In this document: positions 1 through 64,000 of the stretch, one piece after another
How positions within the stretch are numbered: position 1 is the stretch's first letter
Layout: the number at the start of each line of letters is the position of its first letter
Assembly: GCF_030684315.1 (NCBI RefSeq)
Contig: NC_081381.1
Coordinates: forward strand, 29,871,514-29,935,513
Length of the DNA stretch: 64,000 nt
Direction: 5' to 3'
Origin: Stegostoma tigrinum
Lineage: Eukaryota
Translations under genes and position numbers: made by a program
The notes under the pieces: generated by a model
Seen by the model: only the letters and a program-made list of their open reading frames with translations
The model's database searches: none
What the model was told of the DNA's origin: nothing

Positions 1-2390
1 CATGGCTCTTCTTATATACTGGGCAACACATTAACAAACTTAGTTGCCCTTCCTTCAAATCTGCATCATAGAGCCCAGAAGTGTCCAGTACACAAGATGG
101 AGCAGAATCAGCGATTTGTACATTTCCAGCTCCTGGACTTGTGCTTGCTCCTTCTTTCTACACAGACCAAGGTGGCACTTACCCCTCATTACCACCATAA
201 CACATTGCACTGGTGTTCAACAAGGTTCTCCCTTAAGATCCACAACTCTTTCCCCACATCATTTCCTGCAGAATGCATCAGATTCTGTTGCTTGCCCAGT
301 CCTTTTCATCAACACCCAAGTTTGATAACTACAAATTGGTCCAAAATACAATTTCCAACTGAACATTATACACCAGAAAGAAGGCCCAGCAACAAATCAC
401 AGGATCCAGTGTTCCAGTCTAGTATCATCGCCTTGACAAGCACCTGTCTTAGCCAAAACCTTACCTACATCCAGGATATGCTATGATTCTAGCACCTTAA
501 GTTTGTGTAAAAATCTTGATTATGGGTCTGTGTGAGAAACTCTTAGGTATTTACCAGCAATAATTTAGGTCACAGTACAATCGCCATTGAGAAAGGCGGC
601 TGTGGGTTCAAGTCCCCTTCACAGGATTCAAGCACTGAGGTCCAGGCTGACATTCTGTGTAGTATTAAGGAAATGCTGCACTGTGGGACAAGCCACCTTT
701 CTCTTAGCTGTTAAAACACTGAGACATGGTCTTCTCCCCACAGTGGACATTAATGATTCCATGATGTCATTTTGAAGAGCAGGAGAAATATCTCCAACAT
801 CCTGGCCAACATCTATCACAACGAATATCACAAAAATAAATGACCTTGCTACTGCTTTTCATGCAACCTTGTCGTGCACAAATTAGCTGCCTCATGTCCT
901 ACATTAGAGGCGTAGGGTCATCACCACCAAGAGCACCTTTTAGCTACTAAATCACACCAGTTAACAAGTACTTATCTACTCTAATCCATTTCTCAGTCCT
1001 TGGACCATAGCCTTGTATGCTATGGCACTTCAAATGATCATCCAAATACTTCTTAAATATGTAGCGGTTCTGTCTTTACCATTCTTTCAAGCAGTAAGCT
1101 CCAGATACCCAGCATCTGTTGGTTGAAAAAGATTCTTCCTTAAATGCTCTCTGAATCTCCTGCCCCTTACCTTAAATCTAAGCCACATGGGTTATGGATT
1201 CTTCCAAGGGGAAAGGTTTCTTCCAATTTTTGATCCTCGATTTTGCATACCATAGTCAGGCTTGGTATTGTATTCTGAGGAGTGATCTATCTAGTCTTCA
1301 TAGGTTAAACACACCTGTTCAAGGAAAATGCTGATGCATCTCTTCTGCACCTCTCTAGGGTAATGACCAGAACTGCACACAACGTTCTAGTTGGGGTCTA
1401 ACTATTATTTTAACCACCTCCAAAATCAACCTCTTTGCTCTTGTATTCAATACCTTGACTAACAGAGGCAAGTGCTTCATCATGTTATCCATCTATCACA
1501 CTGCCTTCAAGGAAGTGTGGACATGCACAGCAAGATCCCTCTGTATTTCTTAGCATCCTAAGAATCGTGTACTCCCTTGTCATTAGTCCTTCCGAACCAC
1601 ATCAACTCGCATTTGTTTTCGATGAAATTTGACATGCAGTTGTTGCGTCCAACTGACCAGCCCATCCAAATCGCCCTGTAGTTAATTAAGGTTTTCCTTA
1701 TTGACATTTGTCACATCTCCAAATTTTGTACGTTCTGTGAACTTACTGATGAAACTTCTTACACTCATGACTAGAATATTAAGGTACAAATGAACCAAAC
1801 ACTGCTGTACATTGTTAGATGCAAAGCTTCTAATCATGAAAACAACCTCCAACCGTCTCCTTTTTCTTCATTCACAAGATGAAGTTGTTGCTGGCCAGCA
1901 GCATTTATCTCCCATCTCTAATGGCCCCCCTCCAGAGGGCAGTTAAGGGCCAACCACATTGCTGTGGGTCTGGAATCACATGCCGGCTAGACCAGGTAAG
2001 GATGGCAGTTTCCTTCCCTAAAGGACCTGCAACCATTTAGCTAATTCTTGAACAATTTACCCTGGATTCCATGGGCTTTACTCCCTTGAGCAGTCTCCCA
2101 TATGAGAGCCTTACCGAAATCCACGTCAGCCACATCCAATGCACTACCTTAATCCATACATCTAGTAATTTCCTCAAAAACTGGGTCAAACCTGTCAGAC
2201 ATTATCATTCCCTGCCAAAGCCATGCTGACAATCCTTGACTGACCCTTGCCTCTCCAAAGAGCTTACGTCCCTGGGGAGTTCTCTTCCAGTAGTTCCTCT
2301 ACCATTGATGGTAGACTCACTGACCTTTAGCTTTCTCCTTTATACGTATCGCCTTTCTCCAACAATGGTACCCACATAAGCTATCCTTCA
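1..2390 (-). mobile_element. Highly degraded CR1 fragments (about 1-500, 900-1860, 2030-2390) with interspersed SINEs
   Basis: Residual CR1 3'/RT-like nucleotide similarity; no intact ORF. Confidence 0.55.
587..905 (+). mobile_element. Deu-domain SINE (SacSINE1/AmnSINE1-like); related antisense copies at about 10670-10940, 55315-55740 and 61040-61370
   Basis: tgctgcactgt..gaagagcagg..cctggccaa.at.tatc..tgcacaaattagctgcc..cctacatta resembles the Deu domain as recalled. Confidence 0.6.
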
Positions 2391-2759
2391 GTCAAACACA
2401 GGAAAAACTGGAGAAACTCAGCAGGTCTGGCAGCATCTGTGGAGAGAAAAAAGGAGAGAGATCTTGAGAAGTGAGCGGTTTTCTCTCCACAAATGCTGCA
2501 CAACCTGCTGAGTACGCCCGGCAATTTAAGAGACTGTCCCCTCCGAAGGACCTCAAAAGTGAAGGGAGCTGGCAGGTCAGGTTTCAGAAATTCACGGAAT
2601 GGTCAAGGAGGTTCTCAACGAGCAGCCACAGCGGGTAAGGATCATGGATGGGGCTGAGATTTGACTGGTTTCTTTTTTCCACATCCATTGGGAGTTCCCG
2701 GTGTCATGACGATTCCTTCAGAGATCACACTCCCGCACTCTCAGTGACAGCCGGAGAGG

Positions 2760-3200
2760 ATGGAGCCAGTGGGGACGGGCTACGGGGGGGTGATGGTGGT
2801 TAGGCCCGGTACCGGGCCACCTCGGGCCTTACTCCCTCCCCTCATCCCCCGCAGGCCCTCGGCATTTACCTCGACATGAAATCCAGTTCCAGCGCCTTCC
2901 GAACGGGATCCTGGCCGAGCAGCTACACCGTGGATCGCCGCTCCTTTCCCCCAAGAAAATGAACCGAATCCCAGCACCGCGGTGAAGCGACGGCGGCGCT
3001 AATATGGCGGCCACGGGCCCGGCCTGGTGCAGCAGCAAAACCCGTCCGGGCGCCCGGCTCGGCCGCTTCTCCCTGGCGGCACCTACCGGATCTACATCAT
3101 GTGCACACACTCCCCCTGGCGGCACCTCCCGAATCTGCACCGCCTGCTCTCTCACTGTCACTCACACTCCCTCTGGCGGCAGCTCCCAGATCCACACTAT
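2760..3200 (-). promoter_or_regulatory. CpG island with YY1-like site and probable first exon (donor AG|GTAAAT at 2870/2869) of an unidentified minus-strand gene
   Basis: Very CpG-rich; AATATGGCGGC (YY1-like) at 3001-3011; the minus strand reads ...ttcATGTCGAG|gtaaat. Confidence 0.6.
3065..3197 (-). promoter_or_regulatory. Three tandem CTCF-like motifs (GCCGCCAGRGRGARK on minus)
   Basis: CTGGCGGCA repeated three times; the middle copy has TGCAG 11 nt upstream of the core. Confidence 0.5.
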
Positions 3201-3310
3201 GTGCTCGCTCCACCTTGCTTCCAGTTTCACAGCACCTTAGGTCACTCATTCACCCTAGCTGCAATTCCCACTCTCACAGCAGTAGCTGTAACATGCGGAT
3301 GGAAACGTCA

Positions 3311-3560
3311 GGGGTAGCACGGTGGCTCAGTGGATAGAACTGCAGCCTCACAGCACCAGGGACGATTCCAGCCTCGGGCTGGAGTTTGCACATTCTCCCC
3401 GTGTCTGCGTGGTTTCCTCCCACAGCCCAAAGTTGTGCCATGCTAAATACTAAATTGCATGTAGTGTTCAGGGAGGTGTGGGTGGGATGGCTCTTCAAGG
3501 GGGAGTGTGGACTTGTTGGCCCAAAGGGCCTGTTTCCACACTGTAGGGAGTCTAATCTAA
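3311..3560 (+). mobile_element. HE1-like (V-SINE) tRNA-derived SINE
   Basis: GCACGGTGGCTCAGTGG A box; GGAGTTTGCACATTCTCCCCGTGTCTGCGTGG V-domain. Confidence 0.8.
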
Positions 3561-5834
3561 AAGCATCCAGTTCACCTCCAAACTAAGCTGACCCCAACAG
3601 ACATAACAAAGTGTGGAGCTTTGAACATGGGTTAGCGTTTGAACATGAACACAGCAGGCCCAGCAGCATCCTGGGAGCACAAAAACTGACGTTTCAGGCC
3701 TCTGCACCCTTCATCAGAACAGATATGTATTGGTTGACAATGTTTGTCAGTTTCATTGCTCACTCTGCACTCGCTCAGCAGGTTTCTGCTGATCTCTTCA
3801 ATCTCACTTGACAAGAAACTCAGTCCCTAAACATTGTTAAAAAACTTCCCTATCAACCCACTAGATAATGCTGATAAAGCGTCACCAGACTCAAAATGCT
3901 GACTGTGATTTCTGTGGATAGGCCTGCTGAGTTTCTCCAGCAACTTGTGTTTTTGTTTCCAACCTACAGCATCCACGGTCCTTTCACTTTAACCCACTGG
4001 ATAGGCCAAGTTGTTTCAATTAGAGCGGAGAAGGATGAAGGATGTCTGAAGTATTGAGGGGGATAGTTGGGAAGAAACCATTTCCCTTAACGGAGAGTCC
4101 CTAACCAGGAAGCAGCGTTTTAAGGTAAGGAGCAGGTTTGGAGGGTATCTGAGGAAAATATTTTTTTACCTGCATGGTTGTGGATGTCTGGAGCTCAATG
4201 CCTGAAACTCAATGCCTGAAAGGATAGGAATCCTCAAGACATTTAAGAACTATTTCAATGAGCAGTTGAAACACCATGCACCAAGACTATGGGCCAGACG
4301 CAGAGAAATGCATTTAGAACAGATGGATGTTTGATAACCAGCGTAGACATGATGGGCCAAAGGGTCTCGTTCTATGCTGTAAAGCTGTATCACCTGTCAG
4401 TCGAATACTCCTCATATATGCTGAAAGTGAGAGTCGAATACATTTAGCACTTTGCATAGCATGGCAGTCACTATTTACAGGGATACCCAACACTGGGTTA
4501 GCTGCATCAGCTCCAGAGGAAGTGGTGGTCTAGTGGTAACGGCACTAGATGAGTAATCCTGCATCCTAGACTCAACCCATAGACATAAGGGTTCATAATC
4601 CCACCACAACAGATGGTGAAAATTAAATCGAAGCTAGCCAAATGATGACTTGATTGATTTTCTAGTACCCTTTATGGAAAGAAATTTGACATTGTCTGGC
4701 CTACTTATGACTCCAGTTCCACACTAATGTGTTTGACTCCTCGGTACCCTCTGAAATGACCTGGCAGGCCCCTCAGTTCAAGGGCTCCCCCAATGATACC
4801 TTCATCCCATGAACGACTAAAGAGAAAACTCAGCCTTCCACAAACTACGGCAGCAAGTGTTTGCCAACAGACACTCTCCATAAATTGACATCAGCTCCCA
4901 AATTCCCTCACGTTCACGGCAAGGTGTTTTTGAGTTGCTTTTCTGATCTGTAAATGCACTCACTGCTCTGAAATGTGCAGCCCAGACAATGGCATAATTC
5001 AGGGCACCACTCCAATTAGCAAAGCCCTCAAACTCAAAACGCTGGGCTGCATCGGATTTTCACTTCAGCACTGACAAGTCTCAAACATCCATGCCCCATG
5101 TGGGAGACGAGCGTGTAACAGATGAATAAGGGTGTGACATAAATTAAGTAAAAGCAAACCCAGAGTAGCAACCCATTCTTGGGACAACCAAATGAATCTC
5201 ACCTTCTCCCTTTCCCAGGGCAGCCAAACAAAGGCCTTTCTACACTGGGTTGTGCATGGGAAGTGGGACTAGCCAAATTACTCTTGCTAGGTGCTAGCTC
5301 AGACACAATGGCTGAAAGATCTCCTGTGCTCTAACCATTCTGATTCTTTTATGATTTCGCACACAGTGATCATGGCAACAGATAAGTATCATGTTCTGGG
5401 TAAACATTAGGCTTATTTTCTGGTTTTTTTTCTACCTGAGCTTCTGGTTGAAGTTTGGGTTGGAATAAGCTGTGTGGCCCTTCGGGTCTGCTCCACCATT
5501 CACTATGATTATGGCCGATAATCTAACTCATAATATCTGTTCCTGCTTTCCCACTGTATCCTTTGATCTCTTTGGCCCCAAACTCCTCCTTGAACTCACA
5601 ACTCTTGGCCTTAACTGCTTTCTGTGGTAGTGAATTCTACAGGCTTGTCACTGGGTGAGGAAATTTCTCACCTCAAGGCTAATTGGTTTACTCATTATCC
5701 TTACACTGTGACTTCTGGACTCCCTCACCATCAAGAACATCCTTCCTTCATCTACCCTATCTAATCCCAATAGAATTTTATAGGATTCTATGAGATCCCC
5801 CTCATTCTTCTGAATTCTGGTGAATATAATCCTG

Positions 5835-6693
5835 AAAATTGGAGGTGTAGAGGACAGCGAAGGTTACCTCCAGGTACAAAGGACCTTAAATCAGATGGGC
5901 CAATGGGCTGAGGAGTGGCAGATGAAGTTTAATTTAGATGTACTGTATTTTGAAAAGGTAAATCAGTGCAGGATTTATACACTTAATAGGAAGGTCCTGG
6001 GGAGTGTCGCTGAACAAAGAGACCTTGGAATCCAGGTTCATAGTTCCCTGAAAGTGGAGTCACAGGTAGATAGGACAGTGAAGAGGCATTTGGCACGCTT
6101 GCGTTTATTGGACAGTGTTGAGTACAGGAGGTCACATTGTGGCTGTCCAGGACATTGGTGAGGCAACTTTTGGAATAGAGTGTTCAATTCTGGTCATTCT
6201 GCAATAGGAAGAATGCTATGAAACTTGAAAGGGTTCAGAAAAGATTTCGGAGGATGTTCCCAGGGTTGGAGAGTTTGAGATATAGGGACAGGCTGAATAG
6301 GCTGGGGATATTTTCCCTGGAGTATTGGTGACCGAGGGATGACCTTTTCGAGGTTTATAAAATCATGAGGGACATGGATAGGGTAAACACACAAGGTGGG
6401 GGAGTCCAAAACTAGAGGGCTTAGGTTAAGGTGAGAAGGGAAAGATTTAAAGACTGCCCAAGAGGTAACTTTTTCATGAAGAGGGTGGTTTGTGTATGGA
6501 ATGAGCTGTCAGAAGAGATGGTGGAGGTGGATATAATTACAATATTTAAAAAGCACCAGGATGGGTACATGAACAGGACTGATATAGAAGGATATGGGCT
6601 AAACGCTGGCAAATGGGTCTAGATTTATTTACAATACCTGGTCAGTACAGATGAGTTGGACCAAAGGGTCTGTTTCCAATCTGTATGACTATG
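5835..6693 (+). mobile_element. CR1 3' region inserted into an antisense CR1 fragment (5460-5818, 6697-6860)
   Basis: WAEEWQMKFNLD; FFMKRVVCVWNEL. Confidence 0.85.
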
Positions 6694-8750
6694 ATCCAAC
6701 CTCTCCTCAGTTTGGTAAACCTTCACTGCACTCCCTCTATAGCAAAAACATCCTTCCTCAGATAACAGACCAAAACTGCACACAATACTCCAGAAGTGGG
6801 CTCACCAAGGTCCTGTATAATGGCACTGAAACATCCCTGCTTCTGAATTCCTTCAATAGATAATCCAGAAACTCCACTCCACTGCAATCCTTTTGACACA
6901 CATCTCAAGTCTCAATGGACCAGTCTAGAGGCATGATGTGGTCACTAGTGGACATGAATCTCAAACATCTGTGCTATTATGTGTTTGTGAGCCTTCCGGT
7001 TCCAAATACAAGCTGACTCGGTAGCTCAGATATCCAGATAGAAACCTTCATCTCGGGCTTCCATCCAGGACAGCAACATACCTCAATACTGTAGAGATAA
7101 GCTTCAGGAACCGAACTCAGGATCTGTGACTCTTCTCTGTGGATTGTGTGATCTGTGTGTATTGAGCAACCATTGGTTCTTGACACTTACCTCGCAGCCA
7201 GGCAAATCTTTCATGAGTGAATCATTTGAAATTTCAAACCGCATTCCCTCTTAGCAGGACAGAGGTTTAGAACATCATTGCTAAGTTGAAAGCAAGAGGT
7301 ATTTTCCATAGGCTTGGGGACTTCAAAACTAGGGGGTGTAACTTTGGGGTGAGAGGAGCAAGATTTAATAGGGACATGAGAGGCAATCTTTCATACACAG
7401 GATGGTTTGTACATGGAATGACCTGCCAGAGGAGGTGGTAGATGCAGGTGTACAGTTACAATATTTAAGAGACACAAAAACAAATTGCTGAAAAGCTCAG
7501 GACTGGCAACCCTTCCTCAGAATATTTAAAAGGCATTTGGACAGGTACATGGATGGGAGGAAGGTTTTGGGGGATATGGGGCAAATGGGACTAGTTCAAT
7601 TTGGGAAACTGGGTTGGCACAGACAAGTTGAACCAAAGAACATAAGAACCAGGAGCAGCAGTAGGCTACCTGGCCCTTTGAGCCTGTTCCACCATTAATA
7701 AGTTCATGGCTGATCTTTTCATGGCCTCAGTTCCAGTTACCCACCATCTCACCATAACCTTTACAAGCGTCTGTTTCCATGCTGTACGACAATTATGAAG
7801 AAGGAACAAGAACGGAGATATGGGTAGAGGTGGTGAGGGATACAGAAACAGCAAAACTTTCACGGAGTGGAGCAGAAGAGAAAGTAGGCAGAGAGGAGGC
7901 TAAACAAAAGCAAACAATGGAATAGGAAAGCTGAGGGAACGAGACAGAGGTGCTAACAGAGGGCAGACATAGACGGAGAGAACGGACAGAGATCAGTGCA
8001 AGATTGGACACAGGCCCATGGGGAGGGGGTGGGGAGGCAGGAGAAGATGCACATTCACTTAGTGAAGAGGGAGAATCTGATTTTTGTTTTGTTTAGAACA
8101 TGCAATACTTCTAGCAATTTCAAAAAAATTCTTGCTGTCAATCTCTGCAAATTTCAGTGATCAAACTGTGTCCAGGCTGACTAAACAAAAAAAAAGGTCC
8201 AATTTACTCACATCATCCAGTTTCTTTGTCCCATAACCCACATTTTACCTCTTCACGTACTGGTTACATTTCTGAAGCGTCCCAGGGAATTTGCTTCCAG
8301 AGGAATGGTATCCCAACTGAACGACCGTCTGTTTAAAAGAAAATCCAATTTCCACTCTTCCTTCAATGGTTTCAGATTTGTGACCACAGTTGAGGGCTGA
8401 CTTCCTGGATGGTCAGCAGCTGTAATTGTTGGAGTTACTTGGAGTTAGCCCGACTTAAGACTGCCAGGTCACAGCTCTCTTCAAGAAATAATGTCCTAGC
8501 CAACATAACTTTGAAGGAAAATATCCAACTACAACAGGCCTCATGTCCACAGACATTCTCGCACTACTGAAGCATTTTAACTCAGTTACACTGATGCTTT
8601 ACGAGAGGCATTATGTAAAAGATGCATTGAGTTTGATAGACCAGGAGTGTGTCACACATCATAAAAGGACAGCCAGTGAGTAAATGTAGCATAACAATTT
8701 ACAGTTTGGGTTAAGTTGTAAACAGTATTGGAAAGGAACAACGAGGTTGT

Positions 8751-8771
8751 GGGGGGGGGGGGGGGGGGGGG
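8751..8771 (+). repeat. Poly-G tract (21 G)
   Basis: Seen directly. Confidence 0.95.
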
Positions 8772-9029
8772 CGGTTTCTTAGACAAGGATATTTACAATC
8801 TGACAAATAGGGTTCTGATGAAATCCCCCACTTGCTGTACTATGGTTACATAGCTGCATATTCACTCATTCCACAGCAGGAGAAAAATCACCCCTTCAAC
8901 CCCACTCACTTGGAATTGGCCACATTCCTCAGGAGGATTTCCAAGTCTTCACTCTCCAGCCAGTATGCCTAGCTCTGTTCGAGCCTCCTCTCCCTCACCC
9001 AACAAACTGCTGCATTTCAATATAAAAAC

Positions 9030-9035
9030 TTTATT
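9030..9035 (-). terminator. Candidate MRPL20 polyadenylation signal AATAAA
   Basis: TTTATT on the plus strand, about 160 nt downstream of the MRPL20 stop. Confidence 0.6.
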
Positions 9036-9193
9036 CAAAGAATTCCGCACATAATTATCAATCACTAGAGTCAAGCCCATAAAGTGACTGAAAATCTTGA
9101 GAGAGACAAGCGTCTGTCATAAATGTTCTGTTCAAGTGGCAGCAAAGTCAGTCATGGTGAGAAGTATTTGCAGAAAGTATTCACTTTCCTTCC

Positions 9194-9367
9194 TTAGTTT
9201 GAATGTACAATGCGAGAAAATATACCATTGGGCTCTCGGCCATCACCCAGTGCATCGTGGAAGCCTTCTTCCCTCCTTCGCTTGGCCAGTGCTGCCAGGG
9301 ATTTGAACGTCTTTGGTTCATATATGGCCAAATCTGAAAGGACTTTCCTGTTTAATTCCACCTGACA
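9194..9367 (-). CDS. MRPL20: MRPL20 exon 4 ([57 protein letters not shown])
   Basis: tttaatAG acceptor, 174 nt to TAA. The four exons sum to 450 nt = 149 aa plus stop. Confidence 0.96.
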
Positions 9368-9475
9368 CTATTAAACATAAAAACAAGCATTTTAGTGGCA
9401 GAAAAGCAACCTGCACAATTTTCAAAAGTCCCCTTTTGCTTTTAAGTCTCAGGCTATAAATAGTAAAATAGCACG

Positions 9476-9795
9476 GCCAGCACGGTGGCTCAGTGGTTAG
9501 CACCGCAGTCTCACGGCACCAGGGACCCAGGTTCAATTCCACCCACAGGGTGTTTGGAGTTTGCACATTCTCCTTGTGTCTGCATAGGTTTCGTCCGGGT
9601 GCTCCAGTTTCCTCCCACAGTCCAGGCTAGGTGGGTTGGCTATGCTAAATTGCCCAGAGTGCCCAGGGATGTTTAGGTTAGGTGGGTTAGACAAGGGAAA
9701 TGCAGGGTTGGAGGAATGGGTCTAGGTGGGATGCTCTTCAGAGGGGTGGTGTGGACTGAATAGCCTGGATCCACACGATAGAGTTTCTATGATTT
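9476..9795 (+). mobile_element. HE1-like (V-SINE) SINE in MRPL20 intron 3
   Basis: A and B boxes (GTGGCTCAGTGG, GGTTCAATTCC) and V-domain. Confidence 0.85.
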
Positions 9796-11072
9796 CTGTA
9801 AATACTGGGAAGTATTGGCAATATATAGTAAAGTTGCCATAGAGCTGCTCTCTCATTAAAGAGAGACAGTTGATGTAGTTTAACCCACATGTCACCATGC
9901 TTCTGGAGGGGACAGGTTGCAAAGGAGGGTTCTCCATGGTAACCATAGCTGGGTGTGGGAATTTGTTGATTTAGCCACACTAGCTAAACCCGCTCAGTGC
10001 ACTGTGACACTCAATTCAAAAATACACAGAAAAGGCCCACATCAAGCATGGTCAAACACCAACTCTATTTTGCTGCTAATCTTGGAAAACTGCCAATGGT
10101 TTTGGTCCTTGACACTTGACTGCACTACGTTCAAACTGCACCTCTGTTTCAGCAAGCATGAGGCAGACTATGCTCTGGGCCTTCAGGACATTTTCTGTCA
10201 ATGACACCTTGGCAATATTTATGTCTGCCTGTATCAACTCCTTGCTGTAGTCCTGCTCAGCGTGCCCCACAATGCGTCCGTCTCAGAGAGTGAGCAGCTC
10301 ATGTCAATGCTCTCGAAAGAACACTAGATACACAATAAGAAACTGAATGGATTGATTTGTGGTTCTGATCTTAACCGTTATTTCTAAGCTGTAACTGGGA
10401 ATTCCTTCTAAGCATATCGCCCAAGACTTTACAAAGCTATGAAGTCAATGCCATTCAGTGAGATCTGTTTTGTTTAAAGTTAATACACAAGATGGAACAA
10501 AATAAGTGATAGCTCCCTGGTCTGCTGTTTACTTTAGCCTTCCTGCACTTTACATAGCAGAAAGATGAGCCACATACAAGACTTCCTACCTTCATGTTGC
10601 CCATGTATCCTGAAGCTCTTCAAAAGGAAGTAAATTATTTTATTTGGAAGCAGAAAGCCTCTTGCTCTCCAAACCATAGTTGCTGGCAGTGAGCACTCAG
10701 CAAGATCCCAAAGCAGCAAACTGGGTTAATGATTGATTGATCTGTTTCAGTAAGGATTTTCTTCTCAGGGTAACTGTTGACCAAGGCACTGGGAGAACTT
10801 CCACATTGTTGTTCAGTTCTGTCAGTTGGGGTTGTCTGACACTGTGGGGAAGAGACAGTGCCTCTGACATGTCCTCGGTTGATGTGGCAGCTAGATTGTG
10901 TGTTCCAGGCCTGAATGGGCCTAGACTCCACAAGGTGCTTGCTCCCAACGAAACAAACGTAATGTTCCGCTCAAGAGACTCCTCTACGGCTTGAATGAAA
11001 TTTAAACCATTTATCCTTGGAATTTGACAAAGTCAGTCAAGTTCATTAAAATGTTTAAACATGCAACCTCAC

Positions 11073-11150
11073 CTTAACCAGGTTACTGATCAAAATAGGG
11101 TACTTCAGTCCGTGCTCCCGTGATGCAGCTGCTATCCTGTTTATCCAAAG
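11073..11150 (-). CDS. MRPL20: MRPL20 exon 3 ([26 protein letters not shown])
   Basis: ctgttttcAG acceptor, 78 nt, GTGAGG donor; LWINRI motif. Confidence 0.96.
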
Positions 11151-11284
11151 CTGAAAACAGAACAAAACATTTTTCGAGAACTCCTTTGAACAGTGCCCCT
11201 TCCTATTGATTCAGGGTGTTTACGGCATGTACCTTTTGAATGGAAATCAGCTCATTCAATCATCTTCCTAGTCTGTAAAAACTG

Positions 11285-11465
11285 AAAACAAAAAACTGTG
11301 GATGCTGGAAATCAGAAACAAGAACGGAAATTGCTGGAAAAGCTCAGCAGGTCTGGCGGCATCTATGGAGAGAAGTTAGAATTAACGTTTTGGGTCCAGT
11401 GACTCTTCCTCGGAATATATGCTGTCAGACCTGGTGAGCTTTTCCAGCAACTTCATGTTTTGTCT
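11285..11465. mobile_element. Palindromic mini-element of a third PLE-like 3'-end family (related copies at about 2393-2525, 3880-3990, 27600-27728, 31370-31470, 60567-60670)
   Basis: gctggaaaagctcagcaggtctggcggcat / atgctgtcagacctggtgagcttttccagc arms; degenerate CTGAnGA-AGGGTC-ACTG-GACCC-GAAAC motif. Confidence 0.7.
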
Positions 11466-12804
11466 CTTCCTATTTGAGTTTGTTCTGATGATTTAAAATA
11501 CATCATCCACTTCACACTGGTTTGGGTTCACTTAAGATGCAGTTCTCATGCAGTAAGTAATTCAGGTTTGTATTTACATTAGAATGGGACAGCCTTGTGC
11601 AACAGGTGGGCTACAGCAGCTGGGGATGGGCAACAGATGCAAGCCCACTTCCTACTAACCTCTACTCACCAGCCCTCTTAAAACAGACACGCAATAACCA
11701 GGAACAATGCTTAACAGCTACCTGCTGAGGACAGGTGAGGCAGACTAGGGAGGGGACAACTAACTGCAATTAACCATGGAAGGGAAGGATGGTATCAAAT
11801 AGAAAGGGAAAAATAAGGTGGCAAAGGTAAGTTGTACGCAAGAGGTTTCAGAAAGTTGTAAAAATAACCAAAACATAACAAAAAGAAAATACACTGACAA
11901 CAAACTAGCAAGTAATATAGAAACTAACAGTAAGAATTTCTATAAATTTATAAAAAGGATGATAGAGACCAAAGCAGACCTAAGTCCTTTAAACAATGAG
12001 GCTGGGAAAATAATAATGGGAAACCACGAAATGGCAAAGCAGTTGAATAAGTACTTTGCATCAGTCTTCACAGGGTGGACATTAATAGCACTCGAAAATT
12101 ACTTAATAATCATGGAGCTAAATGTGGAAGGAGGGGCAGGAAGAGGAGGAGGAAATAACTACGTTATCATGAGAGAAATAAAAAGACTCAGGCAGAAAAA
12201 AAAAGGATGAAAGCCCAATAACACCCCTGGCCCTGATGGGTTACATCCTACAACTTTAAAAAGTTAACAAAGATATTGAGTGCGCTCTGGTAATCTTCCA
12301 AGAATCTTTAGATTTGGGAAAATCCCAGACAATTGGGAAACTGCCACAGTAATACCCTTATTACAGGGATAGAGAGAAAAATCAGGAGGCTATAGGTCAA
12401 TGAGCTTACCATCTGTCACTGGGAAAGCGTTAAGTGTCTACAATAAAGGATACAAAATGAAATTAAACAGAGTCAGCATGGTTTCGTGAAGGGGAAATCA
12501 CACCAGACACATTTATTGCAGCTATTTCAGGAGACAGAAAGAAGTTTAGGTAAAAGTGATCCAGTAGATGTTATAGAGTCATAGAATTGTACAGCACTGA
12601 AACAGATCCTTTGATCCAACCCGTCCATGCTGGCCAAATATCTTAGATAAATTTAGTTCCATTTGCCAGCTTTTGGCCCATATCTCTCTAAACCCTTCCC
12701 ATTCATCTACGTATCCAAATGACTTTTAAATGTAGTTGTACCAGCCTCTAACACTTTCTTTGATGGCTCATTCCATACATGTACTATCCTCGGCATGAAA
12801 AAGT

Positions 12805-13545
12805 TACACTGCATCCACTGTACCCGGTGCGGCTTCCTCTACATTGGGGAAACCAAGCGGAGGCTTGGGGACCGCTTTGCAGAACACCTCCGCTCGGTTC
12901 GCAATAAACAACTGCATCTCCCAGTCACAAACCATTTCCACTCCCCCTCCCATTCTTTAGATGACATGTCCATCGTGGGCCTCCTGCAGTGCCACAATGA
13001 TGCCACCCGAAGGTTGCAGGAACAGCAACTCATATTCCGCCAGGGAACCCTGCAGCCTAATGGTATTAATTTGGACTTCACCAGCTTCAAAGTCTCCCCT
13101 TCCCCCTCCGCATCCCAAAACCAGCCCAGTTCTTCCCCTCCCCCCACTGCACCACACAATCAGCCCAGCTCTTCCCCCCCACCCACTGCATCCCAAAACC
13201 AGTCCAATCTGTCTCTGCCTCCCTAACCTGTTCTTCCTCTCACCCATCCCTTCCTCCCACCCCAAGCCGCACCTCCATCTCCGACCTACTAACCTCATCT
13301 CACCTCCTTGACCGGTCCGTCTTCCCTGGACTGATCTATCCCCTCCCTACCTCCCCACCTATACTCTCCTCTCCACCTATCTTCTTTTCTCTCCATCTTC
13401 GGTCCGCCTCCCCCTCTCTATTTATTCCAGAACCCTCACCCCATCCCCCTCTCTGATGAAGGGTCTAGGCCCGAAACGTCAGCTTTTGTGTTCCTGAGAT
13501 GCTGCTGGGCCTGCTGTGTTCATCCAGCCTCACATTTCATTACAA
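12805..13545 (+). mobile_element. Neptune-like PLE 3' fragment (GIY-YIG, 3' UTR and hammerhead) in MRPL20 intron 2
   Basis: Near-identical to 19270-20010; YIGETKRRLGDRFAEH motif. Confidence 0.9.
13453..13480 (+). ncRNA. Minimal hammerhead ribozyme motif (PLE family A)
   Basis: Identical to 19921-19948. Confidence 0.75.
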
Positions 13546-14659
13546 TAGGAATTGAGACAGGTTAAAGAAGTGGGCAAAAACTTGGCAGATGGAGAATAAC
13601 GTGGGAAAATGTGACTTTACACACTTTAGCAAGAAGACCAGAAGAAATGAATATTATTTAAACAGAGAAAGACTGCAGAAAGCTGTAGCACAAAGGGATT
13701 TGTGCGGTCACTGTGCATGAATCACAAAAGCTAGCAGCCAAGTTCAGTGGGTTCGAGGAAAGCAAATGGAATGCTGGCTTTAAGAGTATAAAAGGTAGAC
13801 CGGTCTTACTACAACTTTATTACACATCCAGGATACTGCAAACAGTTTTTGTCCTTTTATCGAAGGAAAGATTCAAGGCAATCCAGGGAAAGTTCATGAG
13901 GTTGATTCCAGGTGTGGAAGGAGTTTCTGATGGAGGAGAGATTGAGTAGGTTGGGCTTAGACTCATTGGAATTTTAAAAACATTAGAAAAGAGCTTATTG
14001 ATAAAGGACTTTTACGGGACTTGATGAGAGATGCAGAGAGATTATTTTCCCTTAGAGCAGAGGGGAGAGAGAGTCTAGAATCGGAGGGCATCATCTCAAA
14101 GTTAGGGGTAACTCATTTAAGAAAGAGATAAAGAGGACTTACTTCTTTTTCAGAGGGTAATAAATCTGTGGAATTCTTCACTGCGGAGGGTTTGTTAAGG
14201 CTGGGTTGTTAAAGTATAGTCAAGGCTGAGACTGTCTTATTAATTAGAAATTAGTCTATCACAGGTAACAGGGCATACACATAAAGTGGAGTTGATAATT
14301 CTCAGATCAGCCATGATCTCATCGAATGATGGAGCAGAAACCGGCAGGCGGGATGGCCTACTTCTGTTCTTTACACTTTTAATGGTGGGCAGTCATTTCC
14401 ATTAGCTCTCCATGGTAACTGTTTTATGAAGAAGGTACAATGTGTGAATGAGTTTGTGCCATGTTGTTTTGAAGGTCTACCTACTCACATAGCCACTGTA
14501 TGTGGATGCAACCCTTGATCAAGGTCCTAAAACTAATTTAATCCTAAATCAAGAGAAATACATTTAAGAATGGCTGTTTGACCAGAAGCCTCACAGTTCA
14601 TCATGTGCCCATTCAAGCCGCTTCCTGACTGTAATTACTGTGTTGTCCCAATCGTACAG

Positions 14660-14946
14660 ATAAGACCATAAGACACAGGAGTGGAAGTAAGGCCATTCAG
14701 CCCTTCAAATCCACTCCGCCATTTAAATCATGGCTGATGGGCATTTCAACACCACTTCCCTGCACTCTCCCCATAACCCTTGATTCCTTCTGAGATCAAG
14801 AATTTGTCGATCTCTGCCTTGAAGGCATCCAACCTCCCGGCCTCCACGGCACTCTGCGGCAATGAATTCCACAAGCCCACCACTCTCTGGCTGAAGAAAT
14901 GTCGTCTCATTTCAGTTTTAAATTTACCCCCTCTAATTTTAAGGCT
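14660..14946 (-). mobile_element. Young CR1 3' end
   Basis: FFSQRVVGLWNSLPQSAVEA; ataagaccataagac tail. Confidence 0.85.
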
Positions 14947-15155
14947 GACTTCAAACCTCAAACTCGTCCGGGACAGTCCTGCCCCTTGCAGACTGTGACC
15001 TTGACTGGGAGTTAGGCATCTTGCCCAGTTCAACTACCCAATCTTTAGGAGACCCACACCGGTTAATACCGCCCTAAGTGGCCTGTCAGGGTTCCCTCGA
15101 ATGCCTAAGCCCAGTATGTGCGGACACCTCTGGGCTATCCCGCCTGCCGGTTTAC

Positions 15156-15266
15156 CGTCCTCATGTTCCGCTTCTTGAGTCTCCTGGCCTTGGTGGAGTA
15201 CAGGAAAGCTCTCCGCACCGCCCGCAAAGCAAGGCTGTAACATCGGTTCTTCCTGCCGCGGAAATG
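15156..15266 (-). CDS. MRPL20: MRPL20 exon 2 ([37 protein letters not shown])
   Basis: tttgttttcgcAG acceptor, 111 nt, GTAAAC donor; carries the bL20 signature [10 protein letters not shown]. Confidence 0.96.
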
Positions 15267-15436
15267 CTGCGAAAACAAAAAGACGACTCTCATGAAAATC
15301 GGGTCCCGGTGACACAGAAAAGGCCCAACACAGCCAAAGGCATTCGTAAAGCGGTCTCAGGTCCCGAACTGCAATCCGGTTCCCTCATCCACCCACTAGG
15401 CCAGGCTCCAATGTAGTTCTCGTTGGCCCCTCTCAC

Positions 15437-15523
15437 CCGGGCATGTTGTAGCACCTCCTGGACCCGCCAGTAGCGGTCGGGACCTCGGCTCCGGATCCAG
15501 CGGGACAACGACAGGAAAACCAT
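15437..15523 (-). CDS. MRPL20: Mitochondrial ribosomal protein L20, exon 1 (MVFLSLSRWIRSRGPDRYWRVQEVLQHAR)
   Basis: Matches the vertebrate MRPL20 N-terminus as recalled ([29 protein letters not shown]). 87 nt, then a GTGAGA donor; lies in a CpG-rich island. Confidence 0.96.
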
Positions 15524-15654
15524 GGGCAGCCCCGATACTCTTCCCTCTTCACCAAGCTCGGCCTCCTCCGGAACACCGGGCGCCTTCCAAGTCGGCAGTG
15601 GGCGGGACCTGGGCTCCTGTCTCCAACCCGCGGCCTGTTTAAGACCGCGTTACA

Positions 15655-15877
15655 CGTTCAGAATGCGGTGCGTCTGTTTTAGAATGTAGTGTGACTCTGT
15701 CAGAACGTTGTGTAACGCTCTCAGAACACAGTGCGTCTGTTTTAGAATGTGGTGTATCTATTTTAGAACGTTGTGCGTCGCCCTTAGAAGACTGTATTTG
15801 TTTTAGAATGCAGTGTATCTCACTTAGAACACGGTGTATCTGTTTTAGAATATAGTGTATCTCCCTTAGAATGTACA
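15655..15877. repeat. Degenerate 21-bp tandem repeat, about 10.5 copies (YAGAAYRYRGTGYRTCTNYYT)
   Basis: AGAA recurs every 21 nt (one unit is 19 nt), immediately upstream of the MRPL20 start. Confidence 0.85.
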
Positions 15878-17732
15878 GTTTAAAAACTTAATTACAGTCC
15901 TCTTGATATTTTAACAAAGTCAGTTGTTTCAGTAGAGTTCCAGATCCCTGTTTAAGCTCTCCTGGGGCCTTGAAAACCTTCTGGCCATATTGATGTTCTG
16001 CTTTGGAACCTGCACTAACCCCCTGTTGCAAGTTGATCCACTACAGCTACAACACTGGCGTTTCCCCACAATGTGAAAAATCGCCTGACTATGTTCCACT
16101 CACAAAAGGTAAGTCAAATCCAGCCTGAGAATTACCACCTCCATCGATTCTCCGTCTTCAACCAAGTGCTGGGAGGTGTCATTGACAGTGCTTGTTAAGC
16201 TGCATTTGCTTTTCTCCTCAGTAATGCTGAGTTTGTATTCCACCAGGTCCGCTGGCTCCTGACCTCATTAGAGCCTTGGCTCAAGATGAAGAAAAGAGCT
16301 CAATTCTGGAAGAGAGTTGAGAAGGATGGCCCTTGATGTCAAGACAACATTTCACTGAGTGTGACATCAAGGAGCTCCGGCGTAACTGGGGTCAGTGGGA
16401 ATCGGGAAGAAGCTTTCTGCTGGTTGGAGTCATACCTACCAGAAAGGAAGATAGTTGTGATTGTTGGAGGTCAATCATCTCAGCTCCAAAACTTCTCTTC
16501 AGGAGTCCCTTAGGCTTGACTCCTTGACTCAAACCGTCTCAGCTGTTTGATCAATGACCTTACTTCCATTGTAAGGTTAGAAATGGGGTTGCTGATTGTG
16601 CAGTCATGAATGTTCGGCACTGTTCATAAGTTCCCAGATATTGAGGTAGTCTGTGTTCGTATCCATCGAGGCCTGGATAATATCCATGCTTGGGACAATA
16701 ATAAGTAGTAAACATCAGGGCAGAAGCGCTTCAGCGGAGGCTGCATGGTGCTGGTGGTGTTGTCTGGCGGGGAGAAGGATTGTTTCCATGAAGACCGGTC
16801 AGCTTGGCGAGCCAACTAATAACTCCAGTGGCTTTTTGTCATTTACATACAGGATTTGGATGTGAATATAGCGGGTATGGTCACTAAGTTTGTAGATGAC
16901 ACCAAAACTGGAGGTGCAATTGACAGTGAAGACGGTCACCTCAGAGTACAATCGGATGTCGATCAGGTGGGCCAATGGGCCGAGGAGTGGCAGATGGAGT
17001 TTAATTTAGATAAATGTGAGGTGCTGCATTTTGGGAAGGCGAATCAGGGTAGGACCTATACACTTAACACAAGGTCCTGGGGAGTGTTGCTGAACAAAGG
17101 CACCTTGGAGTGCAAGTTCATTGTACCTTGAAAGTGGAGTCGGAGGTAGATAGAATAGTGAAGAAAAGGCGCTTTGTATGCTTGTCTTTATTGGTCAGTG
17201 CATTGAGTTTGGGAGTTGGAAGGTCATGTTGTGGCTGTACAGGACATTGGTTAGGCCACTTTTGGAATACAGTGTGCAATTCTAGTCTCCCTGCTATAGG
17301 AAGGATGTTGTGAAACTTGAAAAGGTTCAGAAAAGATTTACAAAGACGTTACTGGGGTTGGACGATTTGAGCAATAGGGAGAGGCTGAATAGACTGGGGC
17401 TATTTTCCCTGGAGCTTCAGAGAGTGAGGGGTGAATGTTATTGAGGTTTATAAAATAATGAGGGTCATGGATAGGGTAAATAGACAAGATCCTATCCCTG
17501 GGGTGAGGAGTCTGACACCGCAGAGTATAGATTTAGGATGAGAGGGGAAAGATTTGAAAGGGACCCCAATCTTTTTCACACAGAGGGTGGTGTGTGTAGG
17601 AAATGAGCTGTTGGAGGAAGTGGTGGAGGCTGGTACAATAACAACATTTAAAAGGCATCTGATTGGTTATATAAATAGGAAGTATTTGGAGGGACACAGC
17701 AGGCCAAGCAGCATCTCAGGAGCACAAAAGCT

Positions 17733-17760
17733 GACGTTTCGGGCCTAGACCCTTCATCAG
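17733..17760 (-). ncRNA. Minimal hammerhead ribozyme motif (PLE family A, inverted arm)
   Basis: Exact reverse complement of 19921-19948. Confidence 0.75.
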
Positions 17761-19920
17761 AGAGGGGGATGGGGAGAGGGAACTGGAATAAATAGGGAGA
17801 GAGGGGGAGGCGGACCGAAGATGGAGAGTAAAGAAGATAGGTGGAGAGAGTATAGGTGGGGAGGTAGGGAGGGGATAGGTCAGTCCAGGGAAGACGGACC
17901 GGTCAAGGAGGTGGGATGAGGTTAGTAGGTAGCTGGGGGTGCGGCTTGGGGTGGGAGGAAGCGATGGGTGAGAGGAAGAACTGGTTAGGGAGGCAGAGAC
18001 AGGTTGGACTGGTTTTGGGATGCAGTGGGTGGGGGGGAAGAGCTGGGCTGGTTGTGTGGTGCAGTGGGGGGAGGGGACGAACTGGGCAGGTTTAGGGATG
18101 CAGTAGGGGAAGGGGAGATTTTGAAACTGGTGAAGTCCACATTGATACCATATGGCTGCAGGGTTCCCAGGCGGAATATGAGTTGCTGTTCCTGCAACCT
18201 TCGGGTGGCATCATTGTGGCAGTGCAGGAGGCCCAAGGTGGACATGTCATCTAGAGAATGGGAGGGGGAGTGGAAATGGTTTGCGACTGGCAGGTGCAGT
18301 TGTTTGTTGCGAACTGAGCGGAGGTGTTCTGCAAAGCGGTCCCCAAGCCTCCGCTTGGTTTCCCCAATGTAGAGGAAGCCGCACCGGGTACAGTGGATGC
18401 AGTATACCACATGCTATGCCTGCCTCTTTGTAGGTTACGTGGAACAGTCCCTCTTCCGCACCTACACAGGCCCCAAACCCCACCTCTTCCTCCGGTAAAA
18501 CATTGATGACTGTATCGGCGCCGCCTCTTGCTCCCCAGAGGAGCTCGAACAGCTCATCCACTTCACCAACACCTTCCACCCCAACCTTCAGTTCACCTGG
18601 ACCATCTCCAGCACATCCCTCACCTTCCTGGACCTCTCAGTCTCAATCTCAGGCAACCAGCTTGTAACTGATGTCCATTTCAAGCCCACCGACTCCCACA
18701 GCTACCTAGAATACACCTCCTCCCACCCACCCTCCTGCAAAAATTCTATCCCCTATTCCCAATTCCTCCGCCTCCGCCGCATCTGCTCCCACGATAAGAC
18801 ATTCCACTCCCGCACATCCCAGATGTCCAAGTTCTTTAAGGACCGCAACTTTCCCCCCACAGTGATCGAGAACGCCCTTGACCGCGTCTCCCGCATTTCC
18901 CGCAACACATCCCTCACACCCCGCCCCCGCCACAACCGCCCTAAGAGGATCCCCCTCATTCTCACACACCACCCTACTAACCTCCGGATACAACGCATCA
19001 TCCTCCGATACTTCCGCCATTTACAATCCGACCCCACCACCCAAGACATTTTTCCATCCCCTCCCCTGTCTGCTTTCCGGAGAGACCACTCTCTCCGTGA
19101 CTCCCTTGTTCGCTCCACACTGCCCTCCAACCCCACCACACCCGGCACCTTCCCCTGCAACCGCAGGAAATGCTACACTTGTCCCCACACCTCCTCCCTC
19201 ACCCCTATCCCAGGCCCCAAGATGACATTCCACATTAAGCAGAGGTTCACCTGCACATCTGCCAATGTGGTATACTGCATCCACTGTACCCGGTGCGGCT
19301 TCCTCTACATTGGGGAAACCAAGCGGAGGCTTGGGGACCGCTTTGCAGAACACCTCCGCTTAGTTCGCAACAAACAACTGCACCTCCCAGTCGCAAACCA
19401 TTTCCACTCCCCCTCCCATTCTCTAGGTGACATGTCCATCATGGGCCTCCTGCACTGCCACAATGATGCCACCCGAAGGTTGCAGGAACAGCAACTCATA
19501 TTCCGCCAGGGAACCCTGCAGCCATATGGTATCAATGTGGACTTCACCAGTTTCAAAATCTCCCCTTCCCCTACTGCATCCCTAAACCAGCCCAGTTCGT
19601 CCCCTCCCCCCACTGCACCACACAACCAGCCCAGCTCTTCCCCCCCCACCCACTGCATCCCAAAACCAGTCCAACCTGTCTCTGCCTCCCTAACCGGTTC
19701 TTCCTCTCACCCATCCCTTCCTCCCACCCCAAGCTGCACCTCCATCTCCGACCTACTAACCTCATCCCACCTCCTTGACCTGTCCGTCTTCCCTGGACTG
19801 ACCTATCCCCTCCCTACCTGCCCACCTACACTCTCTCCACCTATCTTCTTTACTCTCCATCTTCGGTCCGCCTCCCCCTCTCTCCCTATTTATTCCAGTT
19901 CCCTCTCCCCATCCCCCTCT

Positions 19921-19948
19921 CTGATGAAGGGTCTAGGCCCGAAACGTC
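19921..19948 (+). ncRNA. Minimal type-I hammerhead ribozyme motif (PLE family A)
   Basis: CTGATGA-A-GGGTCTAGGCCC-GAAA-CGTC: conserved core, stem II, and palindromic ACGT in place of stem III. Confidence 0.75.
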
Positions 19949-21859
19949 AGCTTTTGTGCTCCTGAGATGCTGCTTGGCCTGCTGTGTTCATCCAGCCTCA
20001 CATTTTATTATCTTGGAATTCTCCAGCATCTGCAGTTCCCATTATCTCTGATAGTATTTGGAGGGATATGGACCAATTGCTGACAAATGGGACTAGATTA
20101 ATTTAGGATATCTGGTCAGCATAGACGAGTTGGACCGAAGTGTCTGTTTCTGTGTTATGCAGCTCTGTCTCTGACTGTATCACTACACAAGTGACAGGCA
20201 ATTACTGTCTTCAACAAGAGAGAATCTAACCGTCTCCTCTTGACATTCAGTGGCATTACAATTGCTGAATCCTCCATTTTTAACATCCTGGAGGTTACCT
20301 TTGATTACTAACCAAACTGGACCAGCCACATAAATGTTGTGGCTACAACAACAGGTCAGGAGCTGGGAAGTTTAAGGCATATAACTCATCTCCTGAATCT
20401 TTAACGTTCACAATGTACAAGACAGAGTTCAAGAGCAGATGAGGGCAGCTGTAACAACACGCAAGGAGATTGACACCATCCAGGACAATGCAGCCTGCTC
20501 GACTGGCATCACATTTACCAACTTTAACATTCACTTCCTCCACCATCAGCACCAAGTGGCAGCTGTGTGTACCATTGCTAAGGTGCACTGCAAGAACTCA
20601 CCTTGACTTCTTTGACAGCACCTTCCAACTCGTGACCTCTACCACCCAGAAGAACAAGGGAAGCACCACCACTTGCAAATTCCCCTCCACTGTTGTGTTA
20701 AAATCCTGGAACTCCCTTCCCACTTGTACTGTTGATATACTTACGTCTTAAGAACTGCAATGGTTCAAGAAGGAAGTCCACTACCACCTTCTCCAGGGCA
20801 ATAGATAATGGTCTGGCCAGCCATGCCTACTTTCCTGAAAGAATTTTTAAAAATGGGTGTGCTTCCTTTTTAAAATAAAAGCTAAAAATCTCTCTGTGTA
20901 ATAAGCAGAGTGACCAACTCTTGAATTAAATGAGGAGACAAGTTGGTTTGGAAATGGACGGCAGAACAAAAACAGTGCCATCTGTCAGTTTGGAAGCAGA
21001 CCTCCCAAGATGCTGCTTTGGGAAGACCTGACCGGCAACATCAGAGAAAAAGCCAAAATGTGGAATGGTCCCAGAAAATCTGGTACAGTTAGTTGTTCAG
21101 CCTGTAGTTTCAGTTCCCGCTCTCTAAATTTTACATTAAACATGTATTTGTTGTCTTGATCTTAACTGGCTCAAAAATCCCCAAACTGTTGCTAGTTCCT
21201 AACTTATAGAAGTAAGCCTTTCAACTTAACTTCTGCCTGTTGCATCTTGCCATGAGTTTGCCACCCTTCCTGACTCTATCCCTCATGCCTCTCTGGACTC
21301 TCCTGCTTGCCACCTTTGTCACCCCTCCCCCTCTCTGTGGTCCCACTTGTCTCTCCTCCTGTTGTCCCTCCTAACTTTGCCTTTGCTACTGCTCTTCACT
21401 CTCCCCCTCACTGTTCCGTCCATTTGCTGATTCTCCCCTTCACTGACTCTCCCAAGTCTCCCACTTACAGCCTCTCCTCCTGAGATGTCAGTGCTTCTCT
21501 CGTTCTGGCCTCTTCTGCAAACCTCACTCCCCACCCCCCAGTATTAGTGGCTGTATTTTCAGCTGCTAATATCTTAAGCTCTGGAACTCCATCACTAAAG
21601 TTTTCTGCTTTAAGTCTACCTTTTTGACCAAGCTACCAAAATGTCTCTACATGTAGCTCCTGCAAAGTTCTTGGAGATGTTTTACATGTGCACAGGAAAT
21701 ACAAGTTGTTGTTATTAAGCCAACACTGTTACAACTATCAAGTGATCATTCATTTTAGAAAATATGTATTGGTCACAGTAAACCTAAAGTCATACACATA
21801 TTCATACCCATAAATTACACATTTTTAAATCTAGATGTATATAAAATATTTAGATCTTT

Positions 21860-23021
21860 TGGATGTGAGTTTGTTCGCTGAGCTGGAAGGTTAGTTTTCA
21901 GACGTTTCGTCACTATTCTAGGTAACAGCATCAGTGAGCCTCCGACGAAGCGCTGGTGTTATGTCCCGCTTTCTGTTTATCTGGTTAGGTTTCCTTGGGT
22001 TGGTGATGTCATTTCCTGTTCTTTTTCTCAGGGGATGGTAGATTGGCTCCAAATCAATGTGTTTGTTGATCGAGTTCCGGTTGGAATGCCATGCTTCTAG
22101 GAATTCTCGTGCGTGTCTCTGTTTGGCTTGTCCTAGGATGGATGTGTTGTCCCAATCAAAGTGGTATCCTTCCTCATCTGTATGTAAGGATACGAGTGAT
22201 AGTGGGTCATGTCGTTTTGTGGCTAGTTGATGTTCATGTATCCTGGTGGCTAGCTTTCTGCCTGTTTGTCCAATGTAGTGTTTGTCACAGTTCTTGCAAG
22301 GTATTTTGTAGATGACATTCGTTTTATTTGTTGTCTGTATAGGGTCTTTTAAGTTCATTAGCTGCTGTTTTAGTGTGTTGGTGGGTTTGTGGGCTACCCT
22401 GATGCCAAGGGGTCCGAGTAGTCTGGCAGTCATTTCAGAAATGTCTTTGATGTAGGGGAGAGTGGTTACGGTTTCTGAGCCCGTTTTGTCTGTTTGTTTG
22501 GGTTTGTTGCTGAGAAATCGGCGGACTGTGTCCATAGGGTACCCATTCTTTTTGAATACGCTGTATAGGTGATTTTCAAACTGGCAGAAAGCTAGCCACC
22601 AGGATACATGAACATCAACTAGCCACAAAACGACATGACCCACTATCACTCGTATCCTTACATACAGATAAGGAAGGACACCACTTTGATTGGGACAACA
22701 CATCCATCCTAGGACAAGCCAAACAGAGACATGTACGAGAATTCCTAGAAGCATGGCATTCCAAACGGAACTCCATCAACAAACACATTGATTTGGAGCC
22801 AATCTACCATCCTCTGAGAAAAAGAACAGGAAATGACATCACCAACCCAAGGAAACCTAACCAGATAAATAGAAAGCGGGACATAACACCAGCGCTTCGT
22901 TGGAGGCTCACTGATGATGTTACCTAGAATGGTGATGAAACGTCTGAAAACTAACCTTCCAGCTCAGCGAGCAAACTCACATCCAGAACCTCAACCTGAG
23001 CTACAAATCTTCTCAAAACTC
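21860..23021 (-). mobile_element. Penelope/Poseidon-like PLE fold-back insertion (minus arm 21860-22577, plus arm about 22577-23021) with 12-bp TSD
   Basis: NVIYKIPCKNCDKHYIGQTGRKLATRIHEH GIY-YIG; arms are reverse complements; TSD ATTTAGATCTTT at 21848-21859 and 23022-23033. Confidence 0.92.
22908..22947 (+). ncRNA. Minimal hammerhead ribozyme motif (PLE family B)
   Basis: Same as 34561-34600 with a G-U pair in stem II. The inverted copy at 21901-21934 has a core mutation (CTGATGC). Confidence 0.75.
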
Positions 23022-23359
23022 ATTTAGATCTTTCTTGATCCTTTGCACCATCCAAAGCACACAACTTAGTTTTGAAATCCTATTTTGTACTGGAGCTGTA
23101 AATAATGGCTTGTCTTAATCTTCCTGTCATAATTTCTCTACGATTAGATATTTAAGTCTTTTACATGTTGAATTCCATTGAAACTTCAACTGTGAAATCA
23201 AAGTGAGAAGGCTTCATATCAGCTTAGTTTTACTCTCAGTTAGTTTGGTGCTGAAAACCTTATCTATGTTATCTGTACCTTTCACTATTTCAACACACTC
23301 CTGGCTGGTCACATTGAACCCTCTTGAAAATTTGAGAACACCTAAATCTCTTTTGCCCT

Positions 23360-23765
23360 TGTAGCAAACCCCATTTCCCCTGGTGCTCGCTGACCTACAT
23401 TGGTCAAACAATGTCTTGATTTGAAATTTCTGTACGGCCTTGCACCCCTCCCTCCAAATAAGGTCTCTATAATCTCTAACCCCACAAATTTCCAGGATAT
23501 CTATGCTCCTGTAGTTCTGGCCTAACGTTTATTCCCAATTACAATTGCTCTACTATTGGTGCAGTCCTTTCATTGTCTTGGTCCTGATCTCAGGAATATC
23601 TTCTCCACACCTCCCTGTCCCACTCTCCTTTTTAAAGACATTAAATAAAACCTCTGTCTTTCACCAAGCTTTTTATGCTGTCTCTTTAAGTTGCTGGCTG
23701 TCATTGTTCTCGCGCTCCTGCGAAGCACCTTGGGACATTTCATTATCTTAAAAGTGTCATATAAA
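23360..23765 (+). mobile_element. L2-like LINE 3' end (related remnant at about 21545-21700)
   Basis: gtgctcgctgacctacattgg..aaaacctctgtctttcaccaagctttt, typical of L2 termini. Confidence 0.55.
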
Positions 23766-25826
23766 TATGAATAAAAACAAAAACAGAAGTTGCTGGAGAA
23801 ACTGTGTCCAATGACCTTTCATCAAATCAATATAAATATAAGTTATTGTAGGAAGTATAAGAGCCAATAGTGAAATCAATTCAAATTCTGCAGGTACTTG
23901 GTACTGCCTGACTGGAAAGGTACAAGAATACAAATACACAGTCAACTCCAAGAAAACGTTTTACAATTTTATTCATTACTCAATGTAAGGAATAGAGTGA
24001 TCTGGCATTTTAGTTATTGTTATAAACCCCTGACCTGACCTAGAAAATAAGCAGCCCCTTGAATGTTGCTCCCCAGTTCATAACACAAAAAATAAACAGC
24101 CTGCTGCACTAAATAAGCTTTCCCACAAAAAGAACATGAATGAAAACCTTGGAATTACTTTCATGTTCCTGCATCACTTCTGGTTCCTCTCAGTATAAAC
24201 TGTCTTCTCAAATGCAGTGAGTTCCAAGTGTGCGAGGGTTAATGTTCACTGCTACACTAATGAGGGAACTTTACACAACATTTTTTTGTGTGTATGTTAG
24301 TTTCTACAGGCAATCTCCAGGCTTGGTTTGTCGCTGGGAGCTGGGGTCATGAAGGAGAAAGAGTAATGATTGTTTTAGTGTGGTCTTTCTACATTTCCAA
24401 AGGCTATTTTAAAATGGCTGCCAAAACCCCATCCAGCGTGACAAGTGTGGAGTAGGAAATGGACTTTGAAAGCAAGTGATGAAGTAACACAACATTTAAG
24501 TTCTTCATTTGGTTGGAAGGAAGAGAGTGCTGCCTTGTTTGCTGCACTGCAAGATACTACAGCAGTTTGACTGGCAAGATATAACTCCAAACCTAATGCA
24601 TTTGTACACAGCTGAATTAATAACAGATACGGAAGTCAACACACCCTACAATTTAATTTACAAGATTCATGGCCTTTTTAGACACATTACAAAGTGTTTG
24701 CTGGCTGTGTATTTACTGCCAATATCAATTACACAAGCTTGTAGTTCTTTCATTGCTGACCATATATCTCCACAAGGCATGTAGTGTGACTAATGTAAAA
24801 TCAGATGATGTGGCACACTTTACACCTAAATTCTTATTTCACATATGAACTTGTTGTAAAACAAGTGGATTGGCCATGCTGAACTGCCCTGTAGTGTGGG
24901 AGATGGGCAAGTCAGGTGGGTTAGCCATGGGAAATGCAGCGTTACAGGGATGGGGTGGCTCTAGTTACAGTGTCCTTTGGTGTGTCAATGTGGACTCGAT
25001 GGGCTGAATGTCCTGTTCTGCATTGTGGGGATTCTGTGATTCTAACTCACTGCCTCCGAGGTGGGCATTGGAAGCAGAGACAATGATATCAAAAAGAAAT
25101 CAGAGGAAATGGTCTTGATGATCCAAATGGCCTCTGTCTGTTCCATTATGACTCGATGTGAAGATGCTTCTGCTGACACCAACAGTGGGGTCAGACCTCA
25201 GTTGTAAGAAGGATGTATCTCAGAGGCTGCTCCACATGAGTTTGAGGGAACAGCACTAGGTAAGTTGAAGGAGAAGGGTGAGAAGGAACAGGGTGCAGAA
25301 GAGGTGAATGCACCTGCATTTTGACATCAAGCAAGTTCAGAAACACAACGGTGGCATTGACACTCGACAGGGAAGGAACATCCCATTCCTTCTTCAAGAG
25401 AAAGGATCCTTCAGCAGATAACAGCTCAAGTGGAAGTCATTTTAATCATCTAGACTCTGAGAAGCCCTCACTCGTGCCAAAAATCATCAGACCGCCCTGC
25501 TTTCTTCCAATGAGCTCATCACAAACTTTACTCTGTCGCAATGGTGCCTAGTTGCATTGGGGTGAGACTCCATTCAATGGTGAGTGTGGACTATTTAGGA
25601 CAAGGTGTGTTGCACTGAGGAATGTGATACAAGGGCCAGTGGTGTAGAAGCTATGTAGCTGTACACGATGGTGCATTACACAAGGTGTCTGTATTCAATC
25701 TATGCTACTGAGGACTACACAGGGAAGAGTATGATTGCGTACAAGGTATAGCATTGTACACAGTACAATGGATTTTTAAAGGGGTACAGAGTGTGACGTT
25801 TTTAGTATAAAACCAGAAGCTAGTTA

Positions 25827-26255
25827 TCATTTTTGCATTTCAGAAATGGTTTTTCTAAATAAGCCAAAAGACTTTTCCAAGGCATGTGCTGATGCTGCAG
25901 TGAGAGGAGTTTCATCCCATTGATTAGTGGCGTCCATATTGGCCCCTTTGCTTAGCAGGAGGTGGATGGTCTGCTCATGCCCCTTCTCAGTGGCCAGGTG
26001 GAGTGGAGTTTTCTGCAGCCAGCCCCGGGCTTCAATGTCAGCTCCATGGTTTATTAGATATTCTACAACTGTAGTGTCACCTCTCTCTGCTGCTCGGTGA
26101 AGCGCTGTCATCTTCAAGCTGTCTCGGATGTCCACACTGATCCCTCGTTGTGTCAGCACTTCCATTATTTGGAGATGACCCCTCACTGCTGCAGCTTGAA
26201 GAGCAGAAACTCTATTACTGTCTGCAGCTCCACGTGCAAGTAAGTCTGTGATTAC
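25827..26255 (-). CDS. ANKRD65: ANKRD65 last coding exon (VITDLLARGA...GWLQKTPLHLATEKGHEQTIHLLLSKGA...SEMQK*)
   Basis: tttgtttcctgtAG acceptor, 143 codons. GWLxKTPLHLA..KGH and NQW resemble the human ANKRD65 C-terminus; position between MRPL20 and TMEM88B matches known synteny. Confidence 0.88.
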   Translation of the reverse strand, partial: VITDLLARGAADSNRVSALQAAAVRGHLQIMEVLTQRGISVDIRDSLKMTALHRAAERGDTTVVEYLINHGADIEARGWLQKTPLHLATEKGHEQTIHLLLSKGANMDATNQWDETPLTAASAHALEKSFGLFRKTISEMQK

Positions 26256-27208
26256 CTACAGGAAACAAAGAACAACGCATTATGCTCTAAGTAGTGTCTG
26301 TGCTGAACTTTATAGAGAAGTGCTATATATAATAAAGCACAAAATGAGGCTTTACTAGTCCATTTTGGCTCCCTGCAATTAGTCTCACTCATCCCTTCCA
26401 CAACAGCTCCTCCACCACCCTATCTTAATCCAAATTTTTCTGCAATTGCTTAGCCATGCCCTTTTGGAAATTTCAGTTGTACCTGACTTCACCTGGGGCA
26501 GCGGTAGAAATTATGGATCTGGTATTCTCCTGGCCTGGACACCTGACCCAGCTCGACAGTAAGGCCCAGCCCCCATCTGAGCCTAGCAGGTCCTCCTGAA
26601 GCCGAGGGCCTGTACATGCCCTTCCCACTAACACCCTCCTGCCCTGGTCCCTGTCTTAACCATTCTCTCTGGTTGTTCAGGTCCCTAAAGCTTTGTCTGC
26701 ACATCCATCCAATGAGTGCAAAAAAAAAACAATGATGTCAGATGTTAATATCTGATGTAGAAGTAGGACTGGGAATGTGTGGGAATTAGGAGCAGGTGTG
26801 GGCTAGTCAGGTTGTAGTCTCAATTCCACTTTCCTGTCTGCCTTGTCTAGCAAAAACCTAATCCTTCAAATTGAAATTCAATGACCCTGCCTTTCCTGCT
26901 AACTGCAGTTGAAAATTTGGCAAACTAACAACTCTCAAAAAGCATCCAATCTCCTCATCTTTGTGTTAAGAGGGAAACCCCTTATGTTTAGTGTCTTCTA
27001 ATACAGATCTCCTACAAAGAGGAAGCATCCTCTGTCATTTCCCTCAGATTGCCCCATATTCACCTAAACTGCAATGGGAGTACGCTCAACATGTTCAATG
27101 TTTCTTCATAAGAGAAGCCTTTCATCCCAGGAATGAGTAAAGGGAATCATCTTTGATCTGCATCTAATACAGCTGTATCTCTCATGAATAAGGAGAACAA
27201 AACTATAG

Positions 27209-27373
27209 ATAACAAAGTGTGGAGCTGGATGAACACAGCAGGCCAAGCAGCATCTCAGGAGCACAAAAGCTGACGTTTCGGGCCTAGACCCTTCTCTAGG
27301 CCCGAAACGTCAGCTTTTGTGCTCCTGAGATGCTGCTTGGCCTGCTGTGTTCATCCAGCTTCACACTTTATTA
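27209..27373. mobile_element. Palindromic PLE-derived mini-element (ANKRD65 intron)
   Basis: Inverted arms of the PLE 3' end folding back inside the hammerhead motif (ggcctagacccttc|tctaggcccgaaacgtc). Confidence 0.88.
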
Positions 27374-28017
27374 GCTGCCCATCTGAACCATTTTTTCCAA
27401 TGTTAACTCAATGCGGCATTGGAAGCACTGAGCATGCAAATTAAATGAGCATTCAGGCTGGATGCCGGGGGATTGTATCATCACACTTCTGGACTATATT
27501 CTCATCGTGCGAGTCAATTTCCATAAATGTATCATTTTCAGGCATGAATAATAGCTTTCAAACCCTGAAGGTATCTCTGACAGACCTGAATATGCAAAAA
27601 TAAAACAAAGAACCACAGATGCTGAAGTTCCGAAACAAAAACAGAAAATTGCTGGAGAAATTCAGCAAATCTGCCAGTGGAGAGGAAGCAGAGTCAATGT
27701 TTCAAGTCCAGTGACCCTTCATCAGAATTACCAACACATTCCCACTCCCAACTTTCCAAAGAAGTCTGTTCATAAAATTAAAGGTTGTCAGGGGTGGGGG
27801 GGTGTGCAGTGGGAGCAAGGTGTAGAATGTGGCACATTTTAGCCCTTTACTGATATATAAACTATGGATGAGCTTGGCTGTAGTAATTTTAAGAAATTGT
27901 GTTTTTGCTTGAGTGCCAAACAGAAACAGAAGCTTATGTGCAATCTGGTTCTACCAATGCATTGTGATCATGGCTGTGATATATTGTTGGTCATGTTAAC
28001 ACTAGAACTGTTCCTAC

Positions 28018-28567
28018 CTCCTGATGGCCATTAGCAGCAGCAATTGATAATGCAGTCCTTCCCACAGCATCTTCAGCATTGACCAAGGCTCTGTTGTCCA
28101 GCAGCAATTGAATAATTTCACTGTTTCCAACTTCCACTGCCAGATGCAAAGCTGTCATGTTGTCACTTGTTGTATAATTGACTGAAGCTCCTTTCGAAAG
28201 TAGAAATTCTACTATGTGGGCTTGGTTGCTCACAGCTGCCCAGTGCAATGGAGTCCAGCGTCTTGCATCAGACATGTCTTGGCTGGCACCGTAGCTCAAG
28301 AGTTGCTGCAGGGTCATTATGTGCCCGCTTGCAGCTGCACAATGCAATGGTGTCAGCCCAGAGCTGGTATGTGCACTTGTCAAAGCTCCCCGATGCAGCA
28401 GGTACTCAGCAATCTGGCTGTGCCCATTCCACGCGGCTCGATGAAGAGCAGTCCAGCCATGTCTGTCTGTGGCATCGATTGGTGCTCCCCGGTGAACAAG
28501 AAACTTAACCAGTGCCAGACAGCCACTAAACGCTGCATGATGTAGAGCAGTCCACCCATATTCATCC
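28018..28567 (-). CDS. ANKRD65: ANKRD65 middle exon (DEYGWTALHHAAFSG...GRTALSIAAANGHQE), about 5.5 ankyrin repeats
   Basis: cactcgcAG acceptor, 550 nt (1 nt + 183 codons, phase-compatible with the previous exon), GTAGGA donor; repeated TxLH motifs. Confidence 0.9.
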
Positions 28568-28735
28568 CTGCGAGTGATAAGATGACAATGTCAGAGCAGC
28601 TAAGTGCTTAACTCTTCCCACACAATGTGTGCAAACTGCATGTCATGGATTCTGCCCAGCCTTGTTCATTTTCTGAGAAAAGCTCCAGAAAATACCCCCT
28701 TCTAAATTACCAAAATTAAACATATTCTATTGTGC

Positions 28736-28887
28736 CAGAGATAATGGGAACTGCAGATGCTGGAGATTCCAAGATAATAAAATGTGAGGCTGGATGAACA
28801 CAGCAGGCCAAGCAGCATCTCAGGAGCACCTGTGCTCCTGAGATGCTGCTTGGCCTGCTGTGTTCATCCAGCCTCACATTTTATTAC
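28736..28887. mobile_element. Palindromic PLE-derived mini-element, 15-bp TSD (ANKRD65 intron)
   Basis: Near-perfect inverted arms centred at about 28830; TSD CATATTCTATTGTGC at 28721-28735 and 28888-28902. Confidence 0.9.
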
Positions 28888-29473
28888 CATATTCTATTGT
28901 GCAACCATTCTCTAACATACCAGAATACAACCAGGGACGGGGAAAGATCACTTGATTATCGACCACCATCAATCCACTCCCCAATTTATACTATCACCTG
29001 AGATTTTAAAAAAAACTCTGGCAGACTTGGAAGAGAAAGTTCCTCGATGTGCCAAGGCTCTGAATGGGGCTCAAAACTCAATGTATTTGAACTTTGCAAC
29101 GCTGAGCCTCTTCTGCTGTGCAGTATTTGATTCCTTTGAATGCTCTTATATGATGGAACCTCTTGAGTTCAGAAGAGGCAGCCAAATTGGCTGAAGTTTG
29201 GAGTCAAGGAAATTCTCAAACTCCTCATACCTGAAGAAGTGAAAGAAGATTGATGAAGAATGTTCATTGCCCAGGAGATTAGCTTAGGGTATCCAGGAGA
29301 ATTTTGAAACCATCAAAGGATTTGAAGGAGAACCATTGGTCGCTTGGTGCCCAGGCAGCAGTGTGTAAACTACCTACAACACTACTCTACTGACTCCTAT
29401 GGTATGTACATAATGCCATTTCACAATGACCCTCTGGGTCAGTGCATTTTCGCAGCAATAACTGGCTGCCTAC

Positions 29474-29652
29474 CTGCCATCTATTGGTGCACCACGCTGT
29501 AACAGTGTCTTCACAATGCTGCTGTTGCCACTATAAACTGCCTGGTGGAGATCAGTCCATTTGCCCTGTTTTATGCCTCCTGTCATATCATGTTCCACCT
29601 CACTGACTGCTTCACTGTCATCCACCAGTCTCCGAAACAATTCCATTGTCAT
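29474..29652 (-). CDS. ANKRD65: Ankyrin repeat domain 65, first coding exon (from MTMELF; exon acceptor at 29707)
   Basis: WTDLHQAVYSGNSSIVKTLLQRGAPIDG is an ankyrin repeat. AG|GTAGG phase-2 donor; polypyrimidine acceptor at 29708-29730. The start Met is uncertain because the frame is open back to the acceptor. Confidence 0.8.
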
Positions 29653-30343
29653 CCCAGGGATGTCCTCCTCCTGTCCAGAGTCAGTGAGCTTAACAAACCA
29701 TTCAAAACTGGAAAATACAAAGAAAACAATATTTTGAATGTTTTGAGGGGTAATGTCTGTACATGTATGATTTTTAAAAAATGACACAGTATAATTGGAA
29801 TAGGAAAGGGATAGGAAAAGGAGCTGCATATTGATTTGCCTTGATTTATTTTAGTCACATGTACCCGAGTACAGTGAAAAGTTTTGTTTTGCGAGCAGTA
29901 CAAGCAGATCATAGCAAACAAGGACATACAGATCATAGGGAGCTTAGACAGTGAGGCATACAATGTTACAGCTGCACACGAGGTGCCCTAGGCAAGATCA
30001 ATATTAGCAAGATCAACAGTAGTTTAAGTTACAGGGGTCCATTCAGCGTTTGAACTTGAGAGATGGAATTGGTGTGGGATGTGGCATTTTCAATATTTGT
30101 CCTTCGTAAAACCTTTTTAGAAATTTGGGACAGGTGCAGAATATATCATAGTTCCTACAATTTGTGCTTTCCTATCCTCAGCTCAAGCATGCCTGAGTGT
30201 TCTTGATATCCAGCATTGAGAAAGCTGTTGGAGGATTCACAAAACAAAACGCAAAAGCTGAGAAATGTCACAACTTGTTAAAGGTCTCACAAATCAGCAC
30301 AATCAACTCTTCATTGCGGAGGCCAGTCATACCATGGCCAGGA

Positions 30344-30565
30344 TAACAAAGTGTGGAGCTGGATGAACACAGCAGGCCAAGCAGCATCTCAGGAGCACAA
30401 AAGCTGACGTTTCGGGCCTAGACCCTTCATCATTTGTTGATGAAGGGTCTAGGCCTGAAACGTCAGCTTTTGTGCTCCTGAGATGCTGCTTGGCCAGCTG
30501 TGTTCATCCAGCTTCACACTTTGTTATCTCGGATTCTCCAGCATCTGCAGTTCCCATTATCACTG
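30344..30565. mobile_element. Palindromic mini-element derived from the PLE family A 3' end, 15-bp TSD
   Basis: Arms of about 89 bp around a TTTGT loop (30433-30437), plus a tail of about 40 nt; TSD ATACCATGGCCAGGA at 30329-30343 and 30566-30580. Confidence 0.9.
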
Positions 30566-31489
30566 ATACCATGGCCAGGAGCCTGTTAACAATTCTTAAG
30601 ATATAGCCAAACCTACAAAGAGGTAGCAAGAACTATCCTGCCTTACTACTTCACTGACACTTGCAAAAAGCAGGGGTTACATTTACGGCAACATTTCTTT
30701 GCATGCGCTCACTTTCCTGTTATTTCCTTTTTTTTAAAGGAGACAAGAACAGCAGGAGATGGGAACCAAAGAACAGAAAGTCTTCGCCAGCAGGTCATAC
30801 AAAGGACATTTTGAAGACAAGAAAGTTTAGAACTATTAGAGGAAAAGTGGAGGTTATACGTCCAAGATTCTCACAGGATTTGACCTAGTAGATGCAGAAA
30901 GATTATTTTCCCCTGTGGGAAAGCCCTACAACCAGAGGACAGAAGGGGTCACACATTTAAGATACAGATGAGGAGGAATTTCTTCTTCAATCTTTGGAAT
31001 GATTTATTGCAGAGGGCTGTCGGGGCTAGATTATTAAAGTGATATTAGGGCTGAGGTAGTCAGGCCTTTCATCAGCGAGGGAGTCATTGGTTATATGGAG
31101 AAGACCGGGAAGTGGAGTTGAGGATTATTGGATCAGCCGTGACCTCATTGAATACTGCAGCAGACTTGATGGGCCAATTGGCCTATTGTGCTCCTATATA
31201 TTATGGTCTCTTAGGGGGAGGCAGAGAGGCCCATCCCAATGTGCATCATTTTTGTTTCATTGATGAGATGCAAAAACCTTGACAAAATACCAGCCATTTA
31301 CCTGCACAACCACAATGTGCTGCTGATGAAAAATTACCCCTATGTCTAATTTACCAGCCTGAAGCAGAGTCACTGCAAATGCTAACTCTGTTTTCTCCCC
31401 ACAGCTTCTGCCAGATCTGCTGAGTTTCACCAGCAATTTCTGTTTTTGTTTCTGATCTCCAGAATCAACAGCTATTGTTTTAGAAATAG

Positions 31490-31677
31490 TATGAACTGCA
31501 GATGCTGGAGAATCTGAGATAACAGGGTGTAGAGCTGGATGAGTACAGCAGCAAAGCAGCATCAGAGGAGCAGGAAGGCTGGTGTTTCGGGCCTTGACCC
31601 CTCTTCAGAACCCTTCCTGCTCCTCTGATGCTGCTTGGCCTGCTGTATTTATCCAGCTTTGCACCGTGTTATCTCAG
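31490..31677. mobile_element. Older palindromic PLE-derived mini-element
   Basis: Diverged inverted arms (gcagcatcagaggagcaggaagg / ccttcctgctcctctgatgctgc). Confidence 0.75.
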
Positions 31678-31744
31678 GTATTTGTTTTATTCTAACTTAT
31701 TGTTGGTGTTTTGTTTCTAACATTGTCTTGACTCATTATAATAT

Positions 31745-32856
31745 CCAGCTCTGAACTCTGCTCTGAAACATAATGGCCTGGATGATTTTTATGTGAATTA
31801 CTGAAGGAAACATTATTGAATCAAGCATCTCACTATTGGCCAATAGCTTGACTATCATTTGAGTGAAGTGCATCTGCAAGTTGCTAAAACAAAGTCTTTA
31901 AACACATGACTTCCATTCTGATTAATGTAAAGGAAGAAATTTTAAATATCATTGACTTTTTCAATTTGTGAAGCAATTTTTCTCGAAGAATGTCATGTAA
32001 GTACAAAACATCGTGAAGGAATCATGTGCTTATAATGTAAGAACGATACCTGATGATGAATACATTAAAAATCATCAATATATTCTGTTCCTTTTAGGTT
32101 CAGTCATGAGGTGTGAAGACCAGCCCTCCTTGGTGTGTCTGCAGCACTATTCTGTCAGGGTGTACAACAAGCACTCGTTGTTTGCAATGGGTCAATAGAG
32201 TCATAGCGTCACACAGCATGGAAACAGACCCTTCGATCCAACCAGTCCATGCCGGCTGTAATCCCAACTAAACTAGTCTCACCTACAGCTCCTGGTCCAT
32301 TTCCTACAAACCTTTCCTATTTATGTACTTATCTAAGTGTCTTTTAAACATTGTAACTAAACCTGCATCCACCCCTTCCTCAGGAAGTTCGTTCCATGTG
32401 ATGCCTTTTTAAAATCTCTCTCCTCACCTTAAAAGTATGGCCCTAGTCTTGAAATCCCCCAACCTAGGGAAAAGGCACCTCTCATTAACTCTATCTATAC
32501 CTCTCATGAGTTTACACCTCTATTATGTCAACCTTCCACCGCCTACGCTCCGGCGGAAAAAGTCCCAGCCTATCCAGCCTCTCTTTATAACTCAAACCTT
32601 CCATACCCGGCAACGTCCGGCAACATTTGCTTCACAAATTGAAAAAGTCAATGATATTTAATTTCTTCCTTTACATTAATCAGAATGGAAGTCCTGTGTT
32701 AAAAGACTTTGTTTTAGCAACTTGCAGATGCACTTCACTCAAATGATAGTCGAGCTAATGGTCAATAGTGAGGTGTTTGATTCAATAACGTTTCCTTCAG
32801 TAATTCACATAAAAATCATCCAGGCCATTATGTTTCAGAGCAGAGTTCAGGGCTGG
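31745..32856. repeat. About 230-bp inverted duplication (31745-31976 vs 32627-32856)
   Basis: The reverse-complement match is visible over the full length with scattered substitutions. Confidence 0.92.
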
Positions 32857-32900
32857 TAAGTCTCTTCTGAACCTTCTCCAGCTTAATAATATCCTTCCTA
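32197..32900 (-). mobile_element. CR1 3' end containing an inverted copy of flanking DNA
   Basis: Typical antisense CR1 3' end; interrupted at 32627-32856. Confidence 0.8.
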
Positions 32901-33900
32901 TATTAACAGTAAGACAAACTTCATCAAGAAATCGGTCTTGTGATTAGTTTATAGTCATTGAATCTTTTTTAAAGTTGATTCAAGAGATGTGGCCTTTGCA
33001 GGCTGGGTCAGCATTTTGTTGCTGCTCCTTAATAGTTCCTGAGAAGGTACTGTTGGAATGTGAGAGTGTAAATGGGGACGAATTTTTGCCAGAATTGAAA
33101 AAGCAGCTCAATACTGTTCAAGGAACAAACGATAGAGACTGGGAAAGTGGCTATTGGGTAGTTCCTTTGAGACATGAAGCTAATTCAGTTCAATGCAATT
33201 CAATATAAAGAAAACATTCCTAATTTCTCCTGGTATTGCACATGGAGACCAAAGGATTCCCCGGATAACTGCATGGATATAATTCAGTTCTCGTTTTAAA
33301 ATGGCTGTGATAGTGGGAATCCTTTAAAAACTAGAGGAACAGCAGCAGCAGTCACATGTAAAGGGATGTCAGCATGTTGTACGTGGCCAAACGAGGAATC
33401 CAAGAGGTAAGATGGCTGTTTGACGGTGGCCCACCTTGTCCGTGGGGTCTTCCGGCCCAGACATTGAGTGATCGTGAGCAGCTGTGCAGGCAGAGTTTGG
33501 TTTACAAACAGTGGAGATGTCTGAGGAGAGCCACAGGCCTCCAGCCCAGTTGATGTTGCGATGCCTTTGACATTCAAAGTTGCAGCAATCTGCATCCACT
33601 GGGGTTGGCTCATTGCAGGCTGCAGCTGGAGGCAGAGCTAACCGCGGGGCACACTCCCATGAAGCAGATTCGAGATTTACTCATTGTCAGGGCTAAATAT
33701 TTCATCAGATTCCACATTCTCTTTTCATGTCTACATCCTGCAGCAGTCTGACATAGGCCCTCTCTTGGACATGGAACCACATATTTCCTGTCCACTGCTA
33801 TCAGACAGGCTAGACCTGCTCGTTAAACTTAATGTCAAGGGAAACAAGGGAAGCCAGGAGATAACACAGTGTGGAGCTGAAGGAAGAAGAAAAGGGGCTT

Positions 33901-33982
33901 GTAGTTGTGGCTGAGTGGCTAAGCTGATGGATTCGAAATCCATTTGGGTTTCCCCATGCAGGTTTGAATCCTGCTGACTTCA
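33901..33982 (+). pseudogene. Decayed tRNA-Ser (anticodon position CGA) or tRNA-derived SINE head
   Basis: Colinear with vertebrate tRNA-Ser GTAGTCGTGGCCGAGTGGTTAAGGCGATGGACTNGAAATCCATTGGGGTTTCCCCGCGCAGGTTCGAATCCTGCCGACTACG, but body CpGs are deaminated and the T-loop has changed TTCG>TTTG. Confidence 0.85.
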
Positions 33983-34221
33983 TTTCTGCAGCGTGCAGGT
34001 TTTAAACAACTTTGTGTTGGGTGATTTGTCACTCAAGCTCACAGCTAAGGGGTTTGTAGGTAAGCCGGAAGGCTAAATAAGGTAGTCAATGAGTGGTTCT
34101 TGAGGGAGCTGAACCTATACTGGTCCCCTAGTTCCCTACAGCAGAAAACTCCATAAGATTGATTCAAGAAAGGGACACTGTGCGAAACTGCCCAGAGTTT
34201 AGTTCTTAAAACACCTTTTGT

Positions 34222-34677
34222 TTTAAGGACAAACTGGCAGAAAGCTAGCCACCAGGGTACATGAACATCAACTAGCCACAAAACGACATGACCCACTATC
34301 ACTCGTATCCTTACATACAGATGAGGAAGGACACCACTTTGATTGGGACAAAACATCCATCCTAGGAAAAGCCAAACAGAGACATGCACGAGAATTCCTA
34401 GAAGCATGGCATTCCAACCGGAACTCCATCAACAAACACATTGGCTCCAAATCAATCTACCATCCCCTGAGAAAAAGAACAGGAAATGACATCACCAACC
34501 CAAGGAAACCTAACCAGATAAATAGAAAGCGGGACATAACACCAGCGCCTCGTCGGAGGCTCACTGATGATGTTACCTAGAATGGTGACGAAACGTCTGA
34601 AAACTAATCTTCCAGCTCAGCGAGCAAACTCACATCCAGAACCTCAACCTGAGCTACAAATCTTCTCAAAACTCGCT
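34222..34677 (+). mobile_element. Poseidon-like PLE 3' fragment with 12-bp TSD
   Basis: Near-identical to 22577-23021; TSD AACACCTTTTGT at 34210-34221 and 34678-34689. Confidence 0.9.
34561..34600 (+). ncRNA. Minimal hammerhead ribozyme motif (PLE family B)
   Basis: TCA-CTGATGA-T-GTTACC-TAGAAT-GGTGAC-GAAA-CGTC-TGA: 3-bp stem I, 6-bp stem II, ACGT palindrome. Confidence 0.8.
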
Positions 34678-35651
34678 AACACCTTTTGTGTTTTGCGATG
34701 GGGATCTTACGCTAATATGAATTACATGGTGTGGGGAGGCTTGTTTGTTGGGCTGAATGGCCTATTTTTCAGCCATAATGGAAACAGCAAGCAGTTGAAG
34801 CATCCCAACAATAAAATGGTGTTGGACAGCAGCCAGAAACTGCAGCCGTTCCCACAGTGATTGATCCAATCATATCACAGAAGGTGCTTTTATTCTGAAA
34901 TATGTTAAACTTCAATAATTGACTTGCACTCCTGTTTTTGATGAAATAGCATTTCCCACGGGTGTTTAACCTTGAACATTCTTTTTTGATTAAAATTTCA
35001 TCAAACAAATAAAATAGACACTGTGGTGGCCTCCTACACTGTAATATGTTTTCTGGCATAGCTACAAATAGTCTCCTGCTGATTCCCCACTGCAGGAAGA
35101 AAGGGAACTTTCCAAATTCAGGAACCAATGGCTAAATTCACTAACCAGCAGAAAACATCTGGTCACACTCTCCTTCGCTCAATGTTGAGACTTTTGAGGA
35201 CCATTTCTCTTGGTCTCTTGCAGCTGCTTACTGAGCTAAATTGCCTGGATGCTTTATTTGCATTAAATTGGCGTCTATGGGTCGATACAGGCTAACTGCA
35301 TTGACTTAATCTATAGAGAGAAAAGATTTAGTAATTTGTGGGAGTGACACTGTAAGAAGCTCCACACGATGTTTGACAGCACAACCTCACGGTTTACAGT
35401 TGTAATGTCAGGACAGGGCAAGAGCTTAGGAGAATGGTTCCATTAACCCTTTCTCACTCTCCATCTCATTGACCAGGATTGAAAACTTCATGATATGGTA
35501 CTTCTGTGGGAAGTGTTGGTCTAGTAGTAAACTCACTAGATTAGCAATCTCAAGCCTCAGGATAATGTTCCAGGGACATGGGTTTGGGCAGATGATGATA
35601 TTTGAATTCAATAAGCATCTAGAGATTTTTTAAAAAGTTAGTCTAATAACA

Positions 35652-36033
35652 AGTGGAGCTGGAGATTCACTGCAGGCCAGGCAGCATCAGAGGAGCAGGA
35701 AAGTTGACGTTTTGGGTCGGGACCTTTCTTTTTTTTTCCGAAGAAGATTCCTGACCCGAAACATCAACTTTCCTGCTCCTCTGATGCTGCCTGGCCTGCT
35801 GTGTTCCTCCAGCTCTACACTGTGTTATCTCTGACTGCAGGTGCTGAAAACTAGATATTGCTGGGAAAACTCAACAGATCTGGCAGCATCTGTGGTAAGA
35901 AAGCAGAGTTAACATTTTGGGTCCAGTGATCCATCTGTTCTGAGGAAGTGTACTGGACCTGAAACATTAACTCTGCTTTCTCTCCACAGATGCTGCCAAA
36001 CCTGCAGAGTAGTTCCAGTAATTTCTGGTTTTG
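35652..36033. mobile_element. Two adjacent palindromic PLE-derived mini-elements of different subfamilies (35652-35836; 35845-36033)
   Basis: Each has inverted arms and a degenerate CTGANGA...GAAAC motif near the centre. Confidence 0.75.
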
Positions 36034-36057
36034 TATCTTGTTTACTAATGTCCTTTA

Positions 36058-36560
36058 GAACATAGAACATAGAACAATACAGCGCAGAAAAGGGCCTTCG
36101 GCCCTTAATGTTGCGTCAACCTGTGAACTAATCTAAGCCCATTCGCCTACACTATCCCATCATCATCCATATGCTTATCCAAGGACTGTTTAAATGTCCC
36201 TAATGTGGCTGAGTTAACTACATTGGCAGGCAGGGCATTCCACCCCCTTACCACTCTCTGAGTAAAGAACCTGCCTCTGACATCAGTCTTAAATCTATCA
36301 CCCCTCAATTTGTAGCTATGCCCCCTTGTACAAGCTGAAGTCATCATCCTTGGAAAAAGACTCTCACTGTCCACCCTATCTAATCGTCTGATCATCTTGT
36401 ACGCCTCTATTAAATCCCCTCTTACCCTTCTTCTCTTCAAGGAGAACAGACCCAAGTCCCTCAGCCTTTCCTCATAAGACCTTTGCTCCACACCAGGCAA
36501 CATCCTCGTAAATCTCCTCTGCACATTTTCCAATGCTTCCACATCCTTCCTGCAATGGGG
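36058..36560 (-). mobile_element. Young CR1 3' fragment
   Basis: VQRRFTRMLPG..FFTQRVVRGWNALP; (CATAGAA)n tail on the plus strand. Confidence 0.9.
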
Positions 36561-36723
36561 TGAAGGGGAAAGGAAATCTGCCAGACTTACAGAGTCCGGC
36601 CGACATGTGACTCCAGCCACACACAGCAATGTGATTGACTCTCAAGTGCCCTCCAGAATTTAGTAATGGACAATAAACGCTGCTTTAGCCAGTGATGCCC
36701 ATGAACAACCTTTACAAAACTGG

Positions 36724-36876
36724 GATAACAAGGTGTAGAGCTGGATGAACACAGCAGGCCCTGGGTCTAGGACCGAAACATCAGCCTTCCTGCTCCCTGA
36801 TGCTGCTTGGCCTGCTGTGCCCATCCAGCTTGACACCTTGTTATCTCAGATTCTCCAGTATCTGCAGTTCCTACTA
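36724..36876. mobile_element. Palindromic PLE-derived mini-element
   Basis: gataacaaggtgtagagctggatgaacacagcaggcc ... ggcctgctgtgcccatccagcttgacaccttgttatc plus tail. Confidence 0.75.
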
Positions 36877-37074
36877 CCCTTTTACAAAACTGGCGCAGTT
36901 CTGCAGTCACCCCATGCTGACTTCATCAAAGTGGATCTACTGCAGCACCAAATAACTCAACAGTTATTTTCGCAGGAGTCTATATTTCAATAAAGTGAAA
37001 TTAGTTGAAGAATGTAATTGCAATTTAGTAATATCTTGGTCGGGGAGGGGGCGCGGCGGGGAAAACACATTCAG

Positions 37075-37110
37075 CTGCAGTACTGCTAAATAGCAGCAGA
37101 TGGCAGTGCT
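37075..37110 (+). promoter_or_regulatory. CTCF-like site with upstream (U) motif
   Basis: CTGCAG-TACTGCTAAATA-GCAGCAGATGGCAGTG; GC box GGGGAGGGGGCGCGG at about 37042-37056. Confidence 0.6.
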
Positions 37111-37678
37111 GACTGTTTTACAGTCTCTACTCCTACTTCACAGGAGAATTACCAAACAAAACCTGGCAGTTCTTGGAACATGATGAGACACCTTTGGTTA
37201 GCATTTAGCAGAACCTGGCTTCCAAATTCTTGACCCTTGTGTTTTCGCATTTTCCTTTCCTCCTTTTTCTGGGATCCCAGTTTCTGCTGTTTCTAAAAGT
37301 ACTCACCATTTGTTTTGGAAATCCCCTGTTCCTGCTTCTTATTAAAACATTCTTACTGGCTTTGACAAATCTATATGCTTCTTGCGAATTTTTAGTTGAG
37401 ATTCCTCGATCCCATTTTTCAAATCCTGTCTGCCCTGCTGTTCATTGCAGCCAGTTCATCACCGTTTCCACTGGATTCCTTCACCATATCCAGGATCTCC
37501 AGGAGATGGAAGGAAAAGACAGATAGATAGAAGGAAGACAGATGAATGATCTAAAAAGTGAGATGGGATTAAAGAAAGACGGTAAAGTACGGGCCAAGGA
37601 TAGGAAGAAAAGTAAAGAAAAAATGTAACAAGTGTGACGGATGAAAGTGGAGTAGTGTCAGACTTACCAAAAGCAAAG

Positions 37679-37821
37679 AGATAACAAAGTGTGAAGCTGG
37701 AATGAACACAGCAGGCCAAGCAGCATCCCTTCTTCAGAAGAAGGGTTCTGAAGTAGGGTCTAGGCCTGAAACGTCAGCTTTCCTGCCCCTAAAATGCTGC
37801 TTGACCTGCTGTGTTCATCCA
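37679..37821. mobile_element. Palindromic PLE-derived mini-element
   Basis: Inverted arms; central degenerate hammerhead ctgaagtagggtctaggcctgaaacgtc. Confidence 0.7.
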
Positions 37822-40800
37822 TGAACCATTGTCTGATCATTGCCTTGGTCTGACCTGACTCAGAGACACAGAAGTGAGGATATTCCTTTGCATGGATTGC
37901 TATGGTTCCCCTACAGATGACATCAGTTGCCCAATGGTTCCCTGCATATTGTGAAGGAACTAACCTACCAGCTCCAGGAGTCAGCTATATAATACAACCC
38001 TGAATTCTTCACAGCTAACACAAGAGAAACAACACCCTGGATCAGCTGCCTGACCTACTGGAATAACATTCATTTCATGATTTGAAGACTGCACCAGAAG
38101 AAAGTTATACTGTTAACCCTGTTTCTCTCTTTGCTGAGTTTATCCAACACTTTCTGGTTTAATTTCAGGTCCCCGGCTTTTGCACAGTACCTTGTCTTTG
38201 CATGAAAAGAATGACCCCGAAGGGCTCAGGGACACACTTGATACTTCACCCAATGTAAACCTGCACTCCACAAATCACAGCCTCTGCTGGTGTCTCTTGT
38301 CTGATCACAGGCTCACCCTTGTGTCCCATCTCAGCGATGACAGTCGCTGTTGACCTGAGCCCGTCTCTGGTCCCACTTCAAGTAGCGTACGGATGGCGTA
38401 TTGAGGGACGGCGTTGTGATCAGCGTTTCTTGCTTTTCTGTAATTAACTCTAAAATATGTGTGCTTGACATATTTCTTGTATAACATTTACTAGGAATTT
38501 ATAATCCATCTGAAGGAGCATCTCAGCCAAAGAATCCAGCCCATCATACTTTCTCAATCACCAGAGCCAGCATGATTTTACACTGGAGGCTGCTCAACCT
38601 ATTTCCATTTACTTAGCCAATGCCACACCACCCTGCGAAGGAAAACGCCATCTGCCCAACTCCACCCCACTGATCATGAATGAATCTTCGGTTTTTACCT
38701 GCATTACCAATTCCCAGCATTGCTCCTAAACTGCTTACTACTCTTGGGTCCCTGCCAGCACCCTGTGTTTGCCTAATGTTTCCTATTTAATGCCTGTAAC
38801 TCTCTCTATAGAGACCCTATACCAGTGTGCTCAGCTTCCCACTAATTGCTCAGGTCAGAACGCTGGGATAATGTGAGCACAGACACGTTTGTTTTGACCT
38901 ACAGGCAAAGATAGTTATCTGAATCAACATGGGCAGGGGGGGGCCTGAACCTGGGACTGCCGGACCAGACGTAATCACTGTAGCCCATGCACACGTTTGT
39001 CAGTATCTTTAATTAACCTGTTCAGTTGTATTATGACACATGCCTGGAGCAGGTGGAACTTGAACCTGGGCCTCCTGGCTCAGAGACTGAGAGACTACCA
39101 CAACACCATAAAATTATACTATTTCTAAGCAAGTCTGATTGTAGATCAGCAACAATGTCTTAGACAGCTTCTGACCTGTCCTGACTTAAACCTGGACTGT
39201 TGAGCGTACCACAGACAATACATATTAAATATTACAGAAGGACCAGATTCATACAGAGGGAAATAAGGCACTGTAGCATTCTATTTCAGCTTTCTTTGTT
39301 TTGCCACTGTGTACACCACATGTCAAACACCCACTTCTGCATCCAACATGCAGCATCTTCCTCTTGCCTGCGATTAATTTTATCTGGCACTGTTCTATTT
39401 ATGGATTCTATCAAACCTATTTTCTAGCTCTTTGGCTGCTTCCTCAGACCATAAAAGCAGATTAAAAAACTGTTTCATTATTTCGCCTCCACCTTAACAC
39501 TGTTACTGACCAGCATTGAGTTTTAATTTTTTCTGCTAATACACTGTTCACAAAGGCCACTTGAAAGTTCTCGTAAGCTAACTGTATTTCTCATCTAATT
39601 GGAATGCTTTGAGTGAGGATTGTTAACACAATTAACATGGAACAAACATTGTGGTGCAATGGTAGTGTCCCTCCTCTGACCCAGGAGGCCTGGCTCCAGA
39701 TCCAACTGCTCCGGAGGTGTGTAATAACATCTCTGAACAGGCTGATTGGACAATATCTAGAACAAACAATTTGGGTCTGGTCAAATCTAGACAATAACAT
39801 ATCTACCACCTAATGACAGCAGAAAGATAACGTGCTGAATGGTTTCCTTCTGGCTGTTCCTATTCTGTGATCCTCTGTGACAACATCCATAAATCCACTC
39901 ATGATACTAAGTGTCCCTGTTCACTGCTCCCTTTCTCTGTAAACAAACAGAACTGTAGATGAAAGAAGTTATGTTCAATTATAACAGAGAATTAAACAAG
40001 AACAGTTACATCACATTGTCTATACAGTTGAAAACAGAGATTGATACAGCATTTGCTATAGTACACTTTATAAACAGGTGGAATAAAGAATTTTAGTGTC
40101 TCCTAAACCACATTGTAAATACAAATGTAGCGAAATGAACTAAGCTGACCTCTTTATCATAATTACCTGATAAATGATACAAAGAACTATCTTATCAGTT
40201 TCAAATGAATTCCTTCCAACAGTGATTAGTTATAAACAATGGGCTGAATGGTTCCTTTTGCATTGCAATAATTCCTGTGCTTGGATTATATTTATGATGG
40301 ATCATTATGATTTTATTCACTGTACTTATTGATGCTGCCCACTGACTTGGCTGTGTCTTACCTGCTGGATGCTGATGTGTGTGGAACTCCATCATTGTAT
40401 TGAAGATACTTTCAGTAGAAATCCAATCACGTTTGGAATTCAGAATTTGCAAACAATTCAGCTCGCCTGGTATGACACAGTGGCGACTCTCTCTCTCTCT
40501 CTCGGCCCCTTCTCTCTCTCTATCTCTGCCTCTAATATTGAATCATGTTAGAGGATAAAGTTGATTTGAGAATTGTGACAACACAGAACCTAATCTCAAG
40601 ACAGAAATAACAGATTAAATTGCCACTTACATTCAGCACAAGACAAATACGTGTAATAAGCGAATTCAGCTATCTAATATTGCAGATCAAGTCAATATAA
40701 AATCACGCAGACATCCTTCTTACCTTACAACTTATTTTTAAATCAGACATTATTTCTTTGGATCGTTCTAGTTCCCACAGACGCTCTTTGATAGCTCCTC

Positions 40801-41282
40801 ACTTACACCCTCCAGTGACTGCAGCTCATTTCTAAACCTGGGCTGCCCACACCCTCTCCTTTGCCTGCCCATCACCTCTGTCCTTCACTAACCATCATCC
40901 TGTGAAATACCATCCAGTATTTCAATTGGTCTGTACCTCAATTAAAGAAAATTAAATCAAACAAATGATAGATTTTTACAAAACAGTGATCAAACTACAG
41001 TTAGGTTGATAAATGTTGCACAAAACATACATTAAATCAACAGAGAAGCTATTGTGGGAAGTACATTCACCAGGGTGATGTGATGACTGAGAAACTATAG
41101 TTAACAGGACAGTTTTGTGGTGTTATTGCACTGAATGGAGAACAGGAGATTTAGTTCAGATTTTTTTTAAGAGTTTTGATCAATAAAGATGATTTCCTCA
41201 GGGTGGGGATTCAGGCACAAGACTATCATTTGAAAGTAGGAGTGTGAGGAGAGAGATTACAAAACACATCTTTAGGCAGTCA

Positions 41283-41504
41283 GTTGTTTGAGTATGAAAT
41301 GCTGAGCTGCTGGGATTGGTTTGTTTGAGTATGAAATGCTGAGCTGCTGGGATTGATTTGTTTGAGTATGAAATGCTGAGCTGCTGGGATTGGTTTGTTT
41401 GAGTATGAAATGCTGAGCTGCCGGGATTGGTTTGTTTGAGTATGAAATGCTGAGCTGCTGGGATTGGTTTGTTTGCGTATGAAATGCTGAGCTGCTGGGA
41501 TTGG
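41283..41504. repeat. Minisatellite, 6 x 37 bp (TTTGTTTGAGTATGAAATGCTGAGCTGCTGGGATTGG)
   Basis: Six head-to-tail near-identical units with no spacers. Confidence 0.95.
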
Positions 41505-42166
41505 TTCCAGCACTGCCTCATTTGTTAAGAGATTTTTTTTCTGTTAGGGATGTGGGCAACTGTGTTTCAGAAGAGTTGACATCCTTCAGAAGAGGCAGAT
41601 AGAACAGCCACCATCTTACTGAATGGTGGGGAGGTCTCAAAAGGGCCGAGTCTATCTCCTCACTTGTGTGATAGTACGCCAGCTTAATCCTTACATTACT
41701 GGGCTAATGCTATATTGAGATGTCAGTTCAAATCCCACCACAGACATTTGGAGTCATAGCCTTGTACAGCACAGAAACAGACCCTATGGGTCAACTTGTC
41801 TGTGCTGATGAGATATTCTAAATAAATCTAGTCCCATTTGCCAGCATTTAACCCATATCCCTGTAAACCCCTCCTATTCATGTACCCATCCAGATGCCCT
41901 TTAAATGTTGTAATTGTACCAGCCCCCACCACTTCCTCTGGCAGCTCATTCCATACACGCACCACCCATGCCTAAAAACGTTACCCCTTGGATTCCTTCT
42001 AAATCTTTCCCATCTCACCTTAAACCTATGCCCTCTAGTGAACTCTCCCACCCCAGGGTAAAGACCTTGGCTATTCACCCCATCCACGCCCCCTCGTGAT
42101 TTTATAAACCTCTATAACGTCACCCTTAGCCTCCAACACTCCAGGGAAAATAGTCCCAGTCTATTG

Positions 42167-43003
42167 AATGCAGAGCTGGGCTGAGAAATGGCAGATGGAG
42201 TTCAACCTGGATAAATGCAAAGTGATGCATTTTGGAAGGTCGAACTTAATTGCTGAATATAGGATTAAAGGCAGGATTCTCGGCAGTGTGGAGGAACAGC
42301 GGGATCTTGGTGTTCAAGTGCATAGCTCCCTCAAAGTTGCCACCCAAGTGGATAAGGTTGTTAAGAAAGCATATGGTGTTTTGGCTTTCATTAACAGGGG
42401 GATCGAGTTTAAGTGCCGCGAGGTTATGCTGCAGCTCTACAAAACCCTGGTGAGACCACACTTGGGATATTGTGTCCAGTTCTGGTCGCCCTATTATAGG
42501 AAAGATGTGGAGGCTTTGGAGAGGGTGCAAAGAAGGTTTACCAGGATGCTGCCTGGACTGGAGGGCTCCTCTTACGAGGAGAGGTTGACTGAGCTCGGAC
42601 TTTTCTCTCTGGAGAGGAGGAGGAAGAGAGGTTACCTGATCGAGGTGTACAAGGTAATGAGAGGCATGGATAGAGTCGATAGCCAGAGACTTTCCCCCAG
42701 GGCAGGATTGACTGCCACGAGGGGTCATTGTTTTAAGGTGTTAGGAGGAAGGTATAGAGGAGACGTCAGAGGGAGGTTCTTCACGCAGAGAGTTGAGAGC
42801 GCATGGAATAGTTTACCAGTGGTAGTCGTGGAAGCAGAGTCATTAGTGACATTTAAGCGACTGCTGGACATGCACATGGACAGCAGTGAATTGAGGGGAA
42901 TGTAGGCTAGGTTATTTTATTTTTGGATTAGGGTTATTCCACGGCACAACATGGTGGGCCGAAGGGCCTGTACCGTGCTGTACTTTTCTATGTTCTATGT
43001 TCT
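42167..43003 (+). mobile_element. Young CR1 3' fragment inserted into an older antisense CR1 (41750-42166, 43004-43200)
   Basis: Open 245-aa ORF (WQMEFNLDKC..LYKTLVRPHL..FFTQRV) and TTCTATG tail. Confidence 0.9.
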
Positions 43004-46000
43004 AATCACCCTCTCCCTGCAGCTCAAACCCTCCAACCCTGACAACATCCTTGTACATCTATTCTGAACCCTTTCAAGTTTCACAACATCCTTCCTACAG
43101 CTGGGAGCCCAGAATTGCACGCAATAATCCAACTGTGGTCCAACCAATGTCCTGTACAGCTGCAACATGACTTCCCATCTCTTATACTCAATGCACTTTA
43201 AATTCACTTAACGGAATAATAGTGATACAAAAAGCTGGTTTCTGTAGTTGTGAACGTGAGACAGCTGGATTATTATTAAAAACAAACCTGGTGTGGCTGT
43301 AGATAAGGAAATGTGCTGCCGTTCCTTCCATCTGTCATTATTTGTTTATGTGAATGTGGTTAACACATTCGGCAATATTCCGGCCGGTGGATGACTAATA
43401 ATCATCCTTACAGGTAACACCCCCACCCTGCAATTGAATTAGGAAATGTTTCATTGCCCATTTGTAGGTGTGTTGAGAAAATGCTTCTCTGAATCATTGC
43501 AATCCTTGTAGAAGGTCATTCTTGCTGTGGAGTCAGGTAAGGAATTCCAGGATCCTGGCCCAGCAACAATGGGGAATGGTCCAAGATGGTGGGTGACCCG
43601 GAGGTGAAAGTGCTTACAAACATTGCTGCTCTCGGTATCTTTTCATCGTTCTTTCATTAGGCTGTGGGCATTACCACAAACTCAGCATCACAAATTGAAC
43701 AGAGCAGCTTGCTCAAAAGTTAAGAGTCAACCACATTTCGAAACTAACATGGAGCCTAGACCTGGATGAGGAGGGCAGATTTCCCTCCCTAAAGGACAAG
43801 AGTTACCCAGATGAGTTTTGTTGATGGTTTCGTATGTTGCAGAGACAAGCTTTTGATTCCAAATTTATTAATTGAATTTGAATTTCATCAGTTGCCCTGT
43901 AGAATTTGAATATTTGTTCCCAAAGCATTAGCCTGTTCATTATGGCTCCAGTGTTATTCTCACTACCTTACCATCTTCCTCATCCTTGTCGATAGGACAG
44001 TGCATCCATCAGATTGGACGTACTGTACCCAACATGCAATAACCAGGAAGGAAGATCTGGTTTTAGGGCCCAATGGGAAGACAACAATCAAGCTCTGCAC
44101 TGGGTGGTGCTTTATTTCTTAGGGGCTGTTACAGCTTTAACACTTGAAGCAAAGCAAGGTTCAAGGGTTGCTCTGGCATGGACCAGCATAAACACAATGG
44201 GCCAAATGGCCTCATAAAAGGTAGAGACACAGAACATGTCCCGCACCCAGACTGCTATCTTTCCTCCCATCATGTTCACACAGTCTGAGATAACTCCCTA
44301 GGGATGACACATCAGTTTGTAGAGCATTTCTCTCTTTGAAACTTCCTTGTCCCCTCATCAGGGGTGACATTCAGGGTTCTCTCTCCAAAAGACACTGACT
44401 TTTCATTTGCAGTCAACTTTTGACTTCTTCTTTAAAAATGTCAATTTAAAAGTCGAATATATTTGTAAATACTTTGGGGTTCTTTTGTCATAACATTGTT
44501 GCTACAACAATCCGATAACTAACATCAAGAGCCCTACCCACAAAAACAATGTGCGAAGGAATCCTCAAAGGCCCTGTTAATTGTTGTACAAAAACATTGT
44601 CAACTGTCATTTTTACCTGATGGAAAGTCACAGAGTCATAGAGTCCTTCGGCATGGAGAGAGGTCCTTCGTCCCAAATTGGTCTGTGTTGACCAAAATGT
44701 CCATCCATGCCAAGCCCATTTCCCTGGACTAAACCTTTCATCTAACCCTCCATCTAAACCTTTCCTATCCTTGTATTTGTCCAAATGCCTTTTAAATGTT
44801 GTTAAAGTGCCTGCCTCAACCACTTCTGCTGGCAGCTCATTCCATGTGCGTACCACTCTCTGTGTAAAAATGTTGCCCCTCAGGTTCCCATTTATTCTTC
44901 CCCCCTTACCTTAAACCGGTGCCCTGTAGTCCTCAATTCCCCAACCCTTGGAAGAAGACTGAGTGTATTCACTTATCCATGCCTCTCATAATCTTATACA
45001 CTCCTATAAGATCACCCCTCAGTCTACTATGATCTAAAGAAAAAGGTCCTAGCTTGTCCAACCTCTTCCTATAACTCAGTCCCTTGAGTCCTGACAATAT
45101 CCTCCTAAATTTCTTCTGCACTCTTTCCAGTTTAATAACACCCTTCCTGGAGTAAGGTGACTTAAACTGAATACAGTACTCCAAATCCAGCCTCACCAGT
45201 GTCATGTACAACCACATCATAACTTCCCAATGTCTATACTCAATGGCCTGACTGATAAAAGCCACCTTCACTGCCCTGTCACTCCACTTTCAGAGAACCG
45301 TGCACCTGAACTCCAAGGCCCCTTTGTTCCACTATATACCCTAAGGCCCTACCATTCACCATGAAACTCCTGTCTGGATTTGACTTTCCAAAATGCATCA
45401 CCTCACATGTTTCTATATTAAACTCCATTTGCCATTTCTCGGCCCACTTCCCCAGCTGCAATTTCTATCACTGTCCGCGATACCACCTATTTTAGTGTCA
45501 TCTGCAATCATACTAATCATGCCTTTCACATTCTCATCAAAATCATCAATGTAGATAACAAACAGTATTGGGCCCAGCACCACTCCCTGAGGCATGTAAC
45601 TAGTTACAGGTCTCCAGTCAGACAAGCATCCTTCCAATATTACCCACTGCTTCCTACTATCAAGCCAATTGTGTATCCAATTTGCCAGATCTCCCTGGAT
45701 TCAATGTATCTAACCTTTCAGAACAGTCTACCATGTGGAAACTTATCAAAGGCCTCATTGACTCCATCTACTGCCCTGCCCTCATCAACCTTCCAGGTCA
45801 CTTCATCAAAGAACTCTAACAAATTTATGAGGTATGATCTCCCACGCATTAAGCCACACTGATTACTCCTAATCAAACCCTGTCTTTCCAAATGCATGTA
45901 AGTCTTATCCCTCAGAATCTTCTCCAGTAACTTACCTACCACAGATGTTAGGCTTCCTGATCTATAATTCCCAGGCTTTTCTTTGCAGCCCTTCTTGAAT

Positions 46001-47668
46001 AAGAGCGCAGCATTTACTCCCCTCCAGTCTTCCTGGACCTCACCCGTGGCTAACGATGATGCAAATATATCAGCCAGGCCCTCACAATTTTGTCTCTAGC
46101 CTCTTGTAGGGTTCTTCATATATCTGTTCAGAACCTGGAAAATAATCCACCTTCCTGCATTCAAATACTTCCACACCTCCTGTACTCTGATATGGCCTGT
46201 CCCCAAGATGTTGCTACTAACTTCCCCAAGTTCCCAAGTCTTTGTGTCTTTCTCCAAGGTATGCACAAAGGCGAAATATTCATTGAGGATCTTGCCTATC
46301 TCTTGTGGTTCCACACATAACATGTCCAATTAGGCCCTTGAGGGGTCCTATTCTCTCTCCAGTTATTCTTTTCTGTTAATTCTCTTTGGATTTACTCTAA
46401 TCTTCTCAGCCAAAGCTATCTCATTCCCCCTTTTCGCCCTCCTGATTTCCTTCTTCAGTAAACCCCTGTATTCTCTATTTACCTCCAGGGATTCATTTAA
46501 TCCCAGTTGTCTGCTCCTGAGCCAATGTGTCCTTCTTTCTCCTGGTCAAAGCCTCAATATCTCTTGTCATCCAGGGTTCCCTACTCCAGCCAATCTTGCC
46601 CTTCACCCTCAGAGGAATATAAAGACCTTGCACTCCAGCTATCACACTTTTAAAGGCCTTCCACTTGTTCCTTTGCCTTCAAACAAACTACTCCAACTGA
46701 CTCCTGCAAGCTCCTGTCTAATTCCATCAAAATTCACCTTGCCCCAATAGAACTTAAACCTGTGGACCAATTTTGTCTTTTTCCACAACTATTTTAAAAT
46801 TACTAGAACTACGGTCACTGGTCCCAAAGTGCTCCCCCACTGTCACATCAGTCACCTGTCCTGCCCTATTTCCCAAGAGTAGGGAGAGTTTTGCCCCTTC
46901 CCAAGTAGCACCCTCTATATACTGCTTGAGGAAACTTTCCTGAACACATTTAACAAATTCCACCCCATCTAAGCCCTTAACACAATGGCAGTCCCAGTCT
47001 GTGTTAGGAAAATTAAAACCCCCCAAGACGACAAACGAATTGCTTCTGCAAGCTTCCCCAGTATCCTTGCATATTTGTTCCTCTAATTCCCATTCACTAT
47101 TTGGGGGCCTATAGTACACCCCTAATAATATCACAATCCCTTCTTAGTTCCACCCACAAAACTGGATGATCCCCCTCAGTTATTTCATCACTGACTACTG
47201 CTGTGATACTCCCCTGCATCAAAAATGCAACACCCCTTCCGCTCTTTCCTTAACCTCTGTCCCACCTAAAGCACTTGCAACCTGGTATGTTAAGCTGCCA
47301 GTCCTGTCCCTTCCTTAGCCATGTTTCTGTAACGGCTGTAATATCCCAGCCCCGTGTACCTATCTACGCCCTGAGTTCACTGACCTTACCTGTCAGCTGT
47401 CTTGCATTGAAATAGATGCAATTTAATCCGACAGGCATTCCTTGCACCCTGCCATGTTCCAGCCTGGCCTGTCTCTTACAACTTACTATTGTTGTATCTC
47501 CTTCAGCCTCGCACTTGCCTCCCTGCTGTTGAAGGTCTCACCCCCTGCCAATCTAGTTTAAATCCTCCCTTGTAGCACTAGCAAATCTGTCCGCCAAGAT
47601 ATTGTCCTGCTCCAGTTCAAGTGCAACCTCTCGAATGGGTCACCCCTGCCCTAGAAAAGATCCCAATG

Positions 47669-49305
47669 AGGAGGGGACGCAGTGGCCCAGTGGTATTATC
47701 ACTGAACTGTTAATCCAGCGACCCAGGTAGCGTTCTGGGGACCCAGGTTCGAATCCCACCATGGCAGATGGTGGAATTTGAATTCAATAAAATATCTGGA
47801 ATTAAGAATCTAATGATGACCATCAATCCAATGTTGATTGTTGGAAAAACCCATCTAACCCATTTAATGCCCTTTAGGGAAGGAAGCTGCCATAACAGTC
47901 AACACGGCTTTGTGAGGGGTAGGTCATGCCTTACAAACCTTATCGAGTTTTTTGAGGATGTGACTAGTAAGGTTGATGAGGGTCGAGCTGTGGATGTGGT
48001 GTATATGGACTTCAGTAAGGCATTTGATAAGGTTCCCCATGGAAGGCTCATTCAGAAGGTCAGGAGGAATGGGATACAGGGGAACTTAGCTGCTTGGATA
48101 CAGAATTGGCTGGCCAACAGAAGACAGCGTGTGGTAGTAGAAGGAAAATATTCTGCCTGGAAGTCAGTGGTGAGTGGGGTTCCACAGGGCTCTGTCCTTG
48201 GGCCTCTACTGTTTGTAATTTTTATTAATGACTTGGACGAGGGAATTGAAGGATGGGTCAGCAAGTTTGCAGACGACACAAAGGTCGGAGGTGTCGTTGA
48301 CAGTGTAGAGGGCTGTTGTAGGCTGCAGCGGGACATTGACAGGATGCAGAGATGGGCTGAGAGGTGGCAGATGGAGTTCAACCTGGATAAATGCGAGGTG
48401 ATGCATTTTGGAAGGTCGAATTTGAAAGCTGAGTACAGGATTAAGGATAGGATTCTTGGCAGCGTGGAGGAACAGAGGGATCTTGGTGTGCAGATACATA
48501 GATCCCTTAAAATGGCCACCCAAGTGGACAGGGTTGTTAAGAAAGCATATGGTGTTTTGGCTTCATTAACAGGGGGATTGAGTTTAAGAGTCGTGAGATC
48601 TTGTTGCAGCTCTATAAAACTTTGGTTAGACTGCACTTGGAATACTGCGTCCAGTTCTGGGCGCCCTATTATAGGAAAGATGTGGATGCTTTGGAGAGGG
48701 TTCAGAGGAGGTTTACCAGGATGCTGCCTGGACTGGAGGGCTTATCTTATGAAGAGAGGTTGACTGAGCTCGGTCTCTTTTCATTGGAGAAAAGGAGGAG
48801 GAGAGGGGACCTAATTGAGGTATACAAGATAATGAGAGGCATAGATAGAGTCGATAGCCAGAGACTATTTCCCAGGGCAGAAATGGCTAGCACGAGGGGT
48901 CATAGTTTTAAGCTGGTTGGTGGAAAGTATAGAGGGGATGTCAGAGGCAGGTTCTTTACGCAGAGAGTTGTGAGAGCATGGAATGCGTTGCCAGCAGCAG
49001 TTGTGGAAGCAAGGTCATTGGGGTCATTTAAGAGACTGCTGGACATGCATATGGTCACAGAAATTTGAGGGTGCATCCATGAGGATCAATGGTCGGCACA
49101 ACATTGTGGGCTGAAGGGCCTGTTCTGTGCTGTACTGTTCTATGTTCTATGTTCTATGTTCTATCCTTACCTGGTCTGGCCTACATGTGACTCCAGACCC
49201 ACAGCAATGTGGTTGACTCTAAGCTGCCCACTGGACAATTAGGGATGGGCGATAAATGCTGCCTGGTCATTGACTCCCTCATCCCGTGAATGAATAGAAG
49301 AAAGA
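47669..49305 (+). mobile_element. tRNA-derived SINE split by the young CR1 (parts 47669-47891 and 49165-49305)
   Basis: A box GTGGCCCAGTGG, B box GGTTCGAATCCC; the body matches uninterrupted copies at about 4520-4825 (+) and 1862-2025 (-). Confidence 0.75.
47892..49164 (+). mobile_element. Young 5'-truncated CR1 (RT domain; one frameshift near 48565) with (TTCTATG)n tail
   Basis: SQHGFVRGRSCLTNLIEFF..YMDFSKAFDKV..GVPQGSVLGPLLF..FADDTK; ORFs 47768-48763 and 48601-49068. Confidence 0.93.
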
Positions 49306-50574
49306 ATCTCAATTGCTGCTCCCTGCACAATTGGTTAGCCACAGATTCATCTGCCACATTCTCCTGTTCTTACCCTCACTAGCATATGGCACTGGAAGTG
49401 ATCCAGAGATCACCATCATCAAAATCCTGGTTTTAAATTTTTTTTTTCCTAGCTCTCTATAACCAGTCCGCAGGACCTCCCCGCTATTTCAACCATGTCA
49501 TTTGTGCCAATGTGCACAATGACTTCAGGCTGCTCACCTTCCCCCTTGAGAATCTCCTGCAGCCGTTCCATGACATCCCAGACCCTGGCACCTGGGAAGC
49601 AACACACCATCCTGGATTCCTGTCTGCGGCCACAGAATCTTCTGTCTGTCCCCCTAACTATCAAGTTTCCGATCACTAAGGCCCTGTTTAACTTTACCCT
49701 TTCCCACTGTACCCCAGAGCCAGTTGTACTGCCACTGACCTGGCTACTACTGCCCTCCCCTCATTCTCCCAGCAGTATCCAAAATGGTATACCTGTTTTC
49801 GAGGGGAACAGCCAGCAGGGGATTCCTGCACTCTCTGCCTACTCCCTTTGTATTTCCTGGGGTCACCCAGCCATTCTCTGCCTGCATCTTAGGTGTGGCC
49901 ACCTCACTAAAACTCTAATCAACGATGTGCTCAGCATCTCGGATGATTCTGAGTGTATCCAGTTCCAGCTCCAGTTCCCTAACACGGTTTCCCAGGAGCT
50001 GCAGCTGGGTGCACTTCCCATAGGTGTAGTCATCAGGGATGATGGAAGTCTCCCTGGGCTCCACATCCTGTAGTAGGAACGTGCCACTCTCCTAACCACC
50101 AGCTCAACTGCTCTAAGGTTAATTGGAAAGTAAAAAGGACTTTACCAGAGCTCACACATACATTTTGCTGAGCGGCTGCTTGCTGAAGCCTATTGTGTCA
50201 ATGGCTTACTTCTCACTCCGACAAATTAGCACATCTCTATCATTCCTTTTTTAAGTTAGACGAGGAGGGAAATACTACATTGATGTTATTTTTGGGGCTT
50301 AGGTAGTCTTTGAAATCAGGCCCACAATGATCTGCTCTTTAGTGGAGGTGACTGCTTCCAGACTCTAATGTATGCACCAGAGCGATTCCTCTCCCTTGCT
50401 GTTGCGCTCTGCTGGACCTCATCTGGTGATTGTAGTTAGGGTATGTTCATTTTGATAAAGATTGTTTCCCTGATGTGGGCAAACAGCTCCAATATTTACT
50501 GAGAACTCAGCAGCTTTGTTCAGTTAGCATTTTTCTGCTTTACTGCTTTGTGGCTTTTTTTGATAACCTGCTAA

Positions 50575-51080
50575 AGGAAGGAAATAATTAAACTGGGGAG
50601 GGTTCAGGAAAGGTTTACCAGTATGTTACCTGAACTGGAGAGTTTGAGTTATAAGGAGAGCTTGGGACTTTTTTCACTCGAGTGTAGCAGATTAAGGAGT
50701 GAACTTATAGAGATTTATAAAATCATGAGGGGTGTTATATGGCAAATAACAAATAGCTACCTAGGGTGGGAGGAGTTCAAAACTAGAGGGTATATTTTTA
50801 AGGTGAGAGGAAAAAGATATAAAAGGGACCTGAGGGACAACCTTTTCACACAGATGGTGGTTTGTGTGTGGAATGAACTGGCAGAGGAAGTTGTAGATGC
50901 GGGTACAGTTCCAACATTTAAAAGACATTTAAAAGACACTTGGATAAGTACATGAATAGGAGAGGTTTAGAGGATATTGGCCAGATGCAGGCAAGTTGGA
51001 CTAGTTTAGTTTGGGAAACTTGGTCAGCATGAATGAGTAGAACTAAAGGGTCTGTTTTCATGCTGTATAACTCCATGAGT
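50575..51080 (+). mobile_element. CR1 3' fragment
   Basis: LGLFSLE..IYKIMRG..LFTQMVVCVWNEL. Confidence 0.85.
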
Positions 51081-52744
51081 CTTTAACTCAAAAGTCAGGA
51101 CAACAACATCTGATATTTGTTCTGACACAAATAGATGCTTCAGAATCAGCTGAAGATGTTCTAATTAGTCTTCACATGGCATCGACCCTGGCTACACGGG
51201 AAGTATCTAAAGAATTTGCAAAATCAAGACAGAAGCTGCAGCATTGGTGGGTGGGCTTCATATCAGGGCTTCACCACTATCTTAACCAGATGGAAATTGT
51301 AGCTCCTCCTTTAACTATAATCTTTAAAAAAAAAACTAGTGGTAAATCTTTCAAGGATTTGTGTTCTGATGCTGAGCTCAATCCTAGACAGCCTAACGTC
51401 TGCCAGCTCTCCTGCCTCAGAGAACTGAGCTGGTAAGACCTGTTGATGTAAACTATTTCTGCCTCTGTTACACTGTCGAAGCAAGATATCTGCTTTGAGT
51501 CCATGTGATGAACTCTGTAGGTTTGTGAGCTTGTAGCCACTGCTGGTGTGGGCTAGATTCCATATTGGCCATCGTAGAGGTGCCACCTCTGGCTGTCATT
51601 GGGCAAATACCGTCTGAGCCTGCAGAACCACCACCAGCCCCTCTGACAATGCGCAGAGGGTCTTTCCACTGCACAAACATGCTGGTTAGGACACAGCTTG
51701 AGTTTTGTGTCTTGTGCTGATCACCATATTACAGGAAGGATATTACTTTAGAGAGAGCCAGTGCTTGAAAATTGCAGGTATGAGGCATGATTGGATAATC
51801 TCGGGTTGCTTTGCCTAGTGTAGATGGGGCTAAAAGATAACCCAGTCAAGGAGAAGTTCAAATAGAGTTGACGCAGAAGATATGTTTCCCCTAGCAGAGA
51901 GATCAATTACCAGGGGATACAGATTTAACAGAAGCTCAGCATCTGCCAAGGGAGAATCAGGGTTAATGTTTCCAGTCTAGTATGACTCTTCTTAGGAACT
52001 GGAGTGATGTGAAAAGGTGATGGGATCAATGTTGTTAGAAAGGGCTGGGATAGGGTGGGGAAGGTAGGCAAGTCAGAGAAAAGGTTAAGGGAAGTTGTTC
52101 TGTGATACCTTTCATGTCCACATGGCAAAGAGAGTGGAAATGGTTGTAGAGAAGACAAGCCATTGATTCAGAAACTAATAACAGAATAAAGAGGAGCTGT
52201 GGCTGGAAACAAATCTCTGAAAAGCAAGATTCAGGCACTGGTGGGTGGATGGAATGAGAGTTGAATTAACCAGAAATTATTAAAGTGGAGGATAGCTCAC
52301 AGCCTGAATTATTTGAACTCATTGCTGAGTCCTGAAGGACTGCTTAGCAGAAATGGAAGTGCTGCTCCTCCAGCTTGTATCTTCTGGCCTGGTCTCCTCT
52401 GGGAGTTGTTGTCCATGTGTTTAGGAGTGGTCTAGCCATGCCTTTGGGTGTCTTGTCTGATGTGCCCAGTGATGTGAAGCTTGGAGTAGAGCAGCAACCT
52501 TTCCACCACAGCCTGGGTGTAAACAGGGGTTGTGTGAGCAGTCAGATGCAATGTCAACAGTATGGGATAGGCAGAGTTAAATAAAGTCACCATCATCACA
52601 TGCTGCCAACACATCCAGTCATGAATGGTAGTGGACAATTCAACAAAGAATAGGAGGACCAGCTTCCAGATATGTCCTATTTCTCAATGGTGGAACAGAC
52701 AAGGCTGAATCATTTGTGACCAATGTCACCTAGAAATGCTGAGT

Positions 52745-53083
52745 AGAATCATAGAATTCCTTCAGTGTAGAAACAGATCATTTGGGCCATTGAGTCTGCA
52801 CCAGCCCTCTGCCAAGCATTCCACCCAGACCCCATCTCATCTCCCTAACCCCACATAGGGTTATTGGCTAACCCACCTGACTGAAAATCCCTGAACACTG
52901 TGGGGCATTTTTGCTTTTAGAATTGCCAATCCAACTACCTGCACAACTTTGGTCTGTGGGAGGAAACCCACGCAGACAGGGAAGAATGTGTAAACTCCAC
53001 ACACACAGTCACCAGAGGCCGGAATCGAACCGGGTTCCCTAGTGCTGTGAGGCAGCAGTGCTAACCACTGAGCCACCGTGCCC
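52745..53083 (-). mobile_element. HE1-like (V-SINE) SINE
   Basis: Reverse complement of the family at 9476-9795. Confidence 0.85.
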
Positions 53084-56000
53084 ACACATTGTGCCCATTT
53101 CTACAATGGCCCAATTCAGCCTCCCCCTGAGTTCCCCAGCTTCATGGATTGACCCAGTCTTCAGCCAGTTCAATTCACTCCACATAATATCAAGAAGCAG
53201 CTGAAAACACTAGGCACTACAAAGGCCATGAGCCCTGTCAGCATGCCTGCATTTGTACAGAAGACTTGTGCTCCAGAACTAGCCATGCCCCTATTCAAGT
53301 TATTACAGGACAGCTGCAACACTGTCTTTATCTGACAATCTGGAAAATTTCACAAGTATGTTCTATGCACAAAATGCAAGACTATTTCTACCCAACCAAT
53401 TACACCCCCATCAGTCTACTCTTGATCATCAACAAAGTAATGGAAGGGACCATTGACAGTGCTATTAAGTGGCACTCAGACAATAATTAGCTGCTCACTA
53501 TCACTCAGGTTAGGTTCTGTCAGCGTCACAGCTTCTGACCTCTTTACATCTTTAGTTCCAAATAGACAGAAGAGCCAAACTCGGGAGATGAGTTGGGAGT
53601 AACATCAAGGCAGCATTGTGGCATTGAGAAGCCCAGGCAAAACTGGAGTTGTGTATGAAACGAAAACTCTTTGCCGGTTGGAGTCATTCCCAATGTAAAG
53701 GAGGATGGAACATCACTCAGTTGGGGAACATCACTGCAGGAGTTCCTCAGGGTAGTGTCTTCAGTCCAACCATCTCTAGCTACTTCATCAATTTTCTTCC
53801 CTCCATCATAGGGGACAACATGGGGACATCAAAGATGATTGTTCCAAGATCAGTGCAATTCAGTACTCCCAAGATACTGAAGTAGCTTGTGTCCGAATAA
53901 GATAAGACCTGGAAGAACATTTTTTTGGGTTGATACAAGTGGCAAGTAATATTCGTAGGAAATGATCATCCTCAAGAAGAGAGAATCTAACCACTTTCCC
54001 TTGAAATTTAATGCATTCCCATCACTGTATCCTCTATTCTCATTGGGAGTTACCATTGATCAGAAGCTGAACTGGACCAGACATAGAAATTCAGAAATCA
54101 TAAGAGCAAGTAGGAGACTGGGAATTTTGAGATGAGTAATTCATCTTCTGGCTCCTAAAGACTGTCCACTACCCACAAGGCACATGCCCAGAGTGTGAAG
54201 GGACACTATCCACATGTCTGGATGAATACAGCTCCAAACAACACACAAGAAGTTTGGTTTAATCCAGGTTATGACAATCCACCTGATTGGCACTCCATCC
54301 ACCATGATGTGCTAAGTGGTCTGCAGTAAATCTGTGAGATCTATCTTTCTTTATTGCGAGATAACATGTCAATCATTGTTTATATTGACCACAGTTTGCC
54401 TGTTAATTCCCATTTAATTGTTGTTGACTTGTGTTTGATTATCAAAGCAAAAGTCATAAAAGATGAAATGATCTCCTAATTTTTTTCTTTGGAGTTGTTC
54501 AGTGAATTCATTCTTTTGGTTAGCTTGTTTCCATGGGGATCGTAGTTATCAGGACACAGCGTTTATGGGTTCCAGCAAGGATTTGGCATTCCCAAGGTAC
54601 TTATGTCTTAACCATGCTTCCATTGGCGCCACTGAGAGAACGCCTCGGAATGGCCATGGACTTTTCAGGTCAATAAGTAGTGGAAAAGATCAACAATCTT
54701 CCAAAGTCAGGTCATAAGGTCCAAGAACGAATGTATTATCTCTTTCTTCGGAGATAGTAACCATGGGAACAGCCGGACTCATTGTATATTGTCTCTAATG
54801 GTACTTGACATAATGATAGAAAGGAGTAAAAATGGAAGATCAAATTTTCAATCAGTGTTTACAAGCACTCAGAGAAATTTTCTTCATAAATCTAAAATGT
54901 CGACACAAATTAAAACGCAAATTGATGTTCTTACCAGTTTCATGACAAAATCTTGCAGAAAAATATGGTGAAATCTGTTTTTCACATGTTTGAGCTATTG
55001 TTGTTGATGGCCGCAGTAATAAAAAGCCATCACTTCTGAAAGGCCTCTATTTTTAGATAATTTAGAATATGCTGAAATTATCACCTTTTAGCAACAGCAA
55101 TTTACCATACCATGGGTAGAAAGTTGGACAGATACAGAAAGCACTGAGTGGTGGTAATGGGATGGTTGTTATATGGTAGGGTGGGTGTGGTTTGCTCCAG
55201 GAATACATGCTGGGTCCTTTCTCATTTTCGTAAATGGTTTGGACATACAGAGAGAATCGTCTCAAGTTTGGACTGTTGGTCCCAAATTTGACGATACACG
55301 TACATACCAACCGAAAGGAAAGACTTGCATTTATACAGTGCATTTCATAACCACCAGATGAATCAAAACACTTTACATCCAAAAACGTTTGCAATGTAGT
55401 TACTGTTATGATACAGGAAACATGTCGGCAAATATGCATTCAGAAAACTCCCACAAACTTTAATGAATCAATGATCAGATCATTTGTTTTTCTGGTATTG
55501 ACTAAGGGGTGAGTATTGGTCAGGGTGTTGGGGATAACTTTCCTGCTCTTCTGCAAATACTGTCGTTGCAACTTTCATGTCTGCTCGACTTGCTGTTTAG
55601 TGTCTCAACCCAAAGACATCATCTCCAACAGTACGGCGTTCCCTGCAACATCAGCCTAGGTTTTGGTGCTAAGGACCCTGAGTGGAGGTTGAAGTCATAC
55701 CTTGTGAGTGAGAGGCAAGAGGTCCAGGTGACATAGTGATTCAACCACATTTCACATTGATGCATTTTCCATCCCCCGTTTGTGTTGGCAGGCTTCACCA
55801 GTTAGTCTCAGGCTCCTGCCAGTCTCAGTATGAGCTACCATGCAATTTTCTCATGTATATGCACAGCAATGCGAGACCCATTGGCTGGTGGGGTGACCTC
55901 ACTTCCAGGAGCCTGAAATCATCTGCTGTCAGAGCTTCAAGAGCCAAATGGATAAGGGGACATCTTTTATTAAAACTCATTCAGGGGATCTGGATCTGCT

Positions 56001-58634
56001 CATTGCTGGCTGTGACAGCCTTTATTACATTCTCCTAGTTGCCCTTGAGAAGGTGGTAGTGTGCTGTCATCTTTCACCTCTGCATTCTTCTGCTAACAGA
56101 AGGAATGAATGATTTATCCAGATTGTTTGATGTTTTTGAGGATTTAGCAGCAGCTCTGAATTTGTTACCGAAGTCTATGAAAACATATAGTAAAAGATAA
56201 AAAGCAGAATGTAAGCAGGTAGGGGTCAAAAGGCATTGCAATAGGGAATAAATAGATGGGGGGTGGACAGAGATAGGGGAAATAATGATATGGAAGAAAG
56301 GAAGGAAAACGAAGAGATGGAGGCAAGGGGATATCCATGGCAATGGAAGGGAAGGTAAATAGATGGTGAAAGAAGTAAGGTGCATATTGATTCTAATGGA
56401 GTGATAAGAAAGAGCTTACATTGATCTATCACTTTTCATAACCTCAGTATGTCCAAAAACATGAAAAAATACCATTGATGTGTAGTCATTGTTAGGTAGC
56501 GGGAAGATAGCACACATAGCAAAATTCCACACACCAAGCGAGATATTTGTTAAAGATAATGTCTGCATCTGGATTTCTGATATCACCATCTGGGATTCTG
56601 TTGTTCTAATATGGCTGTGTCTGGGATTGACGGATACAGATACGGATACGGATAGCAGGAGGCTACATTTTCAGTTTATATGCCCCTTTATTAAACATGG
56701 TAACTGCTAACTGCTCTCAGGACAAGCCTTTGCATGAGGCTGTTTGACAAACCCAGCTCTCAATCAACATGGTAGCCATGTGACCTTACATCACTTCCCT
56801 TGATAATGTCGGCTACCTTAATGAAATATTAACATTAATCATTTACACTACATTCCCCTGTCTCTATTCATTACATCTCTCACATTACCTTATCTTACAG
56901 GTCAGCTTCAGAAGAATTAAAATTTTAATTAAAATAGTGTCCAGCCTTTATTTTTAGAATCACCTGATTGCCAGTGTTGGTGATGCTTAAACTATGACTC
57001 TGCTCCTATTACGTGATATTTGAGAAGCAAAAATATGAGACAAGGTTATCTGTTGAGTTCCTCAGGCAACATTTTGACATCTCCTCCTCATATAGTAGTT
57101 ACGTTCTGCAAATTAGTTGTGGCATGACACAATTCTTGCACTGATACGAAAGCACTGTGAACCTGCCTCCCTTTTGCTTCACATCCAGGCCTCTGAAAGG
57201 GCTGTTAGGAAGACATGCACATTCTATTATCCTTAGACACAGAGCGGCTACATATGAATGGAGTCCTGCCATGCATTTTACAGGCGAAGTATTGTCTGGT
57301 CATTGACCTATGGGAATGGAGTCAACGTTACTGAGCAGGCTGGTATCTGTAATTTGTTAACCCTGCTCTGTTATCAAGGCCTCTACACCATACCAGGAGC
57401 TGCAGTTATCCTACTGGACCTCTGGGATAGGTGTCACCACTGCACATAACCTTGGAGGTGCTGCACACTCCATAGTGAAGTGGGCTGTTGCAAAATCATT
57501 CTTTATGCTGATACAGATTCAGGTCGTAGACTCTAGGTTCCATCTGTGGACAGCTTGGTGCTGCGCTTGATGTAGATTAGGAACTGGGTTGCCGCTGTTC
57601 AAATTCATTTGTTAAAGGGTTGATGATGGAATATGCTAAAGAGAATGGGGGCAGAATTCAAGAACTCATTAATCCCTTTGGCAAATAATGATGGAATTGA
57701 TACAGCCCCTCATCAGGTAAATGACTAACTACGCTTTATTTTAAGTTCTGAAATTAATAAAGTGTTTGCAAAGTTATTGATACTTAAATAAATTGCTAGT
57801 CGTGTAACAGAATTGTGTATAAATTTTATTCCGTTACCCGTGCTTCATTATTCTAGGCAGTGGTTGGCTGAAAAGTATGATGTAATGATGTGAGCTACTG
57901 GTAGTATCATGATTTGTAGAACAGCAATTATATTTGTTTATGGTTCCTAGATGCTGCAGTGTAAGAATCAATGCAAAATTTAAAAACCACAGCATGCTGA
58001 ATTGCAAGACATTATTAAGGTGACATTATTGCGAATTACTCCTAATGTTGCATTAAGAACATGAGGATGATTTATTTACTAATTGCAGGTTTGGAAAATG
58101 CCACAGTTCAGTCCACTACTTGTTCTTAAGCACAGAACGCACAGTACTTCTTTAAGATTTTGCACCTTGTATGCGTGACTGCAGCTGCTACCTGGTGGAT
58201 GCTGCTTCAGATTATCCTGACTGTCTTATACTCAGGTGCTGATCTGGGTGGTGCTTGCTGAGTGGCTGGGGATACAGCACAAGGGGATTGGTTCGTGGTG
58301 GAAAGGACTGCATCCTCAGGCTGCTTGTTAATCTCCACTAACTGGCTTAGTGTCAAAGGCTGATAGAATCAGCTGCCGTTTGTGGATGCTGCTCAGGCAA
58401 GGCTGGAACTCCTCACCAGCCCTCAGCGCTAAAAAGTGATTCATATGATTTGCAGAACAGAGCACCGTTAACGTGGGAATAGCAGGGTGACCAACAGGGA
58501 CATTATATGTGTGGATCGGAGCCTGTAGTATCCCAGTACCTCATCGGACACTGAACGCTGAAGCTGAGAACTGCAGCAAAAAAATCAATTAACTGTGGAA
58601 GACAAATCAAAAAAGAAATATCTGCAGCGGTAAA

Positions 58635-58910
58635 ATGGCAGAGCAAGAAATTGAGGACTTTGACGCTGACAGTGTGTCAGACACAGCCTGCATGCTCAAT
58701 CATGTTCACCCTCCACCGTACAGCATCGATGACCAGCCATGGCCTTTGGAAGCACGCAGCATGTGCGGGTTCTGGGGATGGGCTTTCCTTGTCACTGCTT
58801 TTAACTTTCTGTTGTTCCTCCTAAACTTTGTTCTCATGGGCACTGTGTTTTGCATTGTGCTGCTGCCCACTATCGTGGTGGTGTACTTTGGGTTTCAGTG
58901 TCACTCCAGG
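58635..58910 (+). CDS. TMEM88B: Transmembrane protein 88B, coding exon 1 (92 aa); the remainder was not found in the window
   Basis: Good Kozak context (AAAATGG), hydrophobic TM segments, and VVYFGFQCHSR matching the TMEM88 family (VVYLGFLCHSR), followed by an AGG|GTAAGT donor; synteny agrees. Confidence 0.9.
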
Positions 58911-61900
58911 GTAAGTAACCTATGGCTAGAAATACTCATTCTCAATTTTTTTGTAATGGCTGTGAAGCAAACGTGAGTAGCCTCCTGCCCCAGCCGAAGA
59001 TGCGACCCTTTTACTTTCGCCGGTTATGAAGACTGCATGACTCTTTTGATAATCAGTTGCTTTTTCTATGATTGTGGGTCAGGTGGTCTTGTTGAACACT
59101 AGAAAATAAAACTGCGCCAATTGTAATGAGTAGAGAGAGGATTGTGTCCTTTCATGTGGATCTAAATTTACCTCTTCATCTGAGTGATAGAGGATTGCTA
59201 TCGATGATAACCTCCTGGTGAGCAAGTAACATTTCTTAAAGCTTATACGATGTTAATAAAAAATACTTTTGAATACAAACAGATGGTGCAGCAGCAAAAA
59301 AACTGCTCCAGTTCTGTCAACAGTGCCAGTGAGTGAGTCTTAGCTACTGCATGTGGTGCCTTGGCTGTGAATCATGCTATAACAACAGAGCCAGAAACTT
59401 TAGTCAATGGGGCTTTCTAGACTATTTTCTGTAGTCATCTTATGATAAAACAGATTTCCACTGAAGGTGTGTTTTCAAGGTAAATGAACTCAAGCTTTAT
59501 TCTTCCAAACATGGAAGAGATAGTAAAGATCTACTTTTAAGCAGGATCTCAGAATTACCTGAAAAATACTTCCTTTGAGAAATACTCATGCTTAAATGCA
59601 AAAACAAAGAATACATAAGGGTATCTTAAGTCACAAACCAGGCTATTGTTTGATTTAAAAGTAGGCAACAGGCAATGTAGAGTGCAGATTTGGTTCAGAT
59701 CAGCATCTTTAGGTAAGTCGGTGCAAAAATTCCCAAATCCCCACTTTCAGGGGATCTAGTGACTGGTGTCCACAAACATTGAATTATCAAGGGCTGGAAA
59801 ATGTGGCCAACTCACCTGCTGAGCCATGTTTTCCTTGTTCTTTCATGGGATGTGGGCCTCACTGGCTAGGCCAGCATTTATCACCCAGTCCTAGCTGCCG
59901 TGGAGGAGGTGGCAGTGGAGCTATCTTGAACTGTTGCGGTCCAAGTGACGTAGATACATCCACAGTGCTATTGAAATTCCAGAATTTTGATCTGTGCTCT
60001 CATTATATCTCAGGATGGGATGTAGGTGGAGATTTGGGAAAAAGTTGCTTCCCTGCCTGCATTTCCAGACGTTGATGTATGAGAACTTAAACCAGAGAAA
60101 TAAACTGAAATTACCAGCAATTTTCAAACTGCTTCATCGTCAAGGAACTTAAAAATCTGTAAAGTCACACAATGAGTCAGTATTTTCCATTAACAGGTCT
60201 GTTGGAAAATATTTTTTTTTGTTAAAATAATCCCTTCTCTGTCTCTGAGAATTCAATAAAGCGTATTGTTTTAAGGTAATTTCCCAGTTCATTTGAAGAT
60301 GAGAGAAAATAAGATTCATATGAAAACCTGCAGTGAAATTGAATGAAGTGGTCGTACATTGCTCAACCTGAACTAATCTCAATACAAATTCACGAGGGAA
60401 AGAATGGTACATGGTGTGAAACTAAGATTAGACTGTACCTTAGCAACGCAGTGAGCCATTCAGACGGCTAGGCTTTTGTTTTGCTTCTCTGATTTTTACA
60501 GCTTACACCTGATGTCGTGAAATTGACATGATGATGGCATTTGGTGGAGATGGACACAGTATTTATTGGTCTGAAGAAGGGTCTCTGGACCTGAAACATT
60601 AACTCCATCTTCTCTCCACAGAGGTTCCCAAGCCTACTGAGTTTTCCCAGCAATTTCTGCTTTTGTTGCAGTATTTATTGTGTTGCCATGTTGTGGGAGG
60701 CAGAGACTGGTCCAGCTAAAGTCTTGCTGTTCAAACTTTTAGTTACACCCCAGGGTTCTCTCTGCAAAAGTCTCACGGTGCCCACTTATGACACTTGTAG
60801 GTCAAGTCTTAAATCAAGGCAGCAGGTTGATGGAGAATAGAAGGAAGAAAAGCCCCACACTTCTGGGAAAAACCTGCTACAGAAGCCAACAAAGAATGGA
60901 GATTTGGTAGAAATGGGTTCTTCAGCAAATTGCTTTCCCTTGCCCAGATAATGCAAAGATCTTTGTTCAGATTATTCTAGAGTGCAGCAGAATGCATATT
61001 AAATATTAGTTTATGTAAACTTAAGAAAAAGGCAAGTGAAGACTTTAATATAACAACTTTCAAGACCTCATGAGGTTCTAATGTGCTTGTCAATTAGATG
61101 AGAAGCTGTAGAAGTGTCATCACTGTTGCAATGTAGAAAAATGGGGCAGTCATTTTAGGCACAGCAAGATCCCACAAAACACAATGGCTTAATCAGCCAG
61201 GTGATTTAAAATGAGGAACTTATTCATGAGATAAATCATTGGTAAGACCTTGGTAGGACTTGCCTGCTCTTGGTTGAATGGTGCTATAGTACCTTGAAAT
61301 TCTACATTGGTATCATGTCTTTTCTGAAAGTGTAGCACTTCTTCAATACTGTACCGCAGTGCCAGCCTAAACTGTTTACATTTCTTCCAATACGTACTGT
61401 CTTCAATCCAAACAATTCAATGTTTAAGTACATCAACCATTTCCACTCAACTCTAAAGATTGCCCTGAGGTCCCATTTTAAGGAGCTGGAATACTGAGTG
61501 GAAACAGTGGCAGCTCCTCTCCATGTTTTCAGCTCTTGTCACAAATCTGTCTCCAGTATTATGCATATAGACCTGTATTTTCAGTTCCTGGGGCACTTTC
61601 ACTTTGGACTGCTGTCAATGTATCGTGAATCACCCTCTGTGAGTGTAACACTCCTGTAAATGTCGTGGGGGTTTTTAAAACTGCAATGACTGATCGTAGA
61701 TTAGTATTAATCCGTAAAGTATTGGGATGCAGTTAGATTTTGCAAACACTAATATTTCTAACATGCTATAATCAGAGCGCAAGCTGAGAATCTTCCCATT
61801 TTGTTTAACGGCAATGTACGTTCTTTGATGGTTCAGATGTTTAAACTAAGTTAAGTGACAACAAACAGTATGTTGTTGGCTGCAATGCTGTTCCACCATC

Positions 61901-63494
61901 ATAACAGGGGAGTTCTCCACTGGGAATGCAATTCCTGTCTGAATTTTACACAGTCTAACAAGTTAATTAACCTGTGCTGGAAATATGGAAACCCTATGGT
62001 GCAACTAGCTTGGTGGAGGCCTTGAGCATAAAAAAGAAAGGACCCTTTTCCAGGAGATTGTTGTTATCATGAAAGCAGCTCTTCAGACGTTGCTAGGTCC
62101 TTGCTTCCATCTTTGTGAAGATACTGAGAATCTGCTTCATGAAGGCACTTCGGGAGGCACAAGATGCGGGATAGCCAGGGCATCCCATAGGCAACAACAT
62201 CTTCCATATTCTTTTCAATAGTCAGAATAAACTAACCATTGCATTGCTTATCACTGCAAGCTCCATCACCCCAAAGACATTCCAGTGTGCCCTGGTCACG
62301 GGGTAAACCCTGGGCTAATATATTGACGGTAAGTTACTTTCCATATATAATTTGCAAAATATGTAAAATTACTTTTTCTCAGTGTTGATCTCTTAATGTT
62401 GATCAAGAGAAATCTTTTTTGAGTGAGTTATTTAATTCTTGGGCAAGTCATGACCACCATGGATCCAGTGTCATGACTTGGTTAGAAAGCAGAGGTAAAA
62501 GGATTTGAAACATAGAGTCTCTTATATTTAGACAATAACCTTACTCTGTCATGTAAGAAAGCGGATCACAAAATCTACACCACCTATTAAAAGTCTGTTG
62601 TAATACCTCCTGATCATCCAAGTTCAGACAAAAATCTGGAATATACATCGATCTTTGTAACTTACACCATTCGGTCGTGGCTCTCTGGCCTGTATACATA
62701 TTCAATTTTTTTGCATGATTCTGCTCCACACGTACAGAATTTATGTCTTTATATGACATGGAGAATTTATTCATCTGTTAGTCATCTGTTAGTTCTTAAT
62801 ATGGCATCCAATGTAATCCTATTGGAGTCATAAGACCTTGAATAATCCTTCTCTTTGGCTCCACCACACTGTCTTGCAGCATTTACCTACCTGCTATCCT
62901 CTTATCCCAAACTGCCATTTCTGTGATTCTTGTTGTTCATCATTTTTACCTTCTCTGTGTTTTATTTGCTTCTGGTTCTGCCACTGAGCTTATTTTCTCA
63001 CTAAATTTCTCTTGGCATCCTATCTGCAGCCTTCAAACTTTATGAATTGCAAATGTATTAATTTGAAATCTTTAAGTGAGCATGCTTACAGCTATTCTCT
63101 GCACTGCTGGATTACAGCCCAGCCCTTGGAGTCTGAACCATAATATAAATGAGGTAGTTATTTCTTTCCAGAGGCAAGAAATACCACCTCATTAAAAAGT
63201 CATAAATATAAATGGCTTTGGCTAAAGCTGCTTGCCCAAGGGGTTGCTATTTTCTGCTGGCTGTATATAAGGTGAGAACTGTAGAATGATCAAAAAGGCT
63301 AATGGAATTCTGAGCTTTATGTCTACAAGAGTGGAACACATGGGGATAAAAGTCATGTCTCAAATGTTGCTTCCACAACACCTGGCATTTGTAGTTCACG
63401 GCACCCTGAACATCTTGAGAAGGAAATATTGGCATTGGAGATTTACCAGAATGAAATCTAGGCTGTGAGGGATGAATTGCAAGAAATGTTACAT

Positions 63495-63970
63495 GGAGTC
63501 ATAGAGAAGTACAGCACAGAAACAGATCTTTCAGTCCAACTCATCCATGCTAATCAGATATTCTAAACTAATTTAGTCCCATTGCCAGCGTTTGCCCCTA
63601 ATCGCTCTAAACCCTTCCTATTCATGTACTCATCCAGATGCCTTTTAAATGTTGTAATTGTACCAGCCTCCACCACTTCCTCTGGCTATTTATTCCATAC
63701 ACACAACATCCTCTGCATGAAAATGTTGCCCCTTACATTCTTTTTAAATCTTTTCCCTCTCACTTTAAACCTAATGCCCTCTAGTTTTGGACTCTATAAA
63801 CTTCTATGAGGTCACCCCACAGCCTCCATTACTCCAGGGAAAATAGCCCCAGCCTATTCAGCCTCTCCCTATAACTTAATTCCTCCAACACTGGCAACAT
63901 CCTTGTAAATCTTTTCTGGACCTTTCAATTTTCATAACATTTTTCCGATAGCAGAGAGACCAGAATTGTG
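63495..63970 (-). mobile_element. CR1 3' fragment
   Basis: Same antisense 3' end as 12573-12805 and 41750-42166. Confidence 0.85.
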
Positions 63971-64000
63971 CTGGTGAGAATGCCTTGGAATTAAGGGTGA

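Follow-up and report, generated by a model that had tools for sequence, protein, structure and literature searches.

The window analysed here, a 64,000-nt stretch of Stegostoma tigrinum contig NC_081381.1, contains a long two-armed PLE insertion, a set of short hairpins whose arms match PLE ends, and exons of an ankyrin-repeat gene (Table 1). All positions are those of the window, and positions within arms refer to the reference PLE copy at 17687–20053.

Table 1. Hairpins, parent element and host-gene features of the window.
Feature	Positions	Strand	Details
Family-2 hairpin	2393–2527		Inverted-repeat scan, BLAST
Family-2 hairpin	11314–11468		Inverted-repeat scan, BLAST
Long two-armed parent-PLE insertion	17687–20053	+	Inverted arm 17687–18412, sense arm 18413–20053; 14-bp target duplication
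Major 5′ stop of copies	19915–19921	+	Roughly 4 nt ahead of the hammerhead core
Predicted minimal type-I hammerhead motif	19921–19952	+	Core 19921; helix II 19929–19940; palindromic minimal helix III
Two putative RT start zones with the ~38-nt tail between them	20010–20053	+	Zones 20010–16 and 20046–53
Ankyrin-repeat host-gene exons	near 29480–29720, 27991–28590, 25850–26260	−	Exon 27991–28590 lies between two intronic hairpins
Family-1 hairpin	27207–27376		Centre 19926/19932; neither tail nor duplication retained; intronic
Family-2 remnant	27632–27727		BLAST; absent from the original prediction
Family-1 hairpin	28736–28886	−	Centre 19955/19956; tailed arm left; 15-bp duplication; intronic
Family-1 hairpin	30342–30568	+	Centre 19922/19922 plus a few extra bases; tailed arm right; 15-bp duplication
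Short family-2 hairpin	31377–31453		BLAST; absent from the original prediction
Older family-1 hairpin	31482–31677	−	Tailed arm 78% to reference; adjoins family-2 copy; inverted-repeat scan, BLAST
Older family-1 hairpin	35644–35830		76–78%; immediately beside family-2 hairpin; inverted-repeat scan, BLAST
Family-2 hairpin	35845–36040		Own hammerhead variant; inverted-repeat scan, BLAST
Asymmetric family-1 hairpin	36724–36878	+	Tail; 13-bp duplication
Asymmetric family-1 hairpin	37679–37821		BLAST

All eight hairpins of the original prediction were found in their places by an inverted-repeat scan and BLAST. The scan returned six of them, including that at 35845, together with those at 2.4 and 11.3 kb (arms of 35–91 nt, complementarity of 80–100%), and BLAST showed both arms of the hairpin at 35845 and of that at 37679, which the scan had missed and for which a flanking duplication was looked for and not found. 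Two hairpins fold at z = −19 and −24 relative to shuffled sequences. The arms are unequal, one of them carrying an extra tail of approximately 38 nt. Their PLE origin, as predicted, is clear: seven of the eight match the 19900–20053 terminus (family 1). The hairpins at 35845, 2.4 and 11.3 kb, which had been assigned to that same terminus (19900–20052), belong instead to a sister PLE family (family 2), of which further copies lie at 27632, 31377 and 60567. The two clean 15-bp target duplications reported earlier (28736 and 30342) are present, and a third clean duplication, at 36724, had been overlooked.

For the hairpins at 27207, 28736 and 30342, short-read contigs of two same-species samples run from the unique flanks into both arms, with no contig spanning a centre. 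In a related species, the sites 28720→28888 and 30328→30566 are empty: a contig runs across both, each with a single target copy. The hairpins are thus not assembly artefacts, an option that the original prediction had left standing, and are genuine insertions of PLE ends. At 27207, the two arms differ in haplotype and one end is also found in the related species. The positions of the minus-strand exons place the hairpins at 27207 and 28736 in introns of the ankyrin-repeat gene, as claimed, where they are predicted to form double-stranded RNA in the pre-mRNA; a search for the name of the gene was dominated by long ankyrin proteins and did not confirm the proposed ANKRD65.

The parent is an EN+ PLE. 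The sense arm of the long insertion comprises the C-terminal part of the RT, the Zn-linker, the GIY-YIG domain, the 3′ UTR, the hammerhead motif and the tail. Pfam returned no match for either partial PLE frame in the window; a longer copy of the single ORF has a 769-aa reading frame that matches RVT_1 (E 3.6e-5) plus a C-terminal GIY-YIG (E 0.0027), both under the Pfam curated cut-offs, and many of the 2,030 homologues of this frame have the same domains. The translation contains the cysteine pair between GIY and YIG and the downstream histidines of the CCHH motif that defines EN+ PLEs (PMC8557442). Upstream of the endonuclease, a C-x4-C-x2-C linker fits the CX2-5CxxC pattern of Neptune, which is shared with Nematis (PMC8557442), and it is this motif that suggests a Neptune-type assignment. 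Partial pLTR tandems, an inverted 5′-truncated copy and a 30–40-nt tail at one end are all present in the family. In full copies, the tail runs directly into the ORF leader, and the repeat copies that precede intact ORF starts have scattered beginnings, from 18549 to about 20040, not at 19917. Internally deleted, non-autonomous derivatives of this PLE also exist, and a separate 654-bp tandem derivative fits the retrozyme criterion of head-to-tail units.

The arms include a putative hammerhead motif, in line with the original prediction, with a predicted cut between 19948 and 19949. A hammerhead descriptor gave 91 matches compared with 0 in shuffled DNA, distributed over three families with different helix II. 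The CUGANGA and GAAA cores, the G10.1–C11.1 and the palindromic 15.2–16.2 typical of minimal PLE type-I hammerheads (PMC4209133) are all present, as is an extra base before helix II. Helix I has two obvious pairs in family 1 and three or four in family 2, compared with a PLE-type norm of 4–5 bp; a variant with a 2-bp helix I is described for D. virilis (PMC4209133). Rfam returned no hammerhead at gathering level across the window and none by E-value at 19800–20100, and the leader was not unusually stable when folded as a monomer (z 0.4–0.9).

The anatomy of these insertions was derived from a 1.514-Mb sample, from 157 young arms and from 48 young pairs. In the 1.514 Mb, head-to-head pairs predominate (85, compared with 2 tail-to-tail and 4 tandem). 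The 3′ ends are bimodal, with 81 and 76 of the 157 young arms in the two modes and none between 20024 and 20043: one arm of a pair ends at 20046–53 (tailed), the other at 20010–16 (tail-less), and the target duplication encloses the whole pair. Exactly one arm is tailed in 46 of the 48 young pairs. This anatomy is the same throughout an arm-length range of about 60 bp to 2.6 kb, and duplications of 10–18 bp (mode 14), an expected feature that was thereby borne out, flank 84 of the 111 insertions examined, including some with arms longer than 1 kb. The known PLE 'inverted copy + tail' insertion takes its shortest form in the hairpins (hereafter stumps). Single-arm copies also occur; both outer sites serve as their ends, 14 of the 22 short copies have their stop at 19915–19929, and tail-less ones with their own duplication exist.

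Within the 48 young pairs, arm lengths are coupled, with 30 short–short, 16 long–long and 2 mixed pairs (Fisher p = 1e-10); 5 of the 16 long pairs are symmetric, compared with 0.56 expected (p = 9e-5). Arms diverge by 3.5% within a pair and by 7.2% between insertions, a low within-pair value that could also reflect arm-to-arm conversion, and some stumps have arms 100% identical to the young reference. In 6 of 54 pairs the arms differ at at least two diagnostic sites, suggesting that two RNAs or two repeat copies took part in some events. Primer–template microhomology at the target junctions is slightly above random (1.95 versus 1.67 nt and 1.63 versus 1.46 nt).

The centres, at which the two arms meet, concentrate at two hotspots. 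At the major one, 61 of the 157 young arms start within 19913–19936, and at 6,931 loci the two arms meet in the 24 nt upstream of the core (none in the reversed-pattern control); judged by eye, none of the first 50 listed matches with a young-type flank passes 19915. The second coincides with the predicted cut: 595 exact palindromes are centred on the AGCT at 19949–52, and this class is without the ribozyme core. The cut-site centre accounts for 36 of the first 50 matches listed, compared with 2 of 50 for an ACGT five bases away, and the control palindromes GGCC and CTAG gave 21 and 110 loci, the latter with a looser pattern. The first similarity search selects for the centre of its own query and was left out of these frequencies. 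A splice acceptor was considered as the origin of the major stop and rejected by eye, there being no AG before 19917 and no common upstream exon in the centres. Five initiator-like matches occur in 365 nt, that at 19917 being one of them.

Family 2 has 836 junction loci at the same offset from the hammerhead core, with a different upstream sequence and no C-run at the stop position, and only 1 of the first 50 matches listed runs well past the stop. The first untemplated base is C in about 15 of 19 family-2 junctions (p about 0.001–0.01), counted by eye with six ambiguous cases set aside; the count stays a visual one because a scripted tally found just 17 junctions, most of them pre-selected. 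A GIY-YIG domain lies upstream of two of the nine long family-2 copies tested. A third, Poseidon-type family has the tail and no clear stop at the hammerhead edge (22 hits).

Stumps occur at about 37 per Mb and make up about 0.7% of the sampled DNA; by extrapolation, they number some 100,000 genome-wide, as an order of magnitude. The 10.6-kb stretch originally described as a swarm is indeed dense, with 5 pairs by the detector used compared with 0.58 expected; however, about 100 equally dense stretches of this length are expected by chance across the genome, so the stumps are a genome-wide feature and no local cause is needed.

Each hairpin represents a distinct and very short Neptune-type PLE insertion, probably made by dual priming on one RNA with the two copies joined head to head. 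Cuts by the element's enzyme in the two DNA strands would lie about 14 bp apart, and each cut end would prime copying of one shared RNA, with start points about 38 nt from each other; both cDNAs would then run off the 5′ end of the RNA, either capped or ribozyme-cut, before being joined. The hammerhead-plus-tail segment would double as the ORF's 5′ leader, so that priming there would leave about 60–135 nt to copy, and priming at a downstream copy would give long arms on both sides. On balance, we favour the major stop as the capped transcription start, a cap-templated C pairing the cDNA ends through a terminal GC to give the commonest centre. In L1 insertions, an additional G is the mark of a capped 5′ end (PMC11702581); single-arm copies here show no consistent extra G. 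That the second stop is the ribozyme cut, with both cDNAs ending in a self-complementary AGCT and pairing cleanly, appears rather likely. For the remaining centres, host end-joining, accompanied by nibbling and small insertions, would be responsible. The stumps themselves are likely dead ends.

Snap-back self-priming, in which the cDNA of the tailed end folds back, copies itself to 20010–16 and then becomes linked to the opposite target end, would explain the near-identical arms and the symmetric centres (5′ reach within 12 nt in 28 of the 48 pairs), and may account for some copies. It has been proposed for head-to-head PLE palindromes, on an antisense template (PMC3846280), and junctions of the snap-back type have been observed with R2 proteins (PMC11371274). 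Yet it cannot yield a tail-less arm longer than the tailed one, and the tail-less arm reaches more than 12 nt further 5′ in 13 pairs, sometimes by hundreds of bases (the tailed arm does so in 7); it also leaves unexplained the tail-less single-arm insertions with a duplication, the arms of mixed haplotype and the zero-loop centres. We therefore regard snap-back, and with it the fold-back of a single cDNA originally suggested, as improbable. Less probable still is the later loss of the centres of long, unstable palindromic insertions. Such insertions are common, and deletion would account for symmetric centres and the coupling of arm lengths; however, single-arm copies stop at the same place with no palindrome, the boundary is sharp in both families (19915 in family 1, the equivalent offset in family 2), and stumps with arms identical to the young reference exist.

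We give equally little credence to a self-propagating, non-autonomous family of the MITE or SINE kind, its whole units copied by the PLE protein, although non-autonomous PLE derivatives are known and the check originally proposed, for identical loops at many loci, did find identical centres at 888, 595 and 48 loci. The commonest two span 6 haplotypes (15 loci) and 4 haplotypes (20 loci) with varying outer ends; recurrent centres form about 13% and 59% of otherwise heterogeneous sets, the 19926/19932 centre is found either way round with respect to the tail, and there is a continuum to long arms, up to 2.6 kb. A uniform, inherited interior is thus rejected, and the independent formation of each hairpin upheld. 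Nor are the arms the TIRs of a DNA transposon with a fixed short duplication, since they match PLE ends, are asymmetric and have variable duplications. A stronger competitor, although still an unlikely one, accepts dual priming and ascribes the major stop to an enzyme pause or an exonuclease end at the folded ribozyme, with AGCT as a favoured microhomology. The stop does fall at the 5′ edge of helix I and, for family 1, where a C-rich tract is entered, and AGCT is self-complementary in any case. Against this, family 2 stops at the same offset without a C-run and shows the excess of untemplated C noted by eye, and three other nearby 4-nt palindromes are used 5- to 28-fold less than AGCT.

The combined reading, in which about 100,000 frozen products record both nicks priming on one RNA and map its capped start, 4 nt before the core, and its ribozyme cut, stands in our estimate a little short of an even chance. 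If true, it would provide in vivo evidence of germ-line cleavage by a PLE hammerhead and of reverse transcription of the cleaved RNA, and would account for the long-known inverted-plus-tail structure with no recourse to self-priming. The stumps bear on the origin of inverted, tailed PLE insertions and on the role of the hammerhead, and supply thousands of junctions at nucleotide resolution that separate the models, with exact positions (19917 and 19949) for the bench. Repeat annotation could misfile these near-perfect palindromes, some of them intronic, as MITEs.

Like MITEs, the stumps are short, numerous, non-coding, hairpin-forming and flanked by duplications; unlike MITEs, they have asymmetric ends (46 of 48 pairs), duplications varying from 10 to 18 bp, variable centres and a retroelement parent. 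In L1 twin priming, the inverted part usually lies upstream, does not overlap and is primed at variable internal sites, whereas here fixed primer starts 38 nt apart would copy the same stretch and so produce a palindrome. The two processes would share priming of one RNA by both target ends, and in both the inversion lies inside an intact duplication of 12–18 bp (PMC11702581). Animal non-LTR retrozymes are likewise short, non-coding and PLE-derived, with a type-I hammerhead (bioRxiv 10.64898/2026.07.22.740005), but they consist of head-to-tail tandem units; the stumps are single head-to-head pairs (85 versus 4 tandem), the cut-site class is without a core, and retrozyme identity was accordingly rejected.

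The anole Poseidon element PAc offers the closest biochemistry: in vitro, its protein cuts and extends both strands, from two start sites on either side of the tail (PMC11167929). The stumps resemble PAc in having two putative internal RT start sites around the tail, within the repeat–ORF leader, and little primer–template homology. They differ in their Neptune-type parent and in the pile-up of copies at the predicted cut; PAc gave no RNA reads ending at its cut site and cleavage was not needed in vitro (PMC11167929). The main text of that 2024 study draws no link from two-strand extension to inverted insertions, and leaves the later insertion steps unvalidated.

The insertion anatomy itself is already known; in the open-access literature, we found no description in print of such stumps, of the arm-length coupling or of the two centre hotspots. 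Inverted-pLTR-plus-tail insertions of EN+ PLEs (PMC8557442, PMC3846280) likewise place a 5′-truncated inverted copy head to head with a direct copy, and share the 30–40-nt tail at one end, the target duplication, the partial tandems and the hammerhead within the repeat. Unlike those described there, most insertions here have shrunk to the terminal 60–135 nt in both arms and number about 10^5 by extrapolation, their arm lengths are coupled, and their centres lie at two defined points.

All eight hairpins of the original prediction are present in the window (G000:C36:29871514-29935513, in a genome of 3.2 Gb). Their supposed origin from the Penelope-like element (PLE) terminus at 19900-20053 holds for seven, hereafter family 1, but not for the eighth, at 35845, which belongs to a sister family (family 2). 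Upstream of two of nine long family-2 copies tested lies a GIY-YIG frame 46-58% like that of family 1. Clean target duplications had been claimed on two hairpins; they exist, but on three. Three hairpins are entered at both arms from unique flanks by contigs of two same-species samples (0 contigs pass across any centre), and contigs of a related species cross two empty sites, each retaining a single target copy. The hairpins are thus real, lineage-specific insertions. Two of them, 27207 and 28736, do lie between exons of an ankyrin-repeat gene, for which the name ANKRD65 is unconfirmed.

Features of the window and of loci elsewhere in the genome (prefixes G, L and B)
Feature	Position	Strand	Observation
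Family-2 members	35845; about 2.4 and 11.3 kb; 27632, 31377, 60567		Hairpins (first three); further copies (last three)
Target duplications	28736, 30342, 36724		Family-1 hairpins
Empty sites	28720->28888; 30328->30566		Crossed in a related species
Poseidon-type PLE	21857-23021; 34230-34680		Own hammerhead variant
Stumps (short two-armed insertions) in or beside PLE sequence	31377-31677; 35644-36040; B126 near 14995; L201; L068:893-1024		Family 1
tRNA-like match	33840-33990		Rfam 38.8 bits at 33901-33982; short family-1 terminus fragment in front; probably a SINE head or tRNA pseudogene
Inverted pair	31745-31976 / 32627-32856		232 bp, 95% identity, arms separated by ~650 bp; no relation to the PLE termini tested; may be what is left of a DNA transposon, or a small inversion
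Candidate exon	15180-15300	minus	Resembles by eye coding exon 1 of mitochondrial ribosomal protein L20; adjoins a GC-rich stretch
Derivative array	G000:C4:126.925-126.932 Mb (L223-L228)		654-bp units, head to tail, hammerhead in each
Hairpins outside the three reference families	B086:27290-27410; B161:31281-31428; B156:28323-28479		120-160 bp

The parent is, by its linker, a Neptune-type PLE, and the closest named relatives of its protein are from carpet sharks (Stegostoma tigrinum 94%, Rhincodon typus 89%, Chiloscyllium punctatum 77%). Element positions in this text are given on the copy at 18413-20053 of the window. A longer parent copy has a reading frame of 769 aa. It matches RT and GIY-YIG weakly, has a C-x4-C-x2-C linker and carries two paired cysteines within the endonuclease; linker cysteines and endonuclease pair are the Neptune/Nematis features defined in PMC8557442. 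In full parent copies the terminus continues directly into the ORF leader and ORF start, so the hammerhead-plus-tail segment is at once the 3′ end of the insertion and the 5′ leader of the RNA. The minimal type-I hammerhead motif of the terminus gives 91 matches in 1.5 Mb compared with 0 in shuffled DNA, and has the features of the PLE hammerhead listed in PMC4209133; Rfam does not detect it in the terminus. Its cut is predicted between 19948 and 19949. The N-terminal region of the ORF carries a 21-bp tandem repeat of variable copy number (~760-900 nt past the tail at L194; also L217, L229 and L230).

Our unbiased sample comprised 1.25 Mb, taken at 41 arbitrary sites of large contigs; to it we added 200 kb around the window. 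Among the 322 terminal matches in all this DNA are 85 head-to-head, 2 tail-to-tail and 4 tandem pairs. Short family-1 pairs (46 in 1.25 Mb; 0.7% of sampled DNA) extrapolate to ~118,000 genome-wide, or 86,000-157,000 if the sample is representative. The supposed swarm is ~8-fold denser than average, with ~100 such intervals expected by chance. Counts from similarity searches are inflated by single stumps that were passively amplified as parts of longer repeated stretches, located on several small contigs (L190-L193, L022-L029). Family-1 stumps are often found inside or right next to the termini or bodies of other PLE copies, a hint that they may insert preferentially into PLE DNA. Young arms (identity of 90% or more) number 157. 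The 3′ end lies at or before 20023 in 81 of them, mostly at 20010-16, and at 20044-53 in the other 76, leaving the interval between empty; 61 of the 157 start 5′ within 19913-19936 and 5 at 19949. One tailed and one tail-less arm, the tail being the ~38 nt between the two end zones, make up 46 of 48 young pairs (two tails in 1, no tail in 1). Of 111 insertions examined, 84 have target duplications of at least 10 bases (range 10-18 bp, mode 14), flanking arms from ~60 bp to >1 kb; arms themselves reach 2.6 kb.

Self-priming was the explanation offered in 2013 for inverted PLE copies (PMC3846280). In 28 of the 48 young pairs the 5′ reach of the arms agrees within 12 nt; beyond that, the tailed arm is longer in 7 and the tail-less arm in 13. 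Because a cDNA folding back cannot copy sequence absent from itself, these 13 pairs need an RNA template for both arms. Single-arm insertions end at either outer site, and some of them lack the tail and have a duplication of their own; the inner site thus behaves like a genuine start. PMC11167929 describes a PLE protein that in vitro cuts both strands and extends them from two sites bounding the tail; the two outer end sites here match these. Arm lengths are coupled (short-short 30, long-long 16, mixed 2; p = 1e-10), symmetric pairs number 5 among the 16 long ones (0.56 expected), and divergence is 3.5% between arms of one insertion versus 7.2% between insertions. This coupling and similarity suggest a single template shared by both arms. 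Against it, arms differ at two or more diagnostic sites in 6 of 54 pairs, and the similarity could also come from arm-to-arm conversion.

At 6,931 loci (control, 0) the two arms both extend to the hammerhead core and are separated by no more than 24 nt. Centres vary widely among the first 50 listed, small insertions are frequent, and none with a young-type flank extends past 19915. The commonest centre is 19917/19917 (6 of those 50; 888 genome-wide); 15 loci with it represent 6 haplotypes, and 13 of them have duplications of 11-15 bp. In family 2 the stop lies equally far from the core although the sequence upstream differs (836 loci), and among short single-arm copies of family 1, 14 of 22 stop at 19915-19929. 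In family-2 arms stopping 3-4 nt before the core, the first untemplated base is C in ~15 of 19 (by eye, 6 ambiguous set aside; p ~0.001-0.01), the mark expected of a cap (PMC11702581). Were a C templated by the cap in family 1, both cDNAs would end in a self-pairing GC, which would yield exactly the commonest centre. Both families carry a motif resembling an initiator, its +1 position lying four bases upstream of the core; it is weak in family 1 (5 matches in 365 nt). In D. virilis Penelope, promoter and start site lie within the repeat (PMC2377424, PMC6765202). Against a capped start stand the scattered beginnings of repeat copies upstream of intact ORF starts and the absence of a consistent extra G from single-arm copies.

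A second stop lies just downstream of the core, where arms join at 1,009 loci. Perfect palindromes centred on the four bases after the predicted cut account for 36 of the first 50 listed and 595 genome-wide; other 4-nt palindromes of the terminus are far rarer centres (GGCC 21; CTAG 110, by a looser pattern; ACGT 2 of 50). The first 20 cut-site loci comprise 4 haplotypes, vary at both outer ends and include 15 with duplications of 10-16 bp; such palindromes therefore arose many times. On the simplest reading of these sequences, both cDNAs would run off RNA cleaved by the predicted ribozyme and then pair through their self-complementary ends. The anole study reports no RNA reads ending at its cut site (PMC11167929). 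The third, Poseidon-type family has a ~37-nt tail and no clear stop in 22 matches; in an inverted pair of this type the duplication is 12 bp long, and one arm has a ~33-37-nt tail.

The 654-bp derivative, an internally deleted PLE in which the initial 277 nt of the body adjoin the final ~380 nt, forms a retrozyme-like array; other internal-deletion derivatives occur at L212, L215, L221 and L233. At least one of the hairpins outside the reference families has a hammerhead-like core, so additional PLE families likely make stumps.

Searches of the open-access literature turned up no account of two-armed copies as small as the stumps, of coupling between arm lengths, or of stops at the cut site and the edge of the hammerhead; relevant material may lie in subscription papers, in Repbase or in the PMC11167929 supplements. 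The value of the stumps lies mainly in the large natural record that they give of PLE insertion. The inverted-copy-plus-tail anatomy of PLE insertions is already established (PMC8557442, PMC3846280), and the stumps are a real feature, a minimal variant of that known insertion type.
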